A stretch of 64,000 nucleotides of DNA, taken from IMG/VR virus record IMGVR_UViG_3300032524_000070. One strand, written 5' to 3'. The notes beneath the pieces were generated by a model that did no database searches, was not told the origin of the DNA, and saw only the letters and a list, made by a program, of their open reading frames with translations. Of this stretch, positions 1 through 64,000 are shown piece by piece (position 1 is the first letter of the stretch; every line of letters begins with the position of its first letter). Origin of the DNA: a virus. Made by a program: the position numbers and the translations under genes.

Positions 1-1704
1 AAGCGGGCGTCCTTGCCGATCCCGTTCTTCCACTACCCCACGGGGGAGTGGGGGCAGGTCATCGAGGTGTCCCCGTGCGGGTTCATCCACTTCGAGCTGG
101 GCGATGACATCCAGGACGTGGCGGACTTCGACACCTTTTTCGATGAGACCGTCATCAACGAGGACCGGCTGGACGAGCTGTTCGACCACATGGATGAGGT
201 CTTCGAGTTCGCTGGCGACGACGATGCCAGCGAGGATGGTGATGAGGATTCGGTCTTCGACTCGTGGATGACCGGCGGGCAGCCCAAGGTGGCCTACGCG
301 GGCATCCGGGTGAAGCGGCGGCCTGACAAGAGGCGACGCAAGCAGCGGGGTGGGGACAAGCTCAAGGCGAAGCAGCGGTATCGCAAGAACCGCATGAAGT
401 CGAAGTTGCAGTCCAAGAAGCGGTACAAGGTCCTGAAGAAGAACCCCGCCTTCAAGAAGCAGCAGCAGGTCCGCCGCAAGCACCCCGAGCGGTTCAAGAT
501 GCGGCACGGCGAGGTGTTGACCGCCCCTGAGATCGCCTTTGCGCTGGATGTAGGGCCGGACGGCGAGTTCCGGCGGACGTTCGGGGACGACGACAATCTG
601 ACGCTGGGCTACCTGCGGAACATCAGCGGGATGACGGGGCTGGTTCACTTCTACCTGGCACAGCCTGGTCAGCGGATGCTTCGCTCGATGCCGGTGCGGG
701 ACTTCCTGGTCGCCGTGGCGTTCCTGTCACCCGAGGACATGGAGGCGGCCTACGACCTCATCGACGCCGAGGTCGGCATCGAGGCATACGGCGAGGAGTT
801 CAGCGACTACACCGACCTCAACTCGGAGCTGGTGAACCTCTACATCGTCGAGTCGGACTTCATGCACGACGACGACGATGAGCGGAACGACGAGATGGAT
901 GCCCAGCTCATCGATCCGTCCGATGACGACTTCTACTACGGGGCCGTGAACAAGCTGGCCAGCGAGGTCATCAGCACGTTCCTCTACGAGAAGCGTCCGC
1001 CGATCATGGACACGGACACGGTGTACGACCGTGCGGACGACCATGAGGACCGGACGCGACGTGACCGGAAGCCCGGCGACGTGCTGTTCGGTCCCTTCGA
1101 CGATTCGGTCGAGGACTCGAACCCCGGCAGCAGGGTGCTGCCAGGCGGCAAGGATCACGTCGAGAAGACGGCCGCCCTCATCCGGGAGATCCGGGAGGGC
1201 TGTGGTCCTGACCTGGTGGCCCGGTCCGAGGGGCTGAAGTTCAAGCTCTCCAGAGCTGACCAGAAGAACGCGATCTGGTCGTTCACCGTGCAGGGCTCCA
1301 AGGGCTCCCACCGCGTCAGGCTCAAGGCCATCCGAAAGGGGAACATCAGGGACATCCAGAAGACCCACGTTCGGGTATCCTGCTCCTGTCCTTTCTGGCA
1401 GTGGCAGGGGCCGGAGTTCCACGCGAAGCAGGGCGACTACCTCTACGGGAAGCCCCGTGGCCTGGCGACGAAGCCGGACATCAAGGACCCCTCTGGCAAG
1501 CACATGGCCTGCAAGCACGTCCTGGCGGTGCTGGCTCACGTCACCACGAAGCAGTGGTCGGTGCCGCAGCAGAAGCGAATGGCCCACTATCTGGCCGATA
1601 CTTTGCGCCTTGGTGAGATGGTCGCGGAGTTCCCAGAGTTCGAGTCCCGCAGACGAAGCGTGGCTGCCCGGTATCTTGCATCCCTGGAGGTGCGAGATGC
1701 CTGA
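1..1704 (+). CDS. SWIM zinc-finger protein, probably 5'-truncated
   Basis: Frame is open from base 1; C-terminal SCSCPFW...CKHVLAV SWIM motif; alternating acidic and K/R-rich blocks. Confidence 0.75.
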   Translation, partial: KRASLPIPFFHYPTGEWGQVIEVSPCGFIHFELGDDIQDVADFDTFFDETVINEDRLDELFDHMDEVFEFAGDDDASEDGDEDSVFDSWMTGGQPKVAYAGIRVKRRPDKRRRKQRGGDKLKAKQRYRKNRMKSKLQSKKRYKVLKKNPAFKKQQQVRRKHPERFKMRHGEVLTAPEIAFALDVGPDGEFRRTFGDDDNLTLGYLRNISGMTGLVHFYLAQPGQRMLRSMPVRDFLVAVAFLSPEDMEAAYDLIDAEVGIEAYGEEFSDYTDLNSELVNLYIVESDFMHDDDDERNDEMDAQLIDPSDDDFYYGAVNKLASEVISTFLYEKRPPIMDTDTVYDRADDHEDRTRRDRKPGDVLFGPFDDSVEDSNPGSRVLPGGKDHVEKTAALIREIREGCGPDLVARSEGLKFKLSRADQKNAIWSFTVQGSKGSHRVRLKAIRKGNIRDIQKTHVRVSCSCPFWQWQGPEFHAKQGDYLYGKPRGLATKPDIKDPSGKHMACKHVLAVLAHVTTKQWSVPQQKRMAHYLADTLRLGEMVAEFPEFESRRRSVAARYLASLEVRDA

Positions 1705-2098
1705 GTACGTCTTCAAGTGCAGCGACGACGAGTGCGGGGCCGGGTTCTTCAAGACCCTGGCCATCGTGAACCGGAACGCCCCGCAAGACTGTCCCACCTG
1801 CGGAGCTGACGCGGACAAGCAGATCGCCTCTGGCGTCGGTGGTGTCCTCCGGGGCGACGTGTGGCCCGGCAAGAACATCCAGGTCAAGCAGCAGATGGCC
1901 GCCCGGCGGGCCAAGGTCGGCGAGCGAGAGCACGTCCTGAAGATGGACGGCCCGCAGTTCGAGCTGGCTCCGAACGTCAACGGCGAGCGGGTGGACTCGT
2001 GGTCGGACGCATCGAAGCTGGCGGCCAGCGAGGGCAAGGACACCCGCGAGTACGACAAGCGTGCTCGCAAGGCCAAGATGCGGGGTAGCAGGGTATGA
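1697..2098 (+). CDS. FmdB-like zinc-ribbon protein
   Basis: MPEYVFKC..C...CPTCG; GGAGG upstream of ATG 1697; similar to 34559..34987. Confidence 0.75.
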   Translation: MPEYVFKCSDDECGAGFFKTLAIVNRNAPQDCPTCGADADKQIASGVGGVLRGDVWPGKNIQVKQQMAARRAKVGEREHVLKMDGPQFELAPNVNGERVDSWSDASKLAASEGKDTREYDKRARKAKMRGSRV

Positions 2099-3306
2099 GC
2101 AGCCCCTTCCACACCTATGCGGGCCTGCTGGAGCGTTCCGCGCAGCTCATCCACGTCTACCTGCGTGACCGGGCTGGGCTGGTGGGCTACGGCTTCTGGG
2201 GCGCGAACACGGTGGACAACGCCTATGGCAACCCGCTGGACAGCGGTGTCGTCGGGACAGGGGCGACGACCCTGTTCGCGGTGCCTCGCGGCCAGTCCTT
2301 CCGCTCCCCCACCCTGCGACGGAAGAAGCTCGGCCTCATCGAGGAGAGTCGGCGTGGGATGACGCACGCGCTCTTCGACCTGACCGACTACATCACGCCG
2401 GGGACGGCCATCCCGCCAGACCAGCAGTGGTTGTTCTTGCGGGTGCAGGAAGCCACGCCTGCTGGTGGGTCACTCTTCTTCCTGGATGTTCCAGAGGCCC
2501 GGGTCACCCTCGCAGCGGTAGGGGTCGGCGACCGGCTGGTCATCAAGGGCGTGGTCTTCGACTTCCAGGCGGGGGCCAACAACCTCGCGGGCAAGGCAGG
2601 GACAGCAGGCGATCCTTTTCTCGTGGGCCTTGGGGCGGGTGACAACGACGCGGCTGCGAACCTCGACATCGCTCTCAACGATGCTGTCGATGTCGGCCCG
2701 GCAATGGACCTCATCGCTCCGCTCCTGGCCCACACGGTCAGCGCGAACCCCGGAGCCCCTTCGCCACTCGTGTTCATCCAGCCGGAGAACGGCACTCCCG
2801 TCCGCATCCCCGGCGACATCGCTGCCTTCACCATCAGCACGCCGGACGCCCCTCGCATCGCCATCGACGCGACTGCACTGGCGGCTGGTCGCCTGGTGGC
2901 TTCGTTCGACGCGACCAATCCGGTGCTGGGGCCGATCTACTGCATCCCGCCGGTCGCCTACTTCGGCACACGGGAGCCGACCTTCACCTTGCAGGCCACG
3001 GCCCCCTCTGGCTCAACCAGTGCGGCGGGTGGCTTGCCCGACCTGAGTGAGGATCTGACGCTGGCCCGTCCACGGGCGATGCACCTGGTCTTCCCGAAGC
3101 CGTTGACGGCCCTCTCCATTCGGAATCTGTCGGGAGTGAACCTGCTGGTGTCGTTCGGGCCGGAACAGGCGATGCGGAACGTCCCGGCGGGTGGCGAGCT
3201 GCCCCTGTACTCCGGCACCACCAAGGAAGTGCTCCTGGCGTGCCCTGATGGCGTCGCTGGAGCTGCCTTCACCCTGCATGGCGTGACCTCCGGTGAGAGC
3301 CCCTGA
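2095..3306 (+). CDS. Putative virion structural protein, paralog family A (long form)
   Basis: Shares MSSPFHTYAG, FRSPTLRRK and PVLGPIYC with the next gene, plus an insert of about 140 aa. Confidence 0.7.
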   Translation: MSSPFHTYAGLLERSAQLIHVYLRDRAGLVGYGFWGANTVDNAYGNPLDSGVVGTGATTLFAVPRGQSFRSPTLRRKKLGLIEESRRGMTHALFDLTDYITPGTAIPPDQQWLFLRVQEATPAGGSLFFLDVPEARVTLAAVGVGDRLVIKGVVFDFQAGANNLAGKAGTAGDPFLVGLGAGDNDAAANLDIALNDAVDVGPAMDLIAPLLAHTVSANPGAPSPLVFIQPENGTPVRIPGDIAAFTISTPDAPRIAIDATALAAGRLVASFDATNPVLGPIYCIPPVAYFGTREPTFTLQATAPSGSTSAAGGLPDLSEDLTLARPRAMHLVFPKPLTALSIRNLSGVNLLVSFGPEQAMRNVPAGGELPLYSGTTKEVLLACPDGVAGAAFTLHGVTSGESP

Positions 3307-4091
3307 TGAGTAGCCCCTTCCACACCTACGCGGGGATGCTGGAGCGTTCGACGCACCTCATCCACACGTACTTGCCGAACGATTCGGCGGTTGTGGGCTA
3401 CCAGTTCTGGGGTGCGGATACGGTCAACAACGCCTACGGGAACCCGGCAGCCAGTGGTGTCGGCGGCTCCGGCGTCGTGGCGATGTTCACGACCCCGTTC
3501 AACCAGACGTTCCGTTCCCCCACCCTCCGGCGGAAGGGCCTCGGCCTGGTGCCGGAGAACCGCCGGGGGATGACACACGCTCTGTTCGACCTGGACGACT
3601 ACATCGCGGTCGGGACGGCCATCCCGCCGGATGACCAGTGGCTCTACCTGCGGGTGCAGGAGAATCGCCGGACGGTGGGCTTGCTCGATCTGGCTGGTGC
3701 CCCGGCTGATCCGGTGCTGGGACCGATCTACTGCGTGCCTCCGGTCAAGAGCTTGGGGCTCTCGCAGCCGACCTTCACCTTGCAGGGAATCGCCCCCTCT
3801 GCCACGACGAGTACCGCAGGTGTTTTGCCGGTTTTCAGCGAGGATCTGACATCGGCGATTCCGCGTCCGCTTTTCCTGGTGCTGCCGTACCCGTTGTCGG
3901 AGTTCACCCTCGCAAATCTCGACGGGGCGAAGACCTTGCTCGTTTCTTTCGGTCCCGAACAGGCGATGCAGTCCATCGCTCCAGGGGGCGAGGTCCAGTT
4001 GTACTCCGGGTCTACAAAGGCCCTCGTGCTAGCGACTGCCGCCGCTGGTGGGTGTCCCTTCTCTCTTCACGGAGTCCTGGGACGATCTTGA
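3306..4091 (+). CDS. Putative virion structural protein, paralog family A (short form)
   Basis: Tandem paralog of 2095..3306; TGATG coupling. Confidence 0.7.
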   Translation: MSSPFHTYAGMLERSTHLIHTYLPNDSAVVGYQFWGADTVNNAYGNPAASGVGGSGVVAMFTTPFNQTFRSPTLRRKGLGLVPENRRGMTHALFDLDDYIAVGTAIPPDDQWLYLRVQENRRTVGLLDLAGAPADPVLGPIYCVPPVKSLGLSQPTFTLQGIAPSATTSTAGVLPVFSEDLTSAIPRPLFLVLPYPLSEFTLANLDGAKTLLVSFGPEQAMQSIAPGGEVQLYSGSTKALVLATAAAGGCPFSLHGVLGRS

Positions 4092-4159
4092 ATAGTTCAT
4101 CTATACGGAGAGACAAGTAGGCGAGGGTGACCTGCCTGCGAGCCTCACGGAGAGACAAC

Positions 4160-6247
4160 ATGCCGTTCATCTGCCTGGCCAATGCGAACGTCCCGAACGG
4201 GACCGTCCAGATCACGGACCTGTGGCCGAACGAGTCGCAGCGCAACCAGTCCATCGATCCCCCCGGCCAGAACCGCTACTTGAGCCGTCCTGGAGGCGAC
4301 CTGGTGGCCCTCGCGGGCGTCGGGCCGATCACGCTGCTCCCGGCTCCGGCGATCAGTGACCAGTTCGTGATCGAGGGCCTCGAAGCCTACATCGCGGATC
4401 GGGTCGATCCGGGTGGGTCGGAAGCCGCGACGGGCACCATCACGATGACGGGTGCCCTCGTAGGCGACATCATCACGTACACCGGCCCCGGCGGCATCCT
4501 GACCCAGGCGTACACGGCGGTCGAGAGCACGGCGTCGGGCTCCATCGTGGTCGGTGACCCCACGGCTGCCGTGGGTCGTCTCACCGTAGGCCTCTCGGCT
4601 CTCTCCTGCGTGGAAGATGGCTCGACGGGCGTGGGCCTCACCCCCGCGACGGTCCTCGTGGGTGATGCGGTCACCATCGCGGGCGTGCTCTTCACGGCGG
4701 CGGCCGTGGCCGACATCCCCAACCAGGTCTTCGACCAGTCGGGTACGGACCAGGCGGACTCGAACTCGCTGGTGCTGGCGATCAACCACGCCAACGCCCA
4801 GGCGCTCCTGACGGCGGCTCTCGATGCCCTGGTCGCGGTGCCCACTGGCGGTACGCTCGTGGCCTCCAACGCGGGTGGTGCGGCAGTTGCCATCACCCTG
4901 ACGCCCAGCGTCCTGGGTGTCTGGGGCGACGCAGCCATCATCCAGACGGTCGGTGGTGCGACCCTGACCCCGGTGTCGCTGACCCACACGGCTCCGAACC
5001 CGGCGGCAGTCCCCTCGGAGTTCGGTTCGGCGGCCTACTACGAAGGCACCAACGCCGACGTGTCGATCCCGGTGGCGACCTCCATCGTCGCGGCGATCAA
5101 CGACGCGGCCAACCAGGCGCTCATCAACGGCAACTACGCTGGGCCGCCCCCGGCGGCCCTCGACGGCACGTTGACGGCGAGCAACGCTGGTGGTGCATCG
5201 GCCACCGTGAACCTGGTGGCCTCCCTGCCCGGCTTCTCGGGTCGCCTCGACATGAGCACCACAGAGGCGGGTCAGCTCGTCCTCTCGGCTGCCACGCTGA
5301 TCAACACCCAGGCGAACCCGGCAGCGTTCGAGTTCGACTCGCTGATCAACTCGACGCTCGGCACGGACATCACCTCGGCGAACTCGCTGGTGTCGGCCCT
5401 GATCAACGCCGCGTCCGACGTGGCGCTCGGGACGACCATCGGCGGGTCCACGGTGACGGCGAGCAACGTCGGTGGCACCTCCGCTGTCGTGACCTCGCTG
5501 GCCGACACCGTGGGATCGGTCGGTGCGATGGGCATCGTCGGTTCGGCTCCGGCCCGAACGGTCGTGTCTGCCGGTGCGATGGCGAAGACGATGGTGACCT
5601 GGACGGCCGCCCTCATCAACGCTTCCGCAGCAGCGGTCCAGGCCCTCGTGGACGCGGGAACCGCCTGCACGGTGGCCGCCGTGAACGGTGCCATGAACGC
5701 CATCGGCGGTGTGTCCGGCATCTCCGTGGCGACGGGCACCTCCTCGCTGGCCGACATCCTCTCGATCCTCGCGGGTCGGGTCTACCGGGTCACGGTCCCG
5801 GTGGTGAAGGACCCCACGGGGGCCAACTGGAGCACGGTGGCAACCGGGTCCTTCACGGGTCCGAACACGGTCTTCGACTCCCAGATGTACGGCGGCGAGT
5901 GGGGTCCCGACACCTCCACCTCCGGCCTGACCATCGACGGGGTGGCCATCCCCGACCGGACCCTCAAGTACGGCAGGGAGAAGGACACCACGGTCGTCGG
6001 CGGCGAGGTCGTGAACAACGAGCTGGCGGGCGTGCGGTCCACCTACGACAGCACGCACTTCCAGGCATCGGTGAACGCCGGGCAGCTCTTCCGGCTCTCG
6101 GCGGGCGTCACCCTGTTCCCCGATCCCGAAGTCCAGGCGTGGTCGGCCCGCTCGGCACTCAGCCCGGTCGCTCTCCAGCGTCAGGCAACCCTCGTGAACC
6201 AGCGGATCGTCACCGTCCTCGACGACGACGGCTCCCTTCTCGTCTGA
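4160..6247 (+). CDS. Ala/Gly/Thr-rich virion protein, paralog family B (decoration/fibre-like) with internal repeats
   Basis: ATG 4160 after GGAGAG; shares DILSILAGRVYR and terminal VLDDDGSL motifs with the next two genes. Confidence 0.7.
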   Translation: MPFICLANANVPNGTVQITDLWPNESQRNQSIDPPGQNRYLSRPGGDLVALAGVGPITLLPAPAISDQFVIEGLEAYIADRVDPGGSEAATGTITMTGALVGDIITYTGPGGILTQAYTAVESTASGSIVVGDPTAAVGRLTVGLSALSCVEDGSTGVGLTPATVLVGDAVTIAGVLFTAAAVADIPNQVFDQSGTDQADSNSLVLAINHANAQALLTAALDALVAVPTGGTLVASNAGGAAVAITLTPSVLGVWGDAAIIQTVGGATLTPVSLTHTAPNPAAVPSEFGSAAYYEGTNADVSIPVATSIVAAINDAANQALINGNYAGPPPAALDGTLTASNAGGASATVNLVASLPGFSGRLDMSTTEAGQLVLSAATLINTQANPAAFEFDSLINSTLGTDITSANSLVSALINAASDVALGTTIGGSTVTASNVGGTSAVVTSLADTVGSVGAMGIVGSAPARTVVSAGAMAKTMVTWTAALINASAAAVQALVDAGTACTVAAVNGAMNAIGGVSGISVATGTSSLADILSILAGRVYRVTVPVVKDPTGANWSTVATGSFTGPNTVFDSQMYGGEWGPDTSTSGLTIDGVAIPDRTLKYGREKDTTVVGGEVVNNELAGVRSTYDSTHFQASVNAGQLFRLSAGVTLFPDPEVQAWSARSALSPVALQRQATLVNQRIVTVLDDDGSLLV

Positions 6248-6262
6248 TCAAGGAGACCTCTG

Positions 6263-7195
6263 ATGACCCGCGCATACATCGTGCTCGCACGGAATGACCT
6301 GGAAGACTCGCTCCTCCAGGTGCTCGACCTGAAGCCGAACGCGACACCCTCCAAGGGTCTCCGCGTCTACGAAGGTGTGGCCCAGGGTGGTTACCAGAGC
6401 CACTACCTGCTCGACGGTGTGAACAACACCGTAGGCGCACTGGCCCTGCCCAACGGCCCCGCCGCGATCACCTACGGTCTGTCGGGCTACTTCCTCGATA
6501 CCGTCGAGGTGGCGGGCACGAACCGTGCGATCACGGCGGTCATGGCGAACTTCATGGCGGGCGACATCGAGACGCAGGTGGCGGCTGGTGGCGTGCTCAC
6601 GGCAGCCTGGGTCAACGCCCGGCTGGTGGTCCGCTGCGGAGCGGCCACGGCTCTCTCCGAGGGCAACGGCACGGCGGCGCTGGAGGAGATCCTCCGCATC
6701 CTCGCGGGCGAGCGGTACCGCGTGCCCGCCAACGCCGTCCTCGAAGATGGTGTCCCGGTCTTCATCGGTGCCCGCCGTGGTGCCTTCGTGACGGCTCCGG
6801 TCATCGAGATGGACGACTCGGTTCGCACGACGTACACCTGGCGAGAGGGTGCGGTCGTCACCACGGACACGGCAGCTCCGGTGCGTGGTCGCAAGTCCAC
6901 GTCCCCCATGACCCACATCCGCCCTGGCGAGCCCCGGGTCGCTCCGGTGCAGACCGGCGTGCGGGACACGAACTTCCAGGACGTGCGGCGGACCGTGGAG
7001 ACGGGTGACCTGCACCTGTCGGCCACAGACGGCGTGCTCGCGGAGTTGCTGTCCGCGACCTTCACGTTCTTGAACCCGGCATTCACCTACGCTGGTGGGG
7101 TCACCCCGGCTCAGACCATCGGTGCTGTCAACATCCCCGCCACGGGCATTGCCCGAGCCGTCGTCGTGTACGACGTGCTCGGCAACGTCATCTGA
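6263..7195 (+). CDS. Virion protein, paralog family B
   Basis: AAGGAG RBS; EILRILAGERYR and VYDVLGNV motifs. Confidence 0.7.
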   Translation: MTRAYIVLARNDLEDSLLQVLDLKPNATPSKGLRVYEGVAQGGYQSHYLLDGVNNTVGALALPNGPAAITYGLSGYFLDTVEVAGTNRAITAVMANFMAGDIETQVAAGGVLTAAWVNARLVVRCGAATALSEGNGTAALEEILRILAGERYRVPANAVLEDGVPVFIGARRGAFVTAPVIEMDDSVRTTYTWREGAVVTTDTAAPVRGRKSTSPMTHIRPGEPRVAPVQTGVRDTNFQDVRRTVETGDLHLSATDGVLAELLSATFTFLNPAFTYAGGVTPAQTIGAVNIPATGIARAVVVYDVLGNVI

Positions 7196-7210
7196 TTCAG
7201 GAGAACCACA

Positions 7211-8155
7211 ATGGCCAATCGCGTCTTCATTCTGCCGCTGCGTAGCGACCTGGCTGGTGTGGGCCTCAACCTCACCGACCTGAAGCCGAACGCAGGTCAG
7301 AAGAACTCGGTGTACGACGGTACGCCGCAGAACAACTACATCGCCGAGATGCACGACGCCGAAGGCGTCACGGTCGTCAGCGGGATCGCCTACGTCAGCG
7401 GGTCGCTCAACACGACTCTGCTGGCGGCCCACAACGACATCGCTGACGACACCACGGGTGGCGGCAACGACGTGACGGCGACGCAGCAGACCTGCTTCGG
7501 TCTGGCGGCCTACCTGTTCGACCGCGTGCAGACCGGCGGTGGCGTCGGTGCCGCTCCGATCACCATCGCGCAGGCCAACACCTGTGCGGGGCTCATCGAG
7601 GCGGCAGCCCTGGCGGGCAACGCGCTGACTGAGGCGGCCATCAACATCATCCTCGCCGCGAACATCGCGGGTGCGACGACGTTGCGGGCCGCTGCTGGTG
7701 CCTCCCTGTCCTTCGGGACGGTCGGGGACATCCTGCGAATCCTCACGGGTGAGATCTACCGGACCCCGCTCCTGACGATCCTCGGCACACAGGCCAACGT
7801 CTTCCTGGCTCTCGCCGGTCGGCAGGCCCTCGTGACGGCTCAGACCCCGGCGTTCATCACGGCCCAGGGTCAGTTCTACGCCTCCGGTGGCTTCCTGGCC
7901 GCCACCGACACCGGCTACCGGGCTCGCCCGACGCTGGTGCCGACCGGGGCGTTCAACATCAGCAACGCCGAGGGCGTCATCGACGGCTACAAGGCGGCTC
8001 CGGGCATCACGGTGCTCAACCGCAACTTCGCGTACACGGCAGCCACCGTGACGGCGATCCGGCCCCGTGCCCGGCTCCTCGGTGGCGGCAACGTCGCGGC
8101 GACCGGCATCGGAGTCGCCATCGGCGTCTACGACGACCTCGGGAACGCGCTCTGA
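7211..8155 (+). CDS. Virion protein, paralog family B
   Basis: AGGAG RBS; DILRILTGEIYR and VYDDLGNA motifs. Confidence 0.7.
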   Translation: MANRVFILPLRSDLAGVGLNLTDLKPNAGQKNSVYDGTPQNNYIAEMHDAEGVTVVSGIAYVSGSLNTTLLAAHNDIADDTTGGGNDVTATQQTCFGLAAYLFDRVQTGGGVGAAPITIAQANTCAGLIEAAALAGNALTEAAINIILAANIAGATTLRAAAGASLSFGTVGDILRILTGEIYRTPLLTILGTQANVFLALAGRQALVTAQTPAFITAQGQFYASGGFLAATDTGYRARPTLVPTGAFNISNAEGVIDGYKAAPGITVLNRNFAYTAATVTAIRPRARLLGGGNVAATGIGVAIGVYDDLGNAL

Positions 8156-8200
8156 TCGACTGCTGACCGGGTCAGCCATGCCCGTCAGTCTCCTTGCTGG

Positions 8201-8240
8201 TGCCCGTGGACCTTGCCGTCCACGGGCATCGGTGTTTCTG
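8201..8240 (+). terminator. Putative intrinsic terminator
   Basis: 11-bp stem TGCCCGTGGAC/GTCCACGGGCA with 6-nt loop; weak T-tract follows. Confidence 0.5.
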
Positions 8241-8287
8241 GCGTCCGTTCGTTTCCCTATAGCTCCGCAGGGGTAGAGCTTGAACTA

Positions 8288-8306
8288 CCTCTCCTGCGGG
8301 AGATGG
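8288..8306 (+). ncRNA. Copy of recurring leader hairpin CCTCTCCTGCGGGAGATGG
   Basis: Identical 19-mer at 49559..49577. Confidence 0.55.
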
Positions 8307-8322
8307 ATCATGGAGCAGAACG

Positions 8323-8574
8323 ATGGGCACGAACGCTGGACCAGACGGTCAGTACAAGACAGCCGACCTCTACTACGCCGCGTACCTCAAGACGGCAGCC
8401 GTGGAGTTCTTGGGCACGGAACGGGAAGGCGACCGGACGGTGTTCGTGTTCGTGAAGCCCGACAACATCCGTGACCTCAAGAATCAGTATTTCACCCGCA
8501 AGGCCAAGGTCCCGGCCCTGACCTACGGTGACGAGATCAAGGTGCTCAAGACGTTGACGCACATGGAGGACTGA
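8323..8574 (+). CDS. Small DUF5659-like protein
   Basis: YKTADLYYAAYL...RTVFVF pattern. Confidence 0.6.
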   Translation: MGTNAGPDGQYKTADLYYAAYLKTAAVEFLGTEREGDRTVFVFVKPDNIRDLKNQYFTRKAKVPALTYGDEIKVLKTLTHMED

Positions 8575-8577
8575 CTC

Positions 8578-8943
8578 GTGGCTGAACAGGCGGTCATCGG
8601 CAACCCGTACATCTTCCAGGCCCGATTCCTGGACGCTACGAACGCGCCCTTCGACCCCACCGTGGGGCCGACGATCACCATCTTCAGCTTCAGCACCGCT
8701 GGGGCGAAGAACGTCCTGGTCGCGGCAGCCGCGATGGTCGCCGTGACTCCTGCCGAGGTGGGCCGCTTCGTCTACGTCTACACCGTCCCCGGAACCTTCA
8801 CGGACGGGGACATGCTCTACGCCGAGATCGATGCCCAGGACGCCCTGGCGAACGACTTGGTGGAGAGCGTCCAGGTGGACCTCATCGCGGCCACCAGGTC
8901 CGGGGTCTTCACGACCGGGCTCATCATCGAGTTCGTCCCGTGA
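8578..8943 (+). CDS. Hypothetical beta-rich (Ig-like) structural protein
   Basis: ORF within operon; typical codon usage. Confidence 0.6.
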   Translation: MAEQAVIGNPYIFQARFLDATNAPFDPTVGPTITIFSFSTAGAKNVLVAAAAMVAVTPAEVGRFVYVYTVPGTFTDGDMLYAEIDAQDALANDLVESVQVDLIAATRSGVFTTGLIIEFVP

Positions 8944-9212
8944 TGGATCGACGCATCCAGTGTCCGGTGGATGATGCTGCCCCGGTGGTCACGTCCAAGG
9001 AGATCAACGCCTTCCGCATCCTGCCGGAGACGGGCAGGGCGTTCTTCCTCGACTTCATCCACTACTCGCCTGCCAGCCAGAAGGCAGAGGTGGTGAGCCG
9101 GATGCGCGTCCACGAGGATGCTTTGCAAGCCATCCGGGAGCGTCTGTCGAGTGACATCAAGGATGCTCCGTCCTCGGGGATCACGATCATCTGGCCGGAA
9201 GGGATGAGCTGA
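8943..9212 (+). CDS. Hypothetical protein
   Basis: Coupled by TGATG overlaps on both sides. Confidence 0.6.
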   Translation: MDRRIQCPVDDAAPVVTSKEINAFRILPETGRAFFLDFIHYSPASQKAEVVSRMRVHEDALQAIRERLSSDIKDAPSSGITIIWPEGMS

Positions 9213-10177
9213 TGGCTGTCGCATTCTTCCCAGGGCAGGAGGTGGTCCGGGGCGACCTCGACATCTTCATCAAGGACAGCTCCAGCACACCGACGACTCC
9301 GGTGTCGATCACCTACGCGCTGTACTACGTGGACCCGGGGCCGCCGGAGAGCGAAGTGCTCATCGGGGCAGACCCGGCTCGTGTGCCGGTGAACCCAGCC
9401 GTGGGCGAATACTACGCCTCGCTGTTGATCCCGGCGGGAGCCACCGTGGGCACCTACCGCATCCGCTGGACCATCCAGGAGGCTGTGGGCACCCCGTTCA
9501 TGCAGGTGGTCCAGGAGTTCGCTGTCGTGGTGAGCGGGACTGTCGTGGCGAGTCCCTACAGCACGGTCGAGCAGGAGATGATCGACTGCCTGCGGGTGAT
9601 GCTTCGGGACAACAACCCCGACCGCAACTACCACTTCCGACCGCCTGAGCACGAGGCGGACATCGGGGCCTACAACCGGGTCTTCGGCTACGTCTGGGAG
9701 GAGGCTGAGCTGTACCAGTACCTCCTGCGAGCTGTGGACTGGTGGGACATGTTCCCGCCCCGCACCTACGTCGGCACCATCGCCAAGCTCGTCAACGAGA
9801 ATCCTTCCTGGCGGACGGCCATCTACTACGGTGGGATGCAGTTCGCCTTGATGGCCCTGGCGATCAACTGGGTTCACGAGGAGTTCGACTACTCCATCGG
9901 CGGGGTCAGCCTCTCCATCGAGAAGTCCTCGAAGTACGAGAGCCTCAAGAGCAACGCCGAGGGCCAGTTCGACAAGGCCGTCGAGGCGAAGCAACGGACG
10001 GTGAAGTTCATCCGAGGACTCCAGCAGCCGAAGTACGGCATCGGCATCCGCTCTGCCTTCGGCCCCCAGGTCGGTCGGGGCATCCTGAGCCCGAGGAACT
10101 TCTTGGTATTGCCCTGGGCTGTGATGTGCGGTAGCGTCCTGGCATATGCCGAGCAGGTGTCCTCATTGTTCGTGTGA
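9212..10177 (+). CDS. Putative head-tail connector/neck protein
   Basis: Ig-like N-terminus, helical C-terminus with FDYSIGGVSLSI; late-operon context. Confidence 0.5.
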   Translation: MAVAFFPGQEVVRGDLDIFIKDSSSTPTTPVSITYALYYVDPGPPESEVLIGADPARVPVNPAVGEYYASLLIPAGATVGTYRIRWTIQEAVGTPFMQVVQEFAVVVSGTVVASPYSTVEQEMIDCLRVMLRDNNPDRNYHFRPPEHEADIGAYNRVFGYVWEEAELYQYLLRAVDWWDMFPPRTYVGTIAKLVNENPSWRTAIYYGGMQFALMALAINWVHEEFDYSIGGVSLSIEKSSKYESLKSNAEGQFDKAVEAKQRTVKFIRGLQQPKYGIGIRSAFGPQVGRGILSPRNFLVLPWAVMCGSVLAYAEQVSSLFV

Positions 10178-11468
10178 TTTCCCAGGTGACCGGCTAAATG
10201 CCCGCCACTTGTCGATCTGCAATCCTTCCAGTCGCCCTTCCGTTCCGCCCTGCCTCTGTGGGCACGAGAGCACCAGCCTCACGCAGATGAAGCGGCATCG
10301 CCGTTCCTGCGACATTTGGAAGGGCCGGGACAAGCAGGCCGTTCAGCAGGCCCGTACCGAGTCCACCTTCGAGGACAGGTACGGCGAGGGTGTCACCAAC
10401 GCCCGGCACGTCCCGGAGGCTGAGAAGCGCCGCAAAGCGACGGTGCTGGAGCGGTACGGGGCCGAGAACGTCTTTTGCAAGGACTCGGCGGTGTTCGACC
10501 AGGTGCAGGAGTCACTGGAGGGCAAGAGGCCGGTGCTCAAGGGGGCCGACAATCCGTTTGCCAAGCCCGAGGTCCAGGAGAGGATTCGACAGCACTGGCA
10601 GCGAGAGCACGGGGTTGATGGCCCTCAGCAGGTCCCGGAGATCAGAGCCCGCACGAGGGAGACGAACATCGAGCGGTACGGGGGTGAGCTACTGGCATCC
10701 TCTGAGCTGGCGGCCAAGGCAAGGGAGACGAACCTGGAGAGGTACGGTGACGAGTTCCCGCAACGGGCGGAAGAGGTGAAGGCTAGGACGCAGGAGACAA
10801 ACGATGAGCGGTACGGAGTGCCGTGGACCTCGATGGACCCGGAGGTACGAGCGAAGCAGCTCGCCACGATGGAGGCCCGGTACGGGTCGCACTTCCTCGC
10901 GTCAGATGAGGGCAAAGGCATCGTCCGGGCCGCGATGCTGGAGAGGCACGGGGTCGAGTTCCCTGGTGAGATGGATGGGCACTGGGAGAAGGCTGTCACG
11001 GCCTTCCGCGAGAGGTACGGGGTAGACCACCCACTCCAGGACCCAGAGATTCTTGCCCGTGCTCGTCAAACGTGCATCGACAGGTATGGAACACCGTTCC
11101 CCGGGCTGATGGCAGAAGGACCAAACAGGCTCGAACAGCGGGTGTGGGACATGGCTCCGCAGTTGATGTTCACAGGGGGTGGGTCGTTCTGGCGTCGGCT
11201 CCCCATGCTCAACGCCTACAAGAACCCGGACTTCATCCGGCCCGGCCCGGACCTAGAGCACCCATTCAGAGGGGCTACGAAGATTGTCGAGGTGTTCGGG
11301 GACTACTGGCACGGGCGAATGAAGACAGGTCAGGCTGGGTTCGAGCACGAGCAGGAGTTGATCGATGGCTTCGCGGACATCGGGTTCGAGTGCCTGGTGG
11401 TATGGGAGCATCAGGTGAAGGCTGATCCTGATGATGTCAAGCACCGGATTAGTGCTTTCCTCGTGTAG
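10146..11468 (+). mobile_element. Free-standing homing endonuclease (ERYG repeats + Vsr/DUF559-like nuclease)
   Basis: About 8 xRYG/RHG repeats; PDF...VEVFGDYWHG...CLVVWE; own TTGCCC-17-TAGCGT promoter at 10109..10137. Confidence 0.75.
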
Positions 11469-11512
11469 AGTGCGCGGCCCGCACCGATCCGGTGCTTGCC
11501 AAGGAGGCTTCT

Positions 11513-11758
11513 ATGCCCCGTTCGCTCAAGTTCGCACTGACCGCCCTGTCCATCCTGCTGCTCGGCACCCTGGTTGCCGTGAGCTGCACGGACGACGGTG
11601 ACGACGATGACTCCGCTGTGACCGATGACGACGACTCCGCAGTCGTGGCCGACGACGACGACTCGGCGGGCGACGACGACTCGGCGGGCGACGACGACTC
11701 GGCCCCCAAGGGTGACGATGACGACTCCGGCGGTGATGACGACGACTCAGCCAGGTAG
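11513..11758 (+). CDS. Asp-rich lipoprotein
   Basis: AAGGAGG RBS; signal peptide with VAVSC lipobox; mature part is almost entirely DDD(D)S repeats. Confidence 0.7.
   Translation: MPRSLKFALTALSILLLGTLVAVSCTDDGDDDDSAVTDDDDSAVVADDDDSAGDDDSAGDDDSAPKGDDDDSGGDDDDSAR
11590..11750 (+). repeat. Coding tandem repeat (GACGACGACTCGGCGGGC-like; DDDSAG)
   Basis: About 7 imperfect units. Confidence 0.85.
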
Positions 11759-11762
11759 TCAG

Positions 11763-12137
11763 ATGGTGGTCATCGGCCTCGACATCGACTCGACGGTGGT
11801 GACCCACGCCTACCCCGCGATGGGGGAGGACATCGGAGCCGTCCCCTGGCTCAAGATGGCCCTGGAGAAGTACCCGGTCCTCCGCATCATGCTCTGCACC
11901 ATGCGCAGCGGGGACACGCTGGAGCTGGCGAAGCTCTGGCTGGAGGAGCGGGGAATCCCGGTGTGGGCTCTGAACGCCCACCCGGAGCAGGGGGAGTGGA
12001 CGGAGTCCCCGAAGCCCTACGCCCACTACTACCTGGATGACCGGGCAGTAGGGGTGCCCCTCCGGCCTGACCGCTGCATCGACTGGGAGAAGTACGGCCC
12101 GATGTTGATGGCCGACCTCGAACGGGACCTTGGGTAA
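11763..12137 (+). CDS. HAD-superfamily hydrolase (BT0820-like)
   Basis: IGLDIDSTVV motif I, CTMR motif II, KPYAHYYLDDRA motifs III/IV. Confidence 0.75.
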   Translation: MVVIGLDIDSTVVTHAYPAMGEDIGAVPWLKMALEKYPVLRIMLCTMRSGDTLELAKLWLEERGIPVWALNAHPEQGEWTESPKPYAHYYLDDRAVGVPLRPDRCIDWEKYGPMLMADLERDLG

Positions 12138-12146
12138 GGTGGCTCC

Positions 12147-12458
12147 ATGAACCGCCGCAACGCCCTCAAGTCCATCGCCGCCGCTGCCGGAGGGCTCGCC
12201 CTCATCGGCATCCCCTCTGCCGCTGCTGCCCAGCAGCTCCGCAAGGTCGAGACCCTCGTGTCCGGCGGGTGGGGCGACATCCCGTGGGAGCAGCTCAAGA
12301 AGGGCGACATCTTCCGCCTGGTGAACCCGGACGGGACCATCGCGGACGCGGGCACCGTGCGGGAGGTCAGCATCGTCCGGCAGAAGCCTGAGCGGGTGAG
12401 CGTGGCGAGAGGTACGTGGTTGGTCGTCTGTGACAGCATGACCATCCCCTTGCCCTAG
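12147..12458 (+). CDS. Hypothetical protein with Tat-like signal peptide
   Basis: MNRRNALKSIAAAAGGLALIG. Confidence 0.6.
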   Translation: MNRRNALKSIAAAAGGLALIGIPSAAAAQQLRKVETLVSGGWGDIPWEQLKKGDIFRLVNPDGTIADAGTVREVSIVRQKPERVSVARGTWLVVCDSMTIPLP

Positions 12459-12503
12459 CGTTTCTCGTTTGATTCTGGCACCTTGAAGGGCTGGAGGTGC
12501 CAA

Positions 12504-12731
12504 ATGGCCCACACGACGAGCATCCTGGACACGTATCGAGCCGAAGACCTGTTCCCCACTGTCGGCACGCTGGCGGGTTTCCAGCACCGGCAGAAGATGG
12601 CGAACGACCCGAAGTACCGGGCTGTGCAGCAGCGCAAGGACCGCGTTCCGACGACGCTGCTGGCGAGCCTCGGCAGGCATCCGGCCCCGACGATGAGGGA
12701 AGTGCTGGGGATCGCCATCGGCGGCCACTGA
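12504..12731 (+). CDS. Hypothetical protein
   Basis: GGAGG RBS inside an 8-bp hairpin (12476..12502). Confidence 0.5.
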   Translation: MAHTTSILDTYRAEDLFPTVGTLAGFQHRQKMANDPKYRAVQQRKDRVPTTLLASLGRHPAPTMREVLGIAIGGH

Positions 12732-13054
12732 CCTTCCTGCGGCGGGTCCTCGACTGGGCTGACCAGGGCCGGGAGCACGGCATCCCCACCTGTTGCGGTC
12801 TTCGCTTCGGCCTCGGCATGGAGCGGCCCAAAGTCGGCTGGGTCCTCCCACACCCGATTCTTCGCCCCTGGGTTCGCCTGCATTCGCTGGCGTTGACCCC
12901 ACGACACGCTTTCGCCACCCTCGACCAGCAAGGCTACGTCCCCTGTGAGTACCACCTCGCTCGCTGGGTCCTGACCGGCAAGCGCCCGGACATCCGGCAG
13001 GACGAGTTCCATGAGAAGTGGGACTTCACCAGGCCGGACATCAGCCAGGACTAG
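12728..13054 (+). CDS. Hypothetical protein (GIPTCC motif), start uncertain
   Basis: Plausible coding frame starting at a CTGA overlap. Confidence 0.4.
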   Translation: MTFLRRVLDWADQGREHGIPTCCGLRFGLGMERPKVGWVLPHPILRPWVRLHSLALTPRHAFATLDQQGYVPCEYHLARWVLTGKRPDIRQDEFHEKWDFTRPDISQD

Positions 13055-13120
13055 CCCTTCATTTGACACCCCCCGACTTTCGGGGGATACACTCTCACCG
13101 TCCCGCGAGTAGTCGGGCCG

Positions 13121-13743
13121 ATGGAGGTGTTGTCGATGGAGAAGTACGACCGTGGGATGCAACTCATTGACGCTGGAAGCTCAAACGCTGATGTCGTCAC
13201 AGCCCTGAAGGCCGAATACGGCTCCGGCGTGGGCTCGTCGATCATGGCGCAGTGGCGGGCGACCTCTGAGGACCGCATCGCTGAAGGCATCCGGGCTGCC
13301 CGGAAGGCTACCGAGGATGCCGTGCGGGCATCGAAGTGGGCACTCGTCAAGCAGATGCTCTCCGAGGGGCACTCCGGGTACGCCGCACAGCAGGCGTGCC
13401 TGACCCGCTTCCAGTCCGGCGTCGGCAACGAGACCATCGCAGCTCTGAAGGCAGAGCTGGCAGCAGAGCAAGCGGAACCGCCCGTAGCAGCGCCAGAGCC
13501 GCCCGTGGGGGCGTCGCAGGCCATCGTGCCTGTCGAGCTGCCCCGGAGATGCTGGAGTCCGTGGAGGAGCCCTCGACGGCCCCCGAAGTCGTGGAGCCCG
13601 AGGTGCCGTTCGGCACCTTCATCAGCATCAAGGCCATCCAGTCCTGGATGGCCGACATCAACGCCGAGCACCTGACGCTGACCAGCGACGGGAAGCTCTC
13701 TGTCCTGGTCCGCCACGGGTACGACCTTGGAGGTACCGAATGA
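13121..13743 (+). pseudogene. Frameshifted hypothetical gene (-1 shift near 13541-13544)
   Basis: Frame-2 ORF becomes implausible after VELP; frame 1 continues PEMLESVEEP...GGTE and couples to the next gene. Confidence 0.55.
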
Positions 13744-14141
13744 GCGGCCCCAACCTGAAGAACCTGGACCTCACCAACCTGCGCCTCAAGGCGGTGGTCA
13801 TGTGCTCCTTCACCCGGAGCGAGGCCACGAACCTCAACCTGTTCCGGGAGATGAGCCACTACCCCGGTGACCTCAAGAAGGGCGAGGCGTTCTTGTTCCT
13901 CGCACGGGGCGGGAACCAGGTGGTCTTCGTCTTCCGTGACCCGACCATCGAGTTCGAGGGCCAGCGGGTGGCCCGCAGGGTCATTGACTCCCGGCGGCTC
14001 CGGCTGGATGGGGGGACGTGGAACCCCTACATGCTCCAGAACTACGCCAACGAGATCGGGCTACACCTGGTCGGCATCAAGCGGTTCGAGCAGGTCCACG
14101 ACGAGATGATGGCCGCGAAGCGGAAGAAGCGGACGACCTGA
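13740..14141 (+). CDS. Hypothetical protein, weakly IS66 TnpB/Orf2-like
   Basis: GEAFLFLARGGNQVVFV...RLDGGTW resembles the IS66 accessory protein pattern. Confidence 0.4.
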   Translation: MSGPNLKNLDLTNLRLKAVVMCSFTRSEATNLNLFREMSHYPGDLKKGEAFLFLARGGNQVVFVFRDPTIEFEGQRVARRVIDSRRLRLDGGTWNPYMLQNYANEIGLHLVGIKRFEQVHDEMMAAKRKKRTT

Positions 14142-14431
14142 TGCACTGCCCCCGATGCGGTGAGCCGCTCCAGCAGATCGACCGGACAGAGGACATCGCC
14201 CGGCAGCGGAGGAACCTGACCCTCTGGGAGACACACGAGAAGGGCGATGCCCCTCGGGTGGACGAGTCGGAGCACTGGGCCTGCTTCAATGCTGTGATGG
14301 CCTGTGCCTTCGGCAACGGGGCGGGCAGGACCGTCAAGGACCCCCATCTGGTCAAGCTCTTCGTCCACCACCCGTACCGAGGTACGAACAGTGCCCCCGG
14401 CGACTCGTTCTCGATCTCGTGGATCAAGTAG
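14141..14431 (+). CDS. Small zinc-finger protein
   Basis: MHCPRCG; TGATG coupling. Confidence 0.6.
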   Translation: MHCPRCGEPLQQIDRTEDIARQRRNLTLWETHEKGDAPRVDESEHWACFNAVMACAFGNGAGRTVKDPHLVKLFVHHPYRGTNSAPGDSFSISWIK

Positions 14432-14683
14432 ATGACCGACCCATGGAATGGCCCTCACATGGAGTTCATCCTCCCTCAAAGCCGCCTGTTCGGACGGAAG
14501 GGGGATGTGGTGCCCATCGTGGTTCTCACCCTCCCTCTCAAGCGGCGGCTTCGGTTCCTGCTGGACGGGAAGATCGTGTTCCTGGCTGAGATCGTGGAGG
14601 CGGGGTACGACACGAGAATCAGGTTCGGACAGTTCAGGGTGCGGAACGCCGTGGGCCACATCTGGCGACGCCTGCGAGGGTAG
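14432..14683 (+). CDS. Hypothetical protein
   Basis: Abuts previous stop codon. Confidence 0.45.
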   Translation: MTDPWNGPHMEFILPQSRLFGRKGDVVPIVVLTLPLKRRLRFLLDGKIVFLAEIVEAGYDTRIRFGQFRVRNAVGHIWRRLRG

Positions 14684-14761
14684 TTGTCCTATACGTCGTC
14701 TCTGACAAAGGAGACGTTCCCCCCATGAGCTACAAGCCCCCCTGCTGGTCGCCTTCATCAC

Positions 14762-15244
14762 ATGCGGAAGGTCGCCTTCATCACGCACATCGCCGAGGGC
14801 CAGGAGGAACTCGTCGAGGAGGCGAAGTCTGAGCTGGCTGAGACGGTTCGGCTCCCCAAGTTCGGGAGGGGGAAGGCCCAGGTCCCCGGAGCTGGTGCCC
14901 TAGTCCTGAACAGCTCCGCAGGGCAGCGGTCCACCGACTACCCCACGGTGGTCGAGCGGACGATCTTCGTGCAGGGCATCTCCATCAAGGTGGACGCCCC
15001 GGATGCTTCTGGGGAGTTCACGGTGCTGGTGGACATCAACGGTGGCCACGGCCCCCCGGACGCCGTTGGCAGCTTGCTGGCGGGAGATTCCGAGTCGTTC
15101 AGCATCACGGCGGACTTCGAGCTGGCCAAGGGTGATGGCCTCACGGTGAGGATGATGCGGAAGGATGGTCCCGTCCAGGCATCGGCCTTCAAGGAGATCG
15201 AAGTGCTGCTGGTCCTGGGTCCGGCGAGGAACCCCGGTCCCTAG
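14762..15244 (+). CDS. Hypothetical beta-rich protein
   Basis: Follows late-type motif TAGTT-N3-CTATAC at 14681..14694. Confidence 0.55.
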   Translation: MRKVAFITHIAEGQEELVEEAKSELAETVRLPKFGRGKAQVPGAGALVLNSSAGQRSTDYPTVVERTIFVQGISIKVDAPDASGEFTVLVDINGGHGPPDAVGSLLAGDSESFSITADFELAKGDGLTVRMMRKDGPVQASAFKEIEVLLVLGPARNPGP

Positions 15245-15311
15245 CACTAGGGGGTACGTTTCAATCTCCAGTGGGTAGTCGAGTCAGATTCACCCCTGGA
15301 GATGCTCCCCC

Positions 15312-17786
15312 ATGAAGTTCGCTCTGCACAACTACGCCGGAAAGCCGGTCCGTTTCTTCACCGTGACGCCCCAGGAGGCCACGCCGGACAAGGCGGCTGC
15401 CGCCTTGTCCCCGAGCCATCACATCGCCATCCTCGACGTGAGCGGCTCGATGTGGGGTGACCTCGATGCGGTGAAGAACATCATCGAGAAGGTCTTCACC
15501 GCTGAGGAGTTCAACGACCCCTCCATGAAGATCAGCCTGCTGACGTACTCGTCCCACGGCGACGTGCGGGTCCACTTCCAGCGGGTGACCGTCGAGGACG
15601 TGCTGGCTCCGAACAGCCCCCACCTCGCTGAGATCCGCAACCTGCGGACGCGGGGCCTGACCTGCATCTCCCAGGCGCTCGTCGCCGCAGAGAAGCTGAT
15701 CGACGACTCCGAGGTCACCTGCATCAGCCTCCACACGGACGGCTACGCCAACGACCGCAGCCCCTACACCGAGGCCCAGGTCATCGTGCAGGCCGTCGAG
15801 GCCCTGGAGAAGCACCCCAACGCCTTCTGCAACACGGTTGGCTACCGGAGCTGGTGCGACTTCGCCCTGCTGTCGGCCATCGCCAACCGGCTCTCCGGCA
15901 AGTCGATGCAGGCCAGCAACGCCCGCGAGGTCTACATGGCCCTGCACGACACGCAGACCCTCCTGGCGGGCAGCATGTCCCCCGTCATCGACGCCCCCCT
16001 CAACGGCTTCGACTTCATCACCTTCGTCAGCAAGAAGGCTCGCAAGGTGCTCGGCAGCACCCAGGGCCTCACCGTCCGGGGCCTCTCCGGCGGGGACGAC
16101 GCCATGATCTACCGCTACAAGGAGGTGGACGAGGCGACCTACAACGCCGACAGCGGTGGGGTCTGTGGTGGGGCCGAGGGTCTCGATGCGCTCTACGCCT
16201 ACTGCCGTGCTCAGATCGCGCTGGGGAACCTGAACGCCGCGAAGTACGCGATGGTCAGCACCCGGGTCACGAACCTCATCAACACCCACGCCCGCGCTCT
16301 GGTCGCTGCCGAGGTCGCCGCGATGGCCACCCGCGTCGAGCAGTTCCTCTTCGAGCCGACCACCATCATCCAGTCCGGCGAGTACGGACTGGGCGAGACC
16401 GGCCCCTCGCTGTTGTCGCTGCTCCAGGTGCTCGACGAGTACAAGAGCAGCCTGCGGGTCAACGTCCGGGACATCCAGGCGAGCTACAAGCGGCGGGGCC
16501 TCAAGCGGGTGCCCGGCACCCGTGACGACCAGGGCAACATCGTGCCGCCGACGCACAAGCTCCAGACGCCCCGCGAGAACACGGCGGTCCAGGTGGCCTC
16601 CATCGACATCAACCGCGACACGGCGACGGTGAACATCAAGGTCATCGAGGACGGGAAGCTGATGGAGACGGCCACGGGCAACCCCGTGGAGGAGATCGCG
16701 GGCATCCCCCTCGACCTCAAGAGCTTCCGCAACTACACCCTGGTCGGCGACGGTCAGGTCAACGTGTCGGTCCTGCCCATCAAGACCAACGACAAGCGGT
16801 GCTTCGCGGCCCTCAAGGAGCTGGGTGTCATCACGGCGGACAGCTTCTTCCCGTCCGAGCAGCACGACATCGACATCAGCCAGATGCCGCTGGTGGACTA
16901 CGACCAGGACTTCGCCGGGACCCCCGTGGACACCTTCGACTTCCTGGCCAAGCTCACAGTGCTCCAGAAGCTCCTCGCGGGGCTGACGGCGGGTGAGTCG
17001 GAGTCGCTGACTGCCGAGCAGATCGATGCGCTCAAGGGCTGCTACATCACCCCGGCCCTGTACTTCTCGCCCCCGACGACGACGCCCTACACGGACCTCG
17101 CGGAGGCCCAGGCCAAGGGCGAGGTGGACACCTACCTGTCCTACAAGGTGAAGCTGGGCACCCCCGAGATCACGAACCTCGGCAAGCTCAAGAGCGGCAA
17201 CGCCTACCTCCAGCGGCGGTTCACCCTCACGGACGCGAACGGCGACGAGGTGAAGAAGCCGACCCTCAAGGACTGGTGGGAGGACGGCAGCAAGTGGGCG
17301 GTCAAGGCCCTGTCCGCCAAGACGAAGCTCGACGCCGTGGACGACCTGACGTTCCCCATCTACGAGGACTTCTTCGGCTTCGGTGGTGGTGCTGCCCTCG
17401 CCGAGGTGCTGGGCATGGCCCAGGCCGACACGGATGCGTTCCACGATGCCATCAGCGGCGGACTGGACCGCGACGAGGCGGTGACGGTGTTCAAGGAGGC
17501 GTTGGGGGACGTGAACGCCAGCATCGACCGGACCTACGCCGAGAACATCTGCCCGCTGGCCTTCTACGTCGGTGCCACCGGACTCGTGCCGGACACCCTC
17601 GGGGCGACCGCGATGACCCCGGACCAGCTCGTCGCCAAGTTCCCGACGACCAAGCTGGCCAAGGCCGAGCAGGAGGGCACGTTCTACGAGGTCTCCGGCG
17701 GTCTGCTGCTGGGCGTCTTCGTGAAGGGCGAGCACTTCTCGACTGAGAGCGGGGTCAAGGCCGCGTCCGCCCTCTCCGCGAACTGA
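15312..17786 (+). CDS. vWA (MIDAS) domain protein, 824 aa
   Basis: ILDVSGSM, RGLT and HTDG MIDAS motifs. Confidence 0.8.
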   Translation: MKFALHNYAGKPVRFFTVTPQEATPDKAAAALSPSHHIAILDVSGSMWGDLDAVKNIIEKVFTAEEFNDPSMKISLLTYSSHGDVRVHFQRVTVEDVLAPNSPHLAEIRNLRTRGLTCISQALVAAEKLIDDSEVTCISLHTDGYANDRSPYTEAQVIVQAVEALEKHPNAFCNTVGYRSWCDFALLSAIANRLSGKSMQASNAREVYMALHDTQTLLAGSMSPVIDAPLNGFDFITFVSKKARKVLGSTQGLTVRGLSGGDDAMIYRYKEVDEATYNADSGGVCGGAEGLDALYAYCRAQIALGNLNAAKYAMVSTRVTNLINTHARALVAAEVAAMATRVEQFLFEPTTIIQSGEYGLGETGPSLLSLLQVLDEYKSSLRVNVRDIQASYKRRGLKRVPGTRDDQGNIVPPTHKLQTPRENTAVQVASIDINRDTATVNIKVIEDGKLMETATGNPVEEIAGIPLDLKSFRNYTLVGDGQVNVSVLPIKTNDKRCFAALKELGVITADSFFPSEQHDIDISQMPLVDYDQDFAGTPVDTFDFLAKLTVLQKLLAGLTAGESESLTAEQIDALKGCYITPALYFSPPTTTPYTDLAEAQAKGEVDTYLSYKVKLGTPEITNLGKLKSGNAYLQRRFTLTDANGDEVKKPTLKDWWEDGSKWAVKALSAKTKLDAVDDLTFPIYEDFFGFGGGAALAEVLGMAQADTDAFHDAISGGLDRDEAVTVFKEALGDVNASIDRTYAENICPLAFYVGATGLVPDTLGATAMTPDQLVAKFPTTKLAKAEQEGTFYEVSGGLLLGVFVKGEHFSTESGVKAASALSAN

Positions 17787-18046
17787 TGCAACGGGTAGCG
17801 TGTCTGGGGAGCCGAACCGTCATCGCTGGGGCCTCCCTTGACGAGCTGGATGCAGCCGCCGAGGAGGTCACCTTGATGATCCACACCATCCGGGTTCGCC
17901 AGTCCCTCAAGTGGTGGGGGGCGACCGAGGATGAACGTGAAGAGCTGACACTGGACCTGCTCGCAACGGTCATCCTGGCCTTGCAGGCGGGCGAGGACAT
18001 AGAGGCAGCCGCCTTGGCGACTGTTCAGATGAGGGGGTGGGTGTGA
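17786..18046 (+). CDS. Hypothetical protein
   Basis: TGATG coupling. Confidence 0.5.
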   Translation: MQRVACLGSRTVIAGASLDELDAAAEEVTLMIHTIRVRQSLKWWGATEDEREELTLDLLATVILALQAGEDIEAAALATVQMRGWV

Positions 18047-18576
18047 CTGGATACTGGCTTCTTGTGTGCCACCGGGTCGGGGACTACGTCCTTCAGTCCG
18101 ATTGGATGGCCAGTGAGAAGACGAAGGGGTGGCGGCCCGCAGTAGCCCACGCCACGGTCTACACCTTGCCGTTCATGCTGCTGTTCGGATTCCAGTGGGA
18201 GCCGCTGCTCCTCATTGGTGGGACGCACCTCATCATCGACCACTACCGGCTGGCCCGGTACATCTGCTGGGCGAAGAACATCATCTCCCCGAAGCGGACG
18301 GTGACCTTCACGCCGGACCCCAATGGGCCGTGGCACGAGAGTCCCGTCGATGGGTGCATGGTGGACGACAAGGGCATCTACACCTGTACGCATCACCCTG
18401 AAAAGCGGGCGGTGCGGCAGGAGACGAAGTGGCGGCACCCGTGGTCGGAGTGCTCCGGGACCGGGTACCAGGAGGACAAGCCGCTCTGGCTGACCCTCTG
18501 GCTGATGATCATCACGGACAACGCCATGCACCTCGCCATCAACGGCATCGCATGGGAGATGTGGGGCGCAGGATGA
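18043..18576 (+). CDS. DUF3307-like membrane protein
   Basis: HRVGDYVLQSDWMA, HATVY, THLIIDH and DNAMH motifs. Confidence 0.75.
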   Translation: MTGYWLLVCHRVGDYVLQSDWMASEKTKGWRPAVAHATVYTLPFMLLFGFQWEPLLLIGGTHLIIDHYRLARYICWAKNIISPKRTVTFTPDPNGPWHESPVDGCMVDDKGIYTCTHHPEKRAVRQETKWRHPWSECSGTGYQEDKPLWLTLWLMIITDNAMHLAINGIAWEMWGAG

Positions 18577-18875
18577 GTCGATTCAACGTGGCTGCGGACA
18601 AGGCCGGAGAGGTCTGTGAACGCTTCGGCTGGGACCGTGGCTGGTCGGCCGCTGGGTGCTACCTGCACCTGGAGGTCAGCGAGTTCATCGAGGCCCTGCG
18701 GGGCAAGGGTGACTCGACCCCTCTGGCAGAGGCAGCCGACGTGCTGTTCGTGCTGCTCTCCACGTGCAAGGCCAACGGCCTCGACGTGGGTGATGTGGTC
18801 GCAGCCCTGGACGCCCGCTGCGCTCGGCTCCTGTCCGGGGCCGAGGACGACAAGTACCGCAAGGCCCCGGAATGA
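18573..18875 (+). CDS. MazG-like nucleotide pyrophosphohydrolase
   Basis: LEVSEFIEA...EAADVL all-alpha NTP-PPase motif. Confidence 0.7.
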   Translation: MSRFNVAADKAGEVCERFGWDRGWSAAGCYLHLEVSEFIEALRGKGDSTPLAEAADVLFVLLSTCKANGLDVGDVVAALDARCARLLSGAEDDKYRKAPE

Positions 18876-19573
18876 TCTCGCGGGCAGCCATCAAGCACCT
18901 GATGAAGGTGGGGCTCATCAAGGTGACGCCCGACCCCGTGAAGATCGGGCCGAACTCCATTGACCTGCGGCTCGGGGACACCCTCCGCATCTACCACAGC
19001 ACCGAGAACAGGGTCCCCATCACGGACCCCTACCGCGAGGTGCGCTACTGGGCCATCGACCCGAAGAATCCCCCACCCCTGCTCGACGTGCCGCTGCGGA
19101 AGGACGGTCGGTGGCTGCTCATCCCCGGCCAGTTCTACTTGGGCTGCACCGTGGAAGAGACCTACTGCCGTGGGGTCGTCCCGCACCTTGATGGTCGCTC
19201 GACCTGCGGGCGGCTCTCCATCGAGGCCCACAAGACCGCAGGGGTCGGGGACAACGGCTTCCGGGGCCGGTGGACGTTGGAGATCGAGGTGACAGAGCCG
19301 GTGCTGGTGACGCCGGGTGACCGGCTGTTCCAGATCTACTTCACCCCCGCGTGGGGTGAGGGGCTGGCCTACCTCATCCAGTCGAGGTTCGACGGCACCG
19401 CTGCGTGGTTGAACAAGGACGACCCGAACTACGTGGACATCGGCCCGATGATGCCGGATGGGGAACCCACCGGGACGGCCCCGCTGCTGGAGCTGGACGA
19501 CCTCTACGGGGACGACAGCGGGCACCACTACCAGGGCTCCGAGGTCATCCGGGGGCCATCTCCGCTCGACTAG
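18872..19573 (+). CDS. dcd: dCTP deaminase
   Basis: PNSIDLRLG, GRSTCGRL, HKTAG.GD.GFRG.WTLEI, QIYF. Confidence 0.88.
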   Translation: MISRAAIKHLMKVGLIKVTPDPVKIGPNSIDLRLGDTLRIYHSTENRVPITDPYREVRYWAIDPKNPPPLLDVPLRKDGRWLLIPGQFYLGCTVEETYCRGVVPHLDGRSTCGRLSIEAHKTAGVGDNGFRGRWTLEIEVTEPVLVTPGDRLFQIYFTPAWGEGLAYLIQSRFDGTAAWLNKDDPNYVDIGPMMPDGEPTGTAPLLELDDLYGDDSGHHYQGSEVIRGPSPLD

Positions 19574-19575
19574 GG

Positions 19576-20406
19576 CTACCAGTCGTACTTGCCGCCCCGG
19601 CGGTCGAATCGCTCCTGTCGGAAGTCCACCGACGCCCAGGCCTCCTCGACGCCGACATCAAGGATGGACGGGCCGTAGACGTGCCCTGCTGGCCCACCGG
19701 AGTAGAAGCGGCCCAGCGGGTCGATGAGGGCATAGGAGTAGGACATCAGCTCGTTGGTCTCTGCGACCGGGGCGAGGCCGATGGAGGCCAGGTCCGTGTG
19801 CCGTGCGACCCACGATGCGAACTGCTCGTCGGTGATGAGCAGATCGTCAATGCCGTCGTTCTGCCCGGCGACCGGGAGCACCTGGAACGCCTTCCAGCGG
19901 TCAGGGCGGAACACCCGGATGAAGTCGCTGAAGTCCTCCTGCCAGTTGAAGGCCGTGATGACGCTGTTGAGCTTCACCTTGACCCCGGCCTTGCGGCACT
20001 TGGCAGCCAGCTTGACCATGCGTTCGACGTGGCCCCACTCGCCTCGACCCAGGCGGACTTCGACCTGTTCGTTGAGCGAGTCCAGTGAGAGGCCGACCCA
20101 GTCGAGCTGGTCAGCGCAGGCGTCGAGCAGGGGTTGGAGCCGGGCTCCGTTCGTGACGATGGTGGTGACCATGCCCAGCTCGTGGGAGAGCTGGACCAGA
20201 TCCTTGATGTTCGGGTGGAGGGTGGGCTCCCCGCCGACGAAGGTGATCTTCTCGACCCCGGCGTCCGCAAGCTGGGCGACTACCTGCTCGGTCTGGTCGT
20301 TGGAGAGTCGCCCGTCCACGTCCTTGAACGTGGAGTAGCAGAAGCGGCACCGGAGGTTGCACTCCTTCAACAGGAAGAAGTTCACGGCTGGCGGGAGGGT
20401 GCTCAC
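19576..20406 (-). CDS. Viperin-family radical SAM enzyme (pVip/RSAD2-like)
   Basis: CNLRCRFC, KITFVGGEP, TNG, SLDS, KLNSVI, RWKAFQ, GQND, SYALIDPLGRF, SILDVGV and terminal RGGKYDW, all colinear with viperin. Confidence 0.9.
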   Translation of the reverse strand: MSTLPPAVNFFLLKECNLRCRFCYSTFKDVDGRLSNDQTEQVVAQLADAGVEKITFVGGEPTLHPNIKDLVQLSHELGMVTTIVTNGARLQPLLDACADQLDWVGLSLDSLNEQVEVRLGRGEWGHVERMVKLAAKCRKAGVKVKLNSVITAFNWQEDFSDFIRVFRPDRWKAFQVLPVAGQNDGIDDLLITDEQFASWVARHTDLASIGLAPVAETNELMSYSYALIDPLGRFYSGGPAGHVYGPSILDVGVEEAWASVDFRQERFDRRGGKYDW

Positions 20407-20642
20407 TTCGCGGTCACCTTGACCAGCGGGGTTCCGGGGTTGAGTGCCGTGTCCTCCTCGTCACCTAGGATGCAGTGGGTGGCGTCCACGCTGATGTCCC
20501 AGAAGTCGGTGCTCTTGTAGACCTTGCCCCGACCGATCCTGACCTGACCCTCGTTGGCGGCCAGGATGCTCATGTCGTGCTTCTCGCACAGGGCCATCAG
20601 GTCCCGGGCGAACGCTTCATAGTCGGTCAGGACGCGGGCCAT
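20403..20642 (-). CDS. Hypothetical protein
   Basis: Overlap-coupled within the viperin operon. Confidence 0.6.
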   Translation of the reverse strand: MARVLTDYEAFARDLMALCEKHDMSILAANEGQVRIGRGKVYKSTDFWDISVDATHCILGDEEDTALNPGTPLVKVTAK

Positions 20643-20914
20643 CAGGAGCACTCCGTCAGGGACTCAGGGTGGACAAGCCACCACTCGCCGTGGCGGTCGA
20701 GGCAGCAGGCGTAGCCATGGGTCTTGGTGAAGCCGAACAGGACCATGCGGACGGTGGCACCACGGGGGAACGCCGACTCGATGCCGCCGTTCGTGCCGTT
20801 GACCACCATGCCGGGGGTCAGGTCGCAGCCGGTCGCCGCGTCCACGAGGACGTGGGGACAGTTCTCAGCCTTGCGGCGGGCGTCGAAGCCGAAGTCCATG
20901 GGCAGGTTGATCAT
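20642..20914 (-). CDS. Hypothetical protein
   Basis: Overlap-coupled. Confidence 0.6.
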   Translation of the reverse strand: MINLPMDFGFDARRKAENCPHVLVDAATGCDLTPGMVVNGTNGGIESAFPRGATVRMVLFGFTKTHGYACCLDRHGEWWLVHPESLTECS

Positions 20915-21525
20915 CGGGCCTTCCAGAAGTAGGTGCGGCGGGTCAGACCAGCGGGCCAGCCGTCGCCGTCGTGCAGCTTGTTGCCGGTCATGCTCGCCCA
21001 GTCGAACCCCCGGTGGTAGTCCTCGGGCTTGCCACCCTCGTAGGCGGCTCTGGCCTGGGCGGCTTCGTCACCGGGGCCGATGAGGATGGGGCCTTCCGAG
21101 ATCAGGGGATCAGCCTCGTTCGGGTCCCACATCAGGAGCAGGCGGGCACCGGGCACCGGCTTGGGGAGGGGGGCCACGTCGCAGGAGGTGAAGGGCACCG
21201 GCTTCATGGGCTCCCAGCCCTCGGGCAGCACGGTCGCCAGCACGCGGTCGATGACGTACTGCGGCTGGTTGCTGATGGCGAAGTCCCGCTGACCCTGCTC
21301 GACGTGCCACTTCATTCGGCGAAGTCGGGCCTCGACTGCCGCCTTGACCACTTCGGAGGTGTCGTCCATCAGAACGACCACGCTCGTCGGCAGGTTCGTG
21401 GGCCAGTGGGCGGACCAGTCCGCGTTGGCAGCGAGGGCCGCAGCAGCCTTGGTCAGCATTTCGTCGAGGTTGATGAAGGCCCACTCGGGGATGGCCTTGA
21501 TCTGCTTCTGTTCGGCTTCGTGCAT
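20911..21525 (-). CDS. Hypothetical protein, first gene of the viperin operon
   Basis: GGAG RBS; promoter motif at 21541..21568. Confidence 0.65.
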   Translation of the reverse strand: MHEAEQKQIKAIPEWAFINLDEMLTKAAAALAANADWSAHWPTNLPTSVVVLMDDTSEVVKAAVEARLRRMKWHVEQGQRDFAISNQPQYVIDRVLATVLPEGWEPMKPVPFTSCDVAPLPKPVPGARLLLMWDPNEADPLISEGPILIGPGDEAAQARAAYEGGKPEDYHRGFDWASMTGNKLHDGDGWPAGLTRRTYFWKAR

Positions 21526-21540
21526 GGTGTCTCCGGGGCT

Positions 21541-21568
21541 ACTACGGGGTGGGTCGGGAGTCTGAGCC
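21541..21568 (-). promoter_or_regulatory. Phage promoter GGCTCAGA-N14-CGTAGT
   Basis: One of 7 copies with exact spacing. Confidence 0.8.
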
Positions 21569-21569
21569 G

Positions 21570-22151
21570 CTACCAGCGACGGTAGCTGCTGCGGTTCCCG
21601 CTGTAGCCGCCCCGGCTGGGCCGCTGGTAGCTCTGGTTGCTGCGGGTCAGATCGTCTGTCGTCTTCCAGCAGAGGTCGGCACAGACATCGTTGCCGCCGG
21701 TCTTGATGCCCGTGTGCTTGTTGGTGCGGACCTTGCTCACGAACTTCGGGGCTCCGCAGTGGCAGACCGGGACGCCCTTCACGGTCGCCCAGCAGTCCCG
21801 CATCCGCAGGATGACCCGCTCGGTGATGGCGTCGATGATGCCCGTGCGGTTGACCCGCTTCTCAGCGGAGGCGATGCCTCGCTCACGACCATCGCGGGCG
21901 GCGTAGACCGCGCAGACCCGGATGGCGTCCTTGGCGACCGCTCGGGTCATGTCGCCTTCGATGGTCGAGTAGACCAGCACCCGGATCTTGCCGTCCGTGT
22001 TCGGGACCTCTCGGGCGAACACCCGTTCCTTGGTCCCCTCGATGCGGACTTCCAGGAAGAGCGCCCTTGCGAACAGGGCCAGCAGTTCGGTCGCCAGCGT
22101 GCGACGGTGGTCTCGGTCGCGGGGGTCGTACTTGCTCGTCGGGTTGGTCAT
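21570..22151 (-). CDS. Hypothetical protein with Cys cluster
   Basis: MTNPTSKY start after GGGAG; promoter at 22182..22209. Confidence 0.65.
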   Translation of the reverse strand: MTNPTSKYDPRDRDHRRTLATELLALFARALFLEVRIEGTKERVFAREVPNTDGKIRVLVYSTIEGDMTRAVAKDAIRVCAVYAARDGRERGIASAEKRVNRTGIIDAITERVILRMRDCWATVKGVPVCHCGAPKFVSKVRTNKHTGIKTGGNDVCADLCWKTTDDLTRSNQSYQRPSRGGYSGNRSSYRRW

Positions 22152-22181
22152 CGTCTTGCTCCCTGTCGTTCGTCCACCTCC

Positions 22182-22268
22182 ACTACTGACGGGGTTATGT
22201 TTCTGAGCCCCAAATCGCAGATAGTTTCCACGAAAATGAGGGCTCAGAACGCAGGGCACGTCAGTAGT
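22182..22268. promoter_or_regulatory. Divergent pair of GGCTCAGA-N14-AGTAGT promoters
   Basis: 22182..22209 (-) and 22241..22268 (+), forming an imperfect inverted repeat. Confidence 0.8.
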
Positions 22269-22288
22269 AGGGGTGGACGGAGAACACG

Positions 22289-22483
22289 ATGGACTGCCGA
22301 ACACGAATCCAGATCCCACGCACCCGTGAGGAGACCCTTCAGCTCTTCCTCGACGCGGACGAGATGCGGGATGAGGCCAACGACTGGCACCCGGACGTGG
22401 ACGGCCTCCACGACGACGCGGACACCTTGACGGCGATGGCCCACACGGTCATGGCGGCGAACAAGTGGGAGTACCCGGCCTGA
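22289..22483 (+). CDS. Small hypothetical protein
   Basis: GGAG RBS; coupled to next gene. Confidence 0.55.
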   Translation: MDCRTRIQIPRTREETLQLFLDADEMRDEANDWHPDVDGLHDDADTLTAMAHTVMAANKWEYPA

Positions 22484-23871
22484 TGGCACGACGACCCCGA
22501 ACGCTGGTGATCTTGAGCTACGGCCTTGGCTGGGACAGCACCGCCATCCTGGTCCGCTGGCTGCTCGATCCATCCAGCCGAGACTTCGACCTCCGCGATC
22601 TCATCGTCGTCACGGCGATGACCGGGGACGAGTTCAAGTCGATGGGCGTCCTGGTCGAGAAGTACATCCTCCCCCTGATGCGAGCCCACGGAGTCCGCTT
22701 CGTTCAGGTAGCTCGCGGCGGGGCCAGCACCCACGACGGCGTGACCATCCTCGACGACTCCCGCTCCCCCACGAAGGTTCACCTCGACGGGGTCTACAAG
22801 CTCTCCGACGAGATGCTTGAGTCCGCCACCGTCCCGCAGTTCGGTGGTGCCCGGCTCTGCTCGCAGAAGCAGAAAGGCGTCCCCCTCGACTTCATCATCG
22901 ACAAGCTGACGCAGGGCCGACCGTTCCGACACGTCATGGGCTTCAACGCCGACGAGTTGAACCGGGTCGCCCGCGACGCCAGCTACTCCACCGTCACCCG
23001 CAAGTCCGAGTACCCGCTGGTCACCTGGGGCTGGGGTCGGGCGAAGCTCTCTGAGTACGTCCGGGACTCCCTCGGGGTCGAGTGGGAGAAGAGCTGCTGC
23101 ACCTTCTGTCCGTTCGCTGGCTCCTGCAAGGCAGAGAAGATGGAGGCCCTGACCTCTCGGTACACCGCCGAGCCCGAAGCCGCCGTGCTGGCCCTGACCA
23201 TCGAGCGTCGGTCCCTGGCGATGAACGTCCGGCAGCCCCTCTTCGCCAAGACATCCCTGTTCGACGTGCTGGAGCAGACCGACCCCGCGCTGGTCGCCCT
23301 GTTCGAGGCCGACTGGAACTCCGCTCCCGACTGGAGCCTCTACCGTGTCCGCCGCAGCTTCCGTGGAGTCGGGCAGGCCGTTCGCAGCCTGGAGTGCATC
23401 AAGTGGGGGTCGAAGGCCCGGATGCTGGCGGAACTGGCGACCCACGGCGAAGTCGAGTGGACCCACGGTTCGCCACGGGTGCTCGTCCAGCGCAAGGTCG
23501 AGGACGTGTTCCCGGTCAACGAGGACATGTACGTCGTCGCCCCGGCTGGTGTGACCCCGAAGACCAACGCGATGTTCGACGCCTACTGGGTCCGCACCGG
23601 AGAGGTCGAGGCAGCCCGAGCCGCAGGGGCCGATGAGCCTTGCCCGAAGGCACGGGCGATGGGCTTCGTGCTCCGGTACGTCGTGACCCACGCGGCCAAC
23701 ACCTTCACCAAGGGCGATGTCCAGCGAGCCGCAGGAGCCTCCGGGGTCTTCACGGCAGAGGCAGGGGACGCCTTCAATGAGCTGAAGGCCGAGGGCCGGT
23801 TCGGCAAGGTCGGCAAGCGCATGACTCTGGCCCCCGCCGCCTGGGGCTCAGTCACCTCCCCATCCCCGTAG
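22483..23871 (+). CDS. PAPS-reductase-like (PP-loop) protein
   Basis: SYGLGWDST, CSQKQK, GFNADE..R, YPLVTWGW, KSCCTFCPF. Confidence 0.72.
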   Translation: MARRPRTLVILSYGLGWDSTAILVRWLLDPSSRDFDLRDLIVVTAMTGDEFKSMGVLVEKYILPLMRAHGVRFVQVARGGASTHDGVTILDDSRSPTKVHLDGVYKLSDEMLESATVPQFGGARLCSQKQKGVPLDFIIDKLTQGRPFRHVMGFNADELNRVARDASYSTVTRKSEYPLVTWGWGRAKLSEYVRDSLGVEWEKSCCTFCPFAGSCKAEKMEALTSRYTAEPEAAVLALTIERRSLAMNVRQPLFAKTSLFDVLEQTDPALVALFEADWNSAPDWSLYRVRRSFRGVGQAVRSLECIKWGSKARMLAELATHGEVEWTHGSPRVLVQRKVEDVFPVNEDMYVVAPAGVTPKTNAMFDAYWVRTGEVEAARAAGADEPCPKARAMGFVLRYVVTHAANTFTKGDVQRAAGASGVFTAEAGDAFNELKAEGRFGKVGKRMTLAPAAWGSVTSPSP

Positions 23872-23872
23872 T
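23845..23872 (+). promoter_or_regulatory. Promoter GGCTCAGT-N14-CGTAGT
   Basis: Matches consensus; AGGAG and ATG 23883 follow. Confidence 0.7.
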
Positions 23873-23882
23873 CAGGAGCAAG

Positions 23883-24104
23883 ATGCCCAAGCCCACCGCA
23901 GAGCAGATGGAACGAATGACCCGTTGGGCAGCTCGGTGGTGGGCTCAGTGCTTCAACGAAGTCCCGCCCCGCCATCCCCTGCGCGAGCTGCACGCTCGCG
24001 CCTACGGCTTCTGGATGGACCGCACTGACCCGCTGCTGGCTCTGGACCTCGACGCGCTGTACGCGAACACCGAAGCGGTCCTGGCCAAGCACGAGTCGGC
24101 CTAG
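23883..24104 (+). CDS. Hypothetical protein
   Basis: Promoter and RBS upstream. Confidence 0.6.
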   Translation: MPKPTAEQMERMTRWAARWWAQCFNEVPPRHPLRELHARAYGFWMDRTDPLLALDLDALYANTEAVLAKHESA

Positions 24105-24490
24105 TCCTCCATGCCCGGTGGGGGCGTGTGCTCCCGCCCGCTAGGCATCCGCAGAGGGCCGGGAGGGTGAACCGGGCCTAGCTCCGTCTCCCACCAGGTA
24201 TTCACGTCCTCCAGGTCGAGCATGGCGTACAGGTCGTCGGGGAGGCTCCCTAGGCCCGGTTCGATGAACCACTCGCCCTCGTACTCCCCCTGCGACCGGA
24301 AGGCGTGCAGGGCGTCGTGGACCCGCTTCTCGCGGGTGCCTTGATTCTTGACCACCAGAATGATCTTGAGCTTGAACGGGGAGCCCACCTGAAGGTCACG
24401 GAGTCGTCGCTCAGGGTTTGACGACCGCCCGACCTTGAAGGCTCCCGTGCAGAAGGACTGGATCAGGTAGAGGTGCTCGCCGCCGATCAT
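24101..24490 (-). CDS. T5orf172/GIY-YIG-like domain protein
   Basis: LYLIQ...FKVGRSSNPERRLRDLQVGSP...EKRVH...GEWF. Confidence 0.8.
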   Translation of the reverse strand: MIGGEHLYLIQSFCTGAFKVGRSSNPERRLRDLQVGSPFKLKIILVVKNQGTREKRVHDALHAFRSQGEYEGEWFIEPGLGSLPDDLYAMLDLEDVNTWWETELGPVHPPGPLRMPSGREHTPPPGMED

Positions 24491-24864
24491 CCCTTGAGGC
24501 TCTTGTCGTCGTTCAAGACCTTCCACATGCCGATCTGCCAGTCGAGGCCGCGCACACGAGCATCAAAGTCGTGCCGTTCATCCTCCGTCAGGTTGCCCGT
24601 GTCGGCGATGGTGTCGGTCTGAGTGAGGATGGCCTCCTGTTCCTCATCCCACCCGTCGAAGTCGTCCGCCTGGTGCCGCCCCCAAGATCGACGGAGCAAC
24701 TTGACCATGAGGGCCAGGCGTTCACGGGCAGGAGGGCTCAGCTCGATGGCAAGGAGTCGGGCCAGCTCAGGCTCTCGACGCGCCTGTTCCGCCGGGTTGC
24801 GAGACCACCGTAGAGCCATGACCTCCCGTGCGAGGTCATCGTAGTCCTGCCTGCTGTCGGTCAT
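24487..24864 (-). CDS. Hypothetical protein
   Basis: Overlap-coupled. Confidence 0.55.
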   Translation of the reverse strand: MTDSRQDYDDLAREVMALRWSRNPAEQARREPELARLLAIELSPPARERLALMVKLLRRSWGRHQADDFDGWDEEQEAILTQTDTIADTGNLTEDERHDFDARVRGLDWQIGMWKVLNDDKSLKG

Positions 24865-24867
24865 CAG

Positions 24868-25044
24868 CTACTCCCTGGAGACGTGTGGCTCCGGGAGGGG
24901 CTTCCCCGTCTCGTCGATCTGCCCCCAGCCGTAGGCCACGGCCAGGATGTTCGGGTGGGTGTGGCCCCGGGCCGTCCAGTAGGAGGGGTTCTTCGGGTCG
25001 GCCTCGGCCTGGGCCTCCTTGCGCTTCTTCCACCAGCCGAACAT
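24868..25044 (-). CDS. Small hypothetical protein
   Basis: MFGWWKK after GAGG, coupled to thyX stop. Confidence 0.5.
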   Translation of the reverse strand: MFGWWKKRKEAQAEADPKNPSYWTARGHTHPNILAVAYGWGQIDETGKPLPEPHVSRE

Positions 25045-25943
25045 CACCTCTCCCCCAGGAGGCGTTCGAGCTTCGCCAGCAGCTCTGCCTTCTCCCGGCC
25101 CTTGCCGAGGCCGGACGCTTCGACGGCCTCTTCCTTCCAGTCCGCGAGGACATCCTCGATGGAGGGTCCGTTCGATGCCACCTGTCCCGCTCCGTAGCTG
25201 ATGAGCTTGCGGAGGGCATCCACGTCGAACCGGGACAGGTACATGCCGTTGAGCCGGTAGTCCTCGAACGCCTCCCAGGCCCACGGCACCCAGACCTTCA
25301 CGATCTCGGCGATGGCGATGGCGTAGGAGCGGATCTCCAACTGCGCGTGCGGGTCGAGCCGGAGGGAGAGGAAGTGGAAGAGGTTGTGGAGATCCTGGGC
25401 CCACACCTTCTTGGTGTAGATGTTCACGGGCAGGGCACAGCGGGCGATCTCTCGGGCCACTCCCGCGTCCAGGGATGCCTCGTAGCTCTTGTAGGCCGAT
25501 GTGCAGGTGTCCCGCAGGCGGTTGCGGTACGCCTCGACCGCCTGCTCTTCCATCAAGTCCTCCCGTCCTTGCTTGTTGGTGGCCGACTGAGCGCGAACGT
25601 CATCGGGGGCTGGGATGTAGAACTCCGAGGGGAGGATGCTGTACCGGGCCGACATCTCGTTCAGCGACGCCATGCGATGACGGACCCACTGTCGTTCCAC
25701 GAAGATGGGCAGCTTGACCTCCAGACGGATGCGGCACTGCTCGAACGGAGATGTGTGACGGCAACGCAGGAGGTACCGAAGCAGGTGCCTGTCCCCACTT
25801 GTGCGACGGGTACCCTCGGCATAGCTGACGCGGGCGGACTGGACGATGGTGTCGTCATCCCCCATCACGTCCAGCAACATGATGTAGCCGTGGTCGAGCA
25901 GTTTGATGGGCTCCGCGAAGCGTTCAAGATGAGCTGGGATCAT
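25044..25943 (-). CDS. thyX: Flavin-dependent thymidylate synthase
   Basis: SARVSY, HTSPFEQ, RHRMASLNEMSARY (RHRX7S), REIAR..LP, LRLDPHAQLEIR. Confidence 0.93.
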   Translation of the reverse strand: MIPAHLERFAEPIKLLDHGYIMLLDVMGDDDTIVQSARVSYAEGTRRTSGDRHLLRYLLRCRHTSPFEQCRIRLEVKLPIFVERQWVRHRMASLNEMSARYSILPSEFYIPAPDDVRAQSATNKQGREDLMEEQAVEAYRNRLRDTCTSAYKSYEASLDAGVAREIARCALPVNIYTKKVWAQDLHNLFHFLSLRLDPHAQLEIRSYAIAIAEIVKVWVPWAWEAFEDYRLNGMYLSRFDVDALRKLISYGAGQVASNGPSIEDVLADWKEEAVEASGLGKGREKAELLAKLERLLGER

Positions 25944-26568
25944 TCTCTGCCTTCTCTTCCGCGCGTCTTCGCTGTTGTCCTTCACGTAGACGCTGTCGAT
26001 GTTCTTCGGTGATTGCGGGTGGCTTCTTTCGGGTGGGGTGCTTCCGCCCGATCATCGCCTGCCGCAGCTTTTCCCTGGTGGCGTCACTACAGGCCTTACC
26101 CATCTTCTTGTAAGAAGGGTGCCCCTTGATGGCCTTACTGATGTTCGCGTTGTGCTCTGGGGTGTTCTTCCGCCCCTTGTGGGCATCGGACATTCTCTGC
26201 CGAGTCTCTGCCGATGCCTTCCGGCCCAGACCGGCTTTCCGCAGCTTCTCCCGAGTCTCATCCGAGACAGGCAGATGCCAGACACCATCCCCGCCGAGGG
26301 TCAGGTTGTAGCCCCCTTGTGATACGTGCGTCTGGTGTTCTCGAATGGCTGCCATCTCCCCAGCCTTGAGCAGGTCGATGTCAGTGATCTCGATGAGCAC
26401 CTGGACATCGAATGAAGGCCACCCGTACTTTCGGATGGCCTTGTGGATCAGGAACGGGCTGCCATTCCGGGCCAGACTACGATGCTCCTTGAGCCGTTTC
26501 GGCAGGCTCATCGTGATCCCGATGTACGCCTTCCCGTGGGGGGCGACCAGCTTGTAGATGCAGCCCAT
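25924..26568 (-). mobile_element. GIY-YIG homing endonuclease with NUMOD3 repeats
   Basis: CIYKL...AYIG, GYNLTLGGDG, SDETREKLR repeats; atypical codons; TTGGAA-17-TACCTT then ATG 6 nt later. Confidence 0.85.
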
Positions 26569-26683
26569 ACCGGCAAGGTACACCCGACCCGTCTATCTTC
26601 CAATGGCTCTCCGAATGCGGGGTGGTGTTCTGTCTATACCCGCAGGACTTGTAGAACCACTCGCCCTGCGTTGGAGGACGAAG

Positions 26684-26956
26684 ATGAACCCCAAGTTGAT
26701 GGACCTCGCCTTCAAGGTGCTGTCGATCCTGGTGATCCCGCTGCTCCTGTGGGGCGTCAAGCTGGAAGTCGGCAACGCTGTCCAGAACGAGAAGATCACG
26801 GTGCTGGAGAACGAGGTGGCCGCTGCCAAGGCCATCAAGGATGGCGTCATCGCCAACACGAACACCCTCGGCAGGGTGGAGGAGAAGCTCGATGCGACCA
26901 ACAGGCGGCTGGACGACATTCGCTCTGATCTGCGTCGGGGTCTGCCTCCTCAGTAG
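26684..26956 (+). CDS. Single-TM coiled-coil protein (i-spanin or holin-like)
   Basis: GGAGG RBS; one N-terminal TM segment then coiled coil. Confidence 0.55.
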   Translation: MNPKLMDLAFKVLSILVIPLLLWGVKLEVGNAVQNEKITVLENEVAAAKAIKDGVIANTNTLGRVEEKLDATNRRLDDIRSDLRRGLPPQ

Positions 26957-27515
26957 TTGCGGAGGCAGTGACTCGCTGCCGGAGCCGATGGTGGAGAACG
27001 TGGAAGATGACGGCTATGCCCTCATGGACACGGCGGACTCCTACGTCGAGTCGTCGGGGATGATGACCGTCACCACCATCCCTGGTGACGACGACTCAGC
27101 CGGTGGCGATGACGACGACGACTCAGCTCTCCCGCTGCTGGTCACGAACGTCGAGGACGTGGCTGCGGCCTGGGGCGTGGAGCTTGCGGTCATCAAGGCG
27201 AAGTCAGAGCCCATGGTGTCGCTTCAGGTGGCAGAGGGGGCCATGCGGAAGCAGCAGGTCCAGGTGGAACGTACCGGCGTGAAGATGACGGGTCTGGATG
27301 AGGGTGTCGAAGACCTCGGAGCCCTGATCAGGGCCAGCCGCTTCGCTCGTCTGGACACCTACGCACAGAAGTACCACTGGAAGACGGAGGCCCCGAGCCA
27401 GTGGCTCACGGAACACCCCGAGAAGCTGGAGTGGTGGAAGGAGTGGGTGGACCTGAAGCCGGAGGCCGATGCTCTTGCACTCACTCGTGCTGCTGGTGAG
27501 GTGCCTGGTGACTGA
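26892..27515 (+). CDS. Lipoprotein overlapping previous gene (o-spanin-like)
   Basis: LLSSC lipobox; 65-nt overlap; DDDSAGGDDDDDSA tract; coiled coil. Confidence 0.5.
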   Translation: MRPTGGWTTFALICVGVCLLSSCGGSDSLPEPMVENVEDDGYALMDTADSYVESSGMMTVTTIPGDDDSAGGDDDDDSALPLLVTNVEDVAAAWGVELAVIKAKSEPMVSLQVAEGAMRKQQVQVERTGVKMTGLDEGVEDLGALIRASRFARLDTYAQKYHWKTEAPSQWLTEHPEKLEWWKEWVDLKPEADALALTRAAGEVPGD

Positions 27516-27738
27516 GCCGACCAAGCGCGAGATCCAGGCGGCTTTCGGGCAACGGGTCTACGAGTATCACGACGATGAGGGCACGGTGTACTACTCGTTC
27601 ACCCAGGCCCCGAACATCATCTCGCCTCCGAAACGGCTCAAGATGCAGGACCGGATCGGCGTCCATCTGAACAACTTCCTGACGCGGCTTCGGCGATTGA
27701 GCGAGTCAATGCAGATGTCGGAAGGGGACGACGGGTAG
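27508..27738 (+). CDS. Hypothetical protein
   Basis: GAGG RBS; GTG start. Confidence 0.55.
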   Translation: MTEPTKREIQAAFGQRVYEYHDDEGTVYYSFTQAPNIISPPKRLKMQDRIGVHLNNFLTRLRRLSESMQMSEGDDG

Positions 27739-27779
27739 GGTGCTCCGCGTTTAGCGAACCCCTCTCCCGGAAGAACACC

Positions 27780-28130
27780 ATGAGCGACAACGGCACCCCC
27801 CAGCAGCCCCCGCAGCCCCACATCTTCGGTGAGGTCGAGCCCGATGAGCTTCAGCGCCTTGGTGGTCTGAAGCAGCAGGCGGACGGCATCATCCACCAGC
27901 TCGGCATCAACCGGGTCAACGAGCACCGGCTCATCATGCAGCTCAGCCAGTGCGAGCAGGCGACCAACGCCATCGTGAAGGTCGCGGGCGACCGCATGGG
28001 CATCCCCGATGGCACCGCCTGGTCGGTGACCAGCGACGGCAAGGCTGTCTCGGTCGGTCCGCAGCCGCGCCCCACCCTTGCCGCCGTCCCGACGCAGGAC
28101 GCGGAAGAGAACAGCCCGCCGGAGGCGTGA
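27780..28130 (+). CDS. Hypothetical protein
   Basis: Typical codon usage. Confidence 0.6.
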   Translation: MSDNGTPQQPPQPHIFGEVEPDELQRLGGLKQQADGIIHQLGINRVNEHRLIMQLSQCEQATNAIVKVAGDRMGIPDGTAWSVTSDGKAVSVGPQPRPTLAAVPTQDAEENSPPEA

Positions 28131-28144
28131 AGGGCAGGGAGTAG

Positions 28145-29542
28145 ATGACGACCAACCAGTGGGAGAGTGCCGGGCCAGTCCCGTTGCCCCCCAAGAACAC
28201 TCAGGTCGTCAGCCCGTTCATCATCGGGATGCTCGACTTGCGGTGGGAGGACCCTGCGGTCCTCGCCCGCAATGCCGGGTTCACCCTCGTCGGTGTGAAC
28301 ATCTACCGCTCAGAGGCGTCTGACAGAGGCCCCTTCCGTCGCATCAACGAGTTCCCCATCGGGGGCACGTTCTACCGCGACCGCACCGACTACGCCCGTA
28401 TCGAGCGGGAGCCGGTGCGGTGGAACTCGGACTGGATGTACAAGGGCGATGCCCCCAACGACCGGCGGTGGGTCTTCTGCACTCGCAACGTCATCTCCAA
28501 GCGGTTCAATTCAGCCCCCAACCACGACGCCGACGACGCTGACTCACCGACCGACGTGCAGCTCTTCATCAACGGTGAAGAGGTCCCCGTAGCCGATGTG
28601 TTCGGCTCCAGCCGACAGGTCACGCTCGCCAACGCCCCCGGCTTCGACGTGGCCACGGATACCATCGAGGACCCGGTGATCCCCACGGCCACTGACACGG
28701 TGGAGATCAGCTACTACACGCCGAAGAACCACGTGAAGTCCGGGCTGGACATCAACATCTGGTACCGCTTCACGTCGGTCGCCATCGACGCATCCACCCC
28801 CAGCGGCTACGTCGAGACCCCTCTGGACTGGTGCGAGCCCCGCAGCGTGGTCGAGGTCGAGTCCCTCGACTGGATCTGGCGGGAAGCCATGCGGCGGAAC
28901 GCCTGGATTCTTCAGCAGGGTGGCGAGCGGGTGAAGATCTTCATTCGCAAGACCTCTGGCGTTCCCTGTGACTGCCAGATCGAGGACAGGACCAGGGAGT
29001 ACGCCAAGCAGCCCTCGCAGCGATGCCTGGAGTGCTTCGGCTCCGGGTTCCTCGGCGGCTACGAAGGTCCCTACGAGGGCATCATCGTCCCCGACGACGC
29101 CGAACGACGGATCTCGCAGGCGGTCGGTGGTCGTCGCAAGGAGCACACCTACGAGGTCTGGACAGGCCCCAGCCCGCTGTTGACGCAGCGGGACTTCATG
29201 GTCAAGCAGACCAACGAGCGGTACAGCATCGGGCCGGTACGGCGGCCCAGCCATCGGGGCAACCTGATGCAGCAGCACTTCACCATCGCCTACTTCGACC
29301 AGGGCGACATCCGCTACAAGGTGCCCATCTACGGCACGACCGAGCTGGCCTGGCCGCAGACCAGAGGCCAGCAGACGCCTCGCGTCTTCTCTCCCCGACC
29401 CGTGGACCAGGCCCTTGAGGGTCTGCCGCAGTGGCCGGAAGGCCCGGACGGCGACAATCCGCAGATGACTGAGAAGTCGAACATCCCGGATGCACGGGAG
29501 CGGAGAGGCCGTTCCCGCGTCTGGGAGAACACCGAATACTGA
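28145..29542 (+). CDS. Putative head-tail adaptor/neck protein with zinc finger
   Basis: GGERVKIF...CDC...CLECFGSGFLGGY; morphogenesis context. Confidence 0.55.
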   Translation: MTTNQWESAGPVPLPPKNTQVVSPFIIGMLDLRWEDPAVLARNAGFTLVGVNIYRSEASDRGPFRRINEFPIGGTFYRDRTDYARIEREPVRWNSDWMYKGDAPNDRRWVFCTRNVISKRFNSAPNHDADDADSPTDVQLFINGEEVPVADVFGSSRQVTLANAPGFDVATDTIEDPVIPTATDTVEISYYTPKNHVKSGLDINIWYRFTSVAIDASTPSGYVETPLDWCEPRSVVEVESLDWIWREAMRRNAWILQQGGERVKIFIRKTSGVPCDCQIEDRTREYAKQPSQRCLECFGSGFLGGYEGPYEGIIVPDDAERRISQAVGGRRKEHTYEVWTGPSPLLTQRDFMVKQTNERYSIGPVRRPSHRGNLMQQHFTIAYFDQGDIRYKVPIYGTTELAWPQTRGQQTPRVFSPRPVDQALEGLPQWPEGPDGDNPQMTEKSNIPDARERRGRSRVWENTEY

Positions 29543-30165
29543 TGGCCAAAGCCGGGCGAGTGAAGGGCATCTACGCAGGCCCGGTCGCCAAGGTGCTGGA
29601 CATCCCAGTCACCAAGGATCTGCTGAATGCACTCGGCAAGTGCATGGTCGATGCCTACGTCAAGGAGGCCAAGAAGGACTTCGCCAAGCGCGGATGGTCC
29701 GGCGAGGCCCGTGACGGTTCGGCCCCCATCTGGGAGTCGTTCTCGTACCGCATCAGGGGCGACCGGACCATCGAGGTGCTCAGCACCTTCCCCGACATCG
29801 AGATCCTGACCACCCAGGACATCCCCTCGCGGCGGATGACCTGGCTGACGCAGGAGGGCAAGAACATGAAGCCCTCATCGTACCCGCTCACCGACCGGGA
29901 GAAGACGCTGGGGATGAAGGTGGGTGGCCGTGTCTCGCAGAACAAGCGGATGCCCCTCGTGGTGCCCATGAAGGACAAGAGCGGCACGGTCGTCTTCCGC
30001 ACAGCCCCCTTGAAGATGCAGGACGCCTGGGTCCATCCGGGCATCGCCCGGTTCACGTTCATGGAGCGTGCGGTACGCACCGGCAAGGCCGGGTGTGTGA
30101 AGATTCTTGCCGGTGAAGTCATGAAGGCGCTGGGGCTGGAACTGACGAAGCGGATGCAGGGATGA
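29542..30165 (+). CDS. Putative neck/tail-completion protein
   Basis: WVHPGI..FMERAV resembles HK97 gp10-like C-termini. Confidence 0.45.
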   Translation: MAKAGRVKGIYAGPVAKVLDIPVTKDLLNALGKCMVDAYVKEAKKDFAKRGWSGEARDGSAPIWESFSYRIRGDRTIEVLSTFPDIEILTTQDIPSRRMTWLTQEGKNMKPSSYPLTDREKTLGMKVGGRVSQNKRMPLVVPMKDKSGTVVFRTAPLKMQDAWVHPGIARFTFMERAVRTGKAGCVKILAGEVMKALGLELTKRMQG

Positions 30166-30737
30166 TTGAAGCGGAGGTCACCTGTCAGTGCGTTCAGATC
30201 GCCCTGCCCGACCTGCGGTTGTCCATGGTGAACGGGCAGGTCGTCTACTTGGATGAAGCCGATGCCAAGGCGTCGGTGGACCTTCAACGGGCGTGGAGGG
30301 CAAAGGCCGTCATCGTCAAGTACATCCAGCGATTCAGAGAGCGGAGAGCCGCTCGGCTGGCCCTTCCCGCAGCCCCGGCTGCCTCGATGGTGGGATTCCT
30401 GCCGGAGATGGGCCAACCGGAGCAGACCGTGGTGGTCGATGTCGATGCGATTGCGGCACGGGTCGCAGAGCTGCTGGAGCCCCGCCTTGTCGCCAGCATC
30501 ACGGCCTCTGTGGTGGCCGCTCTGCGCTCCGAAGGCCCCGTGGTGACCGTTGGTGCGCCTGTAGCGTCCGCCCCTCCACAGACGGCCTGGGCGGATGCTC
30601 CGGTGTTCATCCCGTCGAGGATCGGCAACGAGCTGGAGGCTAACCTTGAACTCCAGGCGACCACGGCCACTGAGGGGGTAGTGTCTGACGCGGCTGCTGC
30701 CTTGCGGGCGGCCCGGAAGAAGCAGGAGCCGACATGA
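30162..30737 (+). CDS. Hypothetical protein
   Basis: ATGA overlaps on both sides. Confidence 0.6.
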   Translation: MIEAEVTCQCVQIALPDLRLSMVNGQVVYLDEADAKASVDLQRAWRAKAVIVKYIQRFRERRAARLALPAAPAASMVGFLPEMGQPEQTVVVDVDAIAARVAELLEPRLVASITASVVAALRSEGPVVTVGAPVASAPPQTAWADAPVFIPSRIGNELEANLELQATTATEGVVSDAAAALRAARKKQEPT

Positions 30738-31738
30738 GCAAGAAAAAGACCCTCGGGGTCGGGCTGGACATCGGGACGATGAACATCGTCTCCGCTCGCA
30801 GCGTCGGTGGCAGCATCGAGACGAAGCGGATGCGGGACGCCTTCATGTCCATGCCCCCGAACAAGACCCGGATGCTCAAGCTCTCGCAGACCAGCTTCGT
30901 CGAGCGTGAACATGACGTGCTCCTCCTGGGCGACGCAGCGATGGAGATGGCCAACGTATTCGGCGGCAACCCCCGCCGTCCCCTGGCCGGTGGGCTCATC
31001 GCTGCCGGGGAGTCCGATGCCCTGAGCGTGTTGAAGCTCCTGATCAAGAACGTGCTCGGGGAGCCGCAGATCGAGAACGAGGTCTGCTACTTCAGCGTCC
31101 CGGCCCCACCCCTCGACCAGCCCGGCAAGGACATCATCTACCACCGTGGGGTCTTCGAGCGCATCGTCGAGGAGTGCGGGTTCGACCCCTTCCCCGCCAA
31201 CGAGGCGATGGCCATCATCTTCTCCGAGTGCGCTGCCGAGGGCTTCAGCGGTCTGTCCTTCAGCTTCGGCTCCGGGATGACCAACGTCGCGCTCGCGCTG
31301 AACACGACCGAGGTGCTGTCCTTCTCCGTCCAGCGAGGCGGTGACTGGATCGATGAGCACGCAGCTCAGGCGGTGGGGATGACCCAGGCTCAGATGTGCG
31401 CCCTCAAGGAGGGTGGCATCGACCTGATGACCCACGCGACGCAGCCGGAGGAGGCGGTCGCCCTGTACTACAAGGCGATGATCGACTTCGCCCTGGACCA
31501 GGTGGCGGCCCACTTCGTCGCGCAGTCCGGCCAGTTCACCTTCCCCAAGCCCATCCCCATCATCGTGTCCGGTGGGACGAGCATGGCGGGCGGGTTCCTC
31601 GATTTCTTCAACAACGTCTGGCGCAAGAAGAAGCGGAAGTTCCCCATCGAGGTCAGCGAGATCCGCTCGGCCAAGGACCCGCTCAACGCGGTGGCGTTCG
31701 GGATGCTCATCCAGGCGATGCAGGAGTACGAGGAGTGA
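30734..31738 (+). CDS. Actin-fold ATPase (MreB/MamK/ParM-like)
   Basis: Phosphate-1 GLDIGT, NEAMA, phosphate-2 SFGSGMTN, GGDWID, adenosine VSGGTS. Confidence 0.85.
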   Translation: MSKKKTLGVGLDIGTMNIVSARSVGGSIETKRMRDAFMSMPPNKTRMLKLSQTSFVEREHDVLLLGDAAMEMANVFGGNPRRPLAGGLIAAGESDALSVLKLLIKNVLGEPQIENEVCYFSVPAPPLDQPGKDIIYHRGVFERIVEECGFDPFPANEAMAIIFSECAAEGFSGLSFSFGSGMTNVALALNTTEVLSFSVQRGGDWIDEHAAQAVGMTQAQMCALKEGGIDLMTHATQPEEAVALYYKAMIDFALDQVAAHFVAQSGQFTFPKPIPIIVSGGTSMAGGFLDFFNNVWRKKKRKFPIEVSEIRSAKDPLNAVAFGMLIQAMQEYEE

Positions 31739-32229
31739 CCGATTTCACCCAGGTCCACCACCTGCTCTGCGACCCGGAGCGGCCCGTGCCGAAGGACGGG
31801 GTGGACTACAGGTTCACCTGTGCATCGAAGTGCGACAACGAACTGACGTGGGCCTGTACGGGCTCAGAACACCGTGCCGGGCTGGAGATCATCTGCACCT
31901 GCCCGTGCCACCAGGAGATTCCATCCGTGACCACCATCAAGAGCTTCGACGCAGCGTATGTGACCCCGGACGGGAAGATGAACGTGGAGGGGTTGGTGCT
32001 CAACCCCTCCACGGCGACGACGAAGGCCCGTGTCCGTGTCACCGTCGAGATCCTCGACTGCCCGGAGGTCGGTGACACCAGCTACTCGTTCACCCTCGAC
32101 GAGGCGGTCATCTCGAACAGCCGCGAGGTGAAGCAGGTCGAGCTGCCGGACGGTGGGTACGAGCTGGTGTCCAGCCCGGATGTCACCTGGTCGATCACGG
32201 GCACGGAGCTGGACGTTCCGAGCCACTGA
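31735..32229 (+). CDS. Hypothetical protein
   Basis: GTGA overlap; Cys-rich N-terminus; alternative GTG at 31927. Confidence 0.5.
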   Translation: MTDFTQVHHLLCDPERPVPKDGVDYRFTCASKCDNELTWACTGSEHRAGLEIICTCPCHQEIPSVTTIKSFDAAYVTPDGKMNVEGLVLNPSTATTKARVRVTVEILDCPEVGDTSYSFTLDEAVISNSREVKQVELPDGGYELVSSPDVTWSITGTELDVPSH

Positions 32230-32254
32230 TCCGCCTATCAGCGGCGGGAGGTAG

Positions 32255-33133
32255 ATGTACTTCCAGCTAACCGAGTTCCGGCCGGTAGTTCTCCTATCAC
32301 CTTCGTCAGTTGAAGGTACGGAGACCCACATGCCATCTCGCAAGCACCACCTCATCGACAAGAGCCTCCTCACCAGACTCTATTTTGATGAGGAACGGTC
32401 ACTTCGAGCCATCGTGGTGGCAACTGGGACGAACTACCGCCTGGTCAGGGACTCTTTCAAAGCACATGGGTTGTCCTGGCGGTCGAAGTCGGAGGCTCGT
32501 GCTGGTCGGCCTTGGGACGATGTCACCAGGGCCAAAATCGCTTCCACAAGGTCAGGACAGAAAGATGCTCCTGAGGTAGCCGCCCGAAAGCGGAGGCAAC
32601 TGTCCACTGCGGGCGGGCGCGGGTGGAACAAGGGGTTGACAGCGGCAACGGACGAGAGGGTCGCACGGCAGCGAGATGCTTCCGTTGTGGTTATGCATAC
32701 TCCAGAGTTCCGTGCTCGTGCATCGCAAGCTAAGGCGGCACAAATCGAAGCCGGAGGCTACTGGGACCGGGGCTACGTCGAGACCCAGAAGTCCGGGCGC
32801 TTGTACTTCATGTCCTCGTGGGAGAGGAGGCGTTGGCTTGAGCTGGATGCTGATCCCGATGTCGTGCAGTTCACTCGTCATCCGTGCCGTATCCCCTACC
32901 AGTGGGAGGGTAACCAGCATTTGTATCTGCCAGACGTGCTGATTGGGTACACCGATGGCAGCAAGGTGTTGGAGGAGATCAAGCCCCGAGCACTGCTAGA
33001 TCGTCCGCACAAGGGGCAGAGTCGTCTGCTCGCCAAGGTGCAAGCTGGAGTTGACCATGCAGCCTCTCAAGGCTGGGGTTGGCGGATCTTCTCGTATGAC
33101 GGAGAAGGGGGTGCGTCATTTATTTCCAGTTGA
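32255..33133 (+). mobile_element. TnsA-like PD-(D/E)XK homing endonuclease fused to the first 7 codons of the downstream gene
   Basis: GWNKGLT repeat; SSWERR...IPY...YLPDVLI...EEIKP; internal ATG 32330; lower-GC codons. Confidence 0.78.
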
Positions 33134-34311
33134 CCGAGGCGTTGAAGAGACGGTTCATCGAGGAGCTGCGACGCTACTGGTCGCAGCACCCGAAGTACCG
33201 TGACGACCTCGTGCAGAACATCCAGGGGAAGTTCAGCTTCAAGGAGAGGCCCCAGCACGGGATCATCATCAAGACCGGCTCGGGCAACCGGGTAGACCTC
33301 TCAGCCGACAACTACATCGGCGTGATCGAGTCCTACTGCCTGATGACCCGGGTGAAGAACAAGCCCGGCCTCTCGGTCGAGTGGGTCCGCGAGGACTCCG
33401 TCGCCATCCAGAACAACAACGGCTACTTCCCCTCGCCTCCCGGCCTCTACTACCTCGACGTGCAGGATGAGGACGGGAAGCTCGTCTTCTACGTGGACCC
33501 GCTCGTCGAGGTCTTCCACGAGCCCGTGAGCCTCATCACCCCGACGAGTGGCCAGCTCCAGCAGACCCCGGTGATCGGCAGCCTCCGGCTCTTCGAGCAG
33601 CCGTCCCGCTTCCAGCTCGTAGAGGGCGTGAACTACGACCTCGACGCCACAGGGGGCATCACCCTGACCAGCCCGTTGACGGGTGGCCGGTGGTTGCAGG
33701 CGGACTACCGCTACCCCACAGCATCAACGGGGCCGTACACCATCCACGAGATGCACGCGAACAACGTGGCCGTCCCCGGAGTGGTCATCGCCTTCGGTCG
33801 GCGAGCACAGGCGGGCGACCAGATTGCCATCATGGTCCACGACATCCGGCGGCCCGCCTACATGGAGTACGGCGGGAAGTGGGAGCTGACCCTCGACTGC
33901 GACGTGATGAGCCGGGATGTCCACGCCCAGCAGGAGATCGTGGACCAGACGGTCATCTACCTCTGGGGCGTGCTCCGGTCGCACCTCTCGCACAAGGGCA
34001 TCGAAATCACGGATGTCTCGATGGGCGGTGAGTCAGAGGAGGTCTACGACGAGAACGGTGACGACTACTTCTACAACGCCAACTTCACCATCACCTGCCA
34101 GACCGACTGGTCCATCCATGTCCCCATCGACGGCTGGATGCGGCAGGCAGCTCCCCTGACTCGCGCTCAGGCTGCCCAGATTGCTGCCCTCTCCGACGAT
34201 GAACTTCGGGGGGAGGACGGTAACATCGTGGGTCTGGAGGCCCTTGGCGTCGAAGCGATCCAGGACCCCTTCTGGTCCGGCCGCCGAGGAACCTTCGAGA
34301 TGGTGAAGTAG
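33118..34311 (+). CDS. Putative tail terminator/completion protein (start ATT 33118 or TTG 33130)
   Basis: Structural-operon context upstream of sheath; YFQLTE duplicated at 32258 and 33121. Confidence 0.55.
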   Translation: MYFQLTEALKRRFIEELRRYWSQHPKYRDDLVQNIQGKFSFKERPQHGIIIKTGSGNRVDLSADNYIGVIESYCLMTRVKNKPGLSVEWVREDSVAIQNNNGYFPSPPGLYYLDVQDEDGKLVFYVDPLVEVFHEPVSLITPTSGQLQQTPVIGSLRLFEQPSRFQLVEGVNYDLDATGGITLTSPLTGGRWLQADYRYPTASTGPYTIHEMHANNVAVPGVVIAFGRRAQAGDQIAIMVHDIRRPAYMEYGGKWELTLDCDVMSRDVHAQQEIVDQTVIYLWGVLRSHLSHKGIEITDVSMGGESEEVYDENGDDYFYNANFTITCQTDWSIHVPIDGWMRQAAPLTRAQAAQIAALSDDELRGEDGNIVGLEALGVEAIQDPFWSGRRGTFEMVK

Positions 34312-34319
34312 GAGCGAGC

Positions 34320-34559
34320 ATGGAAGAGGTCCGCCACAAGACGGCGAAGGCGTGGGTCGAGGCCATCGACAAGAGTCACGAGCTGGAGCCCGGCGACGAC
34401 GCCCGGCGGCGATGCCTCGGGTTCTTCGACCACACGGACGAGAAGCACCACATCCTGAGCATCACCCTGGCGAAAGCCACCGGCAAGGCGCTGGGTGATC
34501 AGAGGGAACTCCTGAAGACCCCGGAGGGCCGCGCGAAGCTCATCGAGGGCCGTGCCTGA
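34320..34559 (+). CDS. Hypothetical protein
   Basis: AGGAG RBS. Confidence 0.6.
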   Translation: MEEVRHKTAKAWVEAIDKSHELEPGDDARRRCLGFFDHTDEKHHILSITLAKATGKALGDQRELLKTPEGRAKLIEGRA

Positions 34560-34987
34560 TGCCCCTCTACACCTTCCAGTGCGAGTGCGGCGTCCAGTTC
34601 GATGCCCGTGCAGCCATCGCCGACCGGGAGCAGACGAAGCCCTGCCCCGCCTGCCCGGAGCAGGGCAGGCCCATCCCCCCGTCCGGTGTTCACGGTCACT
34701 TCAAGAAGGAGGTGACCGGCCCCGTGCCGCAGAACACGGGCATCCACGACCTCGACACGAAGATCGACCGCGTGATCGGGCAGTCCAGCCACCAGGGCTG
34801 GGAGGTGGCCGAGGGGCGGAAGCGGATGAAGGAGGAAGTCATGCACCGTGAAGGCGTCACGGGCCACGACCTCTCCAAGAATCTCGACGGCTCCTACCGG
34901 GTGCTCAAGCCCGAAGAACGGGGTCTGCATGAACGCAGTCAGGCGATCCACCAGGCTGCGGGCGAGCGCAACAAGCCCAAGGGGTAG
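34559..34987 (+). CDS. FmdB-like zinc-ribbon protein
   Basis: MPLYTFQCECG...CPAC. Confidence 0.75.
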   Translation: MPLYTFQCECGVQFDARAAIADREQTKPCPACPEQGRPIPPSGVHGHFKKEVTGPVPQNTGIHDLDTKIDRVIGQSSHQGWEVAEGRKRMKEEVMHREGVTGHDLSKNLDGSYRVLKPEERGLHERSQAIHQAAGERNKPKG

Positions 34988-35049
34988 TCGGTAGTTTGAC
35001 TATCCCGCACGCTTATCAGCGAAGGGCAAGTTCGTAGAACGCGCCTCGG

Positions 35050-35185
35050 CACCTCCTCTCCGCACCGGAGATGGCTAGACGGATCAACGACGGAATGAGC
35101 CACAGCTTGTGCTTCCCCTGATGGGGACCTGCCTCCCGCGCTTCGGCGGGGATGGACACGATGAAGCCACACGGACTGACGCTCG
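35050..35185 (+). ncRNA. Structured leader with two hairpin/ACGGA modules upstream of sheath
   Basis: Hairpins 35055..35074 and 35132..35155 (cUUCGg loop); repeated ACGGA/ATGGA. Confidence 0.55.
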
Positions 35186-35217
35186 AACCCTGTTGACCCT
35201 TCTCGTGAGGTGCCCTG

Positions 35218-38200
35218 ATGGCTTTCCCCGGTCTGAACTACGCCCCGCCCAACGTCTACACCCGTACCGAGTACGAGAACCCTCTCCAGGGGGCCATCGA
35301 GTCTTTGAAGATCCCGATCTTCATCGGTGAGGGCAACGAGTACCTGTCCCAGGTGGACCTGGAGTGCGTGCGCGGCTCGTCCGCGACCATCGACCAGCGC
35401 ATCGTCGGCGAAGACATGACGGGCCGTGCGGTCGTCAGCGTCTCTGCCACGGGCGTCGTGACGCGGGGTGCCTTCAACGGCGTGCTCAACCGGGTGCAGG
35501 TCCAGAACCTCCCCGTCGTGGACGGCTCCGGTCGGGGCACGACCAGCAACAGCCGCAGCGACGTGACGGTGACCCTGAACGGGCTCCCGGTGGTCGTGAC
35601 GGCCCTGGACGGTGCGGCAGGCATCCTGACCCTCGCGCAGTCCCCGGCTCTGGGCGACCTCCTGCGGGTGAGCTACTACTTCAACCGTGAGGACACGCTC
35701 GTCACGGACGACCTCTCGGAGCAGGTGACCACCCTGGCGGCCCTCATCGAGGCGTCCGTGGGCATCAAGGACGTGAACGCCCCGACGCCGGGCACCACGA
35801 CCATCGACCTGCACGCTGACGTGCTCGGGCCGAGTGGTCAGGTCATCGTCCCGGCGAACAACGTGCTGAACCTGGTCGTGGACGGAACGACGGTCGCGCT
35901 GACGCTGACCCCGAAGACCGACTACACGATGCAGCAGATCTCCAACGTGATCTCGGCTGCGGGCTTCGGGACGTTGACGGGTGCCACCTTCGTCAACAAC
36001 CACGGCGAGAGCACTCTCTCGCTGAACGCCGACCACGACCTGACGGTCCTGGAGGGGACGGCGAACGCCCTGCTGGGGCTGGTCACGGGCTCCGTGAGCA
36101 TCCGCCGGAAGACCTTCTACACGTTCAACGGCCCCATCGTGGACGGCACCAACGGCGGCGTTACGACGACCGACCCGAGCCACGTCGTCGTCAAGGTGGA
36201 CGGCGTGCAGGTCATCCCGACCACCGTGGACGGGGCGACCCGGGCCATCACCCTCGCGCAGGCTCCCGAGGCCGGTTCGACGGTGACGGCGACCTACTGG
36301 TTCAACACCTGGCAGGACACCTACGACCACCTGGCCCACGTGAACGTCACGAGCGTCGAGCGGGTCGGTGATGTCCCCGGCGGCAGCCAGTACACGCAGG
36401 AAGCGGACTTCATCCTCCAGAACGACCGGGTGATGTGGGGCACGGCAGCCTCGGTCGTCAGCGGCATCACGACCACGGGGTCGGAGCTGCTCGACGACAC
36501 GCAGGTCACCCCGACGCTGGTGGACAACCGGACCTTCATGTCCCTCTGCACGCCGGTCACGTCCGCACAGGGCACGGTCAGCACGAGCGACTTCCAGCTC
36601 CCCCTGAGCCCGACGCTGGGCAACGGGCGTTCGACGAGCCTCGGTCAGAGCCTCTTCCAGAGCATCAGCAACAACCGCATCGGCGTCCCGGTGAACCGGC
36701 CCGACGTGGTGGATGTCTACTGGGGCTTCTCGGTGGAAGACGCGCTGGTGCGCGGGCAGGTCGAGGCCATCAAGGTCGAGGGCAGTGTCATCACCCTGCC
36801 GGTGAACGTCCCGGTCGGGGCCAGCGTCTTCGCCAGCTTCTATCACAACATGATCGTGGACATGGAGTACACGCTGGCCGTGGTCCTGCCCGGCATCAGC
36901 GGCGTGGGCACCTACACCATCGCCGACTCCGCAGGCTCCAGCGTCTTCACGCCGACCTTCGACAACAGCACGAAGTCGGCGGGCCTGACGGGCATCGAGA
37001 TCGTCTTCCCGAGCGGCTCCGAGTTGACCCCGGACCTCCACTTCGAGGGAGGTGCCGGGACCGGCTTCACCGGCCCCATCGAAGAGGTCGTCACGGTCAC
37101 CCTCGCGGCGACCCAGGACACCCCGGCGAAGTTCACGGTCTCCGGCCCCTCGCCCTACGTCTTCGTCCCCGGTGAGTCCGACCTCATCGCCATGACGATC
37201 AACGGGGACCTGGTCCTCCCGGTCGCGGGCACCGACATGGACGTGCTCTCCGGCGGTGGTCTGGGCGTCATGGCCCACTTCGTCGGCAACGAGGTGGTCT
37301 ACCCGGACGGCATCGACTTCGACGCGGCTGACTTCGTGAACGGCAACGAGCAGGTCATCCTCACCCTCGACGCGGTGGAGGTCACGGCGACCGTCGAGGC
37401 CGCTGCGAACGTGACCGTGGACGGTTGGGTCGCGGCCATCAACGAGGCGGCTGACGGCCACCAGGGCGTCGCAGGCGCGGGTGCCCCGGCTACCACGACC
37501 TTCGAGCTGGCAGCGGGCAGCCGTTCCGCCGTGGACAACTACTACGCCGGGTGGCGGGTGGTCGTCGGCAGCGGTGCCTTCGCCATCACGGCGGGTTCCA
37601 TCGGTACGGTCGCCAGCTACGTCGGAGCCACGGGCATCATCACCCTGACGGCGGCCATCGCCGGGGCCGCCATCTTCACGGTGGGCGATCCCTACCGCAT
37701 CTACAACCCCGACACGATGGCCGAGGTCAAGGGAGCCACGCGCTTCAACGGTCCCATCGACCTGTCGGGTGGTGCGGGCTTCGACACCCTGACCCTGCGG
37801 TTCAACTGTCTCGCCACGGGGGGTGCGGTGAACATCAGTGCCGGTGTGGCGGCCCTGCACGCATCGGTCACCGCTCTGGCGACGGCCCTCAACACGGCCT
37901 TCCGTGGGGCCTCCGGCAGCGACATCCTGGTCACCCCGGCGGTCGGCTCCCCCATCGCCCTCGCCATCGTCGGTGATGTCCTCCTCTCGGGTCTGGACTT
38001 CATCTTCACGGCGGACGGCGAGGGTCGCCTGACGGTGGTGGTTCAGCTCCCGGGCCTCTCGGCGGCGGGCTTCCTGGAGTTCGTGGCACAGGGCGCAGCG
38101 GTCGATGACCTGGGAATCCTCGCGGGCTTCGACGTGGGCACGGCTGGCAGCGGCCAGATGAAGCTGAACATCGGCGAGGTGGCGAAGAGCTACCGGCTGA

Positions 38201-40527
38201 CTCAGGGCGGCGTGAACGTCCACGACCGGCTCATCCTCCGCAACCGCATCCACCCCGGCGGCTTCTCCATGAGCGCCCTGGATGCGGTCGGTCAGTGCCA
38301 GCTCCTCGTGGGCGCGGGCTCCGGCAACGCCAAGGCGGGTCTGACGAACGCGGACTACGGCGAGGCGGCCCACGGTGCCACGGTCCACGGGGCCACGATG
38401 GTCGGTCGGGTCGGCTTCGCTGGTGGCACGAACACGGCGGGCGAGCCGCAGGTGACCTTCTACGACGGTACGGGGGCACAGCCCGCGAACAACGTCCTGG
38501 CCTTCACCCTCGACGGTGTGCCCTTCAGCGTGACGTTCACCTCGTCCGCCACGGGCACGGTGAACATCCTCGGCATCGCGGCGGTCGCGGGCAACCGGAT
38601 CATCCTCCAGATCCAGACGGCCATGGCTGCTCTGCCGGGCGCTCCGTTCGGCAATCTGGCAACCATCCAGGGCGCGAACATCATCCGCCCCGAGGGTGCG
38701 GGCATCCGCATCACCAGCACGGAGATGCACGAGAGCGGCGTCATCGTCATGGGTGGCGGCTCGGCCAACTCGGTACTCGGCTTCACCGAGGGCATGGTCG
38801 CGGCCCGGCAGCTCGTCACGGCGGGGATGCTGGCGTCGGCCCTGAACTCGCACCGGGAGAACAACATCCCGGACTTCCTGCACGACTTCTCGGCCATCAA
38901 CAGCGCGGCTGCTGAGTTCGCTGCACAGGCCATCGCCAAGGTGGTCGAGGACACGGCTTCACGGAAGTTCCTGCACATCGCCTCGGCGGGTCCGGCCACC
39001 AGCGACTACGGCACCGGCTCCACCATCGCCCTGCTGGCGGCCACGACTCGTTCCTGGCTGTTCGTGGGCACGGGCATCGACGAGCTGAGCAACGCCGGTT
39101 CGGCGGGCGAGGCGGCCCTCAACGGATTCTTCGTCACGTCCTCGGACGGGGTGAACGGGTCGGGTTCGACTGACACCTCGGTCCTCAACGCGGGCACCGG
39201 ACAGGATGGGACCATCGGCCAGACGTACCGCGACGCGGTGACGGGCCTGACGTTCACCATCCTGCCTCGCGGCTGGCACGACAACCCGGCGGGTCCGTGG
39301 AACGCCTACCCGGCGGCGGCGACGTTCCGGTTCGCGGTCAGCTCGACGGTCACGACCGACGCGAACATCCCGGTTCGGTCCATCCCCGGTCTGGAGATGA
39401 AGGTCGCCAACACGGCCGGTGTGGGTGCGGGTGACACGGCCATCGTGCAGACGTTCCCGCGAGGGGGCGAAGAGCCCGCCATCGGGGACATCTACTACGC
39501 GAGCTACGTCTACCAGAAGCAGGATTTCACCACGGCATTCTTCACGAAGATGTCGTCCATCATCGCGGCCTACGGTGCCATCCACCCGGAGAACCCGGTG
39601 TCGCTGGCGGCCTACCTGGCGATGATCAACGGGGCCGTCCTCGTCGGCGTGAAGCAGGTGCCCCGTGCGACCGGGACCAACTTCGCCAGCATCACGACCT
39701 ACGTGGCGGCGGTCACGGAGCTGGAAGGTGTCCTGCCCGGTCACATCGAGCCGGACCTGATCACTCCCCTGCTCGGGACCTCGACGCAGCTCTTCCAGTT
39801 GCTCGCCCGCAGCAACGACATCCAGAGCAGCATCCGCTACCGCAGCGAGCGCACCAGCGTCATCGGGATGGCGGCGGGCTCGACCGAGGCGCAGGCGAAG
39901 ACCCTGGCTGGTGTCCTGTCCAACGACCGGATGCGGGTGGTCTACCCGGACATGGCCCTCATCGACATCGAGGAGGACGACGGGACCAGCAAGGAGCACC
40001 TCATCGACGGCCCGATGCTGGCCGCGATGCTGACCGGCTCCGTGGTCAGCCCGAACTACGACGTGGCCTCCCCCTGGACGCGACGGAAGCTCATCGGGCC
40101 GAGCCAGCTCGGTCGGACGCTCGACGCCGTGCAGCAGAACCAGCTCGCCCAGGCGGGCATCACGGTGCTGGACGACAAGCCCCCCTTCATCCGGGTGCGT
40201 CACGGTCTGACGACCGACATGACCAGCATCCTGACGAAGACGCCGACCGTCCGGCTCATCGCCGACCACGTGCAGCAGCAGAGCCGGTCCACGCTGGACC
40301 AGTTCATCGGGCTGAAGTTCCTGCCCGGCATCCTCTCGCAGGTCGAGGGGCGGCTGGCCAAGATGTTCCAGACGCTCGTGAAGCAGCAGATCATCGCCAT
40401 CTACACCGGCCTCAAGGCTCAGGTGGATGCCGAGGACCCGACGACGGCCAACGTCGAGGCGTACTACCAGCCGGTCTTCCCGCTGCTCTACATCGTCCTG
40501 ACGTTCCATTTGAGGGCCTCCCTCTAG
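35218..40527 (+). CDS. Contractile tail sheath protein (1769 aa)
   Basis: N-terminal YAPPNVYTRT; C-terminal RVRHGLTT...YQPVFPLLYIVLTF sheath signature. Confidence 0.88.
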   Translation: MAFPGLNYAPPNVYTRTEYENPLQGAIESLKIPIFIGEGNEYLSQVDLECVRGSSATIDQRIVGEDMTGRAVVSVSATGVVTRGAFNGVLNRVQVQNLPVVDGSGRGTTSNSRSDVTVTLNGLPVVVTALDGAAGILTLAQSPALGDLLRVSYYFNREDTLVTDDLSEQVTTLAALIEASVGIKDVNAPTPGTTTIDLHADVLGPSGQVIVPANNVLNLVVDGTTVALTLTPKTDYTMQQISNVISAAGFGTLTGATFVNNHGESTLSLNADHDLTVLEGTANALLGLVTGSVSIRRKTFYTFNGPIVDGTNGGVTTTDPSHVVVKVDGVQVIPTTVDGATRAITLAQAPEAGSTVTATYWFNTWQDTYDHLAHVNVTSVERVGDVPGGSQYTQEADFILQNDRVMWGTAASVVSGITTTGSELLDDTQVTPTLVDNRTFMSLCTPVTSAQGTVSTSDFQLPLSPTLGNGRSTSLGQSLFQSISNNRIGVPVNRPDVVDVYWGFSVEDALVRGQVEAIKVEGSVITLPVNVPVGASVFASFYHNMIVDMEYTLAVVLPGISGVGTYTIADSAGSSVFTPTFDNSTKSAGLTGIEIVFPSGSELTPDLHFEGGAGTGFTGPIEEVVTVTLAATQDTPAKFTVSGPSPYVFVPGESDLIAMTINGDLVLPVAGTDMDVLSGGGLGVMAHFVGNEVVYPDGIDFDAADFVNGNEQVILTLDAVEVTATVEAAANVTVDGWVAAINEAADGHQGVAGAGAPATTTFELAAGSRSAVDNYYAGWRVVVGSGAFAITAGSIGTVASYVGATGIITLTAAIAGAAIFTVGDPYRIYNPDTMAEVKGATRFNGPIDLSGGAGFDTLTLRFNCLATGGAVNISAGVAALHASVTALATALNTAFRGASGSDILVTPAVGSPIALAIVGDVLLSGLDFIFTADGEGRLTVVVQLPGLSAAGFLEFVAQGAAVDDLGILAGFDVGTAGSGQMKLNIGEVAKSYRLTQGGVNVHDRLILRNRIHPGGFSMSALDAVGQCQLLVGAGSGNAKAGLTNADYGEAAHGATVHGATMVGRVGFAGGTNTAGEPQVTFYDGTGAQPANNVLAFTLDGVPFSVTFTSSATGTVNILGIAAVAGNRIILQIQTAMAALPGAPFGNLATIQGANIIRPEGAGIRITSTEMHESGVIVMGGGSANSVLGFTEGMVAARQLVTAGMLASALNSHRENNIPDFLHDFSAINSAAAEFAAQAIAKVVEDTASRKFLHIASAGPATSDYGTGSTIALLAATTRSWLFVGTGIDELSNAGSAGEAALNGFFVTSSDGVNGSGSTDTSVLNAGTGQDGTIGQTYRDAVTGLTFTILPRGWHDNPAGPWNAYPAAATFRFAVSSTVTTDANIPVRSIPGLEMKVANTAGVGAGDTAIVQTFPRGGEEPAIGDIYYASYVYQKQDFTTAFFTKMSSIIAAYGAIHPENPVSLAAYLAMINGAVLVGVKQVPRATGTNFASITTYVAAVTELEGVLPGHIEPDLITPLLGTSTQLFQLLARSNDIQSSIRYRSERTSVIGMAAGSTEAQAKTLAGVLSNDRMRVVYPDMALIDIEEDDGTSKEHLIDGPMLAAMLTGSVVSPNYDVASPWTRRKLIGPSQLGRTLDAVQQNQLAQAGITVLDDKPPFIRVRHGLTTDMTSILTKTPTVRLIADHVQQQSRSTLDQFIGLKFLPGILSQVEGRLAKMFQTLVKQQIIAIYTGLKAQVDAEDPTTANVEAYYQPVFPLLYIVLTFHLRASL

Positions 40528-40581
40528 TTCAATGATTTCAACCACTTAGGTCCCTTCATCGGGCCGGGTGGTTGATAGTCG

Positions 40582-40610
40582 TTGACTAAGTATCGGGCAG
40601 TCCGTATCTT
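40582..40610 (+). promoter_or_regulatory. Sigma70-type promoter giving leaderless mRNA
   Basis: TTGACT-17-TATCTT, then 7 nt to ATG 40618. Confidence 0.65.
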
Positions 40611-40617
40611 CCGGGGT

Positions 40618-41958
40618 ATGGACTGCCCGATCTGCCCCACGACTGTCGTTGACGCCCGAGGGCTCGCGACCCACTTCCGCCATCAGGATGCGACCCACCC
40701 CGTCTACAAGACGTGGCAGGAGGAGCAGCGGTGGGCCGGGAAGGTCGAGGGGGAGGACTACATCGTCTGCCTGGAGTGCGGGCATCGAGCGGGGACGCTG
40801 GCCCGGCATCTGAAGGCGGTTCACGGGATCACGGCTGACCAGTACCGGGTGAAGCACGGGGACGTGCTCATCCGGGCCACCAGCGTCACGGAGAGGCGTC
40901 GGGAGGCCATCCAGAGTGCGCGGACTACCTCGACTGCTTACGACGGCTTCAAGAGCGTCGTGTGCCCTTCCTGCGGGGAGGGGCACGAGGTCCACAAACT
41001 GTCTGGCGTGGTGCCTTGCCCTGAGTGCAAGGAGCGAGCGGTGGCAGCCCACTGGGAGGGGAAGTCGGAGCCGGACGACTTCGTCGTCTGCCTGGAGTGT
41101 GGGTACCGGGCTGAGAACCTGACGAGCCACATCCAGAACGCTCATCCTGGGTACCGGGAGAGGCATCCCGATGCCTACATGGTGGCGTTGGGGTCTGCCG
41201 TCAGGGACAAGTCCGCGTTGAAGGGCCGCAGGCGGTCACCCGAGTTCAAGCAGGCCATCCGGGAGGCGAAGACCATCGGGCTGACCCAGGGGGACTTCGA
41301 GCCCTACCTGGAGGCTGACGGCACGGTGGACCATCGACGTGCGATGGAGGGCTTGATGGTCGCGTGGCCGACGCTCAAGCGGTACATGGACGACCTGGGG
41401 TTGAGCCCCACCGACAAGTACATCCGGCAGCGACAGGCCGAGCGGGTGGTGACCCTCACGGTGGAGGGTCTGGAGGCATTCAAGCTGAAGAACGGGAAGG
41501 TGAGCGTGGGCCAGGCCGCGAGGGACATGGGCTACTGCTTCAGGACGGTCAAACGGGAGTGCGACCGTCTTGGGCTGCCGACGTTCCATCGCCGAATCCG
41601 TCAGACGCTCTGCCTGGACGCCGTGTCAGAAGCCCTCGGTGGTCTGGACTACGCCGAGGAGTGGAAGTCCTGGCGGTTCACGAACCCTCCCACGGGTCAT
41701 CGGTTCCGGTTCGACGGCTACTTCCCGGACGTGGGGTTGGTTGTCGAGTTCCAGGGGCACCAGCACTACACGTTCCCGAACGCCTTCATGGTGGACGAGT
41801 CATACCGGGGGGAGTGGGAGGCCATGGTGGAGCGGGACCGGATCAAGCGGGAGCTGATCGAGGCGGCTCCCGATCTGCTCTACCTGGAGATCCGGGAGGA
41901 CGAGCCGTTCACGGACGAGATGTACCTACGGGGTCGTCTCGCTGGGCTGGGTCAGTAG
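40618..41958 (+). mobile_element. Free-standing endonuclease (multiple Zn fingers + Vsr/DUF559-like domain)
   Basis: CLECG..L..H repeats; RFDGYFP...VEFQGHQHY...RDRIKR. Confidence 0.75.
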
Positions 41959-42254
41959 CCCGAATCGTCATCGTCTGCGTAGCCGGTGCCACATTCCTGA
42001 ACACACTCATTCGACAGGTAGACCTGGTCGAAGTACCTGGTGCATGAGCCCCTGGAGACGCAGCGCAGGAGGCAGTCGTTGACTCGTGCCTCGTCCTGGT
42101 TGAGACCGTCCGACACGTCCTCACAGACTGCCGTTGCGCTGGCGACGGTCCAGCCATCCCCCAGGTCTTCACATTCGTCAGCCTTCTCGTAGAACTGGCG
42201 ACAGGGGGTACAGCCCGCGAGGAGGGCCAGGGCGAGCAGAAGAACACGGTTCAT
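41952..42254 (-). CDS. Cys-rich lipoprotein
   Basis: MNRVLLLALALLAGC lipobox; ends ADDDDSGY. Confidence 0.7.
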   Translation of the reverse strand: MNRVLLLALALLAGCTPCRQFYEKADECEDLGDGWTVASATAVCEDVSDGLNQDEARVNDCLLRCVSRGSCTRYFDQVYLSNECVQECGTGYADDDDSGY

Positions 42255-42277
42255 GTGGCTCCGGTGTGATCGAGCGG

Positions 42278-42976
42278 TTAGCGGGGAGGGCTTCTGTAGT
42301 GGCCTCGGACGTAGGTGCCATCGGCTCTGTAGTAGCCCTGCACCTGGACGGTCTTGGCTGCTCCGGTGTAGCCACTGGTGTCTCCGTAGCATGAACCGTT
42401 TTCAGCACAGCCAGGGGCGTAGGACACCGTCCTTGTCGAGCTTGATGACGGGTATGTGTACCTCGGTGTCGGCTCGATCCTGGGCAGGTTCGTGTAGATG
42501 TCTGTCGCCTTGTAAACGGGCGAGGGTGCTGCGGGGGCAGGGTCGAAGTAGTTGGAGCAGATCCTCTCGGAGAGGTGGCCCTTGTCACACAGGGCTACCA
42601 GCGTCCGTTCGGAATCGGTGAGGTTTGCAGCGGCGACTGGTGTCGCTGCCATGGGAACCACAGTCGCCTGTCGCACCTGAGCCGTTCGGCCTAGCCAGGA
42701 GGGGCACTGGACCTGACCAATCTGCTCATTGCTCTGGAAGTAGCAGGCGGACCCGGACTTGAAGATCCGCCCTTTCAGGCCTGTGCTCAGGTGCAGAGCA
42801 CAGAGGCTTCCAGCAGCAGTGAACACCACATCGTTCGGGTGCTCTGCACAGGTGAAGTACGCTGAGCACGAACCGCTATCTGGGTAGGTGGCCACGGTGC
42901 AGGGGTCGGCTTGTGCCACACCCACGTTGAACATGAGTCCAAGCAGGAATGCGAGAAGGCTGAGTCGAGTCATCAT
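42278..42976 (-). CDS. Secreted Cys-rich protein
   Basis: Signal peptide ending AQA; C-terminal CAENGSCYGD...VQGYYRADGTYVRGHYRS. Confidence 0.7.
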   Translation of the reverse strand: MMTRLSLLAFLLGLMFNVGVAQADPCTVATYPDSGSCSAYFTCAEHPNDVVFTAAGSLCALHLSTGLKGRIFKSGSACYFQSNEQIGQVQCPSWLGRTAQVRQATVVPMAATPVAAANLTDSERTLVALCDKGHLSERICSNYFDPAPAAPSPVYKATDIYTNLPRIEPTPRYTYPSSSSTRTVSYAPGCAENGSCYGDTSGYTGAAKTVQVQGYYRADGTYVRGHYRSPPR

Positions 42977-42997
42977 GGTCTCCCGTCGTCTGACCCT

Positions 42998-43025
42998 ACT
43001 ACGGGCCACATCGACGTTCTGAGCC
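42998..43025 (-). promoter_or_regulatory. Promoter GGCTCAGA-N14-CGTAGT
   Basis: Exact consensus. Confidence 0.8.
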
Positions 43026-43039
43026 CCTTTCTGCACAGG

Positions 43040-43069
43040 TTGACACACCTGCTGGGGCTGCCTTACGCT
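43040..43069 (+). promoter_or_regulatory. Sigma70-type promoter
   Basis: TTGACA-18-TACGCT. Confidence 0.55.
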
Positions 43070-43226
43070 GTGTTCAGCGCGACTACGCTGAACCTCATGG
43101 GCTCTCCCGCCTGAGACCCTCCAGGGGCAAACCGGACTCAGTCCGAGGTCGATCAACCACGGTTGAACTCAGCACGGCTCATCGAAGAAGGCGGACTTCG
43201 CAGAGTGGTGCGTGGAGTTCCCGATC

Positions 43227-43922
43227 ATGAGCGACAACAAGAAGCTGAAGACCGCCACCCGCGAGCGCATGGCTCGCACGGGTGAGAAGTACACCACGGC
43301 CAGGATGCACCTGCTGGGTCAGCAGGGCGTGAGCCGCGAGGAGAGGATCAGGAGACTGGTCGCCCCCTCACCCACTGGGATCTTCACCGACCTGGCCACC
43401 TGGGTCATCTGCAAGGACGGGGAGGAGCCGGAGGGCTTCTTCCGTCTCCCGCACAGGGGCATCATGGGGCTGCGAGCCCTCGTAGAGCCGAAGCACTACA
43501 GCACCCTCGGCCCGAAGATGCGGAGCTACGGGGAGCCGCCCGCCGTCTACTTCGAGGGGCGGGTGGAGGCGTGGGTGGAGTGGGGTGCCGAGCAGGGGAT
43601 CGCTCTGCTCAACGTCACGGACATCGCAGGCGACAGGGATGCCATCGAAGAGTTCCTGGGCCGTCTCGGTGTGCCTGCTCCGGGTCAGGCCCCGGAGGGG
43701 CACCTGTTCCCTCGTGGGGATGTCTGTTGTCGGGCCAGGGGAGACGAGTGGGCTGAGTTGCCCGTCCCCCTGACCTCGGTGTCCAGCCGCAGCGTGATCC
43801 GAAGGCCCACCACCGGCTCCGCACTCGGTACCACCAGTCCGTACTCATCCGGCCCCGGAGAGGCCATGCCTCTCCCACGATGTCGAGTAGCTCGGCCCCA
43901 CGGAGCTTCCACATCCACGTGA
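43227..43922 (+). CDS. Hypothetical protein (RERMARTGEKYTTAR N-terminus); 3' end uncertain
   Basis: GGAG RBS; C-terminus overlaps an opposite-strand ORF. Confidence 0.5.
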   Translation: MSDNKKLKTATRERMARTGEKYTTARMHLLGQQGVSREERIRRLVAPSPTGIFTDLATWVICKDGEEPEGFFRLPHRGIMGLRALVEPKHYSTLGPKMRSYGEPPAVYFEGRVEAWVEWGAEQGIALLNVTDIAGDRDAIEEFLGRLGVPAPGQAPEGHLFPRGDVCCRARGDEWAELPVPLTSVSSRSVIRRPTTGSALGTTSPYSSGPGEAMPLPRCRVARPHGASTST

Positions 43923-44111
43923 TGACGGCTCCGTGGGCCATGGCTTCCGGCCAGACGGCCCGGATCGCTGCGTCGGCCTCAGCCCAGGATGAGGCGCGTA
44001 GCTTCGGCCCGGCGAGCCCCATGGGGTCACCTCCAAGCTGCCCTCGTCGGAGGATGACCGCGCGAGCCTGTAGGCCCGAGGCGGGGTCCGGGGATGAGCC
44101 TCTGACCTCGC

Positions 44112-44453
44112 CTAGCGGATGCTCACGGTCGTCTTGGTCTCGACGGTGAGCTTCGCAGCGACCTTCAGCACCGCGAAGACGGGCGGCTTGTGCCCGTAGG
44201 AGTGCTTCGGCACCTCCGATAGTTCGTCCACCTTCGCCTGGAGGATGGCCTTGTCGGTGGTGACCCAGTGCTCGAAGGTGTCGGTGGTGACGGTGTGGGC
44301 GGGGTAGCCGTGCCCAGGAGCGGTACGGCTCCGCTCGTCACCTTCAACGTAGGTTGAGTCGGTCTTGTAGACGTGGACTGCGAAGTGCGGTCCTTCGGGG
44401 ATGTCAGCGGGGGTCTTGACCCTGTTCATTTCGGTGCTCCTGTTCGTGTTCAC
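44112..44453 (-). CDS. Hypothetical protein
   Basis: Coupled ORF. Confidence 0.6.
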   Translation of the reverse strand: MNTNRSTEMNRVKTPADIPEGPHFAVHVYKTDSTYVEGDERSRTAPGHGYPAHTVTTDTFEHWVTTDKAILQAKVDELSEVPKHSYGHKPPVFAVLKVAAKLTVETKTTVSIR

Positions 44454-45385
44454 ACTCGGTCCAGGACCGACCCACCAGCGGCGGGCAGCAGGTCGAGGAC
44501 GCGCTCCTCTGCATCGCGGAGCCGTTCCGTCAGTTGCTTGATCTCAGCAGCCTGATTCTCGATCTGCCGCTCAAGCGCACCTTTGGTCTGACGCATATCT
44601 GTGTCGGCGGCGTTCTGCCTGTCCATCGCCTCATGCCACCGCTGCTCTGCGGCTTCGGTCGCCTTGTTGGCAGCCTTGACCTCCAGCTTCATCGAGTCGT
44701 AGTCCACCATTCCAGCCCGGTGCTTATTGGCCTGCTTGCCAGCGAGCTTCACGTCGATACGGGCCTTCCCCTTGGGGAAGTAGTGGCCCCACACCCCATG
44801 GCTGGAGATGATCTTGGCGACATCGGAAGAGCAGAGGGTCAGCCGGGTCTTCTGACCCTCCGATCTCCATTCGTTGTACCAGACCTCAGTGTCAGGCCCC
44901 AGGTAGCTCAAGTTGGGGAACAGGAAGCGAAGCTCCGGCGGCTTGAATACTCCTTCCAGCTTGACGGGCTCCGTCATGTAGGGCCGAACCGAGCAGGAGT
45001 CGCTGTCCCCACACCACCAGTGCCCGCCGTTGTCCTGACGCACACTGGTCAGACTGCCCGGCGAGAGGTGTCCATCAACCGAGTCCTTCGTGCGTCGGGA
45101 GTTCTGCGGGAGTCCGATCTTCGGCAGGTCGAACATCCGGGGGGGCGGCGGCGTGAACTCTCGGGCCTCCCGGAAGTGCTGCTTCTGGGCAGCCGTGAGC
45201 CACAGCTCCTCGACATCGCCCGTGTGGCAGTTGAACAGGGGGTAGCTGACGTAGACATTCAGATCCGCCGACGTGATGTACGTCACCCCTTCCAGGGTGA
45301 CCCGCGACACCACCTTGGCGTAGTGGTGCGTCACTGCAAACATCGAGTCGCCTTGGAATAAGAATGCGCGGGTCTCCTTGTCCAT
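44450..45385 (-). CDS. Hypothetical protein with C-terminal coiled coil
   Basis: ATG 6 nt downstream of promoter (leaderless). Confidence 0.65.
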   Translation of the reverse strand: MDKETRAFLFQGDSMFAVTHHYAKVVSRVTLEGVTYITSADLNVYVSYPLFNCHTGDVEELWLTAAQKQHFREAREFTPPPPRMFDLPKIGLPQNSRRTKDSVDGHLSPGSLTSVRQDNGGHWWCGDSDSCSVRPYMTEPVKLEGVFKPPELRFLFPNLSYLGPDTEVWYNEWRSEGQKTRLTLCSSDVAKIISSHGVWGHYFPKGKARIDVKLAGKQANKHRAGMVDYDSMKLEVKAANKATEAAEQRWHEAMDRQNAADTDMRQTKGALERQIENQAAEIKQLTERLRDAEERVLDLLPAAGGSVLDRV

Positions 45386-45391
45386 GGGGCT

Positions 45392-45419
45392 ACTACGCTC
45401 CTGGTCGATGGTCTGAGCC
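45392..45419 (-). promoter_or_regulatory. Promoter GGCTCAGA-N14-CGTAGT
   Basis: Exact consensus. Confidence 0.8.
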
Positions 45420-45668
45420 CTACACGTTGAGGGCTTCCAGAGCCCTCCTGACGAGCTTCCAGACGGGGTAGCTGAGCCGTGGGTAGTCGAGTACCTCGGC
45501 GGTCTTAGAGACCGTCTTGGGGCTCCCCTTGCGCATCAGCCGGATGGCGTAGTCCCCCCGCTTCGCACCCTTGCCGGTCCAGCTCGTGTTGTGGATGAGC
45601 ATCCGACCGATCTCTTTCGCCTTGCTCTCCCGGCCACCGGGCCACATCTCGATCTTGATGACGAGCAT
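45420..45668 (-). CDS. Hypothetical protein
   Basis: MLVIKIEMWPGG; TGATG coupling. Confidence 0.6.
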   Translation of the reverse strand: MLVIKIEMWPGGRESKAKEIGRMLIHNTSWTGKGAKRGDYAIRLMRKGSPKTVSKTAEVLDYPRLSYPVWKLVRRALEALNV

Positions 45669-46351
45669 CAGCCAGCCGGTCCCTCGATGAGCCACGACTT
45701 CGCTGCGTCCTGCCAGCCGGGGCGGTTGTCATCCAGCCACTTCCGGGCCTCTGCCTCTGCCGCGCACTGCACGTCGCGGTTCGCCCTGTCCATCCCTTGC
45801 CGGACCTCGACGGGCATGTCGTCGGGGAACGTCAGGTAGTAGACGGAGTAGTGCTCGTAGTGGTTGATGTCGTCGCGGGAGTGCGGATAGGCCACCGGGA
45901 AGGACTTGATGGCCCCACCCCTGTCGAGCACCTGGACAATGCCGTGCTCCGGCCCGGTCTCCAGCAGCCTCACCTTGTAGCGAGGGATGACGGAGCCGCT
46001 GACCGGCTCCCACCCGTGGATGTGCCACCGCATCCGCTGATGCCCATCAGCATCGAACAGGCCATTGTGCCCGCCGCCGCCGTGACCTTTCGCCACCCAC
46101 CCTTCGGGGAGCCGCACCTTGAGGGTGCTCTCTGACCCGATCAGCTTGAGGATCTTGCCTTCCCCGATGATCTCGATGCCCCAGGCTTCGATGGCCTCAC
46201 GGAAACCACGACAGTCCCGGCCTTCCGGGATGGACCCTTCGGCCTCCTTGCGGGACATGGCGACGGCTGTGTCCAGCCCTCCCTGGCAGTCACCACCCAT
46301 CGAGATGCCGATGGCTGCGAGGAAGAACGGGTTGTCGGTCTGTCCTGCCAT
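45668..46351 (-). CDS. Hypothetical protein
   Basis: AAGGA RBS; promoter upstream. Confidence 0.65.
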   Translation of the reverse strand: MAGQTDNPFFLAAIGISMGGDCQGGLDTAVAMSRKEAEGSIPEGRDCRGFREAIEAWGIEIIGEGKILKLIGSESTLKVRLPEGWVAKGHGGGGHNGLFDADGHQRMRWHIHGWEPVSGSVIPRYKVRLLETGPEHGIVQVLDRGGAIKSFPVAYPHSRDDINHYEHYSVYYLTFPDDMPVEVRQGMDRANRDVQCAAEAEARKWLDDNRPGWQDAAKSWLIEGPAG

Positions 46352-46372
46352 AGTGGTTGTTCCTTCCTCGCA

Positions 46373-46400
46373 ACTACGCCTGGCCCCCGTCGTCTGAGCC
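46373..46400 (-). promoter_or_regulatory. Promoter GGCTCAGA-N14-CGTAGT
   Basis: Exact consensus. Confidence 0.8.
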
Positions 46401-46448
46401 CGGTTTCTAGTTGATAGTCGGGGGGAGGTAGAACCCTGGAGGCTTCCG

Positions 46449-46850
46449 ATGACGACCCCCCTCAATGATGACCGCGAGGTGCCCGAGCGCATTGCTCGCG
46501 TGATCGACCGTCTGGCTGATGCCTACATCAGGATCACTCGTCAGGCGGCGGCCGTCATCGTCGGCGACATCTTCGAGGCGACCTGGGGCCACGAGCAGAC
46601 CAACGTGGACTTCTATCAGGTGACGGCCACCACGCCGAAGATGGTGAAGATCCGCAAGATCAAGTCGAAGGTCAGCCGCAAGGGCGGGGACATGGACTAC
46701 TGGGTCATGCCGGTCGCCAACACCTTCGACGGGCCGGAGCTACGCAAGAAGCTCGACGAGTACCGGGGCACCCCGTTGGTGAAGATCACCAGCTACGCCC
46801 TCGCCTACAAGTGGAACGGCAAGGAGAAGCACGTCACCACCTACGGCTAG
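46449..46850 (+). CDS. Hypothetical phage protein (WGHEQTNVDFYQV)
   Basis: GGAGG RBS; late-type motif upstream. Confidence 0.65.
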   Translation: MTTPLNDDREVPERIARVIDRLADAYIRITRQAAAVIVGDIFEATWGHEQTNVDFYQVTATTPKMVKIRKIKSKVSRKGGDMDYWVMPVANTFDGPELRKKLDEYRGTPLVKITSYALAYKWNGKEKHVTTYG

Positions 46851-47947
46851 CTCGCCTTGCGGTTCATCTCCGCGATCATCTCCTGGTGCTTGCTGATGTC
46901 CTGGCCGCCGGGAGCGTCGGGGTCGTTGAACAGGGCGATCCGCAGCTTCCGCTCGTGCTCCTGGTTGAGCGCACCGAAGTACCCACTCAGCGTCATCCCA
47001 CAGGCCCTCGCCCGAGCGATGTGGCTCACCCGAACGGCCTCGGTGACGCTCTCCCAGTCGTAGGGGCCGGGGACCTTCTCGCCCTCGGGCTCCTCCGCTT
47101 CGGTGGGCTCATCCTCCACCTCCGGGAGGGTGTTGATGGTGAACCCGAAGGGGTCGTCGGGCTCCTTCTCGTCGTCCTGGAGGATCTGGCCGAGATGGAG
47201 CGGGAGCAGGTCGTCCTCATCCGGCAGGGCCGGGGGAGCCTTGCCACTGGTCGCCCACCCGTCGTCGTCATCGTCGATGTCCGCGAGGGCGTCCGCGACC
47301 AGAATGTCCCTTGGGGCGGGCGAGCCCTTGTCCGGCAGGCTCTCGTCCAGCAGGCTCTCGGAGCACTCCTCGCACAGGCTCTCGTCGTTGAGATCGTCGG
47401 TGGCACCGCCGCAGCCCTCACACTGGTCGGGCTCGTCGTCCACTTCGATGCCGCAGGCGGCGTAGGTCGGCGTCCGGCTGCTGCGGTCCTCGACCACCGT
47501 GCCTGCCTCGACCAGATCGGACAGACCGCGACGGGCTGAGTCCAGGGAGATGTTGGAGATCGCGGCCACCTCGCGGGGGTTCGCCGGTCCCTGACCGAGC
47601 CGGAGCCGCTGCTGGAGCACGGCGAGGGACACCAGCTCCTTGTAGTTGTCGATGAACTTGTCCGAACAGGCGTCGAGCCCGTCCAGCAGATCGGCCATCT
47701 GCGACCCCTTCGGCGTGAACAGGTACTCGCCGTCCTCCAAGGTCAGCAACCCCTCCCCCGTCGTCATGCGCTGGAGGATCTGATCCAGAGCACCGGGGGC
47801 GATGTACGCCCGGCTGTAGCTGCCCGGAGCGTCCTTCCGCCGGGCCATGATGAACGCCGAGATGTGTTCGGCCTTCGTCTCGTGGTCGGCGACAGCTCGC
47901 TCACGGATGATGTAGAGGACCTGGAAGGTGCGGGCGTTGATGGCCAT
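46847..47947 (-). CDS. Putative winged-helix protein with acidic region and Cys cluster
   Basis: REVAAISNISLDSARRGLSDLVEAGTV wHTH pattern; AGGAG before ATG 47947. Confidence 0.55.
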   Translation of the reverse strand: MAINARTFQVLYIIRERAVADHETKAEHISAFIMARRKDAPGSYSRAYIAPGALDQILQRMTTGEGLLTLEDGEYLFTPKGSQMADLLDGLDACSDKFIDNYKELVSLAVLQQRLRLGQGPANPREVAAISNISLDSARRGLSDLVEAGTVVEDRSSRTPTYAACGIEVDDEPDQCEGCGGATDDLNDESLCEECSESLLDESLPDKGSPAPRDILVADALADIDDDDDGWATSGKAPPALPDEDDLLPLHLGQILQDDEKEPDDPFGFTINTLPEVEDEPTEAEEPEGEKVPGPYDWESVTEAVRVSHIARARACGMTLSGYFGALNQEHERKLRIALFNDPDAPGGQDISKHQEMIAEMNRKAS

Positions 47948-48058
47948 GTCGGTGTCTCCTGAAGGCATCTGGGTCATCTACCCCTGGCCCCACCTGATGG
48001 ACCCCCTCCCGGTGGCGACCTTCCATGCTGAGTTCGAGCGACTCTGGAAGCTCAACGC

Positions 48059-48433
48059 CTAGTCTTCCCACACCTTCTTGCGACGCGGCTTCTCTACTTC
48101 CGGTCGTGGGATGTGGCTCCAGGTCTTCCCTCTTCCGATGTCCGCGATGGCCTGGCGGGTCACTCCGTAGTCCAGGGCCACGTCCTTCGGCTTCTCCCGG
48201 CCCCTGAGCCGGAGGAGGATGACCGGGATGTCTGTGGGCCTCAGCTTGCAGCCCCGGAGGGTCACATCCGGCGGGTCAGGTCGGTCGAGGTCGGGCCACG
48301 ACTTCCCCTTCACCAGGTTCGATACGGCACCTGCCGTGATCTTGAACTCAGCAGCCAGATTCTTCTGTGACTCACCTTCGGCCACCCGGTCGATGATGCT
48401 CTGAGCCTGGTCCTCTGTGAGGCGCTTGTTCAC
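48059..48433 (-). CDS. Tandem HTH protein (HNH-endonuclease C-terminal-like repeats, no nuclease)
   Basis: Two (K/R)L...A.(F/Y)..T..A...GK(S/T)W repeats; TGGACT-17-TACGCT just upstream of GTG. Confidence 0.6.
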   Translation of the reverse strand: MNKRLTEDQAQSIIDRVAEGESQKNLAAEFKITAGAVSNLVKGKSWPDLDRPDPPDVTLRGCKLRPTDIPVILLRLRGREKPKDVALDYGVTRQAIADIGRGKTWSHIPRPEVEKPRRKKVWED

Positions 48434-48545
48434 GCGGACAGCGTACTCCGAGCCCAAAATCAAGTCCATTTTGATTCTCGCTAGGGCTTCTATACGCCAC
48501 GGGTAGTGAGCGACAGGCGAAGCCCCCGCCCTACGGAGAACGATC

Positions 48546-49412
48546 ATGCCGAACATGGACAATGGCCCCGCGAACGGACTGGGAGGTTCCTCGTACCTCT
48601 ACGATTTCGGGACCTCTCCGAACACGCGGACGGCGGTGAGCCAGAAGGTGCGCCTGCTGACGCCGCACTACGGGTCGAGCGCAGCGATGCACCAGATGGG
48701 TGTCGTCTCCAGCTTCAACCCCTCGCAGAGCCGGACGGTCGAGCCCGTGCGTGGCGTGGGCTTCGGCGACCAGATCGCTGAGCTGGTGCCGAGCGTGACG
48801 GAGCCCACCACGGGTTCCTTCGAGCGTGCGCTCCTGTACCTCTGCAACCTGTGGCAGGCCACGGGCTACGCCTCGGGTGTGGACGGGCCGGTGCGGTCGC
48901 TGGCCCACCACAAGTGGCCGTTCGACATCGAGCAGCAGCTCGTCTTCTCGACGCTGGCGGACATCGACCTCGGGGCAGCGAACAGCGGGCACGCGGGCGG
49001 CACGGGCTCCTTCGACGGTGGTGTCAAGCAGACGGTCTACCCGGCGGTGACCCCGGACTTCGGCACGGCTGGAGGCCCGAGCGGACACGGCTCCGGTGGT
49101 CCTGCCACGGCTCCGGGAGCAGCCCGTGGTCACTCGGCCATCATCACCATCTACGAGGCCTGCTGGTTCACCTCCTGGTCCGCCACGTTCGCCAAGGACA
49201 GCGGCATGATCATGGAGTCCGGCGACGTGACCGTCTCCGACGTTCACGACTTCGCCTCGATGTACGGCGAGTTCCTGGCGACGGGCAACGATCCGACCAT
49301 CGGGCAGCTCGGTTCCATCCGCTTCGGTGAGAGCGACTCCGGCTTCCAGATCGCGCAGGTCGGTGGCGACCTGACGGGTGGTTCGCCGCAGTCGCCCTTC
49401 ATCAACACGTAG
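48546..49412 (+). CDS. Tail tube protein
   Basis: PVRGVGFGDQIAELVPS, WPFDIEQ, TIYEACWFTSWS; position before chaperones and tape measure. Confidence 0.75.
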   Translation: MPNMDNGPANGLGGSSYLYDFGTSPNTRTAVSQKVRLLTPHYGSSAAMHQMGVVSSFNPSQSRTVEPVRGVGFGDQIAELVPSVTEPTTGSFERALLYLCNLWQATGYASGVDGPVRSLAHHKWPFDIEQQLVFSTLADIDLGAANSGHAGGTGSFDGGVKQTVYPAVTPDFGTAGGPSGHGSGGPATAPGAARGHSAIITIYEACWFTSWSATFAKDSGMIMESGDVTVSDVHDFASMYGEFLATGNDPTIGQLGSIRFGESDSGFQIAQVGGDLTGGSPQSPFINT

Positions 49413-49454
49413 CCGTCCGGGACAAGTAGCCGGGCTGGGTAAGATGTAGACGAC

Positions 49455-49625
49455 CACCTCCCCCATCAGGGGGGATGGTTCATGTGACCACGGAAACAGC
49501 CGGTGGCCCCTCAACGGACCAAACGGACAAATGTGACGACCCCCGCTTGCTCTGTACTCCTCTCCTGCGGGAGATGGCTGGATGTGCTGACGACGGAAAC
49601 GGCCTGATCACGACCGCTTGTTCTG
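49455..49625 (+). ncRNA. Structured intergenic RNA with two tandem hairpin/ACGGAA modules
   Basis: Modules 49457..49501 and 49559..49604, about 100 nt apart; four ACGGA. Confidence 0.55.
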
Positions 49626-49667
49626 TCCAGAGCCCCCGCTGCTGTTCCCGACAACAACCTGGGGAAC

Positions 49668-50867
49668 GTGCAGATGCAGATCGACTTCAAAGCTCTGGAG
49701 CAGGCTCTTGCTCCCATCGAGGAGATCGGCCAGGGCGAAGTGACCTTCGAGGCCGCCTCGACCACCATCACCTTGCGCGTTCTACGGCCCGCCGAAGAGG
49801 TGGAGGCACAGAGGTACGCCGCTTCGGTGTTGAAGGACGATGTCGAGGGCGACCACTCTGCGGTGGACTACCTCGACCGCTTCCGTATCGCCTGCCTGTC
49901 CCACTCCGTCGTCGCCATCGGTGACCTGGACTTCCGGGGCCTGGAGTACGTCGAGACCGGCGACAAGCTCCCCAACGGGAGCCCCATCAAGGTCACCAAG
50001 TCGAAGGCGATGCGGACGCTCCTGGCTCGTTGGACTCGGGCCACGCTGACGGTGGTGTACTCGAAGTTCAGTGACCTGACCACCTCGTCGGAGGTGGAGG
50101 CAGAACGCCTCATCGAGTACACGCCTTCGGACCTGTCTGCCGAACTCGACCGGCTCAACAAGCGGGTGGCCGAGATCACGGCGAAGATGGAACAGGAGAA
50201 GATGATCGAGAAGGCGAAGTTCAGCGACCAGGTGGAATCGATCTCCAAGGTCACCACCGACGCCATGAACCGGCCTCCCGCCACACCGGCCATCGCCGCA
50301 CCCGAGCCGGAACCGGAGGTGGACCCGGAACAGGCGTTGCCAGCCGCATCCCGCCGCACCGGCCCCATCAGTCCAACCACTGCCCCGCCCCCGGCCGCCA
50401 GGGAGCCCCGTGCTGCCCAGCCTGCTCCGGCACAGCAGCCGCTCCACCGGACGCCCCCGCCGCGTGCGGACTCGTCGTTCATCAACCCCGATGATGACGA
50501 CGGGATGAACGCTGCTCTCGACGCAGAGCACAACCGCATCCTTGCCATGCGTCGGCAGGCGGCAGCAGGCCAGCCCACTGTGGATGATGCGTCAGCTCTG
50601 GAGCAGATCCACCCGCAGACGGCCCACCGCCGGACGCCACCGCATCTGGAGGCCAAGGAGGCAGAGGATGATGTGGGGGTGCTGGACGCGGCGGCACAGG
50701 CGGCCAAGGAGGTAGGCGAGATCGATGGCAAGCCGGTGTTCGCTCTCCCCGCACAGGACTTGGGGGTGAAGGCCCCTCCCGCTCCGGCTGATGCACGGGC
50801 AGCCATCAACCCCCCGCAGGCATCTGGGTCCGAGAACCCTCGGTTCCAGCGTCGCAAGCAGCCCTGA
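49668..50867 (+). CDS. Putative tail assembly chaperone
   Basis: Position after tube; ITLRVL..EE; Pro/Ala-rich C-terminus. Confidence 0.55.
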   Translation: MQMQIDFKALEQALAPIEEIGQGEVTFEAASTTITLRVLRPAEEVEAQRYAASVLKDDVEGDHSAVDYLDRFRIACLSHSVVAIGDLDFRGLEYVETGDKLPNGSPIKVTKSKAMRTLLARWTRATLTVVYSKFSDLTTSSEVEAERLIEYTPSDLSAELDRLNKRVAEITAKMEQEKMIEKAKFSDQVESISKVTTDAMNRPPATPAIAAPEPEPEVDPEQALPAASRRTGPISPTTAPPPAAREPRAAQPAPAQQPLHRTPPPRADSSFINPDDDDGMNAALDAEHNRILAMRRQAAAGQPTVDDASALEQIHPQTAHRRTPPHLEAKEAEDDVGVLDAAAQAAKEVGEIDGKPVFALPAQDLGVKAPPAPADARAAINPPQASGSENPRFQRRKQP

Positions 50868-50876
50868 TCGAGACGG

Positions 50877-52082
50877 ATGCTCCCGAAGACCACACCAGAG
50901 CAGCGCAGCCGCTTCTACACCGACATCGAAGGACTCCTCTCCCCGGGATTCTTGACGCATTCGGTCGTGGTCAACGGTGTGCGTCTGCATCTGCGGTCCT
51001 TGGGGGCAGGCGACCTCTTCATGCTGAAGGCCCGCACCGAGGGGGCTTCGGGTCGTGAGTGGCGAGTGTGGTCGGTCGCTACGGCCATCTGGATGATCGA
51101 GGGGCGTTCCGTCCTGGGTCACGACGACGTGATCCCCTTCCTGGCCCGGTTCATCCGGGGGCTGCCGAAGGTCACCCTGGAGATCCTGTTCTCGCTCCTG
51201 CTAGGGCTGTGGATGCGGGTGGGGGTTGCCGTGAACTCCACGGAGGTCTTCTGCTTCGAGACGGCTTCCCGCTACAAGTGGAAGACCGTGGGTGCCAGCG
51301 GTCTGATGAACACGGGAGTCCCCGGAGCGAATCGACTCGGGTTCAACGCGGTTCAGCGCATCTGGGTGGCCTTCAACGAGATGGAGGACTCCCGCCGGGA
51401 TGATGAGACGGCGTGGGAGGGCTTCAAGCTGGTCGCCAGCTCCAACGCCCCCAAGGCCGTCAAGAAGCTGGACGACAAGGACACGCAGCGGCGGACGGAG
51501 ACGACGGAGACGCGGCAGAGGCAGCTCGACCTGCACTACTACCAGCGGCTCGGTGTGGTGGACGCCAAGGGTGCTGTCCAGGGCACGGACGGCTCGATGC
51601 ACCGCATCCAGGGTGCCAAGACAGTCGAAGACCTTGAAGAGGAGATGCGTCGGTGGGTCACCGATGATCAGGACCTTCACGACCAGGTGGTCGCCGACTA
51701 CAAGGCCCGCATCAAGGCCAACCGCGAGGCCGAGCAGGCAGAGCGGTCTGCTCGTCGGGCAGCCATCGCAAAGAAGCGTGAGCAGATGGGCTGGGAGGCC
51801 GGGGACTTCAAGCCGCAGCCTCTCGTGGCCATGACCACTCAGCAGCTCCAGCACATGCTGGCTACCCGGGGGCCTGGTCGCCCGGATGGTGTCAGCTTCA
51901 TCCCGAAGGCCCCGAGCGCGGACAGGCTCTACAGCAAGTACGTGAACGAGGGGGCTGGGGCAGGCCAGTTGGAGGTCGTGGACGGCAAGGTGCTGGACAG
52001 CGGAGCGAACCCGGAGACGGATGAACGGACGCTCAACCAGTTGATCAGGGGTCGCAACCCCGCCTTCGGATCGGGGGAGTAA
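50877..52082 (+). CDS. Putative second tail assembly chaperone
   Basis: Position before tape measure; GFLTH..LRSL, QRIWVAFN. Confidence 0.5.
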   Translation: MLPKTTPEQRSRFYTDIEGLLSPGFLTHSVVVNGVRLHLRSLGAGDLFMLKARTEGASGREWRVWSVATAIWMIEGRSVLGHDDVIPFLARFIRGLPKVTLEILFSLLLGLWMRVGVAVNSTEVFCFETASRYKWKTVGASGLMNTGVPGANRLGFNAVQRIWVAFNEMEDSRRDDETAWEGFKLVASSNAPKAVKKLDDKDTQRRTETTETRQRQLDLHYYQRLGVVDAKGAVQGTDGSMHRIQGAKTVEDLEEEMRRWVTDDQDLHDQVVADYKARIKANREAEQAERSARRAAIAKKREQMGWEAGDFKPQPLVAMTTQQLQHMLATRGPGRPDGVSFIPKAPSADRLYSKYVNEGAGAGQLEVVDGKVLDSGANPETDERTLNQLIRGRNPAFGSGE

Positions 52083-52085
52083 GCC

Positions 52086-55000
52086 ATGTCCATCAATGAG
52101 GTGATGAACTGGACGGTAGACCTCAAGGCCAACACCACCCAGTTCATGAAGGACCTGAACGATGCCGCCAAGGGCATCAACATCGAGTTCGACAACAAGG
52201 GGTTGGTCAAGAGCTTCGCCGGGGCGCAGGGCGACATCCAGAAGCTCTTGTCGAACACCGTGGCTGCCGGGGCTACAGCGGGGTTCTCCCACGCGAACGT
52301 CAAGGCCCTGAGCAGCAAGATGGAGGTCATCACCGGGGAGATCGAGAAGTCCCTCAAGGACATCTTCAATCTCCAGGTGAAGGGGTCAACGGAAGCCGCG
52401 AAGGTCTGGGGTCAAACCGTCAAGGATGCCCATGCTAAGGCCCTTGAGGGAGAGAAGGCCAAGCTGGAGGGAGCGGAGCGGCGGTTTGCACTGGAGAAGA
52501 AGAACGCCGAGCGGCTCATCAAGCGTCGCCAGTCCGCTCGCCAGGATGCTGACCGTCTGGAGGACCGGAACGCCAGCGAGCGGGCCAAGGACTGGATGGA
52601 GTCCATCGGCGGGTCGGTCGCCAAGCTGAAGAGCGGGGACCTTGCCGGGGTGCTGTCGGGTGCGGGCAAGGGTGCTGCGGCTCGCGGTGTCGGGATGCAG
52701 GACAAGGCGGCTGCGGCGGGCGATGCCGGTGGGATGATGGGCAAGATGGGCGGCCTCATGGCCAAGATCGGCCCCATCATCGCGGGCATCGGTGCGGTCG
52801 TGGCGGGGTTCGCTGCTCTGGCGGCGATAGTGGTGCTGGTGGACGGTGCCGTGAAGGGCCTGAACAAGACCATGATGGATAGCGGGGTGGCTGGTGCGGA
52901 CATGGCCAACCAGTTCAACCAGCTCGGCAACACGATGGACAACATCCGAAAGTCGGCCAAGGGGTCGTTCGGGTTCAACCAGATCTGGGGTGTGTCCGGC
53001 AAGGACCACCTGGAGATCCTCGGGGCCTTCAACGCGGCGGGTCAGACCATCCACGAGATGGGCACCGAGATGGACCGGCTGCGGCAGTACACCCAGGCTG
53101 CGCTGACGTACAGCAAGCTCCTGGGGCTGAGCACTACGGATGTCAGCTCCTCGACGGCGGTCTACATGGAGGAGCTGGGGATGACCCTGGAGGGCGTCTC
53201 TGGCCGCTTCTCCAACATCACGGCGGCGGCCAAGGAGAGCGGCTTCGGGGTCAAGCGATTCTTCAACATGGTGCTCCAGGCCACGTCGGGGATGTCGATG
53301 TACAACGTCCGGCTGGAGGAGGCCGCCGGACTGCTCATCCAGCTTGGGAAGATCCTGGGCGAGAAGATGGGTGGCGACTTCCTTGCGACGTTGATGAAGG
53401 GCTTCAAGGACGAGGGCACGCAGGACCGCATCAAGAAGACGATCTCGACCGGCGTGGAGATGTCATCCCGCGTCCTCCGCAAGGATGCGGTGGCCTCTGC
53501 CGAGGAGTTCCAGCGGAAGCTGACTGAGCTGTCGGACCAGGACTCTGGCAAGGGAGCGGCTGTTGCCGAGATCCTCAGCCGGTACCAGCTCGACCCCACG
53601 GATGCGGAGGGGTTCGCCAAGAAGCTGGGCAAGATGGCCCCTCAAGAGCTGGGGATGATCACTCAGGAGTTGGCAGCACAGGGCGGTCAGGGCGAGGGAA
53701 TGGCTCGCAGCATGACGGACCTCGCCACGAAGGGTCAGGCCTTCCGGGGCGACCTGGCCGGGGCACAGGCGGCCCTCAGCTCTGCCGGGGGTGGGGCGAC
53801 CTTGTTCCTCCAGCTCAATGAAGCCTCGCGGGTGCTCGGCAAGAGCCTGGACCAGATCGATCTCTCGAACATGGAGCAGCGGGCGGCCTTTGAGAGCATC
53901 ACCGGCAAGTCCGGTGAGGCGGCAGAGCAGCTCCGGCGTATGGGCATGGGTCTGCGTGGCAAGTTCGACCTCATCCAGAAGGCCAACGAAGGTGGGACAG
54001 CGGGCCGGGAAGCCTACAACAAGAGTGGCCTGGCGAAGTCGTTCGGGGTGTTCCTCGACGAGCAGGGGAAGATGTACCGGCTGGATGCCGAGAAGAACCG
54101 TGTGGACATCGGGGACAGCCTCGAAGACCTGTTCATCGGCATCGGGAAGGAAACCCTGGGCAACGAGACGGCACAGAAGGCCGAAGACATCCTGCTGGCT
54201 CGGGAGATCGCCAAGAACACCACGGACATCGCCAGCATCCTTGAACGGGGGATCGAGTGGCTGCTGTCCGGCATCTACGACTCAGTGCAGCGGATTTCGG
54301 GGCTCATGGGTGGTCTGAGTGCCGATGAGAAACGGGGGAAGATCGCGGCTCTTGCGACATTGGGCGACGAGAGCACTGCGGCGATGCAGATGGCCCGAGA
54401 AGCAGAGAGTGACATCGCTGATCTCAAGCGGAGTAGGTCGGGTTCCACCCCAGAAAAGCAGGCTGACATCGACATCAAGATCAAGGCACGGGAGGACGAT
54501 CTCATCCGTGCGGAGATGCAGTCGAAGTCGTTGCTCCGACAGACCAGGAAGATTGAAAGGAAGCAGGACGACTGGGGCATCAAGGGCACCGGGACCAAGG
54601 AGTCTCAGTGGTTGGGCTTCGGGAAGGATGACGAATACAAATACATCGAGAAGGACGCCACGGCGCTGATGGGGCAGGAGCGGATGGACGCTGAGTTCAG
54701 AGCCCCCGGAGCCGAACGGGCTCTTGCGAACCCTGACCTCCAGTTCAACCCGAACCACTACGGAGAGGGCATGGCCGCGAAGTTGACGCAGAGAGCAACG
54801 AACAGTCAGGTTGCACTCGACCTCAAGGAGTGGTTGGCAGACCCCGAGGCCACTCGTAGGGCCGATGACCAGCGGGTTCTGAGGCAGACGACGGCAGAGG
54901 AGACCGCGATTTCCACGCAGACCACAGATCTGGTCTCGTCATGGAAGGACTGGCAGAAGGAGATGAGCCTCCAGGAGGTCTCTGCGGTACTGGCCGGGGC

Positions 55001-55406
55001 CGGGATTGAGGGCGACACGGACCAGATGGCCGCGTCGTTGTTGCGGGGGCAAGTCCCCAAGGGCTTGGACCTGGGTGCGAAGACCGCTGGCGGGATGAGC
55101 CTCTACGACAGGTTGTCGGGATCGAACCCCTCGTCTGAAATGGCTCGGGCGTTGTTCAGTGCTGAACAGGGTGGTCCGAGGGCCGAGGACTTCCTCATGC
55201 AGATCGGGACCGGAGGCCGGGTGAAGTTCGCCCAGCGCATCAGTGCCTCCGACACCGTGACCGCTACGGCATCGAAGCCCGGAGGCCCGATCCAGTCGTC
55301 CGGTCGGAAGGGCTCCGGGGGCTCGACCGTCGTGATCAACAGCTTCGGCAACGCTGCCGAGGTCGTGCGTGGCATCCAGGCAGCCGTGGCGGCGGGGGTC
55401 GTGTAA
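52086..55406 (+). CDS. Tape measure protein
   Basis: Long helical Ala/Gly-rich protein with a hydrophobic segment; canonical position. Confidence 0.75.
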   Translation: MSINEVMNWTVDLKANTTQFMKDLNDAAKGINIEFDNKGLVKSFAGAQGDIQKLLSNTVAAGATAGFSHANVKALSSKMEVITGEIEKSLKDIFNLQVKGSTEAAKVWGQTVKDAHAKALEGEKAKLEGAERRFALEKKNAERLIKRRQSARQDADRLEDRNASERAKDWMESIGGSVAKLKSGDLAGVLSGAGKGAAARGVGMQDKAAAAGDAGGMMGKMGGLMAKIGPIIAGIGAVVAGFAALAAIVVLVDGAVKGLNKTMMDSGVAGADMANQFNQLGNTMDNIRKSAKGSFGFNQIWGVSGKDHLEILGAFNAAGQTIHEMGTEMDRLRQYTQAALTYSKLLGLSTTDVSSSTAVYMEELGMTLEGVSGRFSNITAAAKESGFGVKRFFNMVLQATSGMSMYNVRLEEAAGLLIQLGKILGEKMGGDFLATLMKGFKDEGTQDRIKKTISTGVEMSSRVLRKDAVASAEEFQRKLTELSDQDSGKGAAVAEILSRYQLDPTDAEGFAKKLGKMAPQELGMITQELAAQGGQGEGMARSMTDLATKGQAFRGDLAGAQAALSSAGGGATLFLQLNEASRVLGKSLDQIDLSNMEQRAAFESITGKSGEAAEQLRRMGMGLRGKFDLIQKANEGGTAGREAYNKSGLAKSFGVFLDEQGKMYRLDAEKNRVDIGDSLEDLFIGIGKETLGNETAQKAEDILLAREIAKNTTDIASILERGIEWLLSGIYDSVQRISGLMGGLSADEKRGKIAALATLGDESTAAMQMAREAESDIADLKRSRSGSTPEKQADIDIKIKAREDDLIRAEMQSKSLLRQTRKIERKQDDWGIKGTGTKESQWLGFGKDDEYKYIEKDATALMGQERMDAEFRAPGAERALANPDLQFNPNHYGEGMAAKLTQRATNSQVALDLKEWLADPEATRRADDQRVLRQTTAEETAISTQTTDLVSSWKDWQKEMSLQEVSAVLAGAGIEGDTDQMAASLLRGQVPKGLDLGAKTAGGMSLYDRLSGSNPSSEMARALFSAEQGGPRAEDFLMQIGTGGRVKFAQRISASDTVTATASKPGGPIQSSGRKGSGGSTVVINSFGNAAEVVRGIQAAVAAGVV

Positions 55407-55409
55407 CCC

Positions 55410-56033
55410 ATGCCACGGGACAACACCCCGGTATTCAAGAGCGCCTTCGTATCTGCTGACGATGAGTTCAGCGGGCTCGGGGTGCGTCCGGTGGTGTTCG
55501 ACATCCTCGGCCCGGACCTGGCGACCAGCATTCTTCCGCCGGACCTGCGGATGGTGCTGCACGTCAACCCCTCGTCGATGTCCCCGACGTACAGCAAGCA
55601 GACCGAGCGCATCCAGACCAAGGGCGGCTTCGTCGAGCAGCACTGGGGCGAGGCCGCCAGAGCCATCAGCTTCAACATGGCCACCGGGGGCTTCAAGCGG
55701 CTCTACAGCGGCCTGTCGAACGTCACAGGAGGCGGCCACGACACCGAGGGCACCCGGCGGGAGACCATCGCCTACGACAAGTACCTGGACCTCCTGGCCC
55801 TGTTCCACAACAACGGGAGCATCTACGACGCCTCCGGGCAGATCGCCTTCCAGGGCATCATCAAGGTCACCTTCGACGGGGGCATCTACCTGGGGTGGTT
55901 CGCGTCCTTCGGCGTCACTGAAGATGCCGCGAAGCCCTACCAGTTCGACCTGACCGCTGAGTTCACCGTCGCCCATGAGGTCTTGCGGCTGCGGACGACC
56001 CTCTCCACGGCCAACCCCGGCGTGGGGAGCTGA
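55410..56033 (+). CDS. Tail tube initiator/baseplate protein
   Basis: LHVNPSSM...QTKGGFVEQHWGE; YLGWF.SF. Confidence 0.65.
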   Translation: MPRDNTPVFKSAFVSADDEFSGLGVRPVVFDILGPDLATSILPPDLRMVLHVNPSSMSPTYSKQTERIQTKGGFVEQHWGEAARAISFNMATGGFKRLYSGLSNVTGGGHDTEGTRRETIAYDKYLDLLALFHNNGSIYDASGQIAFQGIIKVTFDGGIYLGWFASFGVTEDAAKPYQFDLTAEFTVAHEVLRLRTTLSTANPGVGS

Positions 56034-56035
56034 TC

Positions 56036-57403
56036 ATGGCGAAGCCGATCCTCGGGAGCCTCCAGGTCGGGTCAGCGACCCGTTTCGCCAACAGCGGGAA
56101 GCTCCCAGCCAACAGCGGGTACAGCCCGGATGTCTCGCAGGCGCAGTTGCAGTCGCCTCCGGCTCCTGGGGAGTACGCAGGGCTGAAATCCGGGCCTGAG
56201 TTCGGCATCGAGTACGAGGCCAACCAGACCACCCCCATCGACGGCAGCAAGGATCTGCTCCGGGTCCTCTCGCCCTTCATGATCCAGGTCGAGCCGCCCC
56301 TCATCACAGGCGGTTCCCCGGACGTGCAGGGCGGCAAGAAGGACTACGCAGGCATCTACGGCGGGGGCCACAGCGGAGCCCCTGGAGCGTTCAACGCGGC
56401 CCGGAATCGGATCATGCAGGACATCCCCGGCGGGGATCAGATGTCCAACGCTGGGTCCGTGGACAACTACGTCGCTGCCGGGCTTCAGCGGCGGGGTGCA
56501 GGGGGTGGTTCGGAGCGGACCATCGACGTGAAGGGCGAGGGGCCGACCCGTTTGGGTGCTCCTGCCATCGCCGACCTCTATACGGCAGTGGACATCACGA
56601 TGCAGCTCCGGGCGTTGGTGGAGACCCCGCCACTCATCCTGCTCATCAACCCGCAGTCGCTCTCGATGAACTACACGAAGATCCAGCAGTTCAGCGACCG
56701 GACACGCTATGGCTTCGTGTTCCAGGCCTGGGGCGAGGAGCAGCCGAAGCTGACGATCTCAGCGAAGTGCGGTGCCTTCATCACCAGCGGCAAGGGCGTC
56801 CAGTGGGCGAGCCGCCGGGACTCCGCTGCGTGGCAGAACCTTGCGACGGCGTTCCAGTTCTACCGGCACAACGGGTACATCTACGACACCGTGGGGAAGT
56901 CGAACGCCCACCACATGGTCGGGGCGCTCTCCATCCACTACGACGGGTGGGTCTACTACGGGAACATGGAGTCCTTCTCCTACGTCTTCGAGGAGAGCAC
57001 TCAGCTCGGCGGCATCGTCTTTGACATGGAGTTCACCGTGAACGCGATGGTGGACACCACCAAGCAGTCGGTCGTCGTCACCCCGATGCGGTCCCCGATC
57101 CCGTCCCGTTCTGATCCGCGCTACCAGGGCTTCGAGAACCGGGCTCTCCCCAGCCCCGGCGACGTGTCTGTCGGGCAGGGGTCGGGCGTTCACCTGGGCG
57201 GCCACGACTTCTACTCCCTCAACGACCCCGAACGGCTGGCGACCCCGGCCCCTGACGGCACGGCATCAGCCGCCATCACCAGCGGCACCTCTGGCGGTCA
57301 GGCAGCTCCGAAGTCCTCTGGCGGGTTCCAGTCGGCGACGGCTGTGGCGACCGTGGATGCCCCGGTGGCTCGGCCTCCGACACCCTTCGGCGTGAGGCGG
57401 TAG
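56036..57403 (+). CDS. Second tube-initiator-like baseplate protein
   Basis: LLINPQSL...RTRYGFVFQAWGE; similar domain to previous gene. Confidence 0.6.
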   Translation: MAKPILGSLQVGSATRFANSGKLPANSGYSPDVSQAQLQSPPAPGEYAGLKSGPEFGIEYEANQTTPIDGSKDLLRVLSPFMIQVEPPLITGGSPDVQGGKKDYAGIYGGGHSGAPGAFNAARNRIMQDIPGGDQMSNAGSVDNYVAAGLQRRGAGGGSERTIDVKGEGPTRLGAPAIADLYTAVDITMQLRALVETPPLILLINPQSLSMNYTKIQQFSDRTRYGFVFQAWGEEQPKLTISAKCGAFITSGKGVQWASRRDSAAWQNLATAFQFYRHNGYIYDTVGKSNAHHMVGALSIHYDGWVYYGNMESFSYVFEESTQLGGIVFDMEFTVNAMVDTTKQSVVVTPMRSPIPSRSDPRYQGFENRALPSPGDVSVGQGSGVHLGGHDFYSLNDPERLATPAPDGTASAAITSGTSGGQAAPKSSGGFQSATAVATVDAPVARPPTPFGVRR

Positions 57404-57406
57404 GCC

Positions 57407-60400
57407 ATGGGTCTCGAATCACGGCCATACGTCGGCACCTGGCGGCTCAACGGGCGGCAGCTCATCCAGCACACGCCCGATGCGCTGGTCTACGTCAACG
57501 GGGAGACCTCGCTTCCGGGCTGCTCCAAGTGCAGTGGTCGCATCGACATCCAGCGATTCTTGACCGAGGTGTCGGTGGACGCGGGGACGGAGCCGGGTTC
57601 GGCCTCTGCCAGCTTCTCGCTCGCCATCCCGCGACACCACAACGAGTCGTTCGCGCGGGACGCGAAGTTCCTGCTCAGGCCCGGCCTCGAAATCCACGTC
57701 TACATGCGGGGCTACTTCCCCGTGGCTGGCCTCTACAAGAACCTGGCCGAGGGCAAGGTGAAGAACGAGATCACGTCGCTGGGGGACGTGACACCGGCCC
57801 AGATCGAAGCAGAGCAGCTCCCTGACCCCACCTCCCCCGGCACCTACGGGGCGGACGACGTGCTCGGTGGGGCGACGGTGGATGCCCCCACGCGGGCCAA
57901 CGCCGAGGTCACGGCAGCGATGATGAACACGCTGGAGCCGTACCTCCAGCAGCAGTACCCCGGAGCGAAGCTCTCCGTGAACTCTGGCTACGAGGCATCG
58001 GGTCACTCAGAGGACAGCCAGCACTACCAGGGCAGCGCGGTGGACATCACGGCCACTTCGGACGCAGGCCCGATCTCGTCCACGGACATCTGGCAGTCGG
58101 TCGAGAAGCTCCGTGGGACGGGCCACCTTCCACGGGGAGGCACGGGTGCCTACGTCTCGGGCGGGAGCACCCCGGAGAATCCGCTCTACCGGAACTACGT
58201 CCACATGGACCACCGGGGCGGGAGAGCCTTCTGGGTCTACGACCAGACCACCCAGGAGAGCGTCGCCAACCCCAACGCATACCTGCGGGTGCTCAAGGCC
58301 GGGGTTGGAGGTCTCGTAGAGCCGGACAGCACCGTGCGGGCCTACGACGCTGCGGTAGTCCCTCCGGCCCTTGCTCCACCCGCGACGACAGCGGGAATCC
58401 AGGAGCCGGTGACTCTGGCGACCACAGCTCAGGTGGGGCCTTCCCTGCTGGAAGAGCAGGGGCTCGCCGGGCTGGGCATCGAGGACACGCTGGCCTATCC
58501 GTACTACCACGTGTTCCACGGGGTCGTTACGGAGGTGAGCCACAGTGCTTCGGGTGGGGTGGGCACCATCTCGGTGAGCTGCTCGTCGATGCTCCACTTC
58601 TGGCAGTACCAGAACATGAGCACCAACGCCTCGCTGTTCGGGGCGAGGCCCACGAACTCGAAGCTCAAAATGAGCCTCGTCGGCCACAACTTCACGGGGA
58701 TGCACCCCTACCAGATCATGTACACGCTGCATCACGACATGGTGGGGGCAGCGGGCGGGGTCGGCTGGGCACTCGCCAACAGGACCCACCAGACGGCCGT
58801 GAGCGAGGTGGGCGGCGAGTCCCTGTACTCGCTCAACATCCGGTACTGGCAGAAGCGGTTCTCCGGCAGGACCATCCGGCTGCGGATGCACGGGGCCACG
58901 GGCGACCTGTTCAGCACGATGGCTGCCGCCTGGCTGGGCCGCACGTCGTCGTCGAGCATCATGTCCTTGATGCGGAAGCGGTACAGCACGTCGAAGCCTA
59001 GTGCGGTCAAGGGTGTGCTGGAGCGGGTCGGGCTCTACAACAGGAACAAGCGGGCAGCTCTGGATGCTCTGGAGGCCCTGGAGTTCGCAGACCAGAGCCA
59101 CGGGGGGAATGCCGCGAACAAGCCCGACTTCGGGATCAACATCGTCGAGATGCAGGCGTTCGTGTCGAACATCGGCAACTGGGGCCAGGTCAACCTCTTC
59201 GAGTCGTCCTACGAGAGCAAGCTGGACGTGGCCCAGAAGGTCATGGAGATCACCGGCTTCGAGTTCTATCAGGACGTGGACGGTGACTTCGTATTCAAGC
59301 CGCCGATGTGGAACCTCGACACGAGCGGGAGCCGCGTCTACCGCATCGAAGACATCGACATCATCAACATTGGCTACTCGGAGAAGGAGCCACAGGTCAC
59401 CTACATGACCTGCAAGGGCAGCCAGTTCAAGAACATCCAGGGCACGGGGGCTGAGAACGAGTGGGGCGTCCGGGGGCAGTACATCGACTACCGGCTGGTC
59501 GCGCAGTTCGGCTGGCGTCCGGGCAGCTACGAGACGGCCTACTTCAACGACTCCAAGAGCATGTTCTTCAGTGCGGTCAACCGCATGGACGTGATGAACA
59601 TCGGCATCAACTCGGCCAACGTGACCATCCCGGTGCGGCCGGAGATCCGCCCCGGCTTCCCCGTCTACGTCGTCTACATGGACGCCTTCTACTACTGCAA
59701 CAGCTTCGCCCACAGCCACGCAGTCGGCGGGCAATGCACCACAAGCCTCCAGCTCGTCGGCAAGCGGGCGAAGTTCTATCCACCGGGTCGCCCTGGCTCC
59801 GGGGGCTCCGGGTTCCTGGCCGACGTGGACCTGGGCAACACCATCCTGCCGCAGCGACCCATCCAGGTGCTCTCCCCTGACGGGACTCCGAGACTCTCCG
59901 GGTTCCCGAACGTGGTCATGGCCCTCGACCCCACGGCCATCAACCCGTTGTTCTTCGTCGTCGGCAACGACATGGCGGACATCAGCGACGTGCGGGTCAT
60001 CAAGTACCTGCTGAAGTTCGGGGTGGGGTCGGGCGTACTCAGTGAGCCAGAGGCACTGGAGAATGGTGGCCAGGTCTACACGATGACCACGGGCTCGAAG
60101 ACCGGGGCGGGTGAGGACACTCAGCCCATCACCGTCCGCTTCTACTTCCAGGAGGACGACTTCGAGGGCACGGCCTCGGTGCCCAGCAGCGGTCCTGACG
60201 ATGCGGAGAAGCCGTTCAACATCATCGCGGAGGCCATCAACTACGAGCGGCTGGTAGCCGAGGCCACGGCCGCGCAGGAGAACGACCAGGAGGCGGTAGA
60301 CCGCATCAAGTACGACATCATCAGCAAGCAGTCGGAGATGGCCAACCTGCAACAGTCGGCGGACAGCAACACCCCTGCCGTGCAGGTCAAGATCGAGGCG

Positions 60401-62563
60401 CTGTCGGCTGAAGTGGCGACGTTGGAGCAGAAGCTCCGGGACAAGGTTGCTCAGTTCAATCAGGCGAAAGACGCCCTTCAGGAGAGCTGGAAGGACCCCA
60501 GCAACGCCAAGGGTCGTGGCGTCGCGTTCCTGTTGGAGATGCTCGACCAGGTGGGTGCCGCCTACCGGACATCCGACAACTTCCAGGGGCGGGGTGACCT
60601 CGGCAGCTCGACCGCCCTGCTCGACATGCTCTCCGACAAGAAGGCCATCTTCTCCAACGGGTCACAGCCGGGCAGCTACCGCTACTACTCGGCCTCGCAC
60701 CCGGACAAGGAGCACCAGGGACCGAGCGTCATCGAGTATGACTCGGCGGCGAAGGGCAAGACCAAGGAGTCGAACCCAGCCCCCATCGACGGCACCGTGC
60801 CCACCATCAAGATGTTCTCGCCCCACCCCACGGCCCCGTTCCCCGGAGCCATCGTCCCGGAAGCGGAGCTGGTGGACGGTCAGCCGGAGGTCGGCATCAG
60901 GGTGCTGGACGGCAGCGGGAAGGAAGGTGGGGCGTCCTACGCCACCAGCGACATCATGGAGCTGATGTTCTCCGTGCAGGTCGTCACGGTGGTCAAGAGC
61001 GTCACCACGAACTTCCGCACCACCAACATCGGCAGCCTCGGCCCGGCGGCTCGTGCTCAGATCGGGGTGAAGCTCGCCCCCACGGCATCCGTACTGCCGA
61101 CGCAGAGCCTCACGGATGTCCTGGGGCCGCAGTGGAGCGATCTGCGAATCCCGATCACGGCAGCCATCGCGGCGATGAAGGTGAAGGCCGATGCAGGTGG
61201 TTGGAAGATCGGGACCTCTGTGGCCCCGGTCTTCCCGTTGTTCATCAACCTCTGGGCGGCTCTTGTGGACACCACGAAGCCTCTGTCGAGCTTCGCCTAC
61301 GCCGACAACCCTGATGGGGCAACCAGCCTGGGTCAGGCGGGGCTCAAGGCGACGCAGGACCAGCTCATTACCAAGGCCGCAGGGGCACTCGCGGGCAAGT
61401 TCTATGGGGGTCTGGAGGCCATCCGTCGTGCCGCCGCCACAGCCCTCAAGGAGTCCGGTGCTACGGGGCCGCAGTCGGATGAAGTGATCGGCGTGTTCAA
61501 CACCGCTCTCGGGGCGGTCATCGGAACGTCGGTCGCTCCGAGCAACACCCGCAAGGGTCGGGAGACGCAGCGGAAGACAACGACGACCTCCAGCCCGGTC
61601 TTCCCGGTGTCGGACGCCCGTGGCTACGAGGTCATCGGGTCGTACCGCTATGGCCGCGAGGTGAGCATCGAGCCGGAGGGGGTGTTCGATCAGCTCCACA
61701 AGACCGACCTGTTCAGCTTGCTCGACAAGAACCTGGTGGAGCAGATCCTTCGGTCCTACGTCCAGGGGCAGAAGATTGCCACTCCGGCGATGGAGACGGT
61801 TCAGGTCGGGGACAAGACGGTGACCCGCCCCGTAGGCAACGGTGAGATGAAGGTCCAGAGCGGAGCTGCCACCTCCCGCTACCTCAACGATGAGGTGGTC
61901 AGGCAGCTCAGATCGAAGAACCTGACCGACAAGCAGATCCTCGACTACGGCTTCCTCCTGGAGGGCGGGGAGTCGAACCAACTCCAATTCTCGCTGGCCA
62001 ACATCTTCGCGGAGCAGAACCTCGACGGCATCCAGAAGATTCCGGTCATCAACGCGGCCTACTCGCTCGCCGACATGAACCTCCAGCAGGCCGGTCACAT
62101 CTGCGACTGCAAGGCCGCAGAGGCGGACGTTCACATCCTTGCCTTCGGTCAGGAGCAGTTCCTCTCGTTCACGCAGGAGGGCAGCCCGGCCCATGAGGGC
62201 CTGGGGATGGACTCGGCGGACGCAGGCACCCGATGGGTGGCCATGACGGCGGCACAGGCGTCCGTGTCGTGGCAGCAGCAGCAGGAGGCCCTGCGGGGTC
62301 AGGTGCTCGACCGGGGCGGGAGCCACATCGTCAAGCAGATCGTGGAGACGTTCGGCATTGACACAGGGCCGAGCGGCAACGATTTCACGGAGTCCCTCGG
62401 CATCGAAGGTCTGGAGCCCGGCATCAGGACGAGCGTGTTCGAGAAGACCAACGCAGAGGCACAGCACAACTTCACGGACGAGGATGGACCTCTTCAGGAG
62501 GCCATCCGGGAGGCAGAGCAGAACGGCCTCAACCTGACGACGCCGCCAGGGGGTGACCAGTGA
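57407..62563 (+). CDS. Baseplate hub protein with inserted peptidase M15 domain
   Basis: Hub motifs FEFYQDVDGDFVFKPP and RPEIRPGFP; M15 motifs NSGY, SQHYQGSAVDI, YVHMD. Confidence 0.75.
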   Translation: MGLESRPYVGTWRLNGRQLIQHTPDALVYVNGETSLPGCSKCSGRIDIQRFLTEVSVDAGTEPGSASASFSLAIPRHHNESFARDAKFLLRPGLEIHVYMRGYFPVAGLYKNLAEGKVKNEITSLGDVTPAQIEAEQLPDPTSPGTYGADDVLGGATVDAPTRANAEVTAAMMNTLEPYLQQQYPGAKLSVNSGYEASGHSEDSQHYQGSAVDITATSDAGPISSTDIWQSVEKLRGTGHLPRGGTGAYVSGGSTPENPLYRNYVHMDHRGGRAFWVYDQTTQESVANPNAYLRVLKAGVGGLVEPDSTVRAYDAAVVPPALAPPATTAGIQEPVTLATTAQVGPSLLEEQGLAGLGIEDTLAYPYYHVFHGVVTEVSHSASGGVGTISVSCSSMLHFWQYQNMSTNASLFGARPTNSKLKMSLVGHNFTGMHPYQIMYTLHHDMVGAAGGVGWALANRTHQTAVSEVGGESLYSLNIRYWQKRFSGRTIRLRMHGATGDLFSTMAAAWLGRTSSSSIMSLMRKRYSTSKPSAVKGVLERVGLYNRNKRAALDALEALEFADQSHGGNAANKPDFGINIVEMQAFVSNIGNWGQVNLFESSYESKLDVAQKVMEITGFEFYQDVDGDFVFKPPMWNLDTSGSRVYRIEDIDIINIGYSEKEPQVTYMTCKGSQFKNIQGTGAENEWGVRGQYIDYRLVAQFGWRPGSYETAYFNDSKSMFFSAVNRMDVMNIGINSANVTIPVRPEIRPGFPVYVVYMDAFYYCNSFAHSHAVGGQCTTSLQLVGKRAKFYPPGRPGSGGSGFLADVDLGNTILPQRPIQVLSPDGTPRLSGFPNVVMALDPTAINPLFFVVGNDMADISDVRVIKYLLKFGVGSGVLSEPEALENGGQVYTMTTGSKTGAGEDTQPITVRFYFQEDDFEGTASVPSSGPDDAEKPFNIIAEAINYERLVAEATAAQENDQEAVDRIKYDIISKQSEMANLQQSADSNTPAVQVKIEALSAEVATLEQKLRDKVAQFNQAKDALQESWKDPSNAKGRGVAFLLEMLDQVGAAYRTSDNFQGRGDLGSSTALLDMLSDKKAIFSNGSQPGSYRYYSASHPDKEHQGPSVIEYDSAAKGKTKESNPAPIDGTVPTIKMFSPHPTAPFPGAIVPEAELVDGQPEVGIRVLDGSGKEGGASYATSDIMELMFSVQVVTVVKSVTTNFRTTNIGSLGPAARAQIGVKLAPTASVLPTQSLTDVLGPQWSDLRIPITAAIAAMKVKADAGGWKIGTSVAPVFPLFINLWAALVDTTKPLSSFAYADNPDGATSLGQAGLKATQDQLITKAAGALAGKFYGGLEAIRRAAATALKESGATGPQSDEVIGVFNTALGAVIGTSVAPSNTRKGRETQRKTTTTSSPVFPVSDARGYEVIGSYRYGREVSIEPEGVFDQLHKTDLFSLLDKNLVEQILRSYVQGQKIATPAMETVQVGDKTVTRPVGNGEMKVQSGAATSRYLNDEVVRQLRSKNLTDKQILDYGFLLEGGESNQLQFSLANIFAEQNLDGIQKIPVINAAYSLADMNLQQAGHICDCKAAEADVHILAFGQEQFLSFTQEGSPAHEGLGMDSADAGTRWVAMTAAQASVSWQQQQEALRGQVLDRGGSHIVKQIVETFGIDTGPSGNDFTESLGIEGLEPGIRTSVFEKTNAEAQHNFTDEDGPLQEAIREAEQNGLNLTTPPGGDQ

Positions 62564-64000
62564 CCGACCAGTACGGCAGAGCGTGGAACACCCTGAGTCA
62601 GGTGCATCGCGGGCACCTGACTCAGCAGCCCTTCGCCAAGAAGAAGAAGCTCGACGACATGAACCCCGACAAGGGGGGCAGCCTGGGGCTGGGCGTCGCC
62701 CGTGTGGTGGGCATCGACTACGAGGAGCACTTCGTCACCCTGCGTACCGTCGTCGGCACTGAGCAGGAGTTCGAGCGCGTCCCTGTCCCCCTGACGTACC
62801 CCGGTGCGGGCTGTCGTCACTTCTTTGGAGCCATGCCGGAGGTCGGCGACTACTGCGTGGTCGGCTGGCTCCCCCAGGAGTCCTCTGAGAAGCACGGCGG
62901 CAGCAAGACCCCCGTGATCCTCAACTGGATCATCCCGGGCGTCTGGCCCGGCCGTGACTGGCTCGCGCTCTCGAACTTCACGGAGGACGAGCACGACTCG
63001 GGCACCAGCCGTAACCGGGAGGAGGTCAAGGGGATCTTCGACCAGATCCGGCACAAGCTCCGGCACCTCCAGCCGGGCAACATCCTCGCGTCGTCATCGC
63101 AGGGTGCTGACATGGTGCTGGATGAGAACGTCCACCTGGCCAACCGCCGGGGCAACGAGTTCATCCTCCGCGACTCCGACCAGGCCGTAGTCACCCGTGC
63201 TCTCCAGCAGTTCACGGCTCTGGCAGGCAGCCGCACCTACGCAGGCATGGTCCAGCGCGACGCCCTCCGGCTCCCGACCACGATGTTCAGCGATGGGTTC
63301 GTGTGGGACGGGCCGATCCAGGCATACGCGGGAGTCGCCCTGCATGAGGGTGACCTCCCTGTGGATGGGGTCTACCCCGAGGGGTTCCTGACCCCTGACC
63401 CGCAGCTTGCCCGGACGTTCGATGCGGACGGCAAGCTCACCAAGTCGCTGTACCAGTATCCCGCCTTCCTCGACCCCTACGTCTTCCTCCGCAACGGTGG
63501 CTACATTGACGAGGATGGTGTCGCCGTGGACTCGCGGCACCTCAACGACGCGGTGTACGGCGGCAAGGGCATCTACCGCATCGGCACCGGGTCACTCGCC
63601 AACACCGTCCTCGACCCCGGCGTCCCGGCCCTGACCGAGCACCGGATCGAGGTGTCCCACACCTCCGATGGCCTCCTCCCGGTCACGGAGCAGACGGATG
63701 GGTTCGACGCCGAACGGCTCCCGCCCTCTGACCCCGACACGCCCGGCGTCTCCGGCAACCAGCCCTACATCGAGTGGGTCATGGGCTCGGTCATCGGCAA
63801 CGACCCCTTCTCCGGGCAGGGCCGCAAGGAATACGGCCTCCCCCTGGTCACTCGCGTCTTCGATGAAACCGGGGGGCTGAGCCCTCGCATCGAACCAGCT
63901 CGCGTCGCGTCAGCAGGGAAGTCCGGCGGGACCCCGCTCGTCGAGCACGCAGCGACGTTGTTCAAGCTGACCCCGCCCTCTGGCCGCCTGGCTCCGACCT
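62560..64000 (+). CDS. gp5/VgrG-like baseplate spike protein, 3'-truncated (not in ORF track)
   Basis: GTGA overlap start; reads VARVVGIDYEEHFVTL...GAMPEVGDYCVVGW (OB-fold motif); appears open to the window end. Confidence 0.72.
   Translation, partial: MTDQYGRAWNTLSQVHRGHLTQQPFAKKKKLDDMNPDKGGSLGLGVARVVGIDYEEHFVTLRTVVGTEQEFERVPVPLTYPGAGCRHFFGAMPEVGDYCVVGWLPQESSEKHGGSKTPVILNWIIPGVWPGRDWLALSNFTEDEHDSGTSRNREEVKGIFDQIRHKLRHLQPGNILASSSQGADMVLDENVHLANRRGNEFILRDSDQAVVTRALQQFTALAGSRTYAGMVQRDALRLPTTMFSDGFVWDGPIQAYAGVALHEGDLPVDGVYPEGFLTPDPQLARTFDADGKLTKSLYQYPAFLDPYVFLRNGGYIDEDGVAVDSRHLNDAVYGGKGIYRIGTGSLANTVLDPGVPALTEHRIEVSHTSDGLLPVTEQTDGFDAERLPPSDPDTPGVSGNQPYIEWVMGSVIGNDPFSGQGRKEYGLPLVTRVFDETGGLSPRIEPARVASAGKSGGTPLVEHAATLFKLTPPSGRLAPT

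What the first reader, a model, noticed from the sequence alone, without database searches (positions are those of the whole stretch)
19576..21568. Phage-encoded viperin as last gene of a phage-promoter operon
Seen: a complete viperin motif set, including the C-terminal RGGKYDW, ends a four-gene overlap-coupled operon (21525>20914>20642>20406) behind the GGCTCAGA-N14-CGTAGT motif, with codon usage like the rest of the genome. Established: viperins/pVips make chain-terminating ddhNTPs as antiviral defence. Inference: the phage has domesticated an antiviral enzyme, either against competing phages or to modulate transcription. The usual N(Y/W)H motif before the CX3CX2C reads NFF, so the substrate may differ.
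Basis: partly seen in the sequence, partly recalled or inferred. Interest (0 to 1): 0.85.

Follow-up and report, generated by a model that had tools for sequence, protein, structure and literature searches.

The report
Phage-borne viperin with altered signature motif
A large uncultured phage carries, as a long-kept gene of its own, an intact copy of the antiviral enzyme viperin, and it belongs to a branch seen so far only in phage-like DNA in which a hallmark histidine near the active site has become phenylalanine.

Summary
ORF 19576-20406(-) is a full-length viperin-family radical SAM enzyme: NCBIfam NF038283 scores 267 bits (cutoff 180), PADLOC pVip gives 2.5e-78, and the AF2 model matches mouse viperin-CTP at TM 0.92. 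It ends an overlap-coupled gene string behind GGCTCAGA-N14-CGTAGT, a motif with 6 copies in the window and 0 expected.

The window is phage DNA. Three related phage contigs carry the viperin in the same position, at 57-64% identity, like their backbone proteins, so it is inherited with the phage genome.

Phage-context viperins form one clade (IQ-TREE 100/96), nested among Myxococcota-type bacterial viperins. All members with the residue lack the His of the N-phi-H signature (Phe, once Ala). The inner subclade also lacks the base-pocket Asn. All 78 nearest cellular homologues read, and all 24 IMG/VR viral homologues, keep His. The same His-to-Phe change occurs in a crystallised Trichoderma paralogue (PDB 9DFN; F40H variant 9DFU).

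The three upstream genes are not conserved in relatives; a fourth gene further upstream is. Function is inferred only: a modified NTP made during infection, either a ddhNTP chain terminator or a different product. The scan had not noted this on other DNA.

Verdict: new variant of a known kind; interest about 0.66.

The parts
19576..20406 (-). Viperin-family radical SAM enzyme, 276 aa, GTG start. Signature N9-F10-F11, cluster Cys16/20/23, GGEP 58-61, beta8-loop G237/H242, C-terminal RGGKYDW.
20403..20642 (-). ORFan of 79 aa. Its ATG overlaps the upstream stop (TGATG) and its stop overlaps the viperin GTG (GTGA).
   Evidence: Sequence and gene call. No family hit. No homologue in related phages.
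20642..20914 (-). ORFan of 90 aa. Its start overlaps the upstream stop (ATGA).
   Evidence: No family hit. No homologue in relatives.
20911..21525 (-). ORFan of 204 aa, the first gene behind the promoter motif.
   Evidence: No family hit. The ESM Atlas gives nothing usable. No homologue in relatives.
21541..21568 (-). Promoter-like bipartite motif GGCTCAGA-N14-CGTAGT, 16 nt before the ATG at 21525.
   Evidence: (4 exact copies, 0 expected). The motif is conserved in the related phages L002-L004.
21570..22151 (-). Conserved upstream gene (193 aa from the ATG at 22151) of unknown function, with a C-terminal Cys-rich region and an RGG-like tail. Homologues at 53-55% identity head the viperin transcription unit in L002 and L004.
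   Evidence: No family hit. The AF2 model is unusable.
22182..22209 (-). Second copy of the motif (GGCTCAGA-N14-AGTAGT), driving the conserved upstream gene.
22241..22268 (+). Divergent copy of the motif, driving the + strand genes 22289-23871.
18872..19573 (+). dCTP deaminase-like gene, convergent with the viperin. The two stop codons lie 2 nt apart. The arrangement is conserved in L002 and L004.
   Evidence: (PF22769, 3.5e-28).

Best explanation
This is a catalytically intact viperin-family radical SAM enzyme. An ancestor of a lineage of roughly 142-kb, high-GC tailed phages captured it from a Myxococcota-like host, and the phage genome has inherited it vertically since.

It is transcribed from the phage's own bipartite promoter class, GGCTCA-N16-CGTAGT. 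In this window that class drives accessory and nucleotide-metabolism genes rather than the annotated virion genes, so I infer expression during infection.

Inferred mechanism: with SAM and its [4Fe-4S] cluster the enzyme abstracts a hydrogen from a nucleoside triphosphate. It releases a modified NTP, most likely a 3'-deoxy-3',4'-didehydro chain terminator of the kind cellular viperins make. That product would poison the polymerases of co-infecting phages, or host transcription, while the phage's own gene expression tolerates it.

The clade-wide changes are His11 to Phe, Met227 to Leu, and Asn237 to Gly or Ser at the base pocket. They suggest that base or sugar handling differs from that of cellular pVips.

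Shown here: family membership, fold, phage location, vertical inheritance, purifying selection, and the clade-specific signature.

Inferred: the product, the timing of expression and the beneficiary.

Rough sub-odds: true viperin-family enzyme 0.97; phage-borne 0.95; catalytically active 0.85; product is a ddhNTP 0.5; main use is inter-phage competition 0.35.
For: Family and fold:
- NF038283 scores 267 bits against a cutoff of 180. PADLOC pVip gives 2.5e-78.
- The AF2 model has pLDDT 96.9. Its TM is 0.92 and rmsd 1.8 A to mouse viperin-CTP 6Q2P and to 9DFN.
- 41 of the 46 positions that are at least 90% conserved in 208 homologues are kept, including all cluster, GGEP, RWK and C-terminal R-G-Y residues.

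Phage identity:
- A sheath-like protein, a minor-tail domain, ThyX and homing endonucleases are present.
- The contig is 142,590 bp.
- The stretch is held in full by runs labelled viral metagenome.

Vertical inheritance:
- The gene sits in the same place in L002, L003 and L004.
- Viperin identity there is 57-64%. Backbone proteins compare at 64% (VWA), 68-71% (DCD), 65-74% (465-aa protein) and 71-82% (Volactin).
- The gene's GC equals each genome's GC, including a 39%-GC phage.
- dN/dS is 0.14 for L002 against L004.

Clade:
- IQ-TREE places all 8 phage-context sequences in one clade at 100/96, inside a 15-row clade at 98/96.

Promoter:
- The motif is conserved across the phage family and lies before the viperin unit.
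Against: - No activity, product or phenotype could be measured.
- The His of the N-phi-H signature is missing. This signature is, from my recollection of Lachowicz et al. 2021, treated as diagnostic of ddh-synthases. The product may therefore not be a ddhNTP.
- The base-pocket Asn, which Shomar et al. link to promiscuous ddhNTP synthesis, is Gly here.
- No nucleotide kinase partner is nearby, unlike many pVips.
- Only 64 kb of about 142 kb is visible. I could not establish whether the phage uses host RNA polymerase or how it would tolerate its own product.
- Context is clearly phage for the window's family and for L005. It is only phage-like (dense small unannotated ORFs) for L006, L011 and the P0006 contig.
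Confidence: 0.5

Rival explanations
1. Same scaffold, different chemistry. The Phe-type clade is no longer a 3'-dehydratase. It performs another radical reaction on a nucleotide, or acts on another substrate such as a dNTP, a modified base nucleotide or a host immune nucleotide. It would serve phage nucleotide metabolism, DNA modification or counter-defence.
For: - Three positions that are otherwise near-invariant changed together in the clade. H11 is 95% His elsewhere, M227 is 96% Met, and N9 is 98% Asn.
- The pocket Asn237 is also lost in the inner subclade.
- All 78 nearest cellular homologues read keep His.
- A fungal paralogue with the same natural Phe was crystallised together with an F40H variant (9DFN and 9DFU). 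This suggests the depositors regard the residue as functionally decisive.
- The neighbours are nucleotide-metabolism genes: DCD, a MazG-like gene, ThyX and a PAPS-reductase-like gene.
- A preprint notes annotated viperins inside phage DNA-hypermodification gene neighbourhoods.
Against: - Every other catalytic and triphosphate-region position is retained, and the C-terminal RGGxYxW tail is intact.
- 9DFN still binds CTP and SAM, according to its title.
- No partner enzyme is conserved next to the gene in the different phage lineages.
- I could not find what the Phe-type fungal enzyme makes.
Confidence: 0.3
2. An ordinary prophage-carried defence gene. The phage is temperate and the viperin is a moron expressed in the lysogen to protect the host cell from other phages.
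For: Prophage-encoded defence genes are common (papers listed). The nearest cellular relatives are defence-island pVips.
Against: - The gene lies between virion modules, not at an attachment-site or moron hotspot.
- It shares its promoter class with many other accessory genes.
- It is kept at the same place over about 40% protein divergence.
- Neither the Pfam sweep of 60 other window proteins nor the earlier scans of the operon and its neighbours turned up an integrase or a sigma factor. HTH-type and ROS/MucR-type domains do occur, so a repressor is not excluded.
- The sequence is present in virome runs.
Confidence: 0.08
3. A catalytically crippled decoy. The captured host viperin has become a binder of ddhNTPs or NTPs that shields the phage from the pVips common in its presumed Myxococcota hosts.
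For: The lost His and Asn are substrate-side residues. The nearest cellular viperins are from the presumed host phylum.
Against: All three cluster cysteines, GGEP and the other SAM-side positions are retained under purifying selection. A one-to-one binder is a poor answer to an enzyme-made nucleotide pool.
Confidence: 0.05
4. Not phage at all. The gene is a bacterial gene in a mis-binned or chimeric contig.
For: The phage cannot be matched to any cultured phage. Most of its proteins have no PHROG family.
Against: - The synteny was assembled independently in four samples, on contigs of 142.6, 141.7, 69.6 and 13.5 kb.
- Phage-type genes lie on both sides.
- The stretch is held by virome runs.
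- No cellular genome among 185,579 species holds a closer relative than 55%.
Confidence: 0.02

Closest known systems
Prokaryotic viperins (pVips; Bernheim et al. 2021, Nature 589:120, cited from recollection and from the reviews read)
   Same: It has the same family model, fold, length, cluster motif, GGEP and C-terminal tail. It is 50-55% identical to Myxococcota pVips and nested among them in the tree.
   Different: It is encoded in a phage genome and inherited with it, not in a cellular defence island, and it has no kinase partner. His11 is Phe, Met227 is Leu, and the pocket Asn237 is Gly or Ser. His is present in all 78 of the nearest cellular homologues that could be read.
Second viperin-like enzyme of Trichoderma virens (PDB 9DFN; F40H variant 9DFU)
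   Same: It is the only solved viperin relative with a natural Phe at the His position (N-Y-F against N-F-F). It is the best sequence match in the PDB, at TM 0.92, and was crystallised with CTP and SAM.
   Different: It is eukaryotic and only 35% identical, so the change arose independently. Its beta8 loop is different and shorter. I could not find what it produces.
Vertebrate viperin RSAD2 (mouse, PDB 6Q2P with CTP)
   Same: The fold matches at TM 0.92 and rmsd 1.8 A with 36% identity. The radical SAM core and the C-terminal RGGKY(V/D)W are shared.
   Different: The phage enzyme has no N-terminal membrane helix. Mouse His79 aligns with Phe11, Cys314 with Gly237, and Lys319 with His242 (and for residue roles).
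Other virus-borne viperins in IMG/VR
   Same: They show that viruses have taken up viperins repeatedly. One is a 14-member clade inside phage replication modules (DNA polymerase, helicase, primase). Another is a giant-virus clade that lies beside an NCLDV capsid gene.
   Different: All 24 that were read keep the canonical His, reading SFH, NWH or NYH. They are 33-40% identical and fall in other parts of the tree. None belongs to the window's clade.
MoaA (GTP 3',8-cyclase)
   Same: It shares the radical SAM core. The N-terminal 170 residues align.
   Different: TIGR02666 scores 85 bits against a cutoff of 284. TM is 0.66-0.67 at rmsd above 6 A. The window protein's C-terminal half and tail are viperin-type.

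Membership tests
Viperin family (NCBIfam NF038283 viperin_w_prok; PADLOC pVip) | Whole-protein score above the curated family cutoff | tested here: met
   267.4 bits against a cutoff of 180. PADLOC pVip models give 2.5e-78 and 1.3e-77.
Viperin family | Radical SAM CX3CX2C cluster motif and GGEP SAM-binding motif | tested here: met
   C16, C20, C23 and G58-G59-E60-P61 are present, and they are invariant in alignments A2 and in the 223-row alignment.
Viperin family (ddh-synthase signature N-phi-H-X4-CX3CX2C, from my recollection of Lachowicz et al. 2021) | Histidine two residues after the conserved Asn, before the cluster loop | tested here: not met
   The window reads N9-F10-F11. In the 15-row clade the position is Phe in 13, Ala in 1, and missing from P0091's truncated gene call, whose upstream-extended frame reads N-Y-F. 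It is His in 95% of 208 other homologues, in 78/78 nearest cellular loci read and in 24/24 IMG/VR viral homologues. It aligns with mouse His79.
Viperin family | C-terminal tail R-G-G-x-Y-x-W | tested here: met
   RGGKYDW forms the last seven residues. R270, G272 and Y274 are conserved family-wide.
Viperin family | Viperin fold (partial TIM barrel plus C-terminal extension), closer to viperins than to MoaA or other radical SAM enzymes | tested here: met
   The AF2 model has pLDDT 96.9 and pTM 0.93. Its TM is 0.91-0.93 to 6Q2P, 9DFN and 9DGW, against 0.66-0.67 to MoaA.
Prokaryotic 'promiscuous pocket' viperins (Shomar et al. 2023) | Conserved Asn in the beta8 loop at the position of mouse Cys314 | tested here: not met
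   The window has Gly237. The inner phage subclade has Gly or Ser. The position is Asn in 62 of the 78 nearest cellular loci read.
pVip anti-phage defence system | Location in a cellular defence island, often with a nucleotide kinase | tested here: not met
   The gene lies inside a phage genome between virion modules, and no kinase domain was found among its neighbours.
pVip / viperin | Makes 3'-deoxy-3',4'-didehydro-NTP and inhibits phage or viral polymerases | not testable with these tools
   This needs anaerobic enzymology or LC-MS of expressing cells, plus plaque or reporter assays.
MoaA | Score above the family cutoff | tested here: not met
   TIGR02666 scores 85.2 bits against a cutoff of 284, and only residues 14-169 align.

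The most novel reading that the evidence does not exclude
The Phe-type viperins form a phage-restricted enzyme class with a new reaction outcome. Loss of the signature His and of the base-pocket Asn would redirect the C4' radical chemistry to a product other than a ddhNTP, or to a different nucleotide substrate. That would give phages a previously unknown modified nucleotide, used as a weapon against competitors or as a counter to the pVips of their Myxococcota-like hosts.
Probability: 0.3. Interest if true: 0.85.

Novelty: new variant of a known kind. Interest (0 to 1): 0.66.

Why it matters
Viperin is one of the few immune enzymes shared by bacteria, archaea and animals, and it is described as a weapon of cells against viruses. 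Here a virus holds the weapon as a long-standing gene of its own. Public viral contigs show this happened several times independently: in this clade, in a second phage clade inside replication modules, and in giant viruses.

That opens three testable questions. Do phages use chain-terminating nucleotides against rival phages or against the host? How does the carrier phage escape its own product? What does the signature histidine do? Nature has replaced that histidine with phenylalanine twice, in this phage clade and in a fungal paralogue.

The enzyme is small, folds confidently in silico, and could be assayed with existing viperin protocols.

Tried and rejected
- Near-identity DNA search of 10 kb against 50,697 GenBank phages gave no match.
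- tblastn of the viperin against the same phages gave only generic radical SAM hits below 38% identity, mostly partial.
- PHROGs has no viperin family. The best hit is a generic radical SAM family at 3e-13 over residues 14-148.
- The first IMG/VR scan, with the single sequence, found nothing. The alignment-based scan was needed.
- No whole genome is held for the window. Records behind the Logan loci cannot be searched. I therefore could not look for an RNA polymerase, sigma factor, integrase or DNA polymerase in the unseen 78 kb. Earlier notes on this genome mention none.
- The upstream ORFs and the conserved 193-aa gene gave no Pfam, NCBIfam, PADLOC or PHROG hit. The ESM Atlas gave nothing usable. 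The AF2 model of the 193-aa protein from 3 sequences has pLDDT 38 and was discarded.
- dN/dS for the window against its relatives is saturated or biased by GC3 (dS 0.6-1.3), so I did not use it. Only the closest pair, L002 against L004, is quoted.
- I could not find the role of mouse His79 or the paper behind PDB 9DFN/9DFU in the held library. Bernheim et al. 2021 is not held.
- Sequencing runs: no RNA holder is listed.
- No complex prediction was sent, because no binding claim is made.
It is not a conserved partner.
Full report
**What is at the coordinates**

ORF 19576-20406 on the minus strand encodes 276 residues. It begins at a GTG that overlaps the stop codon of the gene before it (GTGA), with an AAGGTGA ribosome-binding site about 8 nt upstream.

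- Pfam sees only a generic radical SAM domain.
- The curated NCBIfam model for viperins, NF038283, scores 267 bits against a cutoff of 180. MoaA scores 85 against 284.
- The PADLOC pVip models give 2.5e-78.
- Every solved viperin or viperin-like enzyme matches over the full length at about 1e-45.
- An AlphaFold2 model built on 43 homologues has mean pLDDT 96.9. It superposes on mouse viperin with CTP (6Q2P) at TM 0.92 and rmsd 1.8 A. MoaA reaches only 0.66-0.67.

The observation of a complete viperin is therefore confirmed.

**The operon and the promoter**

Four reading frames are chained by overlapping stop and start codons at 20914 (ATGA), 20642 (TGATG) and 20406 (GTGA). The motif GGCTCAGA-N14-CGTAGT lies 16 nt before the first ATG.

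The exact pattern occurs four times in the window against 0.00 expected in shuffles. If the first base of the second box may be A, there are six copies, each a few tens of bases before a start codon.

One of these copies drives the gene just upstream (21570-22151). That gene ends one base before the operon's own promoter. No terminator-like hairpin lies anywhere in 18800-22600 on the relevant strand. Read-through from the upstream promoter is therefore likely.

The viperin's stop lies 2 nt from the stop of a convergent dCTP-deaminase-like gene.

**Is it a phage?**

The window has uniform 62-68% GC. Its genes include:
- a 1769-aa protein with a tail-sheath C-terminus, a thymidylate synthase ThyX and homing endonucleases;
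- a minor-tail domain, DUF2460 and an actin-like Volactin.

Most proteins match no PHROG family, and no cultured phage is similar at the DNA level. This is a deeply divergent phage.

The identical viperin protein is recorded on a contig of 142,590 bp. The stretch is held in full by runs labelled viral metagenome from one study and freshwater metagenome from another. Some of these may be the source of the assembly.

**Relatives and inheritance**

The closest viperin homologues in the 5.8-billion-protein collection are 58-64% identical. Three of them lie on contigs of 141.7, 69.6 and 13.5 kb that share the window's gene order. That order runs from the 826-aa VWA protein, through DUF3307 and/or the convergent dCTP deaminase, to the viperin, small genes, ThyX, and then the Volactin-containing structural module.

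Identity to the window protein in these contigs:

| Protein | Identity |
|---|---|
| Viperin | 57-64% |
| VWA protein | 64% |
| dCTP deaminase | 68-71% |
| 465-aa protein | 65-74% |
| Volactin | 71-82% |
| ThyX | 43-45% |

The viperin has diverged in step with the backbone. Its GC and GC3 equal those of each genome that carries it. For the closest pair, L002 against L004, dN/dS is 0.09/0.66 = 0.14. This is vertical inheritance under purifying selection, not a recent pick-up.

The promoter motif is also conserved in the family as GGCTCA[GA][AC]-N14-CGTAGT. It stands in front of the viperin transcription unit in all three relatives.

**The upstream genes**

They are not. Neither tblastn nor blastp finds them in the relatives. 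They match no family in Pfam, NCBIfam, PADLOC or PHROGs.

In L002 and L004 the gene directly before the viperin is a different, hydrophobic protein of about 100 aa.

What is conserved is the 193-aa gene at 21570-22151. It is 53-55% identical in L002 and L004, where it is the first gene behind the promoter. Its function stayed unknown, and its model was unusable.

**A clade found in phage-like DNA**

An IQ-TREE analysis of 66 sequences puts all eight viperins with a phage or phage-like context into one clade (100/96), inside a 15-member clade (98/96). That clade is nested among bacterial viperins named Myxococcota, Kofleriaceae and Nannocystis (FastTree agrees).

Besides the window's own phage family, the clade includes:
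- a 39%-GC phage with a phrog_850 protein at 1e-144, an RNA ligase and a homing endonuclease;
- three further contigs made of dense small unannotated ORFs.

Three basal members are of unclear context. The nearest outside branches are cellular: one lies in a defence island with a methylase, a Z1 protein and a helicase, and one lies among housekeeping genes.

A scan of one genome for each of 185,579 prokaryote species found nothing closer than 55%. The best matches are mostly Myxococcota. That points to the donor, and probably the host, phylum.

**What marks the clade**

I took the 46 alignment positions that are at least 90% conserved in 208 other homologues. The clade keeps 41 of them, including the three cluster cysteines, GGEP, the N-G, D-S, G-R, K-x-N, R-W-K and S-Y motifs, and the C-terminal R-G-x-Y.

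It departs systematically at a few positions:

| Position | Other homologues | In the 15-row clade |
|---|---|---|
| H11 | His in 95% | Phe in 13, Ala in 1, absent from one truncated gene call |
| M227 | Met in 96% | Leu in all 15 |
| N9 | Asn in 98% | Ser in 8 |
| S107 | Ser in 100% | Asp in 9 (the window keeps Ser) |

The truncated gene call belongs to the 39%-GC phage. Its upstream-extended frame also reads N-Y-F.

Phe11 aligns with His79 of mouse viperin. In addition, the inner subclade has Gly or Ser where pVips have Asn237. This is the position of mouse Cys314. According to Shomar et al. it is the main base-stabilising residue of the promiscuous prokaryotic pocket.

All 78 of the 80 nearest cellular loci that could be read have His, and 62 have the Asn. 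A few distant representatives (35-45% identical) carry Tyr at the His position, and one or two carry Phe.

**A structural precedent**

The best PDB match, 9DFN, is titled the second viperin-like enzyme from Trichoderma virens with bound CTP and SAM, and it reads N-Y-F. 9DFU is its F40H variant. 9DFW is an engineered first enzyme that carries the mouse beta8 loop.

So Phe at this position is compatible with folding and with binding CTP and SAM. Structural biologists have singled out exactly this residue. I could not find the associated paper or the product of the Phe-type enzyme in the held library.

**Other viral viperins**

An alignment-based scan of IMG/VR found 29 loci, of which 27 are at least 33% identical to the query. 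I read the N-terminal motif in the 24 with a near-full-length match, and all keep His. They fall elsewhere in the tree:
- a 14-member clade that sits in genuine phage replication modules, with a DNA polymerase at 5e-153, a helicase at 1e-144 and primases;
- a giant-virus clade, one member of which lies beside an NCLDV major capsid gene;
- smaller groups.

No GenBank phage record and no PHROG family contains a viperin. In the literature I could search, the only mention of phage viperins is a passing remark. It says that annotated pVips occur in phage DNA-hypermodification gene neighbourhoods. The main viperin evolution papers that I could read do not discuss virus-encoded copies.

**Interpretation**

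The safest reading is that a phage lineage has owned an active viperin-family enzyme for a long time and expresses it from its accessory-gene promoter class.

By analogy with pVips, it would make a chain-terminating ddhNTP. From my recollection of Bernheim et al. 2021 and from the reviews read, pVips make ddhCTP, ddhGTP and ddhUTP and block T7 transcription. A phage transcribed from bipartite promoters of this kind could afford to poison rival phages' polymerases, although I could not verify which polymerase it uses.

The concerted loss of the signature His and the pocket Asn keeps a second reading open at about 0.3: the clade may make something else or act on another nucleotide. A lysogeny-expressed defence gene, a decoy binder and a mis-binned cellular gene are each unlikely, for the reasons given under the rival explanations.

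**Verdict**

This is a new variant of a known kind.

Noticed in passing
L013-L019, L021, L027-L031, L035 (IMG/VR contigs up to 116 kb): A separate 14-member clade of canonical-His viperins (S-F-H motif, low GC) lies inside phage DNA-replication modules. Its neighbours include a DNA polymerase (phrog_1252, 5e-153), a helicase (phrog_62, 1e-144), primases and an exonuclease.
   Followed up: partly
L022, L024-L026, L038 (IMG/VR, several labelled GVMAG): This is a giant-virus viperin clade with an N-W-H motif and a tail ending RGGxYxL. L024 carries an NCLDV major capsid protein 1.6 kb from the viperin, and also an ADP-ribosyltransferase-like gene.
   Followed up: partly
window 21541-21568, 22182-22209, 22241-22268, 42998-43025, 45392-45419, 46373-46400; L002-L004: The bipartite promoter-like motif GGCTCA[GA][AC]-N14-[CA]GTAGT is conserved across the phage family. 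It includes back-to-back divergent pairs. In this window it occurs only before accessory genes, and its second box is of the CGTA type.
   Followed up: partly
L002:5527-7500: The ThyX gene of this relative is 657 aa. The ThyX match is split into two blocks about 1 kb apart in one reading frame, which suggests an intein or an in-frame mobile insertion.
   Followed up: no
L004:5663-6544 and L002:11754-13520: Relatives carry accessory genes that the window lacks at the same place. L004 has a PARP-domain protein and a PAPS-reductase-like protein. L002 has an RNB-plus-dsRBD ribonuclease next to the dCTP deaminase.
   Followed up: no
window 22465-23871 (+): A 468-aa protein has only a faint PAPS-reductase-like (PP-loop) match (phrog_424, 8.6e-4). 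It is driven by the divergent copy of the promoter motif.
   Followed up: no
L121:2049-2999 (protein P0209): A distant viperin homologue (41% identical) also reads N-F-F. It lies on a short contig just downstream of an ECF-sigma-like gene, so this may be another independent loss of the His.
   Followed up: partly
window 19571-19578: The viperin and the convergent dCTP-deaminase gene stop 2 nt apart with no terminator between them. Transcription from the two sides must collide or overlap.
   Followed up: no
window 30734-31738 (+): A Volactin-family actin-like ATPase (Pfam 3.4e-69) lies inside the neck/tail gene block. It is conserved at 71-82% identity in the relatives.
   Followed up: no

What the first reader, a model, noticed from the sequence alone, without database searches (positions are those of the whole stretch)
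32235..33160. Endonuclease captures a structural gene's start and supplies a recoded replacement N-terminus
Seen: ATG TAC TTC CAG CTA ACC GAG (MYFQLTE, 32255) runs in frame into a TnsA-like nuclease. At the far end, ATT TAT TTC CAG TTG ACC GAG (IYFQLTE, 33118) continues into the structural gene. The peptide is duplicated with synonymous changes and has no ATG: only ATT, or TTG overlapping the nuclease stop (TTGA). There is no room for a group I/II intron core. Inference: intron-less homing that hijacks the late promoter and RBS and restarts the host gene at a non-canonical codon. Splicing or ribosomal bypass between the matched codons is a less likely alternative.
Basis: partly seen in the sequence, partly recalled or inferred. 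Interest (0 to 1): 0.75.

Follow-up and report, generated by a model that had tools for sequence, protein, structure and literature searches.

The report
Homing nuclease carrying replacement gene start
A selfish DNA-cutting gene has inserted seven codons into an essential tail gene of a giant uncultured phage and keeps that gene working by bringing its own ribosome-binding site and first codons, usually with a rare ATT start codon; this intron-free trick is known from fungal mitochondria, but I found no description of it in phages.

Summary
The structural gene has a tail-terminator fold. The empty allele (95% identical protein) has the same upstream gene and starts MYFQLTEALKRR. The insert encodes an HTH plus TnsA-like PD-(D/E)xK nuclease. 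It lies at this same junction in all 19 distinct loci with DNA, is patchy on the host tree, and its own tree conflicts with the host's. One occupied/empty pair is 99.5-100% identical except for the insert and the first 27 nt of the restarted gene, so the element carries a foreign gene start; this is not a target-site duplication. (1) The nuclease has its own conserved ATG (32330), RBS and promoter-like motif, and fusion to the old start is open in only 4 of 11 stub-bearing loci. (2) Splicing and bypass are very unlikely. The ATT start is well supported: ATT/ATC in 13/19 occupied loci against about 11% background, behind strong Shine-Dalgarno sites. Cleavage, transcription and initiation are untested. 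It works like fungal mitochondrial mORFs. This scan has reported the same architecture in many other genomes, with other nucleases.

The parts
31735..32229 (+). Upstream 164-aa gene, also upstream of the empty allele (64-65% aa identity in L001/L002)
32227..32238 (+). Native promoter-like motif ending in CCTAT (function inferred); CCTAT lies within 150 nt upstream of the host start in 21/56 nuclease-free alleles versus 10% of control windows
   Evidence: genome-wide control inconclusive
32247..32252 (+). Original Shine-Dalgarno of the tail-terminator gene (only 2 nt from ATG; predicted to pair with codons 2-3)
32255..32275 (+). Stranded original start of the host gene (codons 1-7, MYFQLTE); in this phage happens to be in an open frame with the nuclease
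32276..33148 (+). Mobile element: left junction after codon 7; right junction approximate, about nt 27-31 of the restarted gene
   Evidence: window vs L001/L002; L041 vs L037
32286..32297 (+). Element's own copy of the promoter-like motif; a [CG]CTAT core lies within 55 nt of the nuclease start in 11/15 occupied loci
32299..32317 (+). Predicted 7-bp hairpin between the motif and the nuclease RBS (RBS GGAG at 32320-32323)
32330..33133 (+). Nuclease gene, 267 aa from its own ATG: N-terminal HTH, helical linker, C-terminal TnsA-like PD-(D/E)xK domain with invariant E165, P201, D202, E215, E216, K218
33105..33113 (+). Replacement Shine-Dalgarno inside the nuclease 3' end (-13.7 kcal/mol duplex, 4 nt before ATT)
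33118..33148 (+). Replacement N-terminus carried by the element, starting at ATT (8 mismatches to the empty allele in 31 nt)
33118..34311 (+). Host gene, 397 aa, tail-terminator (tail completion) fold; residues 2-22 form a helix of the fold

Best explanation
A free-standing, intron-less homing-endonuclease cassette specialised for the 5' end of the tail-terminator gene in a clade of giant myophages. SHOWN by comparison: one insertion point (after nt 21-25 of the gene) in all loci that keep the stub; occupied and empty sister alleles; a foreign SD plus codons 1-9 travelling with the nuclease; horizontal movement; decay and loss stages. INFERRED: in a co-infection the nuclease cuts an empty allele near codons 7-8. 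Recombinational repair from the donor, using homology upstream of the gene and downstream of about codon 9-10, copies the cassette. The recipient's old start is left as a stub and the gene is translated from the new SD and ATT codon on a transcript that reads through the nuclease gene. No splicing is needed. The nuclease is made mainly from its own ATG at 32330; the 292-aa fusion is incidental. The donor escapes cutting because the stub lacks the right half of the site and the restart copy has a new upstream context and changed bases.
For: Empty allele L001/L002 with the same upstream gene and RBS. L041 (occupied) vs L037 (empty): 597/600 nt identical upstream, 870/870 from nt 31 to 900 of the gene, all 10 differences within the first 27 nt of the restart; relatives L078 and L052 share L037's residues, so L041's are foreign. 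Same site in all 19 distinct loci with DNA and in two more shown by gene order. Patchy on the host tree, with sister pairs WIN/L001, L041/L037, L103/L058, L091/L008, L095/L027. Nuclease tree joins the window with L081 (SH-aLRT 97) while the host tree joins it with L010/L091 (100); window and L081 share the SD-ATT junction although their hosts are 54% identical. Remnants of the nuclease 3' end in L003, L004/5, L022, L023, and an internally deleted copy in L046. Nuclease GC3 0.64 vs 0.89 for the host gene. Codons 2-5 after ATT/ATC keep Y-F/Y-x-L/I with synonymous variation in 17/17 alleles. Architecture like T4 homing endonucleases: DNA-binding domain plus nuclease domain, promoter plus hairpin (PMC2988022).
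Against: TnsA-like nucleases are not an established homing family in the papers I could search. Trees are quick SH-aLRT only, and the deeper nuclease and host clades largely agree, so transfer is mostly among close relatives. The promoter assignment is not proven. In this phage some nuclease could be made from the old ATG.
Confidence: 0.85

Rival explanations
1. Same homing cassette, but the host gene restarts at TTG 33130 by translational coupling to the nuclease stop (TTGA overlap), losing four residues.
For: TTG overlaps the nuclease stop in the window; gene callers choose it; coupling is known for phage homing endonucleases (PMC2988022).
Against: Codon 5 is TTG in only 5 of 17 ATT/ATC alleles; the nuclease stop lies from -14 to +28 relative to the start; codons 2-4 stay conserved; the SD is spaced for ATT; L125 has a strong SD (GGAGGTG) 4 nt before ATT with a stop just upstream.
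Confidence: 0.06
2. The insert is an RNA-level intervening sequence (self-splicing intron) or is skipped by ribosomal bypass between matched codons, so the old ATG still starts the host protein.
For: Matched codons exist in both copies (TTC, CAG, ACC, GAG); the old RBS and ATG are retained in this phage.
Against: No Rfam intron match; only 54 non-coding nt; the stub is missing in 6 occupied loci and degenerate in one; no stop after a take-off codon and an 863-nt gap versus 50 nt in T4 gene 60 (PMC5009743); a strong new SD would be unnecessary.
Confidence: 0.03
3. The nuclease is a phage-serving accessory protein (such as a T4 gp4-like head-completion nuclease or an anti-competitor nuclease) that happens to sit here, and the duplication is a by-product of illegitimate recombination.
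For: PHROG 218 'head closure' hit, E 8e-11; location in the neck/tail module.
Against: Absent from 56 of 72 distinct alleles in the host-seeded set, including 95-99% identical sisters; fixed insertion point inside a gene; repeated decay; foreign gene start co-transferred.
Confidence: 0.05
4. A transposon-like element (Tn7/TnsA-type or IS) with a target-site duplication.
For: TnsA-like catalytic domain; direct repeat at both ends.
Against: No TnsB/TnsC or other transposase in the 873-nt element; no terminal inverted repeats; the repeats are non-identical even in a very recent insertion, and the downstream copy differs from the recipient allele.
Confidence: 0.01

Closest known systems
Mobile endonuclease ORFs (mORFs) of fungal mitochondria that create gene hybrids: Allomyces macrogynus atp6; Glomus atp6, atp9, cox2, nad3 (PMC3630166)
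   Same: Intron-less endonuclease inserted in a coding sequence, carrying a foreign gene terminus that keeps the gene whole and leaves the native terminus stranded.
   Different: There the replaced part is the C-terminus (50-240 nt) and the nucleases are LAGLIDADG/GIY-YIG. Here it is the SD plus about 9 N-terminal codons, the nuclease is TnsA-like PD-(D/E)xK, the host is a phage, and the start is usually ATT/ATC.
[quoted passage not shown]
   Same: Mobile insert associated with a duplicated, diverged N-terminal part of the host gene; most were not spliced when tested.
   Different: Described as introns or intron-derived, with exon-sized duplications; no bacterial RBS or non-canonical start.
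Free-standing phage homing endonucleases and intronless homing: T4 Seg/Mob, Aeh1 mobE, seg43(25) (PMC2988022)
   Same: No intron; DNA-binding plus nuclease domains; patchy distribution; co-conversion; promoter-like motif followed by a hairpin at the RBS; host expression signals embedded in the nuclease gene (like gene 32 promoters in segG).
   Different: T4 examples are GIY-YIG/HNH, mostly intergenic, and cut hundreds to thousands of bp away. This one sits inside the gene's first codons and replaces them.
T4 mobA / gene 39-60 cassette (PMC5009743)
   Same: Endonuclease inserted in an essential gene, which survives through a new translation arrangement.
   Different: There the gene is split into two proteins and protected by a 50-nt bypassed insert; here one whole protein is restored and no bypass signals are seen.
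Tn7 TnsA (PDB 1t0f)
   Same: Closest solved fold of the catalytic domain (VIA-align Z 11.2, rmsd 3.9, 127 aligned; Foldseek E 1e-5).
   Different: Only the catalytic domain is shared (17% identity); no TnsB/C/D or transposon ends.

Membership tests
Free-standing homing endonuclease (intronless homing) | Nuclease domain with intact catalytic residues plus DNA-binding domain | tested here: met
   PD...E(I/V)K and E165 invariant in 33 proteins; N-terminal HTH
Free-standing homing endonuclease (intronless homing) | Fixed insertion site with occupied and empty alleles among close relatives | tested here: met
Free-standing homing endonuclease (intronless homing) | Horizontal movement and co-conversion of flanking sequence | tested here: met
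   L041/L037 pair; nuclease/host tree conflict with quick trees
Free-standing homing endonuclease (intronless homing) | Site-specific cleavage of the empty allele, immunity of the occupied allele, biased inheritance | not testable with these tools
   needs biochemistry or crosses
Fungal-type mORF gene-hybrid element | Carries a foreign gene terminus in frame with the rest of the gene; native terminus stranded | tested here: met
   stub matches the empty sister, restart does not
Fungal-type mORF gene-hybrid element | LAGLIDADG/GIY-YIG nuclease in mitochondrial DNA replacing the C-terminus | tested here: not met
   TnsA-like nuclease, phage, N-terminus; works like it but is not a member
Group I/II intron | Ribozyme core recognisable by covariance models, with room outside the ORF | tested here: not met
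   no Rfam hit near threshold; 54 non-coding nt; 5' exon absent in 6 loci
Group I/II intron | Spliced RNA | not testable with these tools
T4 gene 60-type bypass | Stop codon right after the take-off codon and a short gap | tested here: not met
   frame open for 292 codons; 807-872 nt between copies
Tn7-like transposon | TnsB/TnsC partners, terminal inverted repeats, identical 5-bp target duplication | tested here: not met

The most novel reading that the evidence does not exclude
TnsA-like PD-(D/E)xK proteins form an uncharacterised homing-endonuclease family (about 2,600 relatives at E<=1e-10), and this member's target includes the host gene's start codon, so the element protects itself by changing ATG/GTG to ATT/ATC and compensates with a strong SD. 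Hints: all 11 stubs begin with ATG or GTG; 15 of 19 restarts do not; three of the four restarts that keep ATG/GTG change the amino acid at codon 4 instead. It would mean selfish nucleases drive non-canonical start codons into essential phage genes.
Probability: 0.3. Interest if true: 0.75.

Novelty: new variant of a known kind. Interest (0 to 1): 0.55.

Why it matters
It shows an intron-free, intein-free way for a homing nuclease to occupy the coding sequence of an essential phage gene, with each stage visible in natural alleles: empty, just invaded, stub lost, nuclease deleted, scar only. It points to a probable new catalytic class of homing endonuclease with a target predicted to within a few bases, so a cleavage assay is easy to design. 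It gives a testable reason for rare ATT/ATC start codons. Practically, gene callers mis-annotate both genes here: the nuclease is extended or the tail terminator is truncated or over-extended.

Tried and rejected
No whole genome is held. A single-sequence scan for the nuclease found nothing; alignments worked. Rfam: only chance hits. The genome-wide test of the CCTAT motif as a promoter was inconclusive: 59% outside ORFs versus 21-64% for control motifs. The idea that all nuclease-free ATT/ATC alleles are scars of a lost nuclease holds only for L046; L014, L021, L025, L030 and L036 score at background. The idea that ATT/ATC is unique to the element is rejected: the neighbouring FmdB-like gene uses it in 7/63 loci. 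The careful host tree did not finish; the quick one was used. One distant relative (P0051/L119) lies between genes and I saw no duplicated start by eye, so generality beyond this subfamily is not shown. The original Paquin 1994 and Bonocora 2011 papers were not held; they are cited through PMC3630166 and PMC5009743. Paper searches found no TnsA-like homing endonuclease and no phage case of N-terminal replacement; the library is incomplete. No cultured close relative: best isolate hit is 27% identical, so the host is unknown.

Full report
Observation. The window shows ATG 32255 (MYFQLTE) opening a 292-codon frame to 33133, and ATT 33118 (IYFQLTE) opening a 397-codon frame to 34311. The hexapeptide occurs nowhere else in the six frames of the window. 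The two 21-nt copies differ at four positions. Four other contigs are identical across the region. The C-terminal third of the first ORF is Pfam Tn7_TnsA-like_N. The surroundings are the structural module of a large GC-rich myophage, with a volactin-like gene, an FmdB-like gene and a tail sheath; related contigs reach 536 kb.

The host gene. An AlphaFold model from 38 homologs (pLDDT 80.5) matches phage tail terminators: phage 812 neck Z 14.3, T5 p142 Z 13.5, lambda gpU Z 11.9. The only isolate hit is annotated 'tail terminator' (27% identity). Structural alignments begin at residues 1-6 and residues 2-22 form a helix, so the first codons probably cannot be lost. That tail terminators are essential rests on general knowledge of tailed phages.

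Empty alleles. Eighty loci were fetched. L001/L002 (95% identical protein) have the same upstream gene and the same RBS, then MYFQLTEALKRR without interruption. Against this allele the window's left junction follows codon 7 (32275/32276), and eight mismatches fall in the first 31 nt of the restarted gene.

The decisive pair. L041 (occupied) and L037 (empty) are 597/600 identical upstream and 870/870 identical from nt 31 to 900 of the gene. The L041 stub equals the L037 start for 23 nt. The restarted copy differs at 10 positions, all within its first 27 nt, and changes amino acids (MYFFLTEGV versus VYFHLTEAT). Relatives L078 and L052 share the L037 residues. The element therefore arrived recently with a foreign copy of codons 1-9. 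This excludes a target-site duplication and makes L037 unlikely to be a product of deletion between the repeats.

The nuclease family. Profile searches gave 33 near-full-length relatives at 40-72% identity with invariant catalytic residues and a wider family of 2,577 clusters at E<=1e-10. The model (pLDDT 87.6) has an N-terminal HTH and a C-terminal domain closest to TnsA (Z 11.2). Every close relative with context sits directly before the tail terminator. Almost all begin at a shared MPP/MPS-type start equal to ATG 32330. Of 19 distinct occupied loci, 11 keep a clear stub. The stub reads through into the nuclease in four (window, L041, L085, L124) and is stopped or out of frame in seven (L010, L081, L091, L095, L097, L106, L125). 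It is degenerate in L103, absent in six (L092, L094, L096, L102, L105, L118), and L022 is only a remnant. Stub similarity always ends at about nt 21-25. Capture of the start as a fusion is thus incidental.

Regulatory anatomy. A CCTAT motif lies upstream of the host start in 21/56 nuclease-free alleles (10% background), and a [CG]CTAT copy lies upstream of the nuclease start in 11/15 occupied loci, usually followed by a hairpin beside or covering the RBS. This resembles the late promoter plus hairpin of T4-type homing endonucleases (PMC2988022). A genome-wide control did not separate the motif from all control motifs, so the promoter role is inferred only.

Mobility. On the host tree (first 12 residues removed) occupied alleles are scattered among empty ones, with five sister pairs. 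The nuclease tree joins the window with L081 (97), whereas the host tree joins it with L010 and L091 (100). Window and L081 share the SD-ATT junction although their hosts are 54% identical. Decay stages are seen: only the nuclease 3' end survives in L003, L004/L005, L022 and L023, and L046 has a 48-codon internally deleted copy. Both trees are quick SH-aLRT trees.

The start codon. In the window a TGA at 33097 closes the host frame, and a 9-nt SD (-13.7 kcal/mol) ends 4 nt before ATT. ATT/ATC begins the restart in 11/16 occupied versus 6/56 nuclease-free alleles (Fisher p 1e-5, not corrected for relatedness), and in 13/19 after adding L118, L124 and L125. In three of five sister pairs the occupied allele has ATT/ATC and the empty one a canonical codon, never the reverse. 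SDs before ATT/ATC are stronger (mean -11.1 versus -7.5 for ATG). Codons 2-5 are conserved with synonymous variation, and TTG at codon 5 is not. In eight loci the ATT/ATC lies outside the nuclease ORF, so overlap does not force it. AUU/AUC starts are known in bacteria (infC) and are usually weak (PMC5499595). This phage clade also uses them at the neighbouring FmdB-like gene in 7/63 loci, so the codon is tolerated lineage-wide and enriched about six-fold behind the nuclease. Because the start travels with the element, these are not independent origins; what is notable is its retention across nucleases only 40-65% identical. It may give immunity to cutting (all 11 stubs start ATG/GTG, 15/19 restarts do not) or keep a low-copy protein low; the data do not decide.

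Mechanism. Most likely (0.85) a free-standing homing endonuclease cuts empty alleles near codons 7-8, and double-strand-break repair copies the cassette together with its SD and first codons. Position, boundaries, co-transfer and decay are shown by comparison; cleavage, immunity, promoter use and ATT initiation are inferred. Splicing and bypass fail their tests: no ribozyme core, no 5' exon in six loci, no stop after a take-off codon, and an 863-nt gap against 50 nt in T4 gene 60 (PMC5009743). Transposition fails for lack of partner genes, inverted repeats or an identical duplication.

Comparison and novelty. It works like fungal mitochondrial mORFs, which carry a foreign C-terminus (PMC3630166), and like the Tremella N-terminal duplications (PMC7315562), but it is not a member of either. 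It fits free-standing phage homing endonucleases in every feature I could test. I found no paper on a TnsA-like homing nuclease or on N-terminal replacement in phages. Earlier unchecked notes of this scan describe the same architecture in at least 27 genomes with other nucleases, one with an ATT start; they gave me the mORF comparison, which I checked in the paper. Verdict: real, new variant of a known kind, interest 0.55.

Noticed in passing
window 30734-31738 (+): Volactin-family actin homolog (Pfam PF25216, E 3e-69) in the structural module, conserved in most related phage loci; volactin is described from haloarchaea and a search found no paper on it in viruses.
   Followed up: partly
window 34559-34987 (+) and homologs L004, L034, L036, L044, L051, L078, L112: The FmdB-like zinc-ribbon gene starts with ATT/ATC behind good SDs in 7 of 63 loci, suggesting lineage-wide non-canonical initiation.
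   Followed up: partly
window 25924-26583 (-): A second free-standing nuclease, GIY-YIG with NUMOD3, just upstream of the ORF at 25985-25044 (-), which it overlaps; not checked for a replacement start.
   Followed up: no
L046 about 3848-3994: 48-codon mini-ORF joining the N- and C-terminal ends of the nuclease: an internally deleted element that keeps the ATC restart.
   Followed up: partly
L078 3321-4016; L019 2474-4000: Other endonuclease-like ORFs abut the same host start: a GIY-YIG-like ORF overlapping it by 16 nt in L078, and a 508-aa cysteine-repeat ORF in L019 (read, not searched). The site may be a hotspot for unrelated nucleases.
   Followed up: no
window 32246-32264 and L001/L002: The native SD is only 2 nt from ATG and is predicted to pair with codons 2-3, consistent with deliberately low expression of the tail terminator.
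   Followed up: no
window 8256 and 14688 (+): Two more intergenic CCTAT motifs about 30-45 nt before SD plus ATG; candidate promoters of the same type.
   Followed up: partly
L004 and L008, just upstream of the volactin gene: A related 260-aa ORF with nuclease-like C-terminus ends at the volactin start in both loci; possibly another homing endonuclease.
   Followed up: no

Follow-up and report, generated by a model that had tools for sequence, protein, structure and literature searches.

Short RNA hairpins with a single bulged nucleotide serve as operators for the coat proteins of phages MS2, PP7 and Q-beta and mediate high-affinity translational repression. In these operators the bulged nucleotide is a purine, the loops are sequence-specific, and the replicase start site is located inside the element. 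Riboswitches act through an expression platform in which sequestor and anti-sequestor helices are mutually exclusive. In the N/nut system of phage lambda, the site consists of boxA and boxB, the latter with a conserved GNRA-like loop, and the put sites of phage HK022 are tandem hairpins. To our knowledge, hardly any work has addressed post-transcriptional control in huge and jumbo phages, whose conserved small proteins are for the most part functionally uncharacterized. The Com protein of phage Mu binds a short hairpin near the mom 'translation inhibition structure', which buries the start signals, and opens this structure; the sequence recognized is CC(N)2-3GAG in the hairpin loop (PMC6483171). 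The T4 proteins gp43 (hairpin operator), gp32 (pseudoknot) and RegA repress at or just 5' of the ribosome-binding site, their own mRNA included; RegA sites are A+U-rich and unstructured, and the gp43 operator is read through its loop (PMC3014915).

Here, we describe a compact, sequence-defined RNA module common to three transcription units in a stretch of 64,000 nucleotides of DNA from an uncultured giant phage (IMG/VR record IMGVR_UViG_3300032524_000070), referred to as the window. As in the operators of the MS2/PP7 type, the module is a short hairpin with a single bulged nucleotide. In contrast to these, it has a bulged pyrimidine, set two base pairs above the bottom of the helix, and freely varying loops, and a distance of 4 to 200 nt separates it from the ribosome-binding site downstream. 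The layout of the T4 repressors is matched by one copy located 4 nt before the Shine-Dalgarno sequence of a DUF5659 gene, whereas the proposed tail-gene regulon and three-strand Shine-Dalgarno switch have no T4 counterpart.

A bulged hairpin recurs in three leaders

A pattern scan for CCTCYC-N3-12-GRGATGG yielded exactly five matches in the window, all on the + strand, at 8288-8306, 35055-35074, 35132-35155, 49457-49478 and 49559-49577 (copies 1 to 5). The expectation from shuffled windows was 0.39 matches, and five were reached in none of 100 shuffles. A sequence-only reading of this DNA had named the same five bulged hairpins, and the details it gave were recovered as well: copies 1 and 5 are an identical 19-mer, CCTCTCCTGCGGGAGATGG; the loops vary (UGCG, CAC, AUCAG, and one extended stem capped by C(UUCG)G); and the stems change between CUCC/GGAG and CCCC/GGGG. 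The resulting consensus is 5'-CC / stem / loop / stem / single bulged U / GG-3', with a bulged C in one subclade of relatives. The tail attributed to three of the copies, ACSACGGAA, occurs three times (35087, 49487 and 49590; about one expected) and is followed by N3-GCC each time.

All five copies are intergenic, in agreement with the earlier placement in non-coding gaps, and the leaders lie behind late-type promoter-like motifs. The gap lengths are about 165 nt for the DUF5659 gene, 230 nt for a sheath gene and 260 nt for the gene at 49674. The module occurs in three contexts: a short DUF5659 leader, the 230-nt sheath leader and the 260-nt leader of a gene following the putative tube gene (post-tube gene). 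One of these three target genes, DUF5659, is not a known tail gene.

Conservation and covariation in related phages

Dozens of contigs from related, uncultured huge phages carry the module at fixed sites. In 15 relatives, its two copies in the post-tube leader are located at about -213 and -115 from the ATG, while the encoded protein is only 45–87% identical. The leader is more conserved than the protein, with a mean column identity of 69% in a 16-sequence alignment. The CC/[U]/GG helix base is nearly invariant, whereas the upper stem varies in length and sequence with pairing kept. In a model-made alignment, 99.7% of the cells were paired and one position alternated between C:G and U:A (19 to 15); the observed score was reached by none of 500 shuffles. 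Stem covariation is real in the window and far wider among relatives, and both signs by which the earlier note had proposed to judge the element in related phages, covariation and a fixed position, are present. G-U pairs and C(UNCG)G tetraloops are common, which favors an RNA rather than a DNA element; the structure is impossible on the opposite strand. The combination of an unchanging base with a freely varying upper stem and loop argues for a protein or other specific reader and not for stability alone.

A covariance model (R1) scored copy 4 at 68 bits and copy 1 at 18.9 bits (E = 6.6e-4). The model performed well for the close clade and was too specific for distant genomes; its weak window matches at 27408, 20448 and 4250 were rejected as they are not hairpins. 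A loose DNA pattern scan of viral contigs yielded mostly chance matches, with L009, L032 and L087 as the only true relatives, and a locus search with a single protein gave no matches. The whole window contained no Rfam 15 family at gathering thresholds, the check that the earlier note had suggested, and a permissive Rfam scan of both long leaders returned chance-level rows only (E at least 0.5, scores far below the gathering thresholds). A literature search on huge-phage leader RNAs returned nothing relevant, and no paper describes a matching element. As judged by these searches, no catalogued RNA family matches the hairpin module. The proposal of a cis-regulatory RNA or protein-binding operator is supported in part: the structured RNA module is recurrent, positionally kept, covarying and without an Rfam 15 match, and an operator is the best reading of a sequence-specific helix base (CC / bulged pyrimidine / GG) below an upper stem that varies freely. 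The coordination of tail protein stoichiometry, also put forward in the earlier note, is conjectural.

Several coding or pairing roles of the hairpin sequence were considered and rejected. A conserved peptide, already doubted in the sequence-only reading, is ruled out by indels and variable loops in the 16-sequence alignment. The AUG within GAUGG is not a gene start; it was rejected as a start codon because the bulged-C clade lacks it. The mini-ORFs AUGUGA and AUGUGCUGA located 3' of the hairpins are not conserved in relatives and were therefore dismissed as functional uORFs. Finally, an anti-Shine-Dalgarno mimic (CCUCC) is not a requirement of the stem, because stems such as GUGGG/CCCAC exist.

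The leader of the post-tube gene is predicted to bury its Shine-Dalgarno sequence

The post-tube gene (49674-50867, + strand, 397 aa) is located between the putative tube gene and a tape-measure-like gene. It has 47 homologues and gave no Pfam or PHROG match; a gene further downstream (52086-55406) has a weak PhageMin_Tail match. Its leader contains a -10-like motif, GGGTAAGAT (49437-49445), which is located 12 nt before copy 4, is conserved at this spot in all clades and is possibly the leader's own promoter. The sequence GGGTANNNT has eight occurrences on the + strand, against one on the - strand, and several of them immediately precede genes. Copy 4 (H1, CCUCCCCC-AUCAG-GGGGGA[U]GG, 49457-49478) corresponds to the position at about -213 in relatives and continues into the shared tail ACGGAAACAGCC. 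A conserved box, CGCUUGCUCUGUAC (49544-49557), immediately precedes copy 5 (H2, CCUCUCC-UGCG-GGAGA[U]GG, 49559-49577; about -115 in relatives), which is retained in distant clades, in one of them with a bulged C. A second conserved copy of the box, CGCUUGUUCUGUCCAG, lies at 49615-49630. The leader ends at the ATG with a predicted hairpin that sequesters the Shine-Dalgarno sequence, formed by GCUGCUGUUCCC (49638-49649) and GGGGAACGUGCAG (49661-49673), all on the + strand.

In predicted folds, a hairpin of 10-12 bp buries the Shine-Dalgarno sequence in all 27 post-tube leaders examined, the last 62 nt of which fold with -13.6 to -26 kcal/mol. The arms of this hairpin are clade-specific and covary between clades. 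The sequestering strand finds its complement in the shared tail of copy 4, which makes the segment GGAAACAGCCGGUG (49492-49505, complementary to 49638-49649) a candidate anti-sequestor. In 26 of the 27 leaders, no upstream segment complements the 5' arm of the sequestor better than the one that directly follows hairpin 1, which occupies a homologous position; the pairing amounts to -11 to -17.6 kcal/mol with sequences that differ among clades. In checks on fixed columns, 88.7% of the cells were paired for the anti-sequestor, and the two checks on sequestor and anti-sequestor gave 88.7% and 81.2%, compared to 33–64% when the strands were slid. Covariation in fixed columns of the MAFFT alignment (A9) was modest because MAFFT misaligns distant clades. 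As the signal is diluted by this misalignment, the anti-sequestor claim relies on the per-sequence scan and not on fixed columns. These data suggest that the segment following hairpin 1 acts as an anti-sequestor. Over its full length, the 251-nt leader does not exceed shuffled sequence in stability (z = +0.18).

The sheath leader and its zinc-ribbon neighbor

The sheath-like gene (35218-40527, + strand, 1769 aa; phrog_2839 tail sheath, E = 1.1e-22) is preceded by a leader headed by a late-type promoter-like core, CTATCCC (35000-35006), with GGTAGTT upstream; in the sheath leaders of relatives, the motif is kept as GTTAGTT-N3-CTATNC. Copy 2 (sheath H1, CCUCUCCG-CAC-CGGAGA[U]GG, 35055-35074) has covarying stems in the relatives. 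It is followed by a middle hairpin, UCCCC-UGAU-GGGGA (35114-35127), which appears as UCUCC-UUCG-GGAGA and similar variants in relatives, and by copy 3 (sheath H2, CCUCCC[G]CGC(UUCG)GCGGGGA[U]GG, 35132-35155) with its extended stem. The Shine-Dalgarno region GAGGUGCC (35207-35214) is the predicted partner of GGCACCUC (35048-35055), whose C35055 is shared with the base of copy 2; all these elements are on the + strand. The resulting long-range helix was found in MFE folds of 16 sheath leaders, in a best-complement scan and in the RNAalifold consensus, in which hairpin 1 starts one nucleotide after the helix holding the Shine-Dalgarno region. Both strands are invariant in the close clade, and the helix is therefore without support from covariation. 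According to these folds, the hairpins are modules of conserved leaders of 230-260 nt that bury their Shine-Dalgarno sequences, a larger setting which the sequence-only reading had missed.

Directly upstream of the sheath leader lies a gene encoding an FmdB-like CCCC zinc-ribbon protein (34559-34987, + strand, 142 aa; Zn_ribbon_8, E = 1.4e-7; phrog_1076). Every relative with sufficient DNA upstream has this gene in that place (39–93% identity). The arrangement resembles Mu Com/mom in that the start signals are predicted to be buried, in all 27 post-tube leaders and by the predicted sheath helix, with short hairpins located upstream, and in that a CCCC zinc-ribbon gene, encoding a putative RNA-binding protein, is conserved beside the sheath leader. 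Unlike in Com/mom, conservation resides in the helix base with its bulged pyrimidine and not in the loops, which vary freely; there are three target leaders instead of one, tandem hairpins and a separate candidate anti-sequestor. In contrast to the adjacency of the Com type, distances of about 60 and 160 nt separate the hairpins of the leader at 49413-49673 from the inhibitory stem downstream, and only sheath H1 abuts the Shine-Dalgarno helix. No sequence relationship to Mu Com/mom was found.

The DUF5659 unit and candidate binding proteins

The DUF5659 gene (8323-8574, + strand, 83 aa; Pfam PF18903, E = 6.3e-8) is the first in its transcription unit. The unit upstream ends with a terminator-like hairpin and U-rich tail (GUGCCCGUGGAC...GUCCACGGGCAU + CGGUGUUUCUGG, 8200-8242, + strand), and an equivalent hairpin occurs at the same place in the relative G003 (L202). 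It is followed by a late-type promoter-like motif, CCTATAGC-N9-GGGGTAGAGC (8257-8279, + strand), of a family (TAGTT-N3-CTATAC...GTAG) that recurs at 4101, 14689, 26634, 32293, 35000 and 48490. Copy 1 (8288-8306, + strand, the same CCUCUCC-UGCG-GGAGA[U]GG as copy 5) follows this motif and lies 4 nt upstream of the Shine-Dalgarno sequence GGAG (8312-8315). The order of promoter-like motif and hairpin was also observed 5' of DUF5659 homologues.

DUF5659 has 54 homologues (52–95% identity). The module is located upstream of 24 of 53 distinct homologues, compared to 1.5 in shuffled sequences and 2 in the reverse complement; its background rate in other windows was 4.8%. The bulge of these 24 hairpins is U in 20 and C in 4, and some of the stems are wholly different (GUGGG/CCCAC, CUGCUCC/GGAGCGG, UCCGGC/GUCGGA). 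Other upstream hairpins are present in about half of the homologues. Among 17 genomes readable at both the DUF5659 and the post-tube site, 14 have the module at both and two at neither, and the remaining genome has it before DUF5659, its other leader being unclear. DUF5659 also occurs in genomes lacking the module in its own leader and in the post-tube leader. In a subclade with a bulged C in the hairpin before DUF5659, the hairpin of the post-tube leader likewise has a bulged C in 3 of 3 genomes; a fourth genome of this subclade has U before DUF5659 and C in the post-tube leader.

The AlphaFold2 model of DUF5659 (pLDDT 81) gave no convincing match among solved structures (Foldseek PDB, E at least 0.2) and displayed no recognizable RNA-binding fold. 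VIA-align in wide mode yielded Z of at most 3.8, which is within noise, and searches of the ESM Atlas, both shape-based and feature-based, were likewise uninformative as to the fold. Weak rows suggesting a ferredoxin-like fold or EF-G domain V were also within noise and were discarded. A PDB profile search gave E values of at least 0.08, and a literature search on DUF5659 returned nothing relevant. The predicted pI is about 6.6. DUF5659 is the leading candidate for the hairpin-binding protein, because a hairpin before its own ribosome-binding site would give autoregulation; the zinc-ribbon protein is the second candidate.

A putative translational switch and alternative readings

We favor, at a probability of about 0.5, a protein-operated translational switch with the hairpins as docking sites and a small regulon comprising the sheath, post-tube and DUF5659 genes. 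The hairpins would constitute the operator through which an RNA-binding protein of the phage controls translation initiation. The ribosome-binding site would be buried by the local hairpin of 10-12 bp (49638-49673) in the post-tube leader and by the long-range helix (35048-35055 / 35207-35214) in the sheath leader. In the leader at 49413-49673, pairing of 49492-49505 with the sequestering strand would free the ribosome-binding site. We infer that protein binding to the hairpins would favor either the closed or the open fold, the protein acting as a repressor or an activator, and the hairpin directly before the DUF5659 ribosome-binding site would confer autoregulation. A more specific version is tentative and, in our view, doubtful: DUF5659 may be a new small RNA-binding protein with the bulged-pyrimidine hairpin as its operator, both forming a translational master switch in huge phages that autoregulates and sets the timing or ratio of sheath and tail-assembly proteins via a three-strand (anti-sequestor / sequestor / Shine-Dalgarno) switch.

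The proposed switch is testable: its sequestering strand, anti-sequestor and ribosome-binding site have named coordinates, and two candidate binders are named. If confirmed, it would provide a function for DUF5659 (or the zinc-ribbon protein) and a new RNA family, and would show how a giant phage adjusts, through translation, the output of the tail protein that it makes in the largest amount. A short hairpin and its protein, as an orthogonal pair, might also find use as a synthetic-biology part.

Alternatively, the leaders might be self-contained RNA devices without a dedicated protein, in which the buried ribosome-binding site and the anti-sequestor form a kinetic or thermodynamic gate, such as a timer based on co-transcriptional folding, a sensor of temperature or ions, a standby platform for ribosomes or a riboswitch for some ligand, with the hairpins as architectural or tertiary-contact modules. 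Two mutually exclusive helices, conserved in 26 of 27 leaders, follow the classic logic of a riboswitch expression platform; the long single-stranded conserved blocks (ACGGA repeats, CGCUUGYUCUGU boxes) could make aptamer or tertiary contacts, and DUF5659 has no recognized RNA-binding fold. Yet many genomes have the hairpin directly before the DUF5659 ribosome-binding site with no other part of the leader around it, which suits an independent recognition module, and protein operators typically combine a constant base and bulged pyrimidine with a stem and loop that are free to vary. In addition, no known Rfam aptamer matches, and the global fold is not unusually stable. We therefore regard such a device as unlikely, the probable input being a protein on modular hairpins and not a metabolite. 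The hairpins may also act in mRNA stability or processing, by protection from 5'-end-dependent RNases or as cleavage marks uncoupling neighboring cistrons. They start about 5-25 nt after promoter-like motifs in DUF5659 leaders, and probably in 49413-49673, and hence near the predicted 5' end, and the leaders separate genes expected in very different amounts. However, simple protection requires neither the CC/[U]/GG base nor the bulge, copy 5 and sheath copy 3 are located about 100 nt inside their leaders, away from the 5' end, and the conserved Shine-Dalgarno burial and anti-sequestor indicate translational control, making this role quite improbable.

Processive antitermination of the lambda N/nut or HK022 put type, with the site before the putative regulator's gene resembling nutL before N, appears very unlikely, even though the hairpins stand at the heads of long operons with tightly packed genes and also in front of a small conserved gene, occur as tandem pairs as in put, and are accompanied by a linear conserved box (CGCUUGCUCUGUAC), loosely boxA-like and located directly 5' of copy 5 and its homologues. 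This box is missing before most DUF5659 hairpins, and the loops vary in sequence and in length (3 to 12 nt), unlike that of boxB. In a consensus scan, which is crude for GC-rich DNA, terminator-like sites were not enriched downstream (5 in 34000-52000 versus 6.0 expected). Dedicated structures burying the Shine-Dalgarno sequence would not be required by such a system either. Finally, the motif might act at the DNA level, with a DNA-binding protein or a phage RNA polymerase using it as an operator or promoter element, e.g. as an N4-type hairpin promoter. It forms an imperfect inverted repeat, and several copies are close to promoter-like motifs, but copies 3 and 5 have none in front. Furthermore, every copy is on the coding strand, the G-U pairs become A-C mismatches on the other strand (with 2 of 53 DUF5659 homologues matching in the reverse complement against 24 of 53), UNCG tetraloops recur, and the stem sequence changes freely with pairing kept. 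A role in the DNA is accordingly extremely improbable. A leader of the CsrA/RsmA type was rejected despite an about 4-fold enrichment of ANGGA in the leaders: the hairpin loops are devoid of GGA, and the conserved GAUGG is located in stem and bulge.

A bulged hairpin recurs in the window and folds as RNA

The 64-kb window is phage-like, GC-rich DNA (about 65%) in which many ORFs have no annotation. A search for CCTCYC-N3-12-GRGATGG returned exactly five matches, all on the + strand and at the positions named in the sequence-only reading (copies 1-5 at 8288-8306, 35055-35074, 35132-35155, 49457-49478 and 49559-49577); 0.39 matches are expected in shuffled sequence, and none of 100 shuffles gave five. 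Every copy folds as 5'-CC, stem, loop, stem, a single bulged U and GG-3', with stems of 6-10 bp and loops that vary as described earlier (UGCG, CAC, AUCAG, or a stem extension with a C(UUCG)G cap). At the base of the helix, both C-G pairs, the bulge and the pair directly above it are near-invariant; further up, the stem keeps its pairing but differs in length and sequence between copies, and the loop sequence is unconstrained. The tail ACSACGGAA-N3-GCC was indeed present after three copies, and the identical 19-mer in copies 1 and 5 was confirmed. These two copies are identical including the loop despite a separation of 41 kb, while their counterparts in one relative (G003) differ from each other, a pattern suggestive of either a recent gene conversion or selection to keep the two alike in this genome.

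A covariance model of the hairpin (R1), built from nine copies, gave significant hits in the window at 49449, 49551 and 8280, a weak one at 35055 and no additional real copies. In a 38-copy alignment made by R1, and hence fitted to the structure, paired cells amounted to 99.7%, one stem position was C:G in 19 and U:A in 15 copies, the covariation score was reached by none of 500 shuffles, and sliding the partner by 1-3 columns lowered pairing to 42-79%. Because of this fitting, independent hairpins upstream of homologues of the DUF5659 gene (8323-8574, PF18903 match) provide stronger evidence. Wholly different stems occur there in the same architecture, CCUGUGGG/CCCACA[U]GG and CCCUGCUCC/GGAGCGG[U]GG, as does a further divergent one, CCUUCCGGC-UUCG-GUCGGAA[U]GG, and the bulge-adjacent pair is U:A, C:G or G:C. 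Scored as CC-stem-[U/C]-GG with at least 6 bp within 80 nt, the hairpin was found in 24 of 53 distinct upstream regions on the sense strand vs 2 of 53 on the reverse strand; shuffles gave 1.5, and 4.8% of other windows of the same loci were positive. G-U pairs are frequent in the stems and UNCG tetraloops recur. Together with the strand bias, these features indicate an RNA structure and not duplex DNA, and a DNA-level site is therefore unlikely.

Genomic contexts of the hairpin

Upstream of DUF5659, a terminator-like hairpin is followed by a late-type promoter motif (CCTATAGC...GGGGTAGAGC) and copy 1, which stops 4 nt short of the Shine-Dalgarno sequence of the DUF5659 gene itself. In AT-rich relatives (L224, L229, L232; 43-44% GC) this Shine-Dalgarno (GGAGA) is part of the 3' arm of a hairpin built in the same way, CCUUUUCUA-UUUU-UGGAGAA[U]GG. 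In another DUF5659 subclade (loci L322, L323, L256, L258, L261, L263-L266 and L274) a longer perfect hairpin embedding GGGTAGAGT or GGGTACGAT replaces the bulged one; two genomes of this type, G011 and G012, also have no long leader before the post-tube gene (49674-50867, named for its position after a putative tube gene).

The leader (34988-35217) of the sheath-like gene (35218-40527, phrog_2839 match) comprises a promoter-like CTATCCC, GGCACCUC, copy 2, GA(U/C)GG repeats, a middle hairpin, copy 3 and, ahead of the ATG, GAGGUGCC; every element of this order is conserved in relatives. At 35075-35110 and in relatives' sheath leaders (L299, L300, L303, L308), 3-5 GA(U/C)GG(A) repeats spaced by 4-8 nt follow copy 2 or its counterpart; relative to the window, RAYGG is enriched about 3-fold and ANGGA about 4-fold in the leaders. 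The repeats may represent a second, single-stranded recognition element.

Copies 4 and 5 lie in the post-tube leader (49413-49673), together with two CGCUUGYUCUGU boxes. Deposited phages include no close relative, the sole match, with 65% identity, being an uncultured phage of 485 kb. The post-tube protein has 47 homologues in metagenomes, and their alignment led, in IMG/VR and JGI metagenomes, to about 55 distinct loci; as many of the contigs span 100-620 kb, the clade consists of uncultured huge phages. One of them, Ga0080013_1000001 (552 kb; L171, L176), has two copies of the post-tube gene about 280 kb apart. Positional conservation was borne out: 15 relatives, whose post-tube protein is no more than 45-87% identical, carry two such hairpins ahead of the ATG, one near -213 and one near -115. 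The 270-nt leader aligns as a whole with a mean column identity of 69% and thus exceeds the protein in conservation; a conserved peptide is ruled out by indels and by changes in the loops, as the sequence-only reading had held. Distant clades (~35% protein identity, 44-66% GC) retain at least the second hairpin with its flanking boxes, and also a hairpin over the ribosome-binding site.

Ribosome-binding sites are predicted to be buried

In predicted folds of all 27 post-tube leaders examined, the last 60 nt form a hairpin of 10-12 bp (49638-49673 in the window) in which the Shine-Dalgarno sequence is paired and which stops 0-3 nt short of the AUG. Its arms are clade-specific (CUGCUGUUUCC / GGGGAACGNGCAG; GACUUGCUCCAC / GUGGAGACAGUC; GUUGUUUCCUUU / AAAGGGAAUAAC), and at fixed columns 81% of cells are paired vs 33-56% when slid. 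In sheath leaders, GGCACC(UC), a segment that adjoins copy 2 on its 5' side and has one C in common with it, is paired with the Shine-Dalgarno region GAGGUGCC ~150 nt downstream in MFE folds, in a complement scan and by RNAalifold; since neither strand varies within the close clade, this long-range helix is a prediction without covariation support.

A candidate anti-sequestor goes beyond the sequence-only reading: the conserved segment that follows copy 4 (49492-49505, GGAAACAGCCGGUG) is complementary to 49638-49649, which is the 5' arm of the hairpin over the Shine-Dalgarno sequence. When each upstream 14-nt window was scanned against this arm, 26 of 27 leaders had their best duplex (-11 to -17.6 kcal/mol) at the homologous position, with clade-specific pairings (GGAAACAGC:GCUGUUUCC; GGAAGCAGC:GCUGCUUCU; GAGCAAUCGG:CCGACUUGCUC; ACAACC:GGUUGU). 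At fixed columns of a MAFFT alignment, 88.7% of cells are paired vs 33-64% slid, and the covariation score was reached by 4 of 500 shuffles; this support is positive but modest because distant clades are off by one column. The Shine-Dalgarno hairpin cannot form while the anti-sequestor is paired with the sequestering strand, which gives the leader the logic of a riboswitch platform: in the ON state the anti-sequestor would hold the sequestering strand, and in the OFF state the local hairpin would form.

A proposed protein-operated switch and its alternatives

The element is real, conserved and undescribed. Rfam 15 gave no matches, placing it in no catalogued family, and full-text literature searches found no account of it or of DUF5659. 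Its closest functional likenesses are Mu Com/mom (PMC6483171), T4 autogenous operators (PMC3014915), RNA-phage coat-protein operators and riboswitch expression platforms, but it does not show the full set of features that would place it in any of these families. We rate it as a new RNA family and regulon built on familiar principles. The sequence-only reading had proposed a cis-regulatory RNA or protein operator; a cis-regulatory structured RNA is very likely (probability about 0.9), and a protein-operated translational switch, at roughly even odds, is the best single model. The coordination of tail protein stoichiometry that the same reading put forward is a hypothetical role.

The invariant base with a bulged pyrimidine, the free stem and loop, and stand-alone reuse before another gene's ribosome-binding site are a protein-operator signature. 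That stand-alone use speaks against the main rival, a protein-free RNA device such as a riboswitch, thermometer or folding timer. Elements of mRNA stability or processing would account for hairpins near 5' ends but leave the invariant base and the internal copies unexplained. Antitermination sites of the N/nut or put type would fit the placement at operon heads and, loosely, the box next to copy 5. Against them stand the lack of loop conservation, the result of a rough consensus scan that found terminator-like sites no more often than expected (5 against 6.0), and the presence in the leaders of structures dedicated to burying the Shine-Dalgarno sequence.

For a protein-operated switch, the leading candidate binder is DUF5659, as the hairpin in its own leader suggests autoregulation; the hints in its favour are weak to moderate. 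The protein is small and highly conserved (52-95% identity among homologues). In its bulged-C subclade, 3 of 3 genomes also have a bulged C in the post-tube leader, and a fourth genome is mixed. Among 17 genomes with both sites readable, which are related and not independent events, the module is at both in 14, at neither in 2, and before DUF5659 with the other leader unclear in one. Arguments against this candidate are that DUF5659 is not basic (pI about 6.6), that it is kept in genomes without the module and that its AlphaFold2 model (pLDDT 81, beta-alpha-beta-beta-alpha-alpha) had no convincing match among solved folds. The second candidate is an FmdB-like CCCC zinc-ribbon protein (34559-34987), which recalls Com of phage Mu, a zinc-finger activator (PMC6483171). 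In every relative whose sequence extends far enough upstream, its gene immediately precedes the sheath leader (39-93% identity). The protein has 142 aa, and its gene overlaps the preceding gene's stop codon.

Promoter-like motifs and neighboring genes

A GGGTAAGAT motif sits 12 nt ahead of copy 4. GGGTANNNT occurs eight times on the + strand (including 12132, 15252, 17793, 27733 and 49437) and once on the - strand, often a short way ahead of gene starts; this distribution suggests that the 49413-49673 leader may have its own promoter, the alternative being an intercistronic spacer. GGGTANNNT might serve as the -10-like element of promoters that differ in class from the CTATAC type. Late-promoter-like (G)TAGTT-N3-CTATAC motifs, often with GTAG about 10 nt downstream, precede + strand genes at 4101, 8257, 14689, 26634, 32293, 35000 and 48490. 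The window also includes a tape-measure-like gene (52086-55406, weak PhageMin_Tail match), and homing-endonuclease PHROG matches lie among the structural genes, in the ORFs at 10146-11468 (phrog_3339, phrog_12131) and 40582-41958 (phrog_9084).
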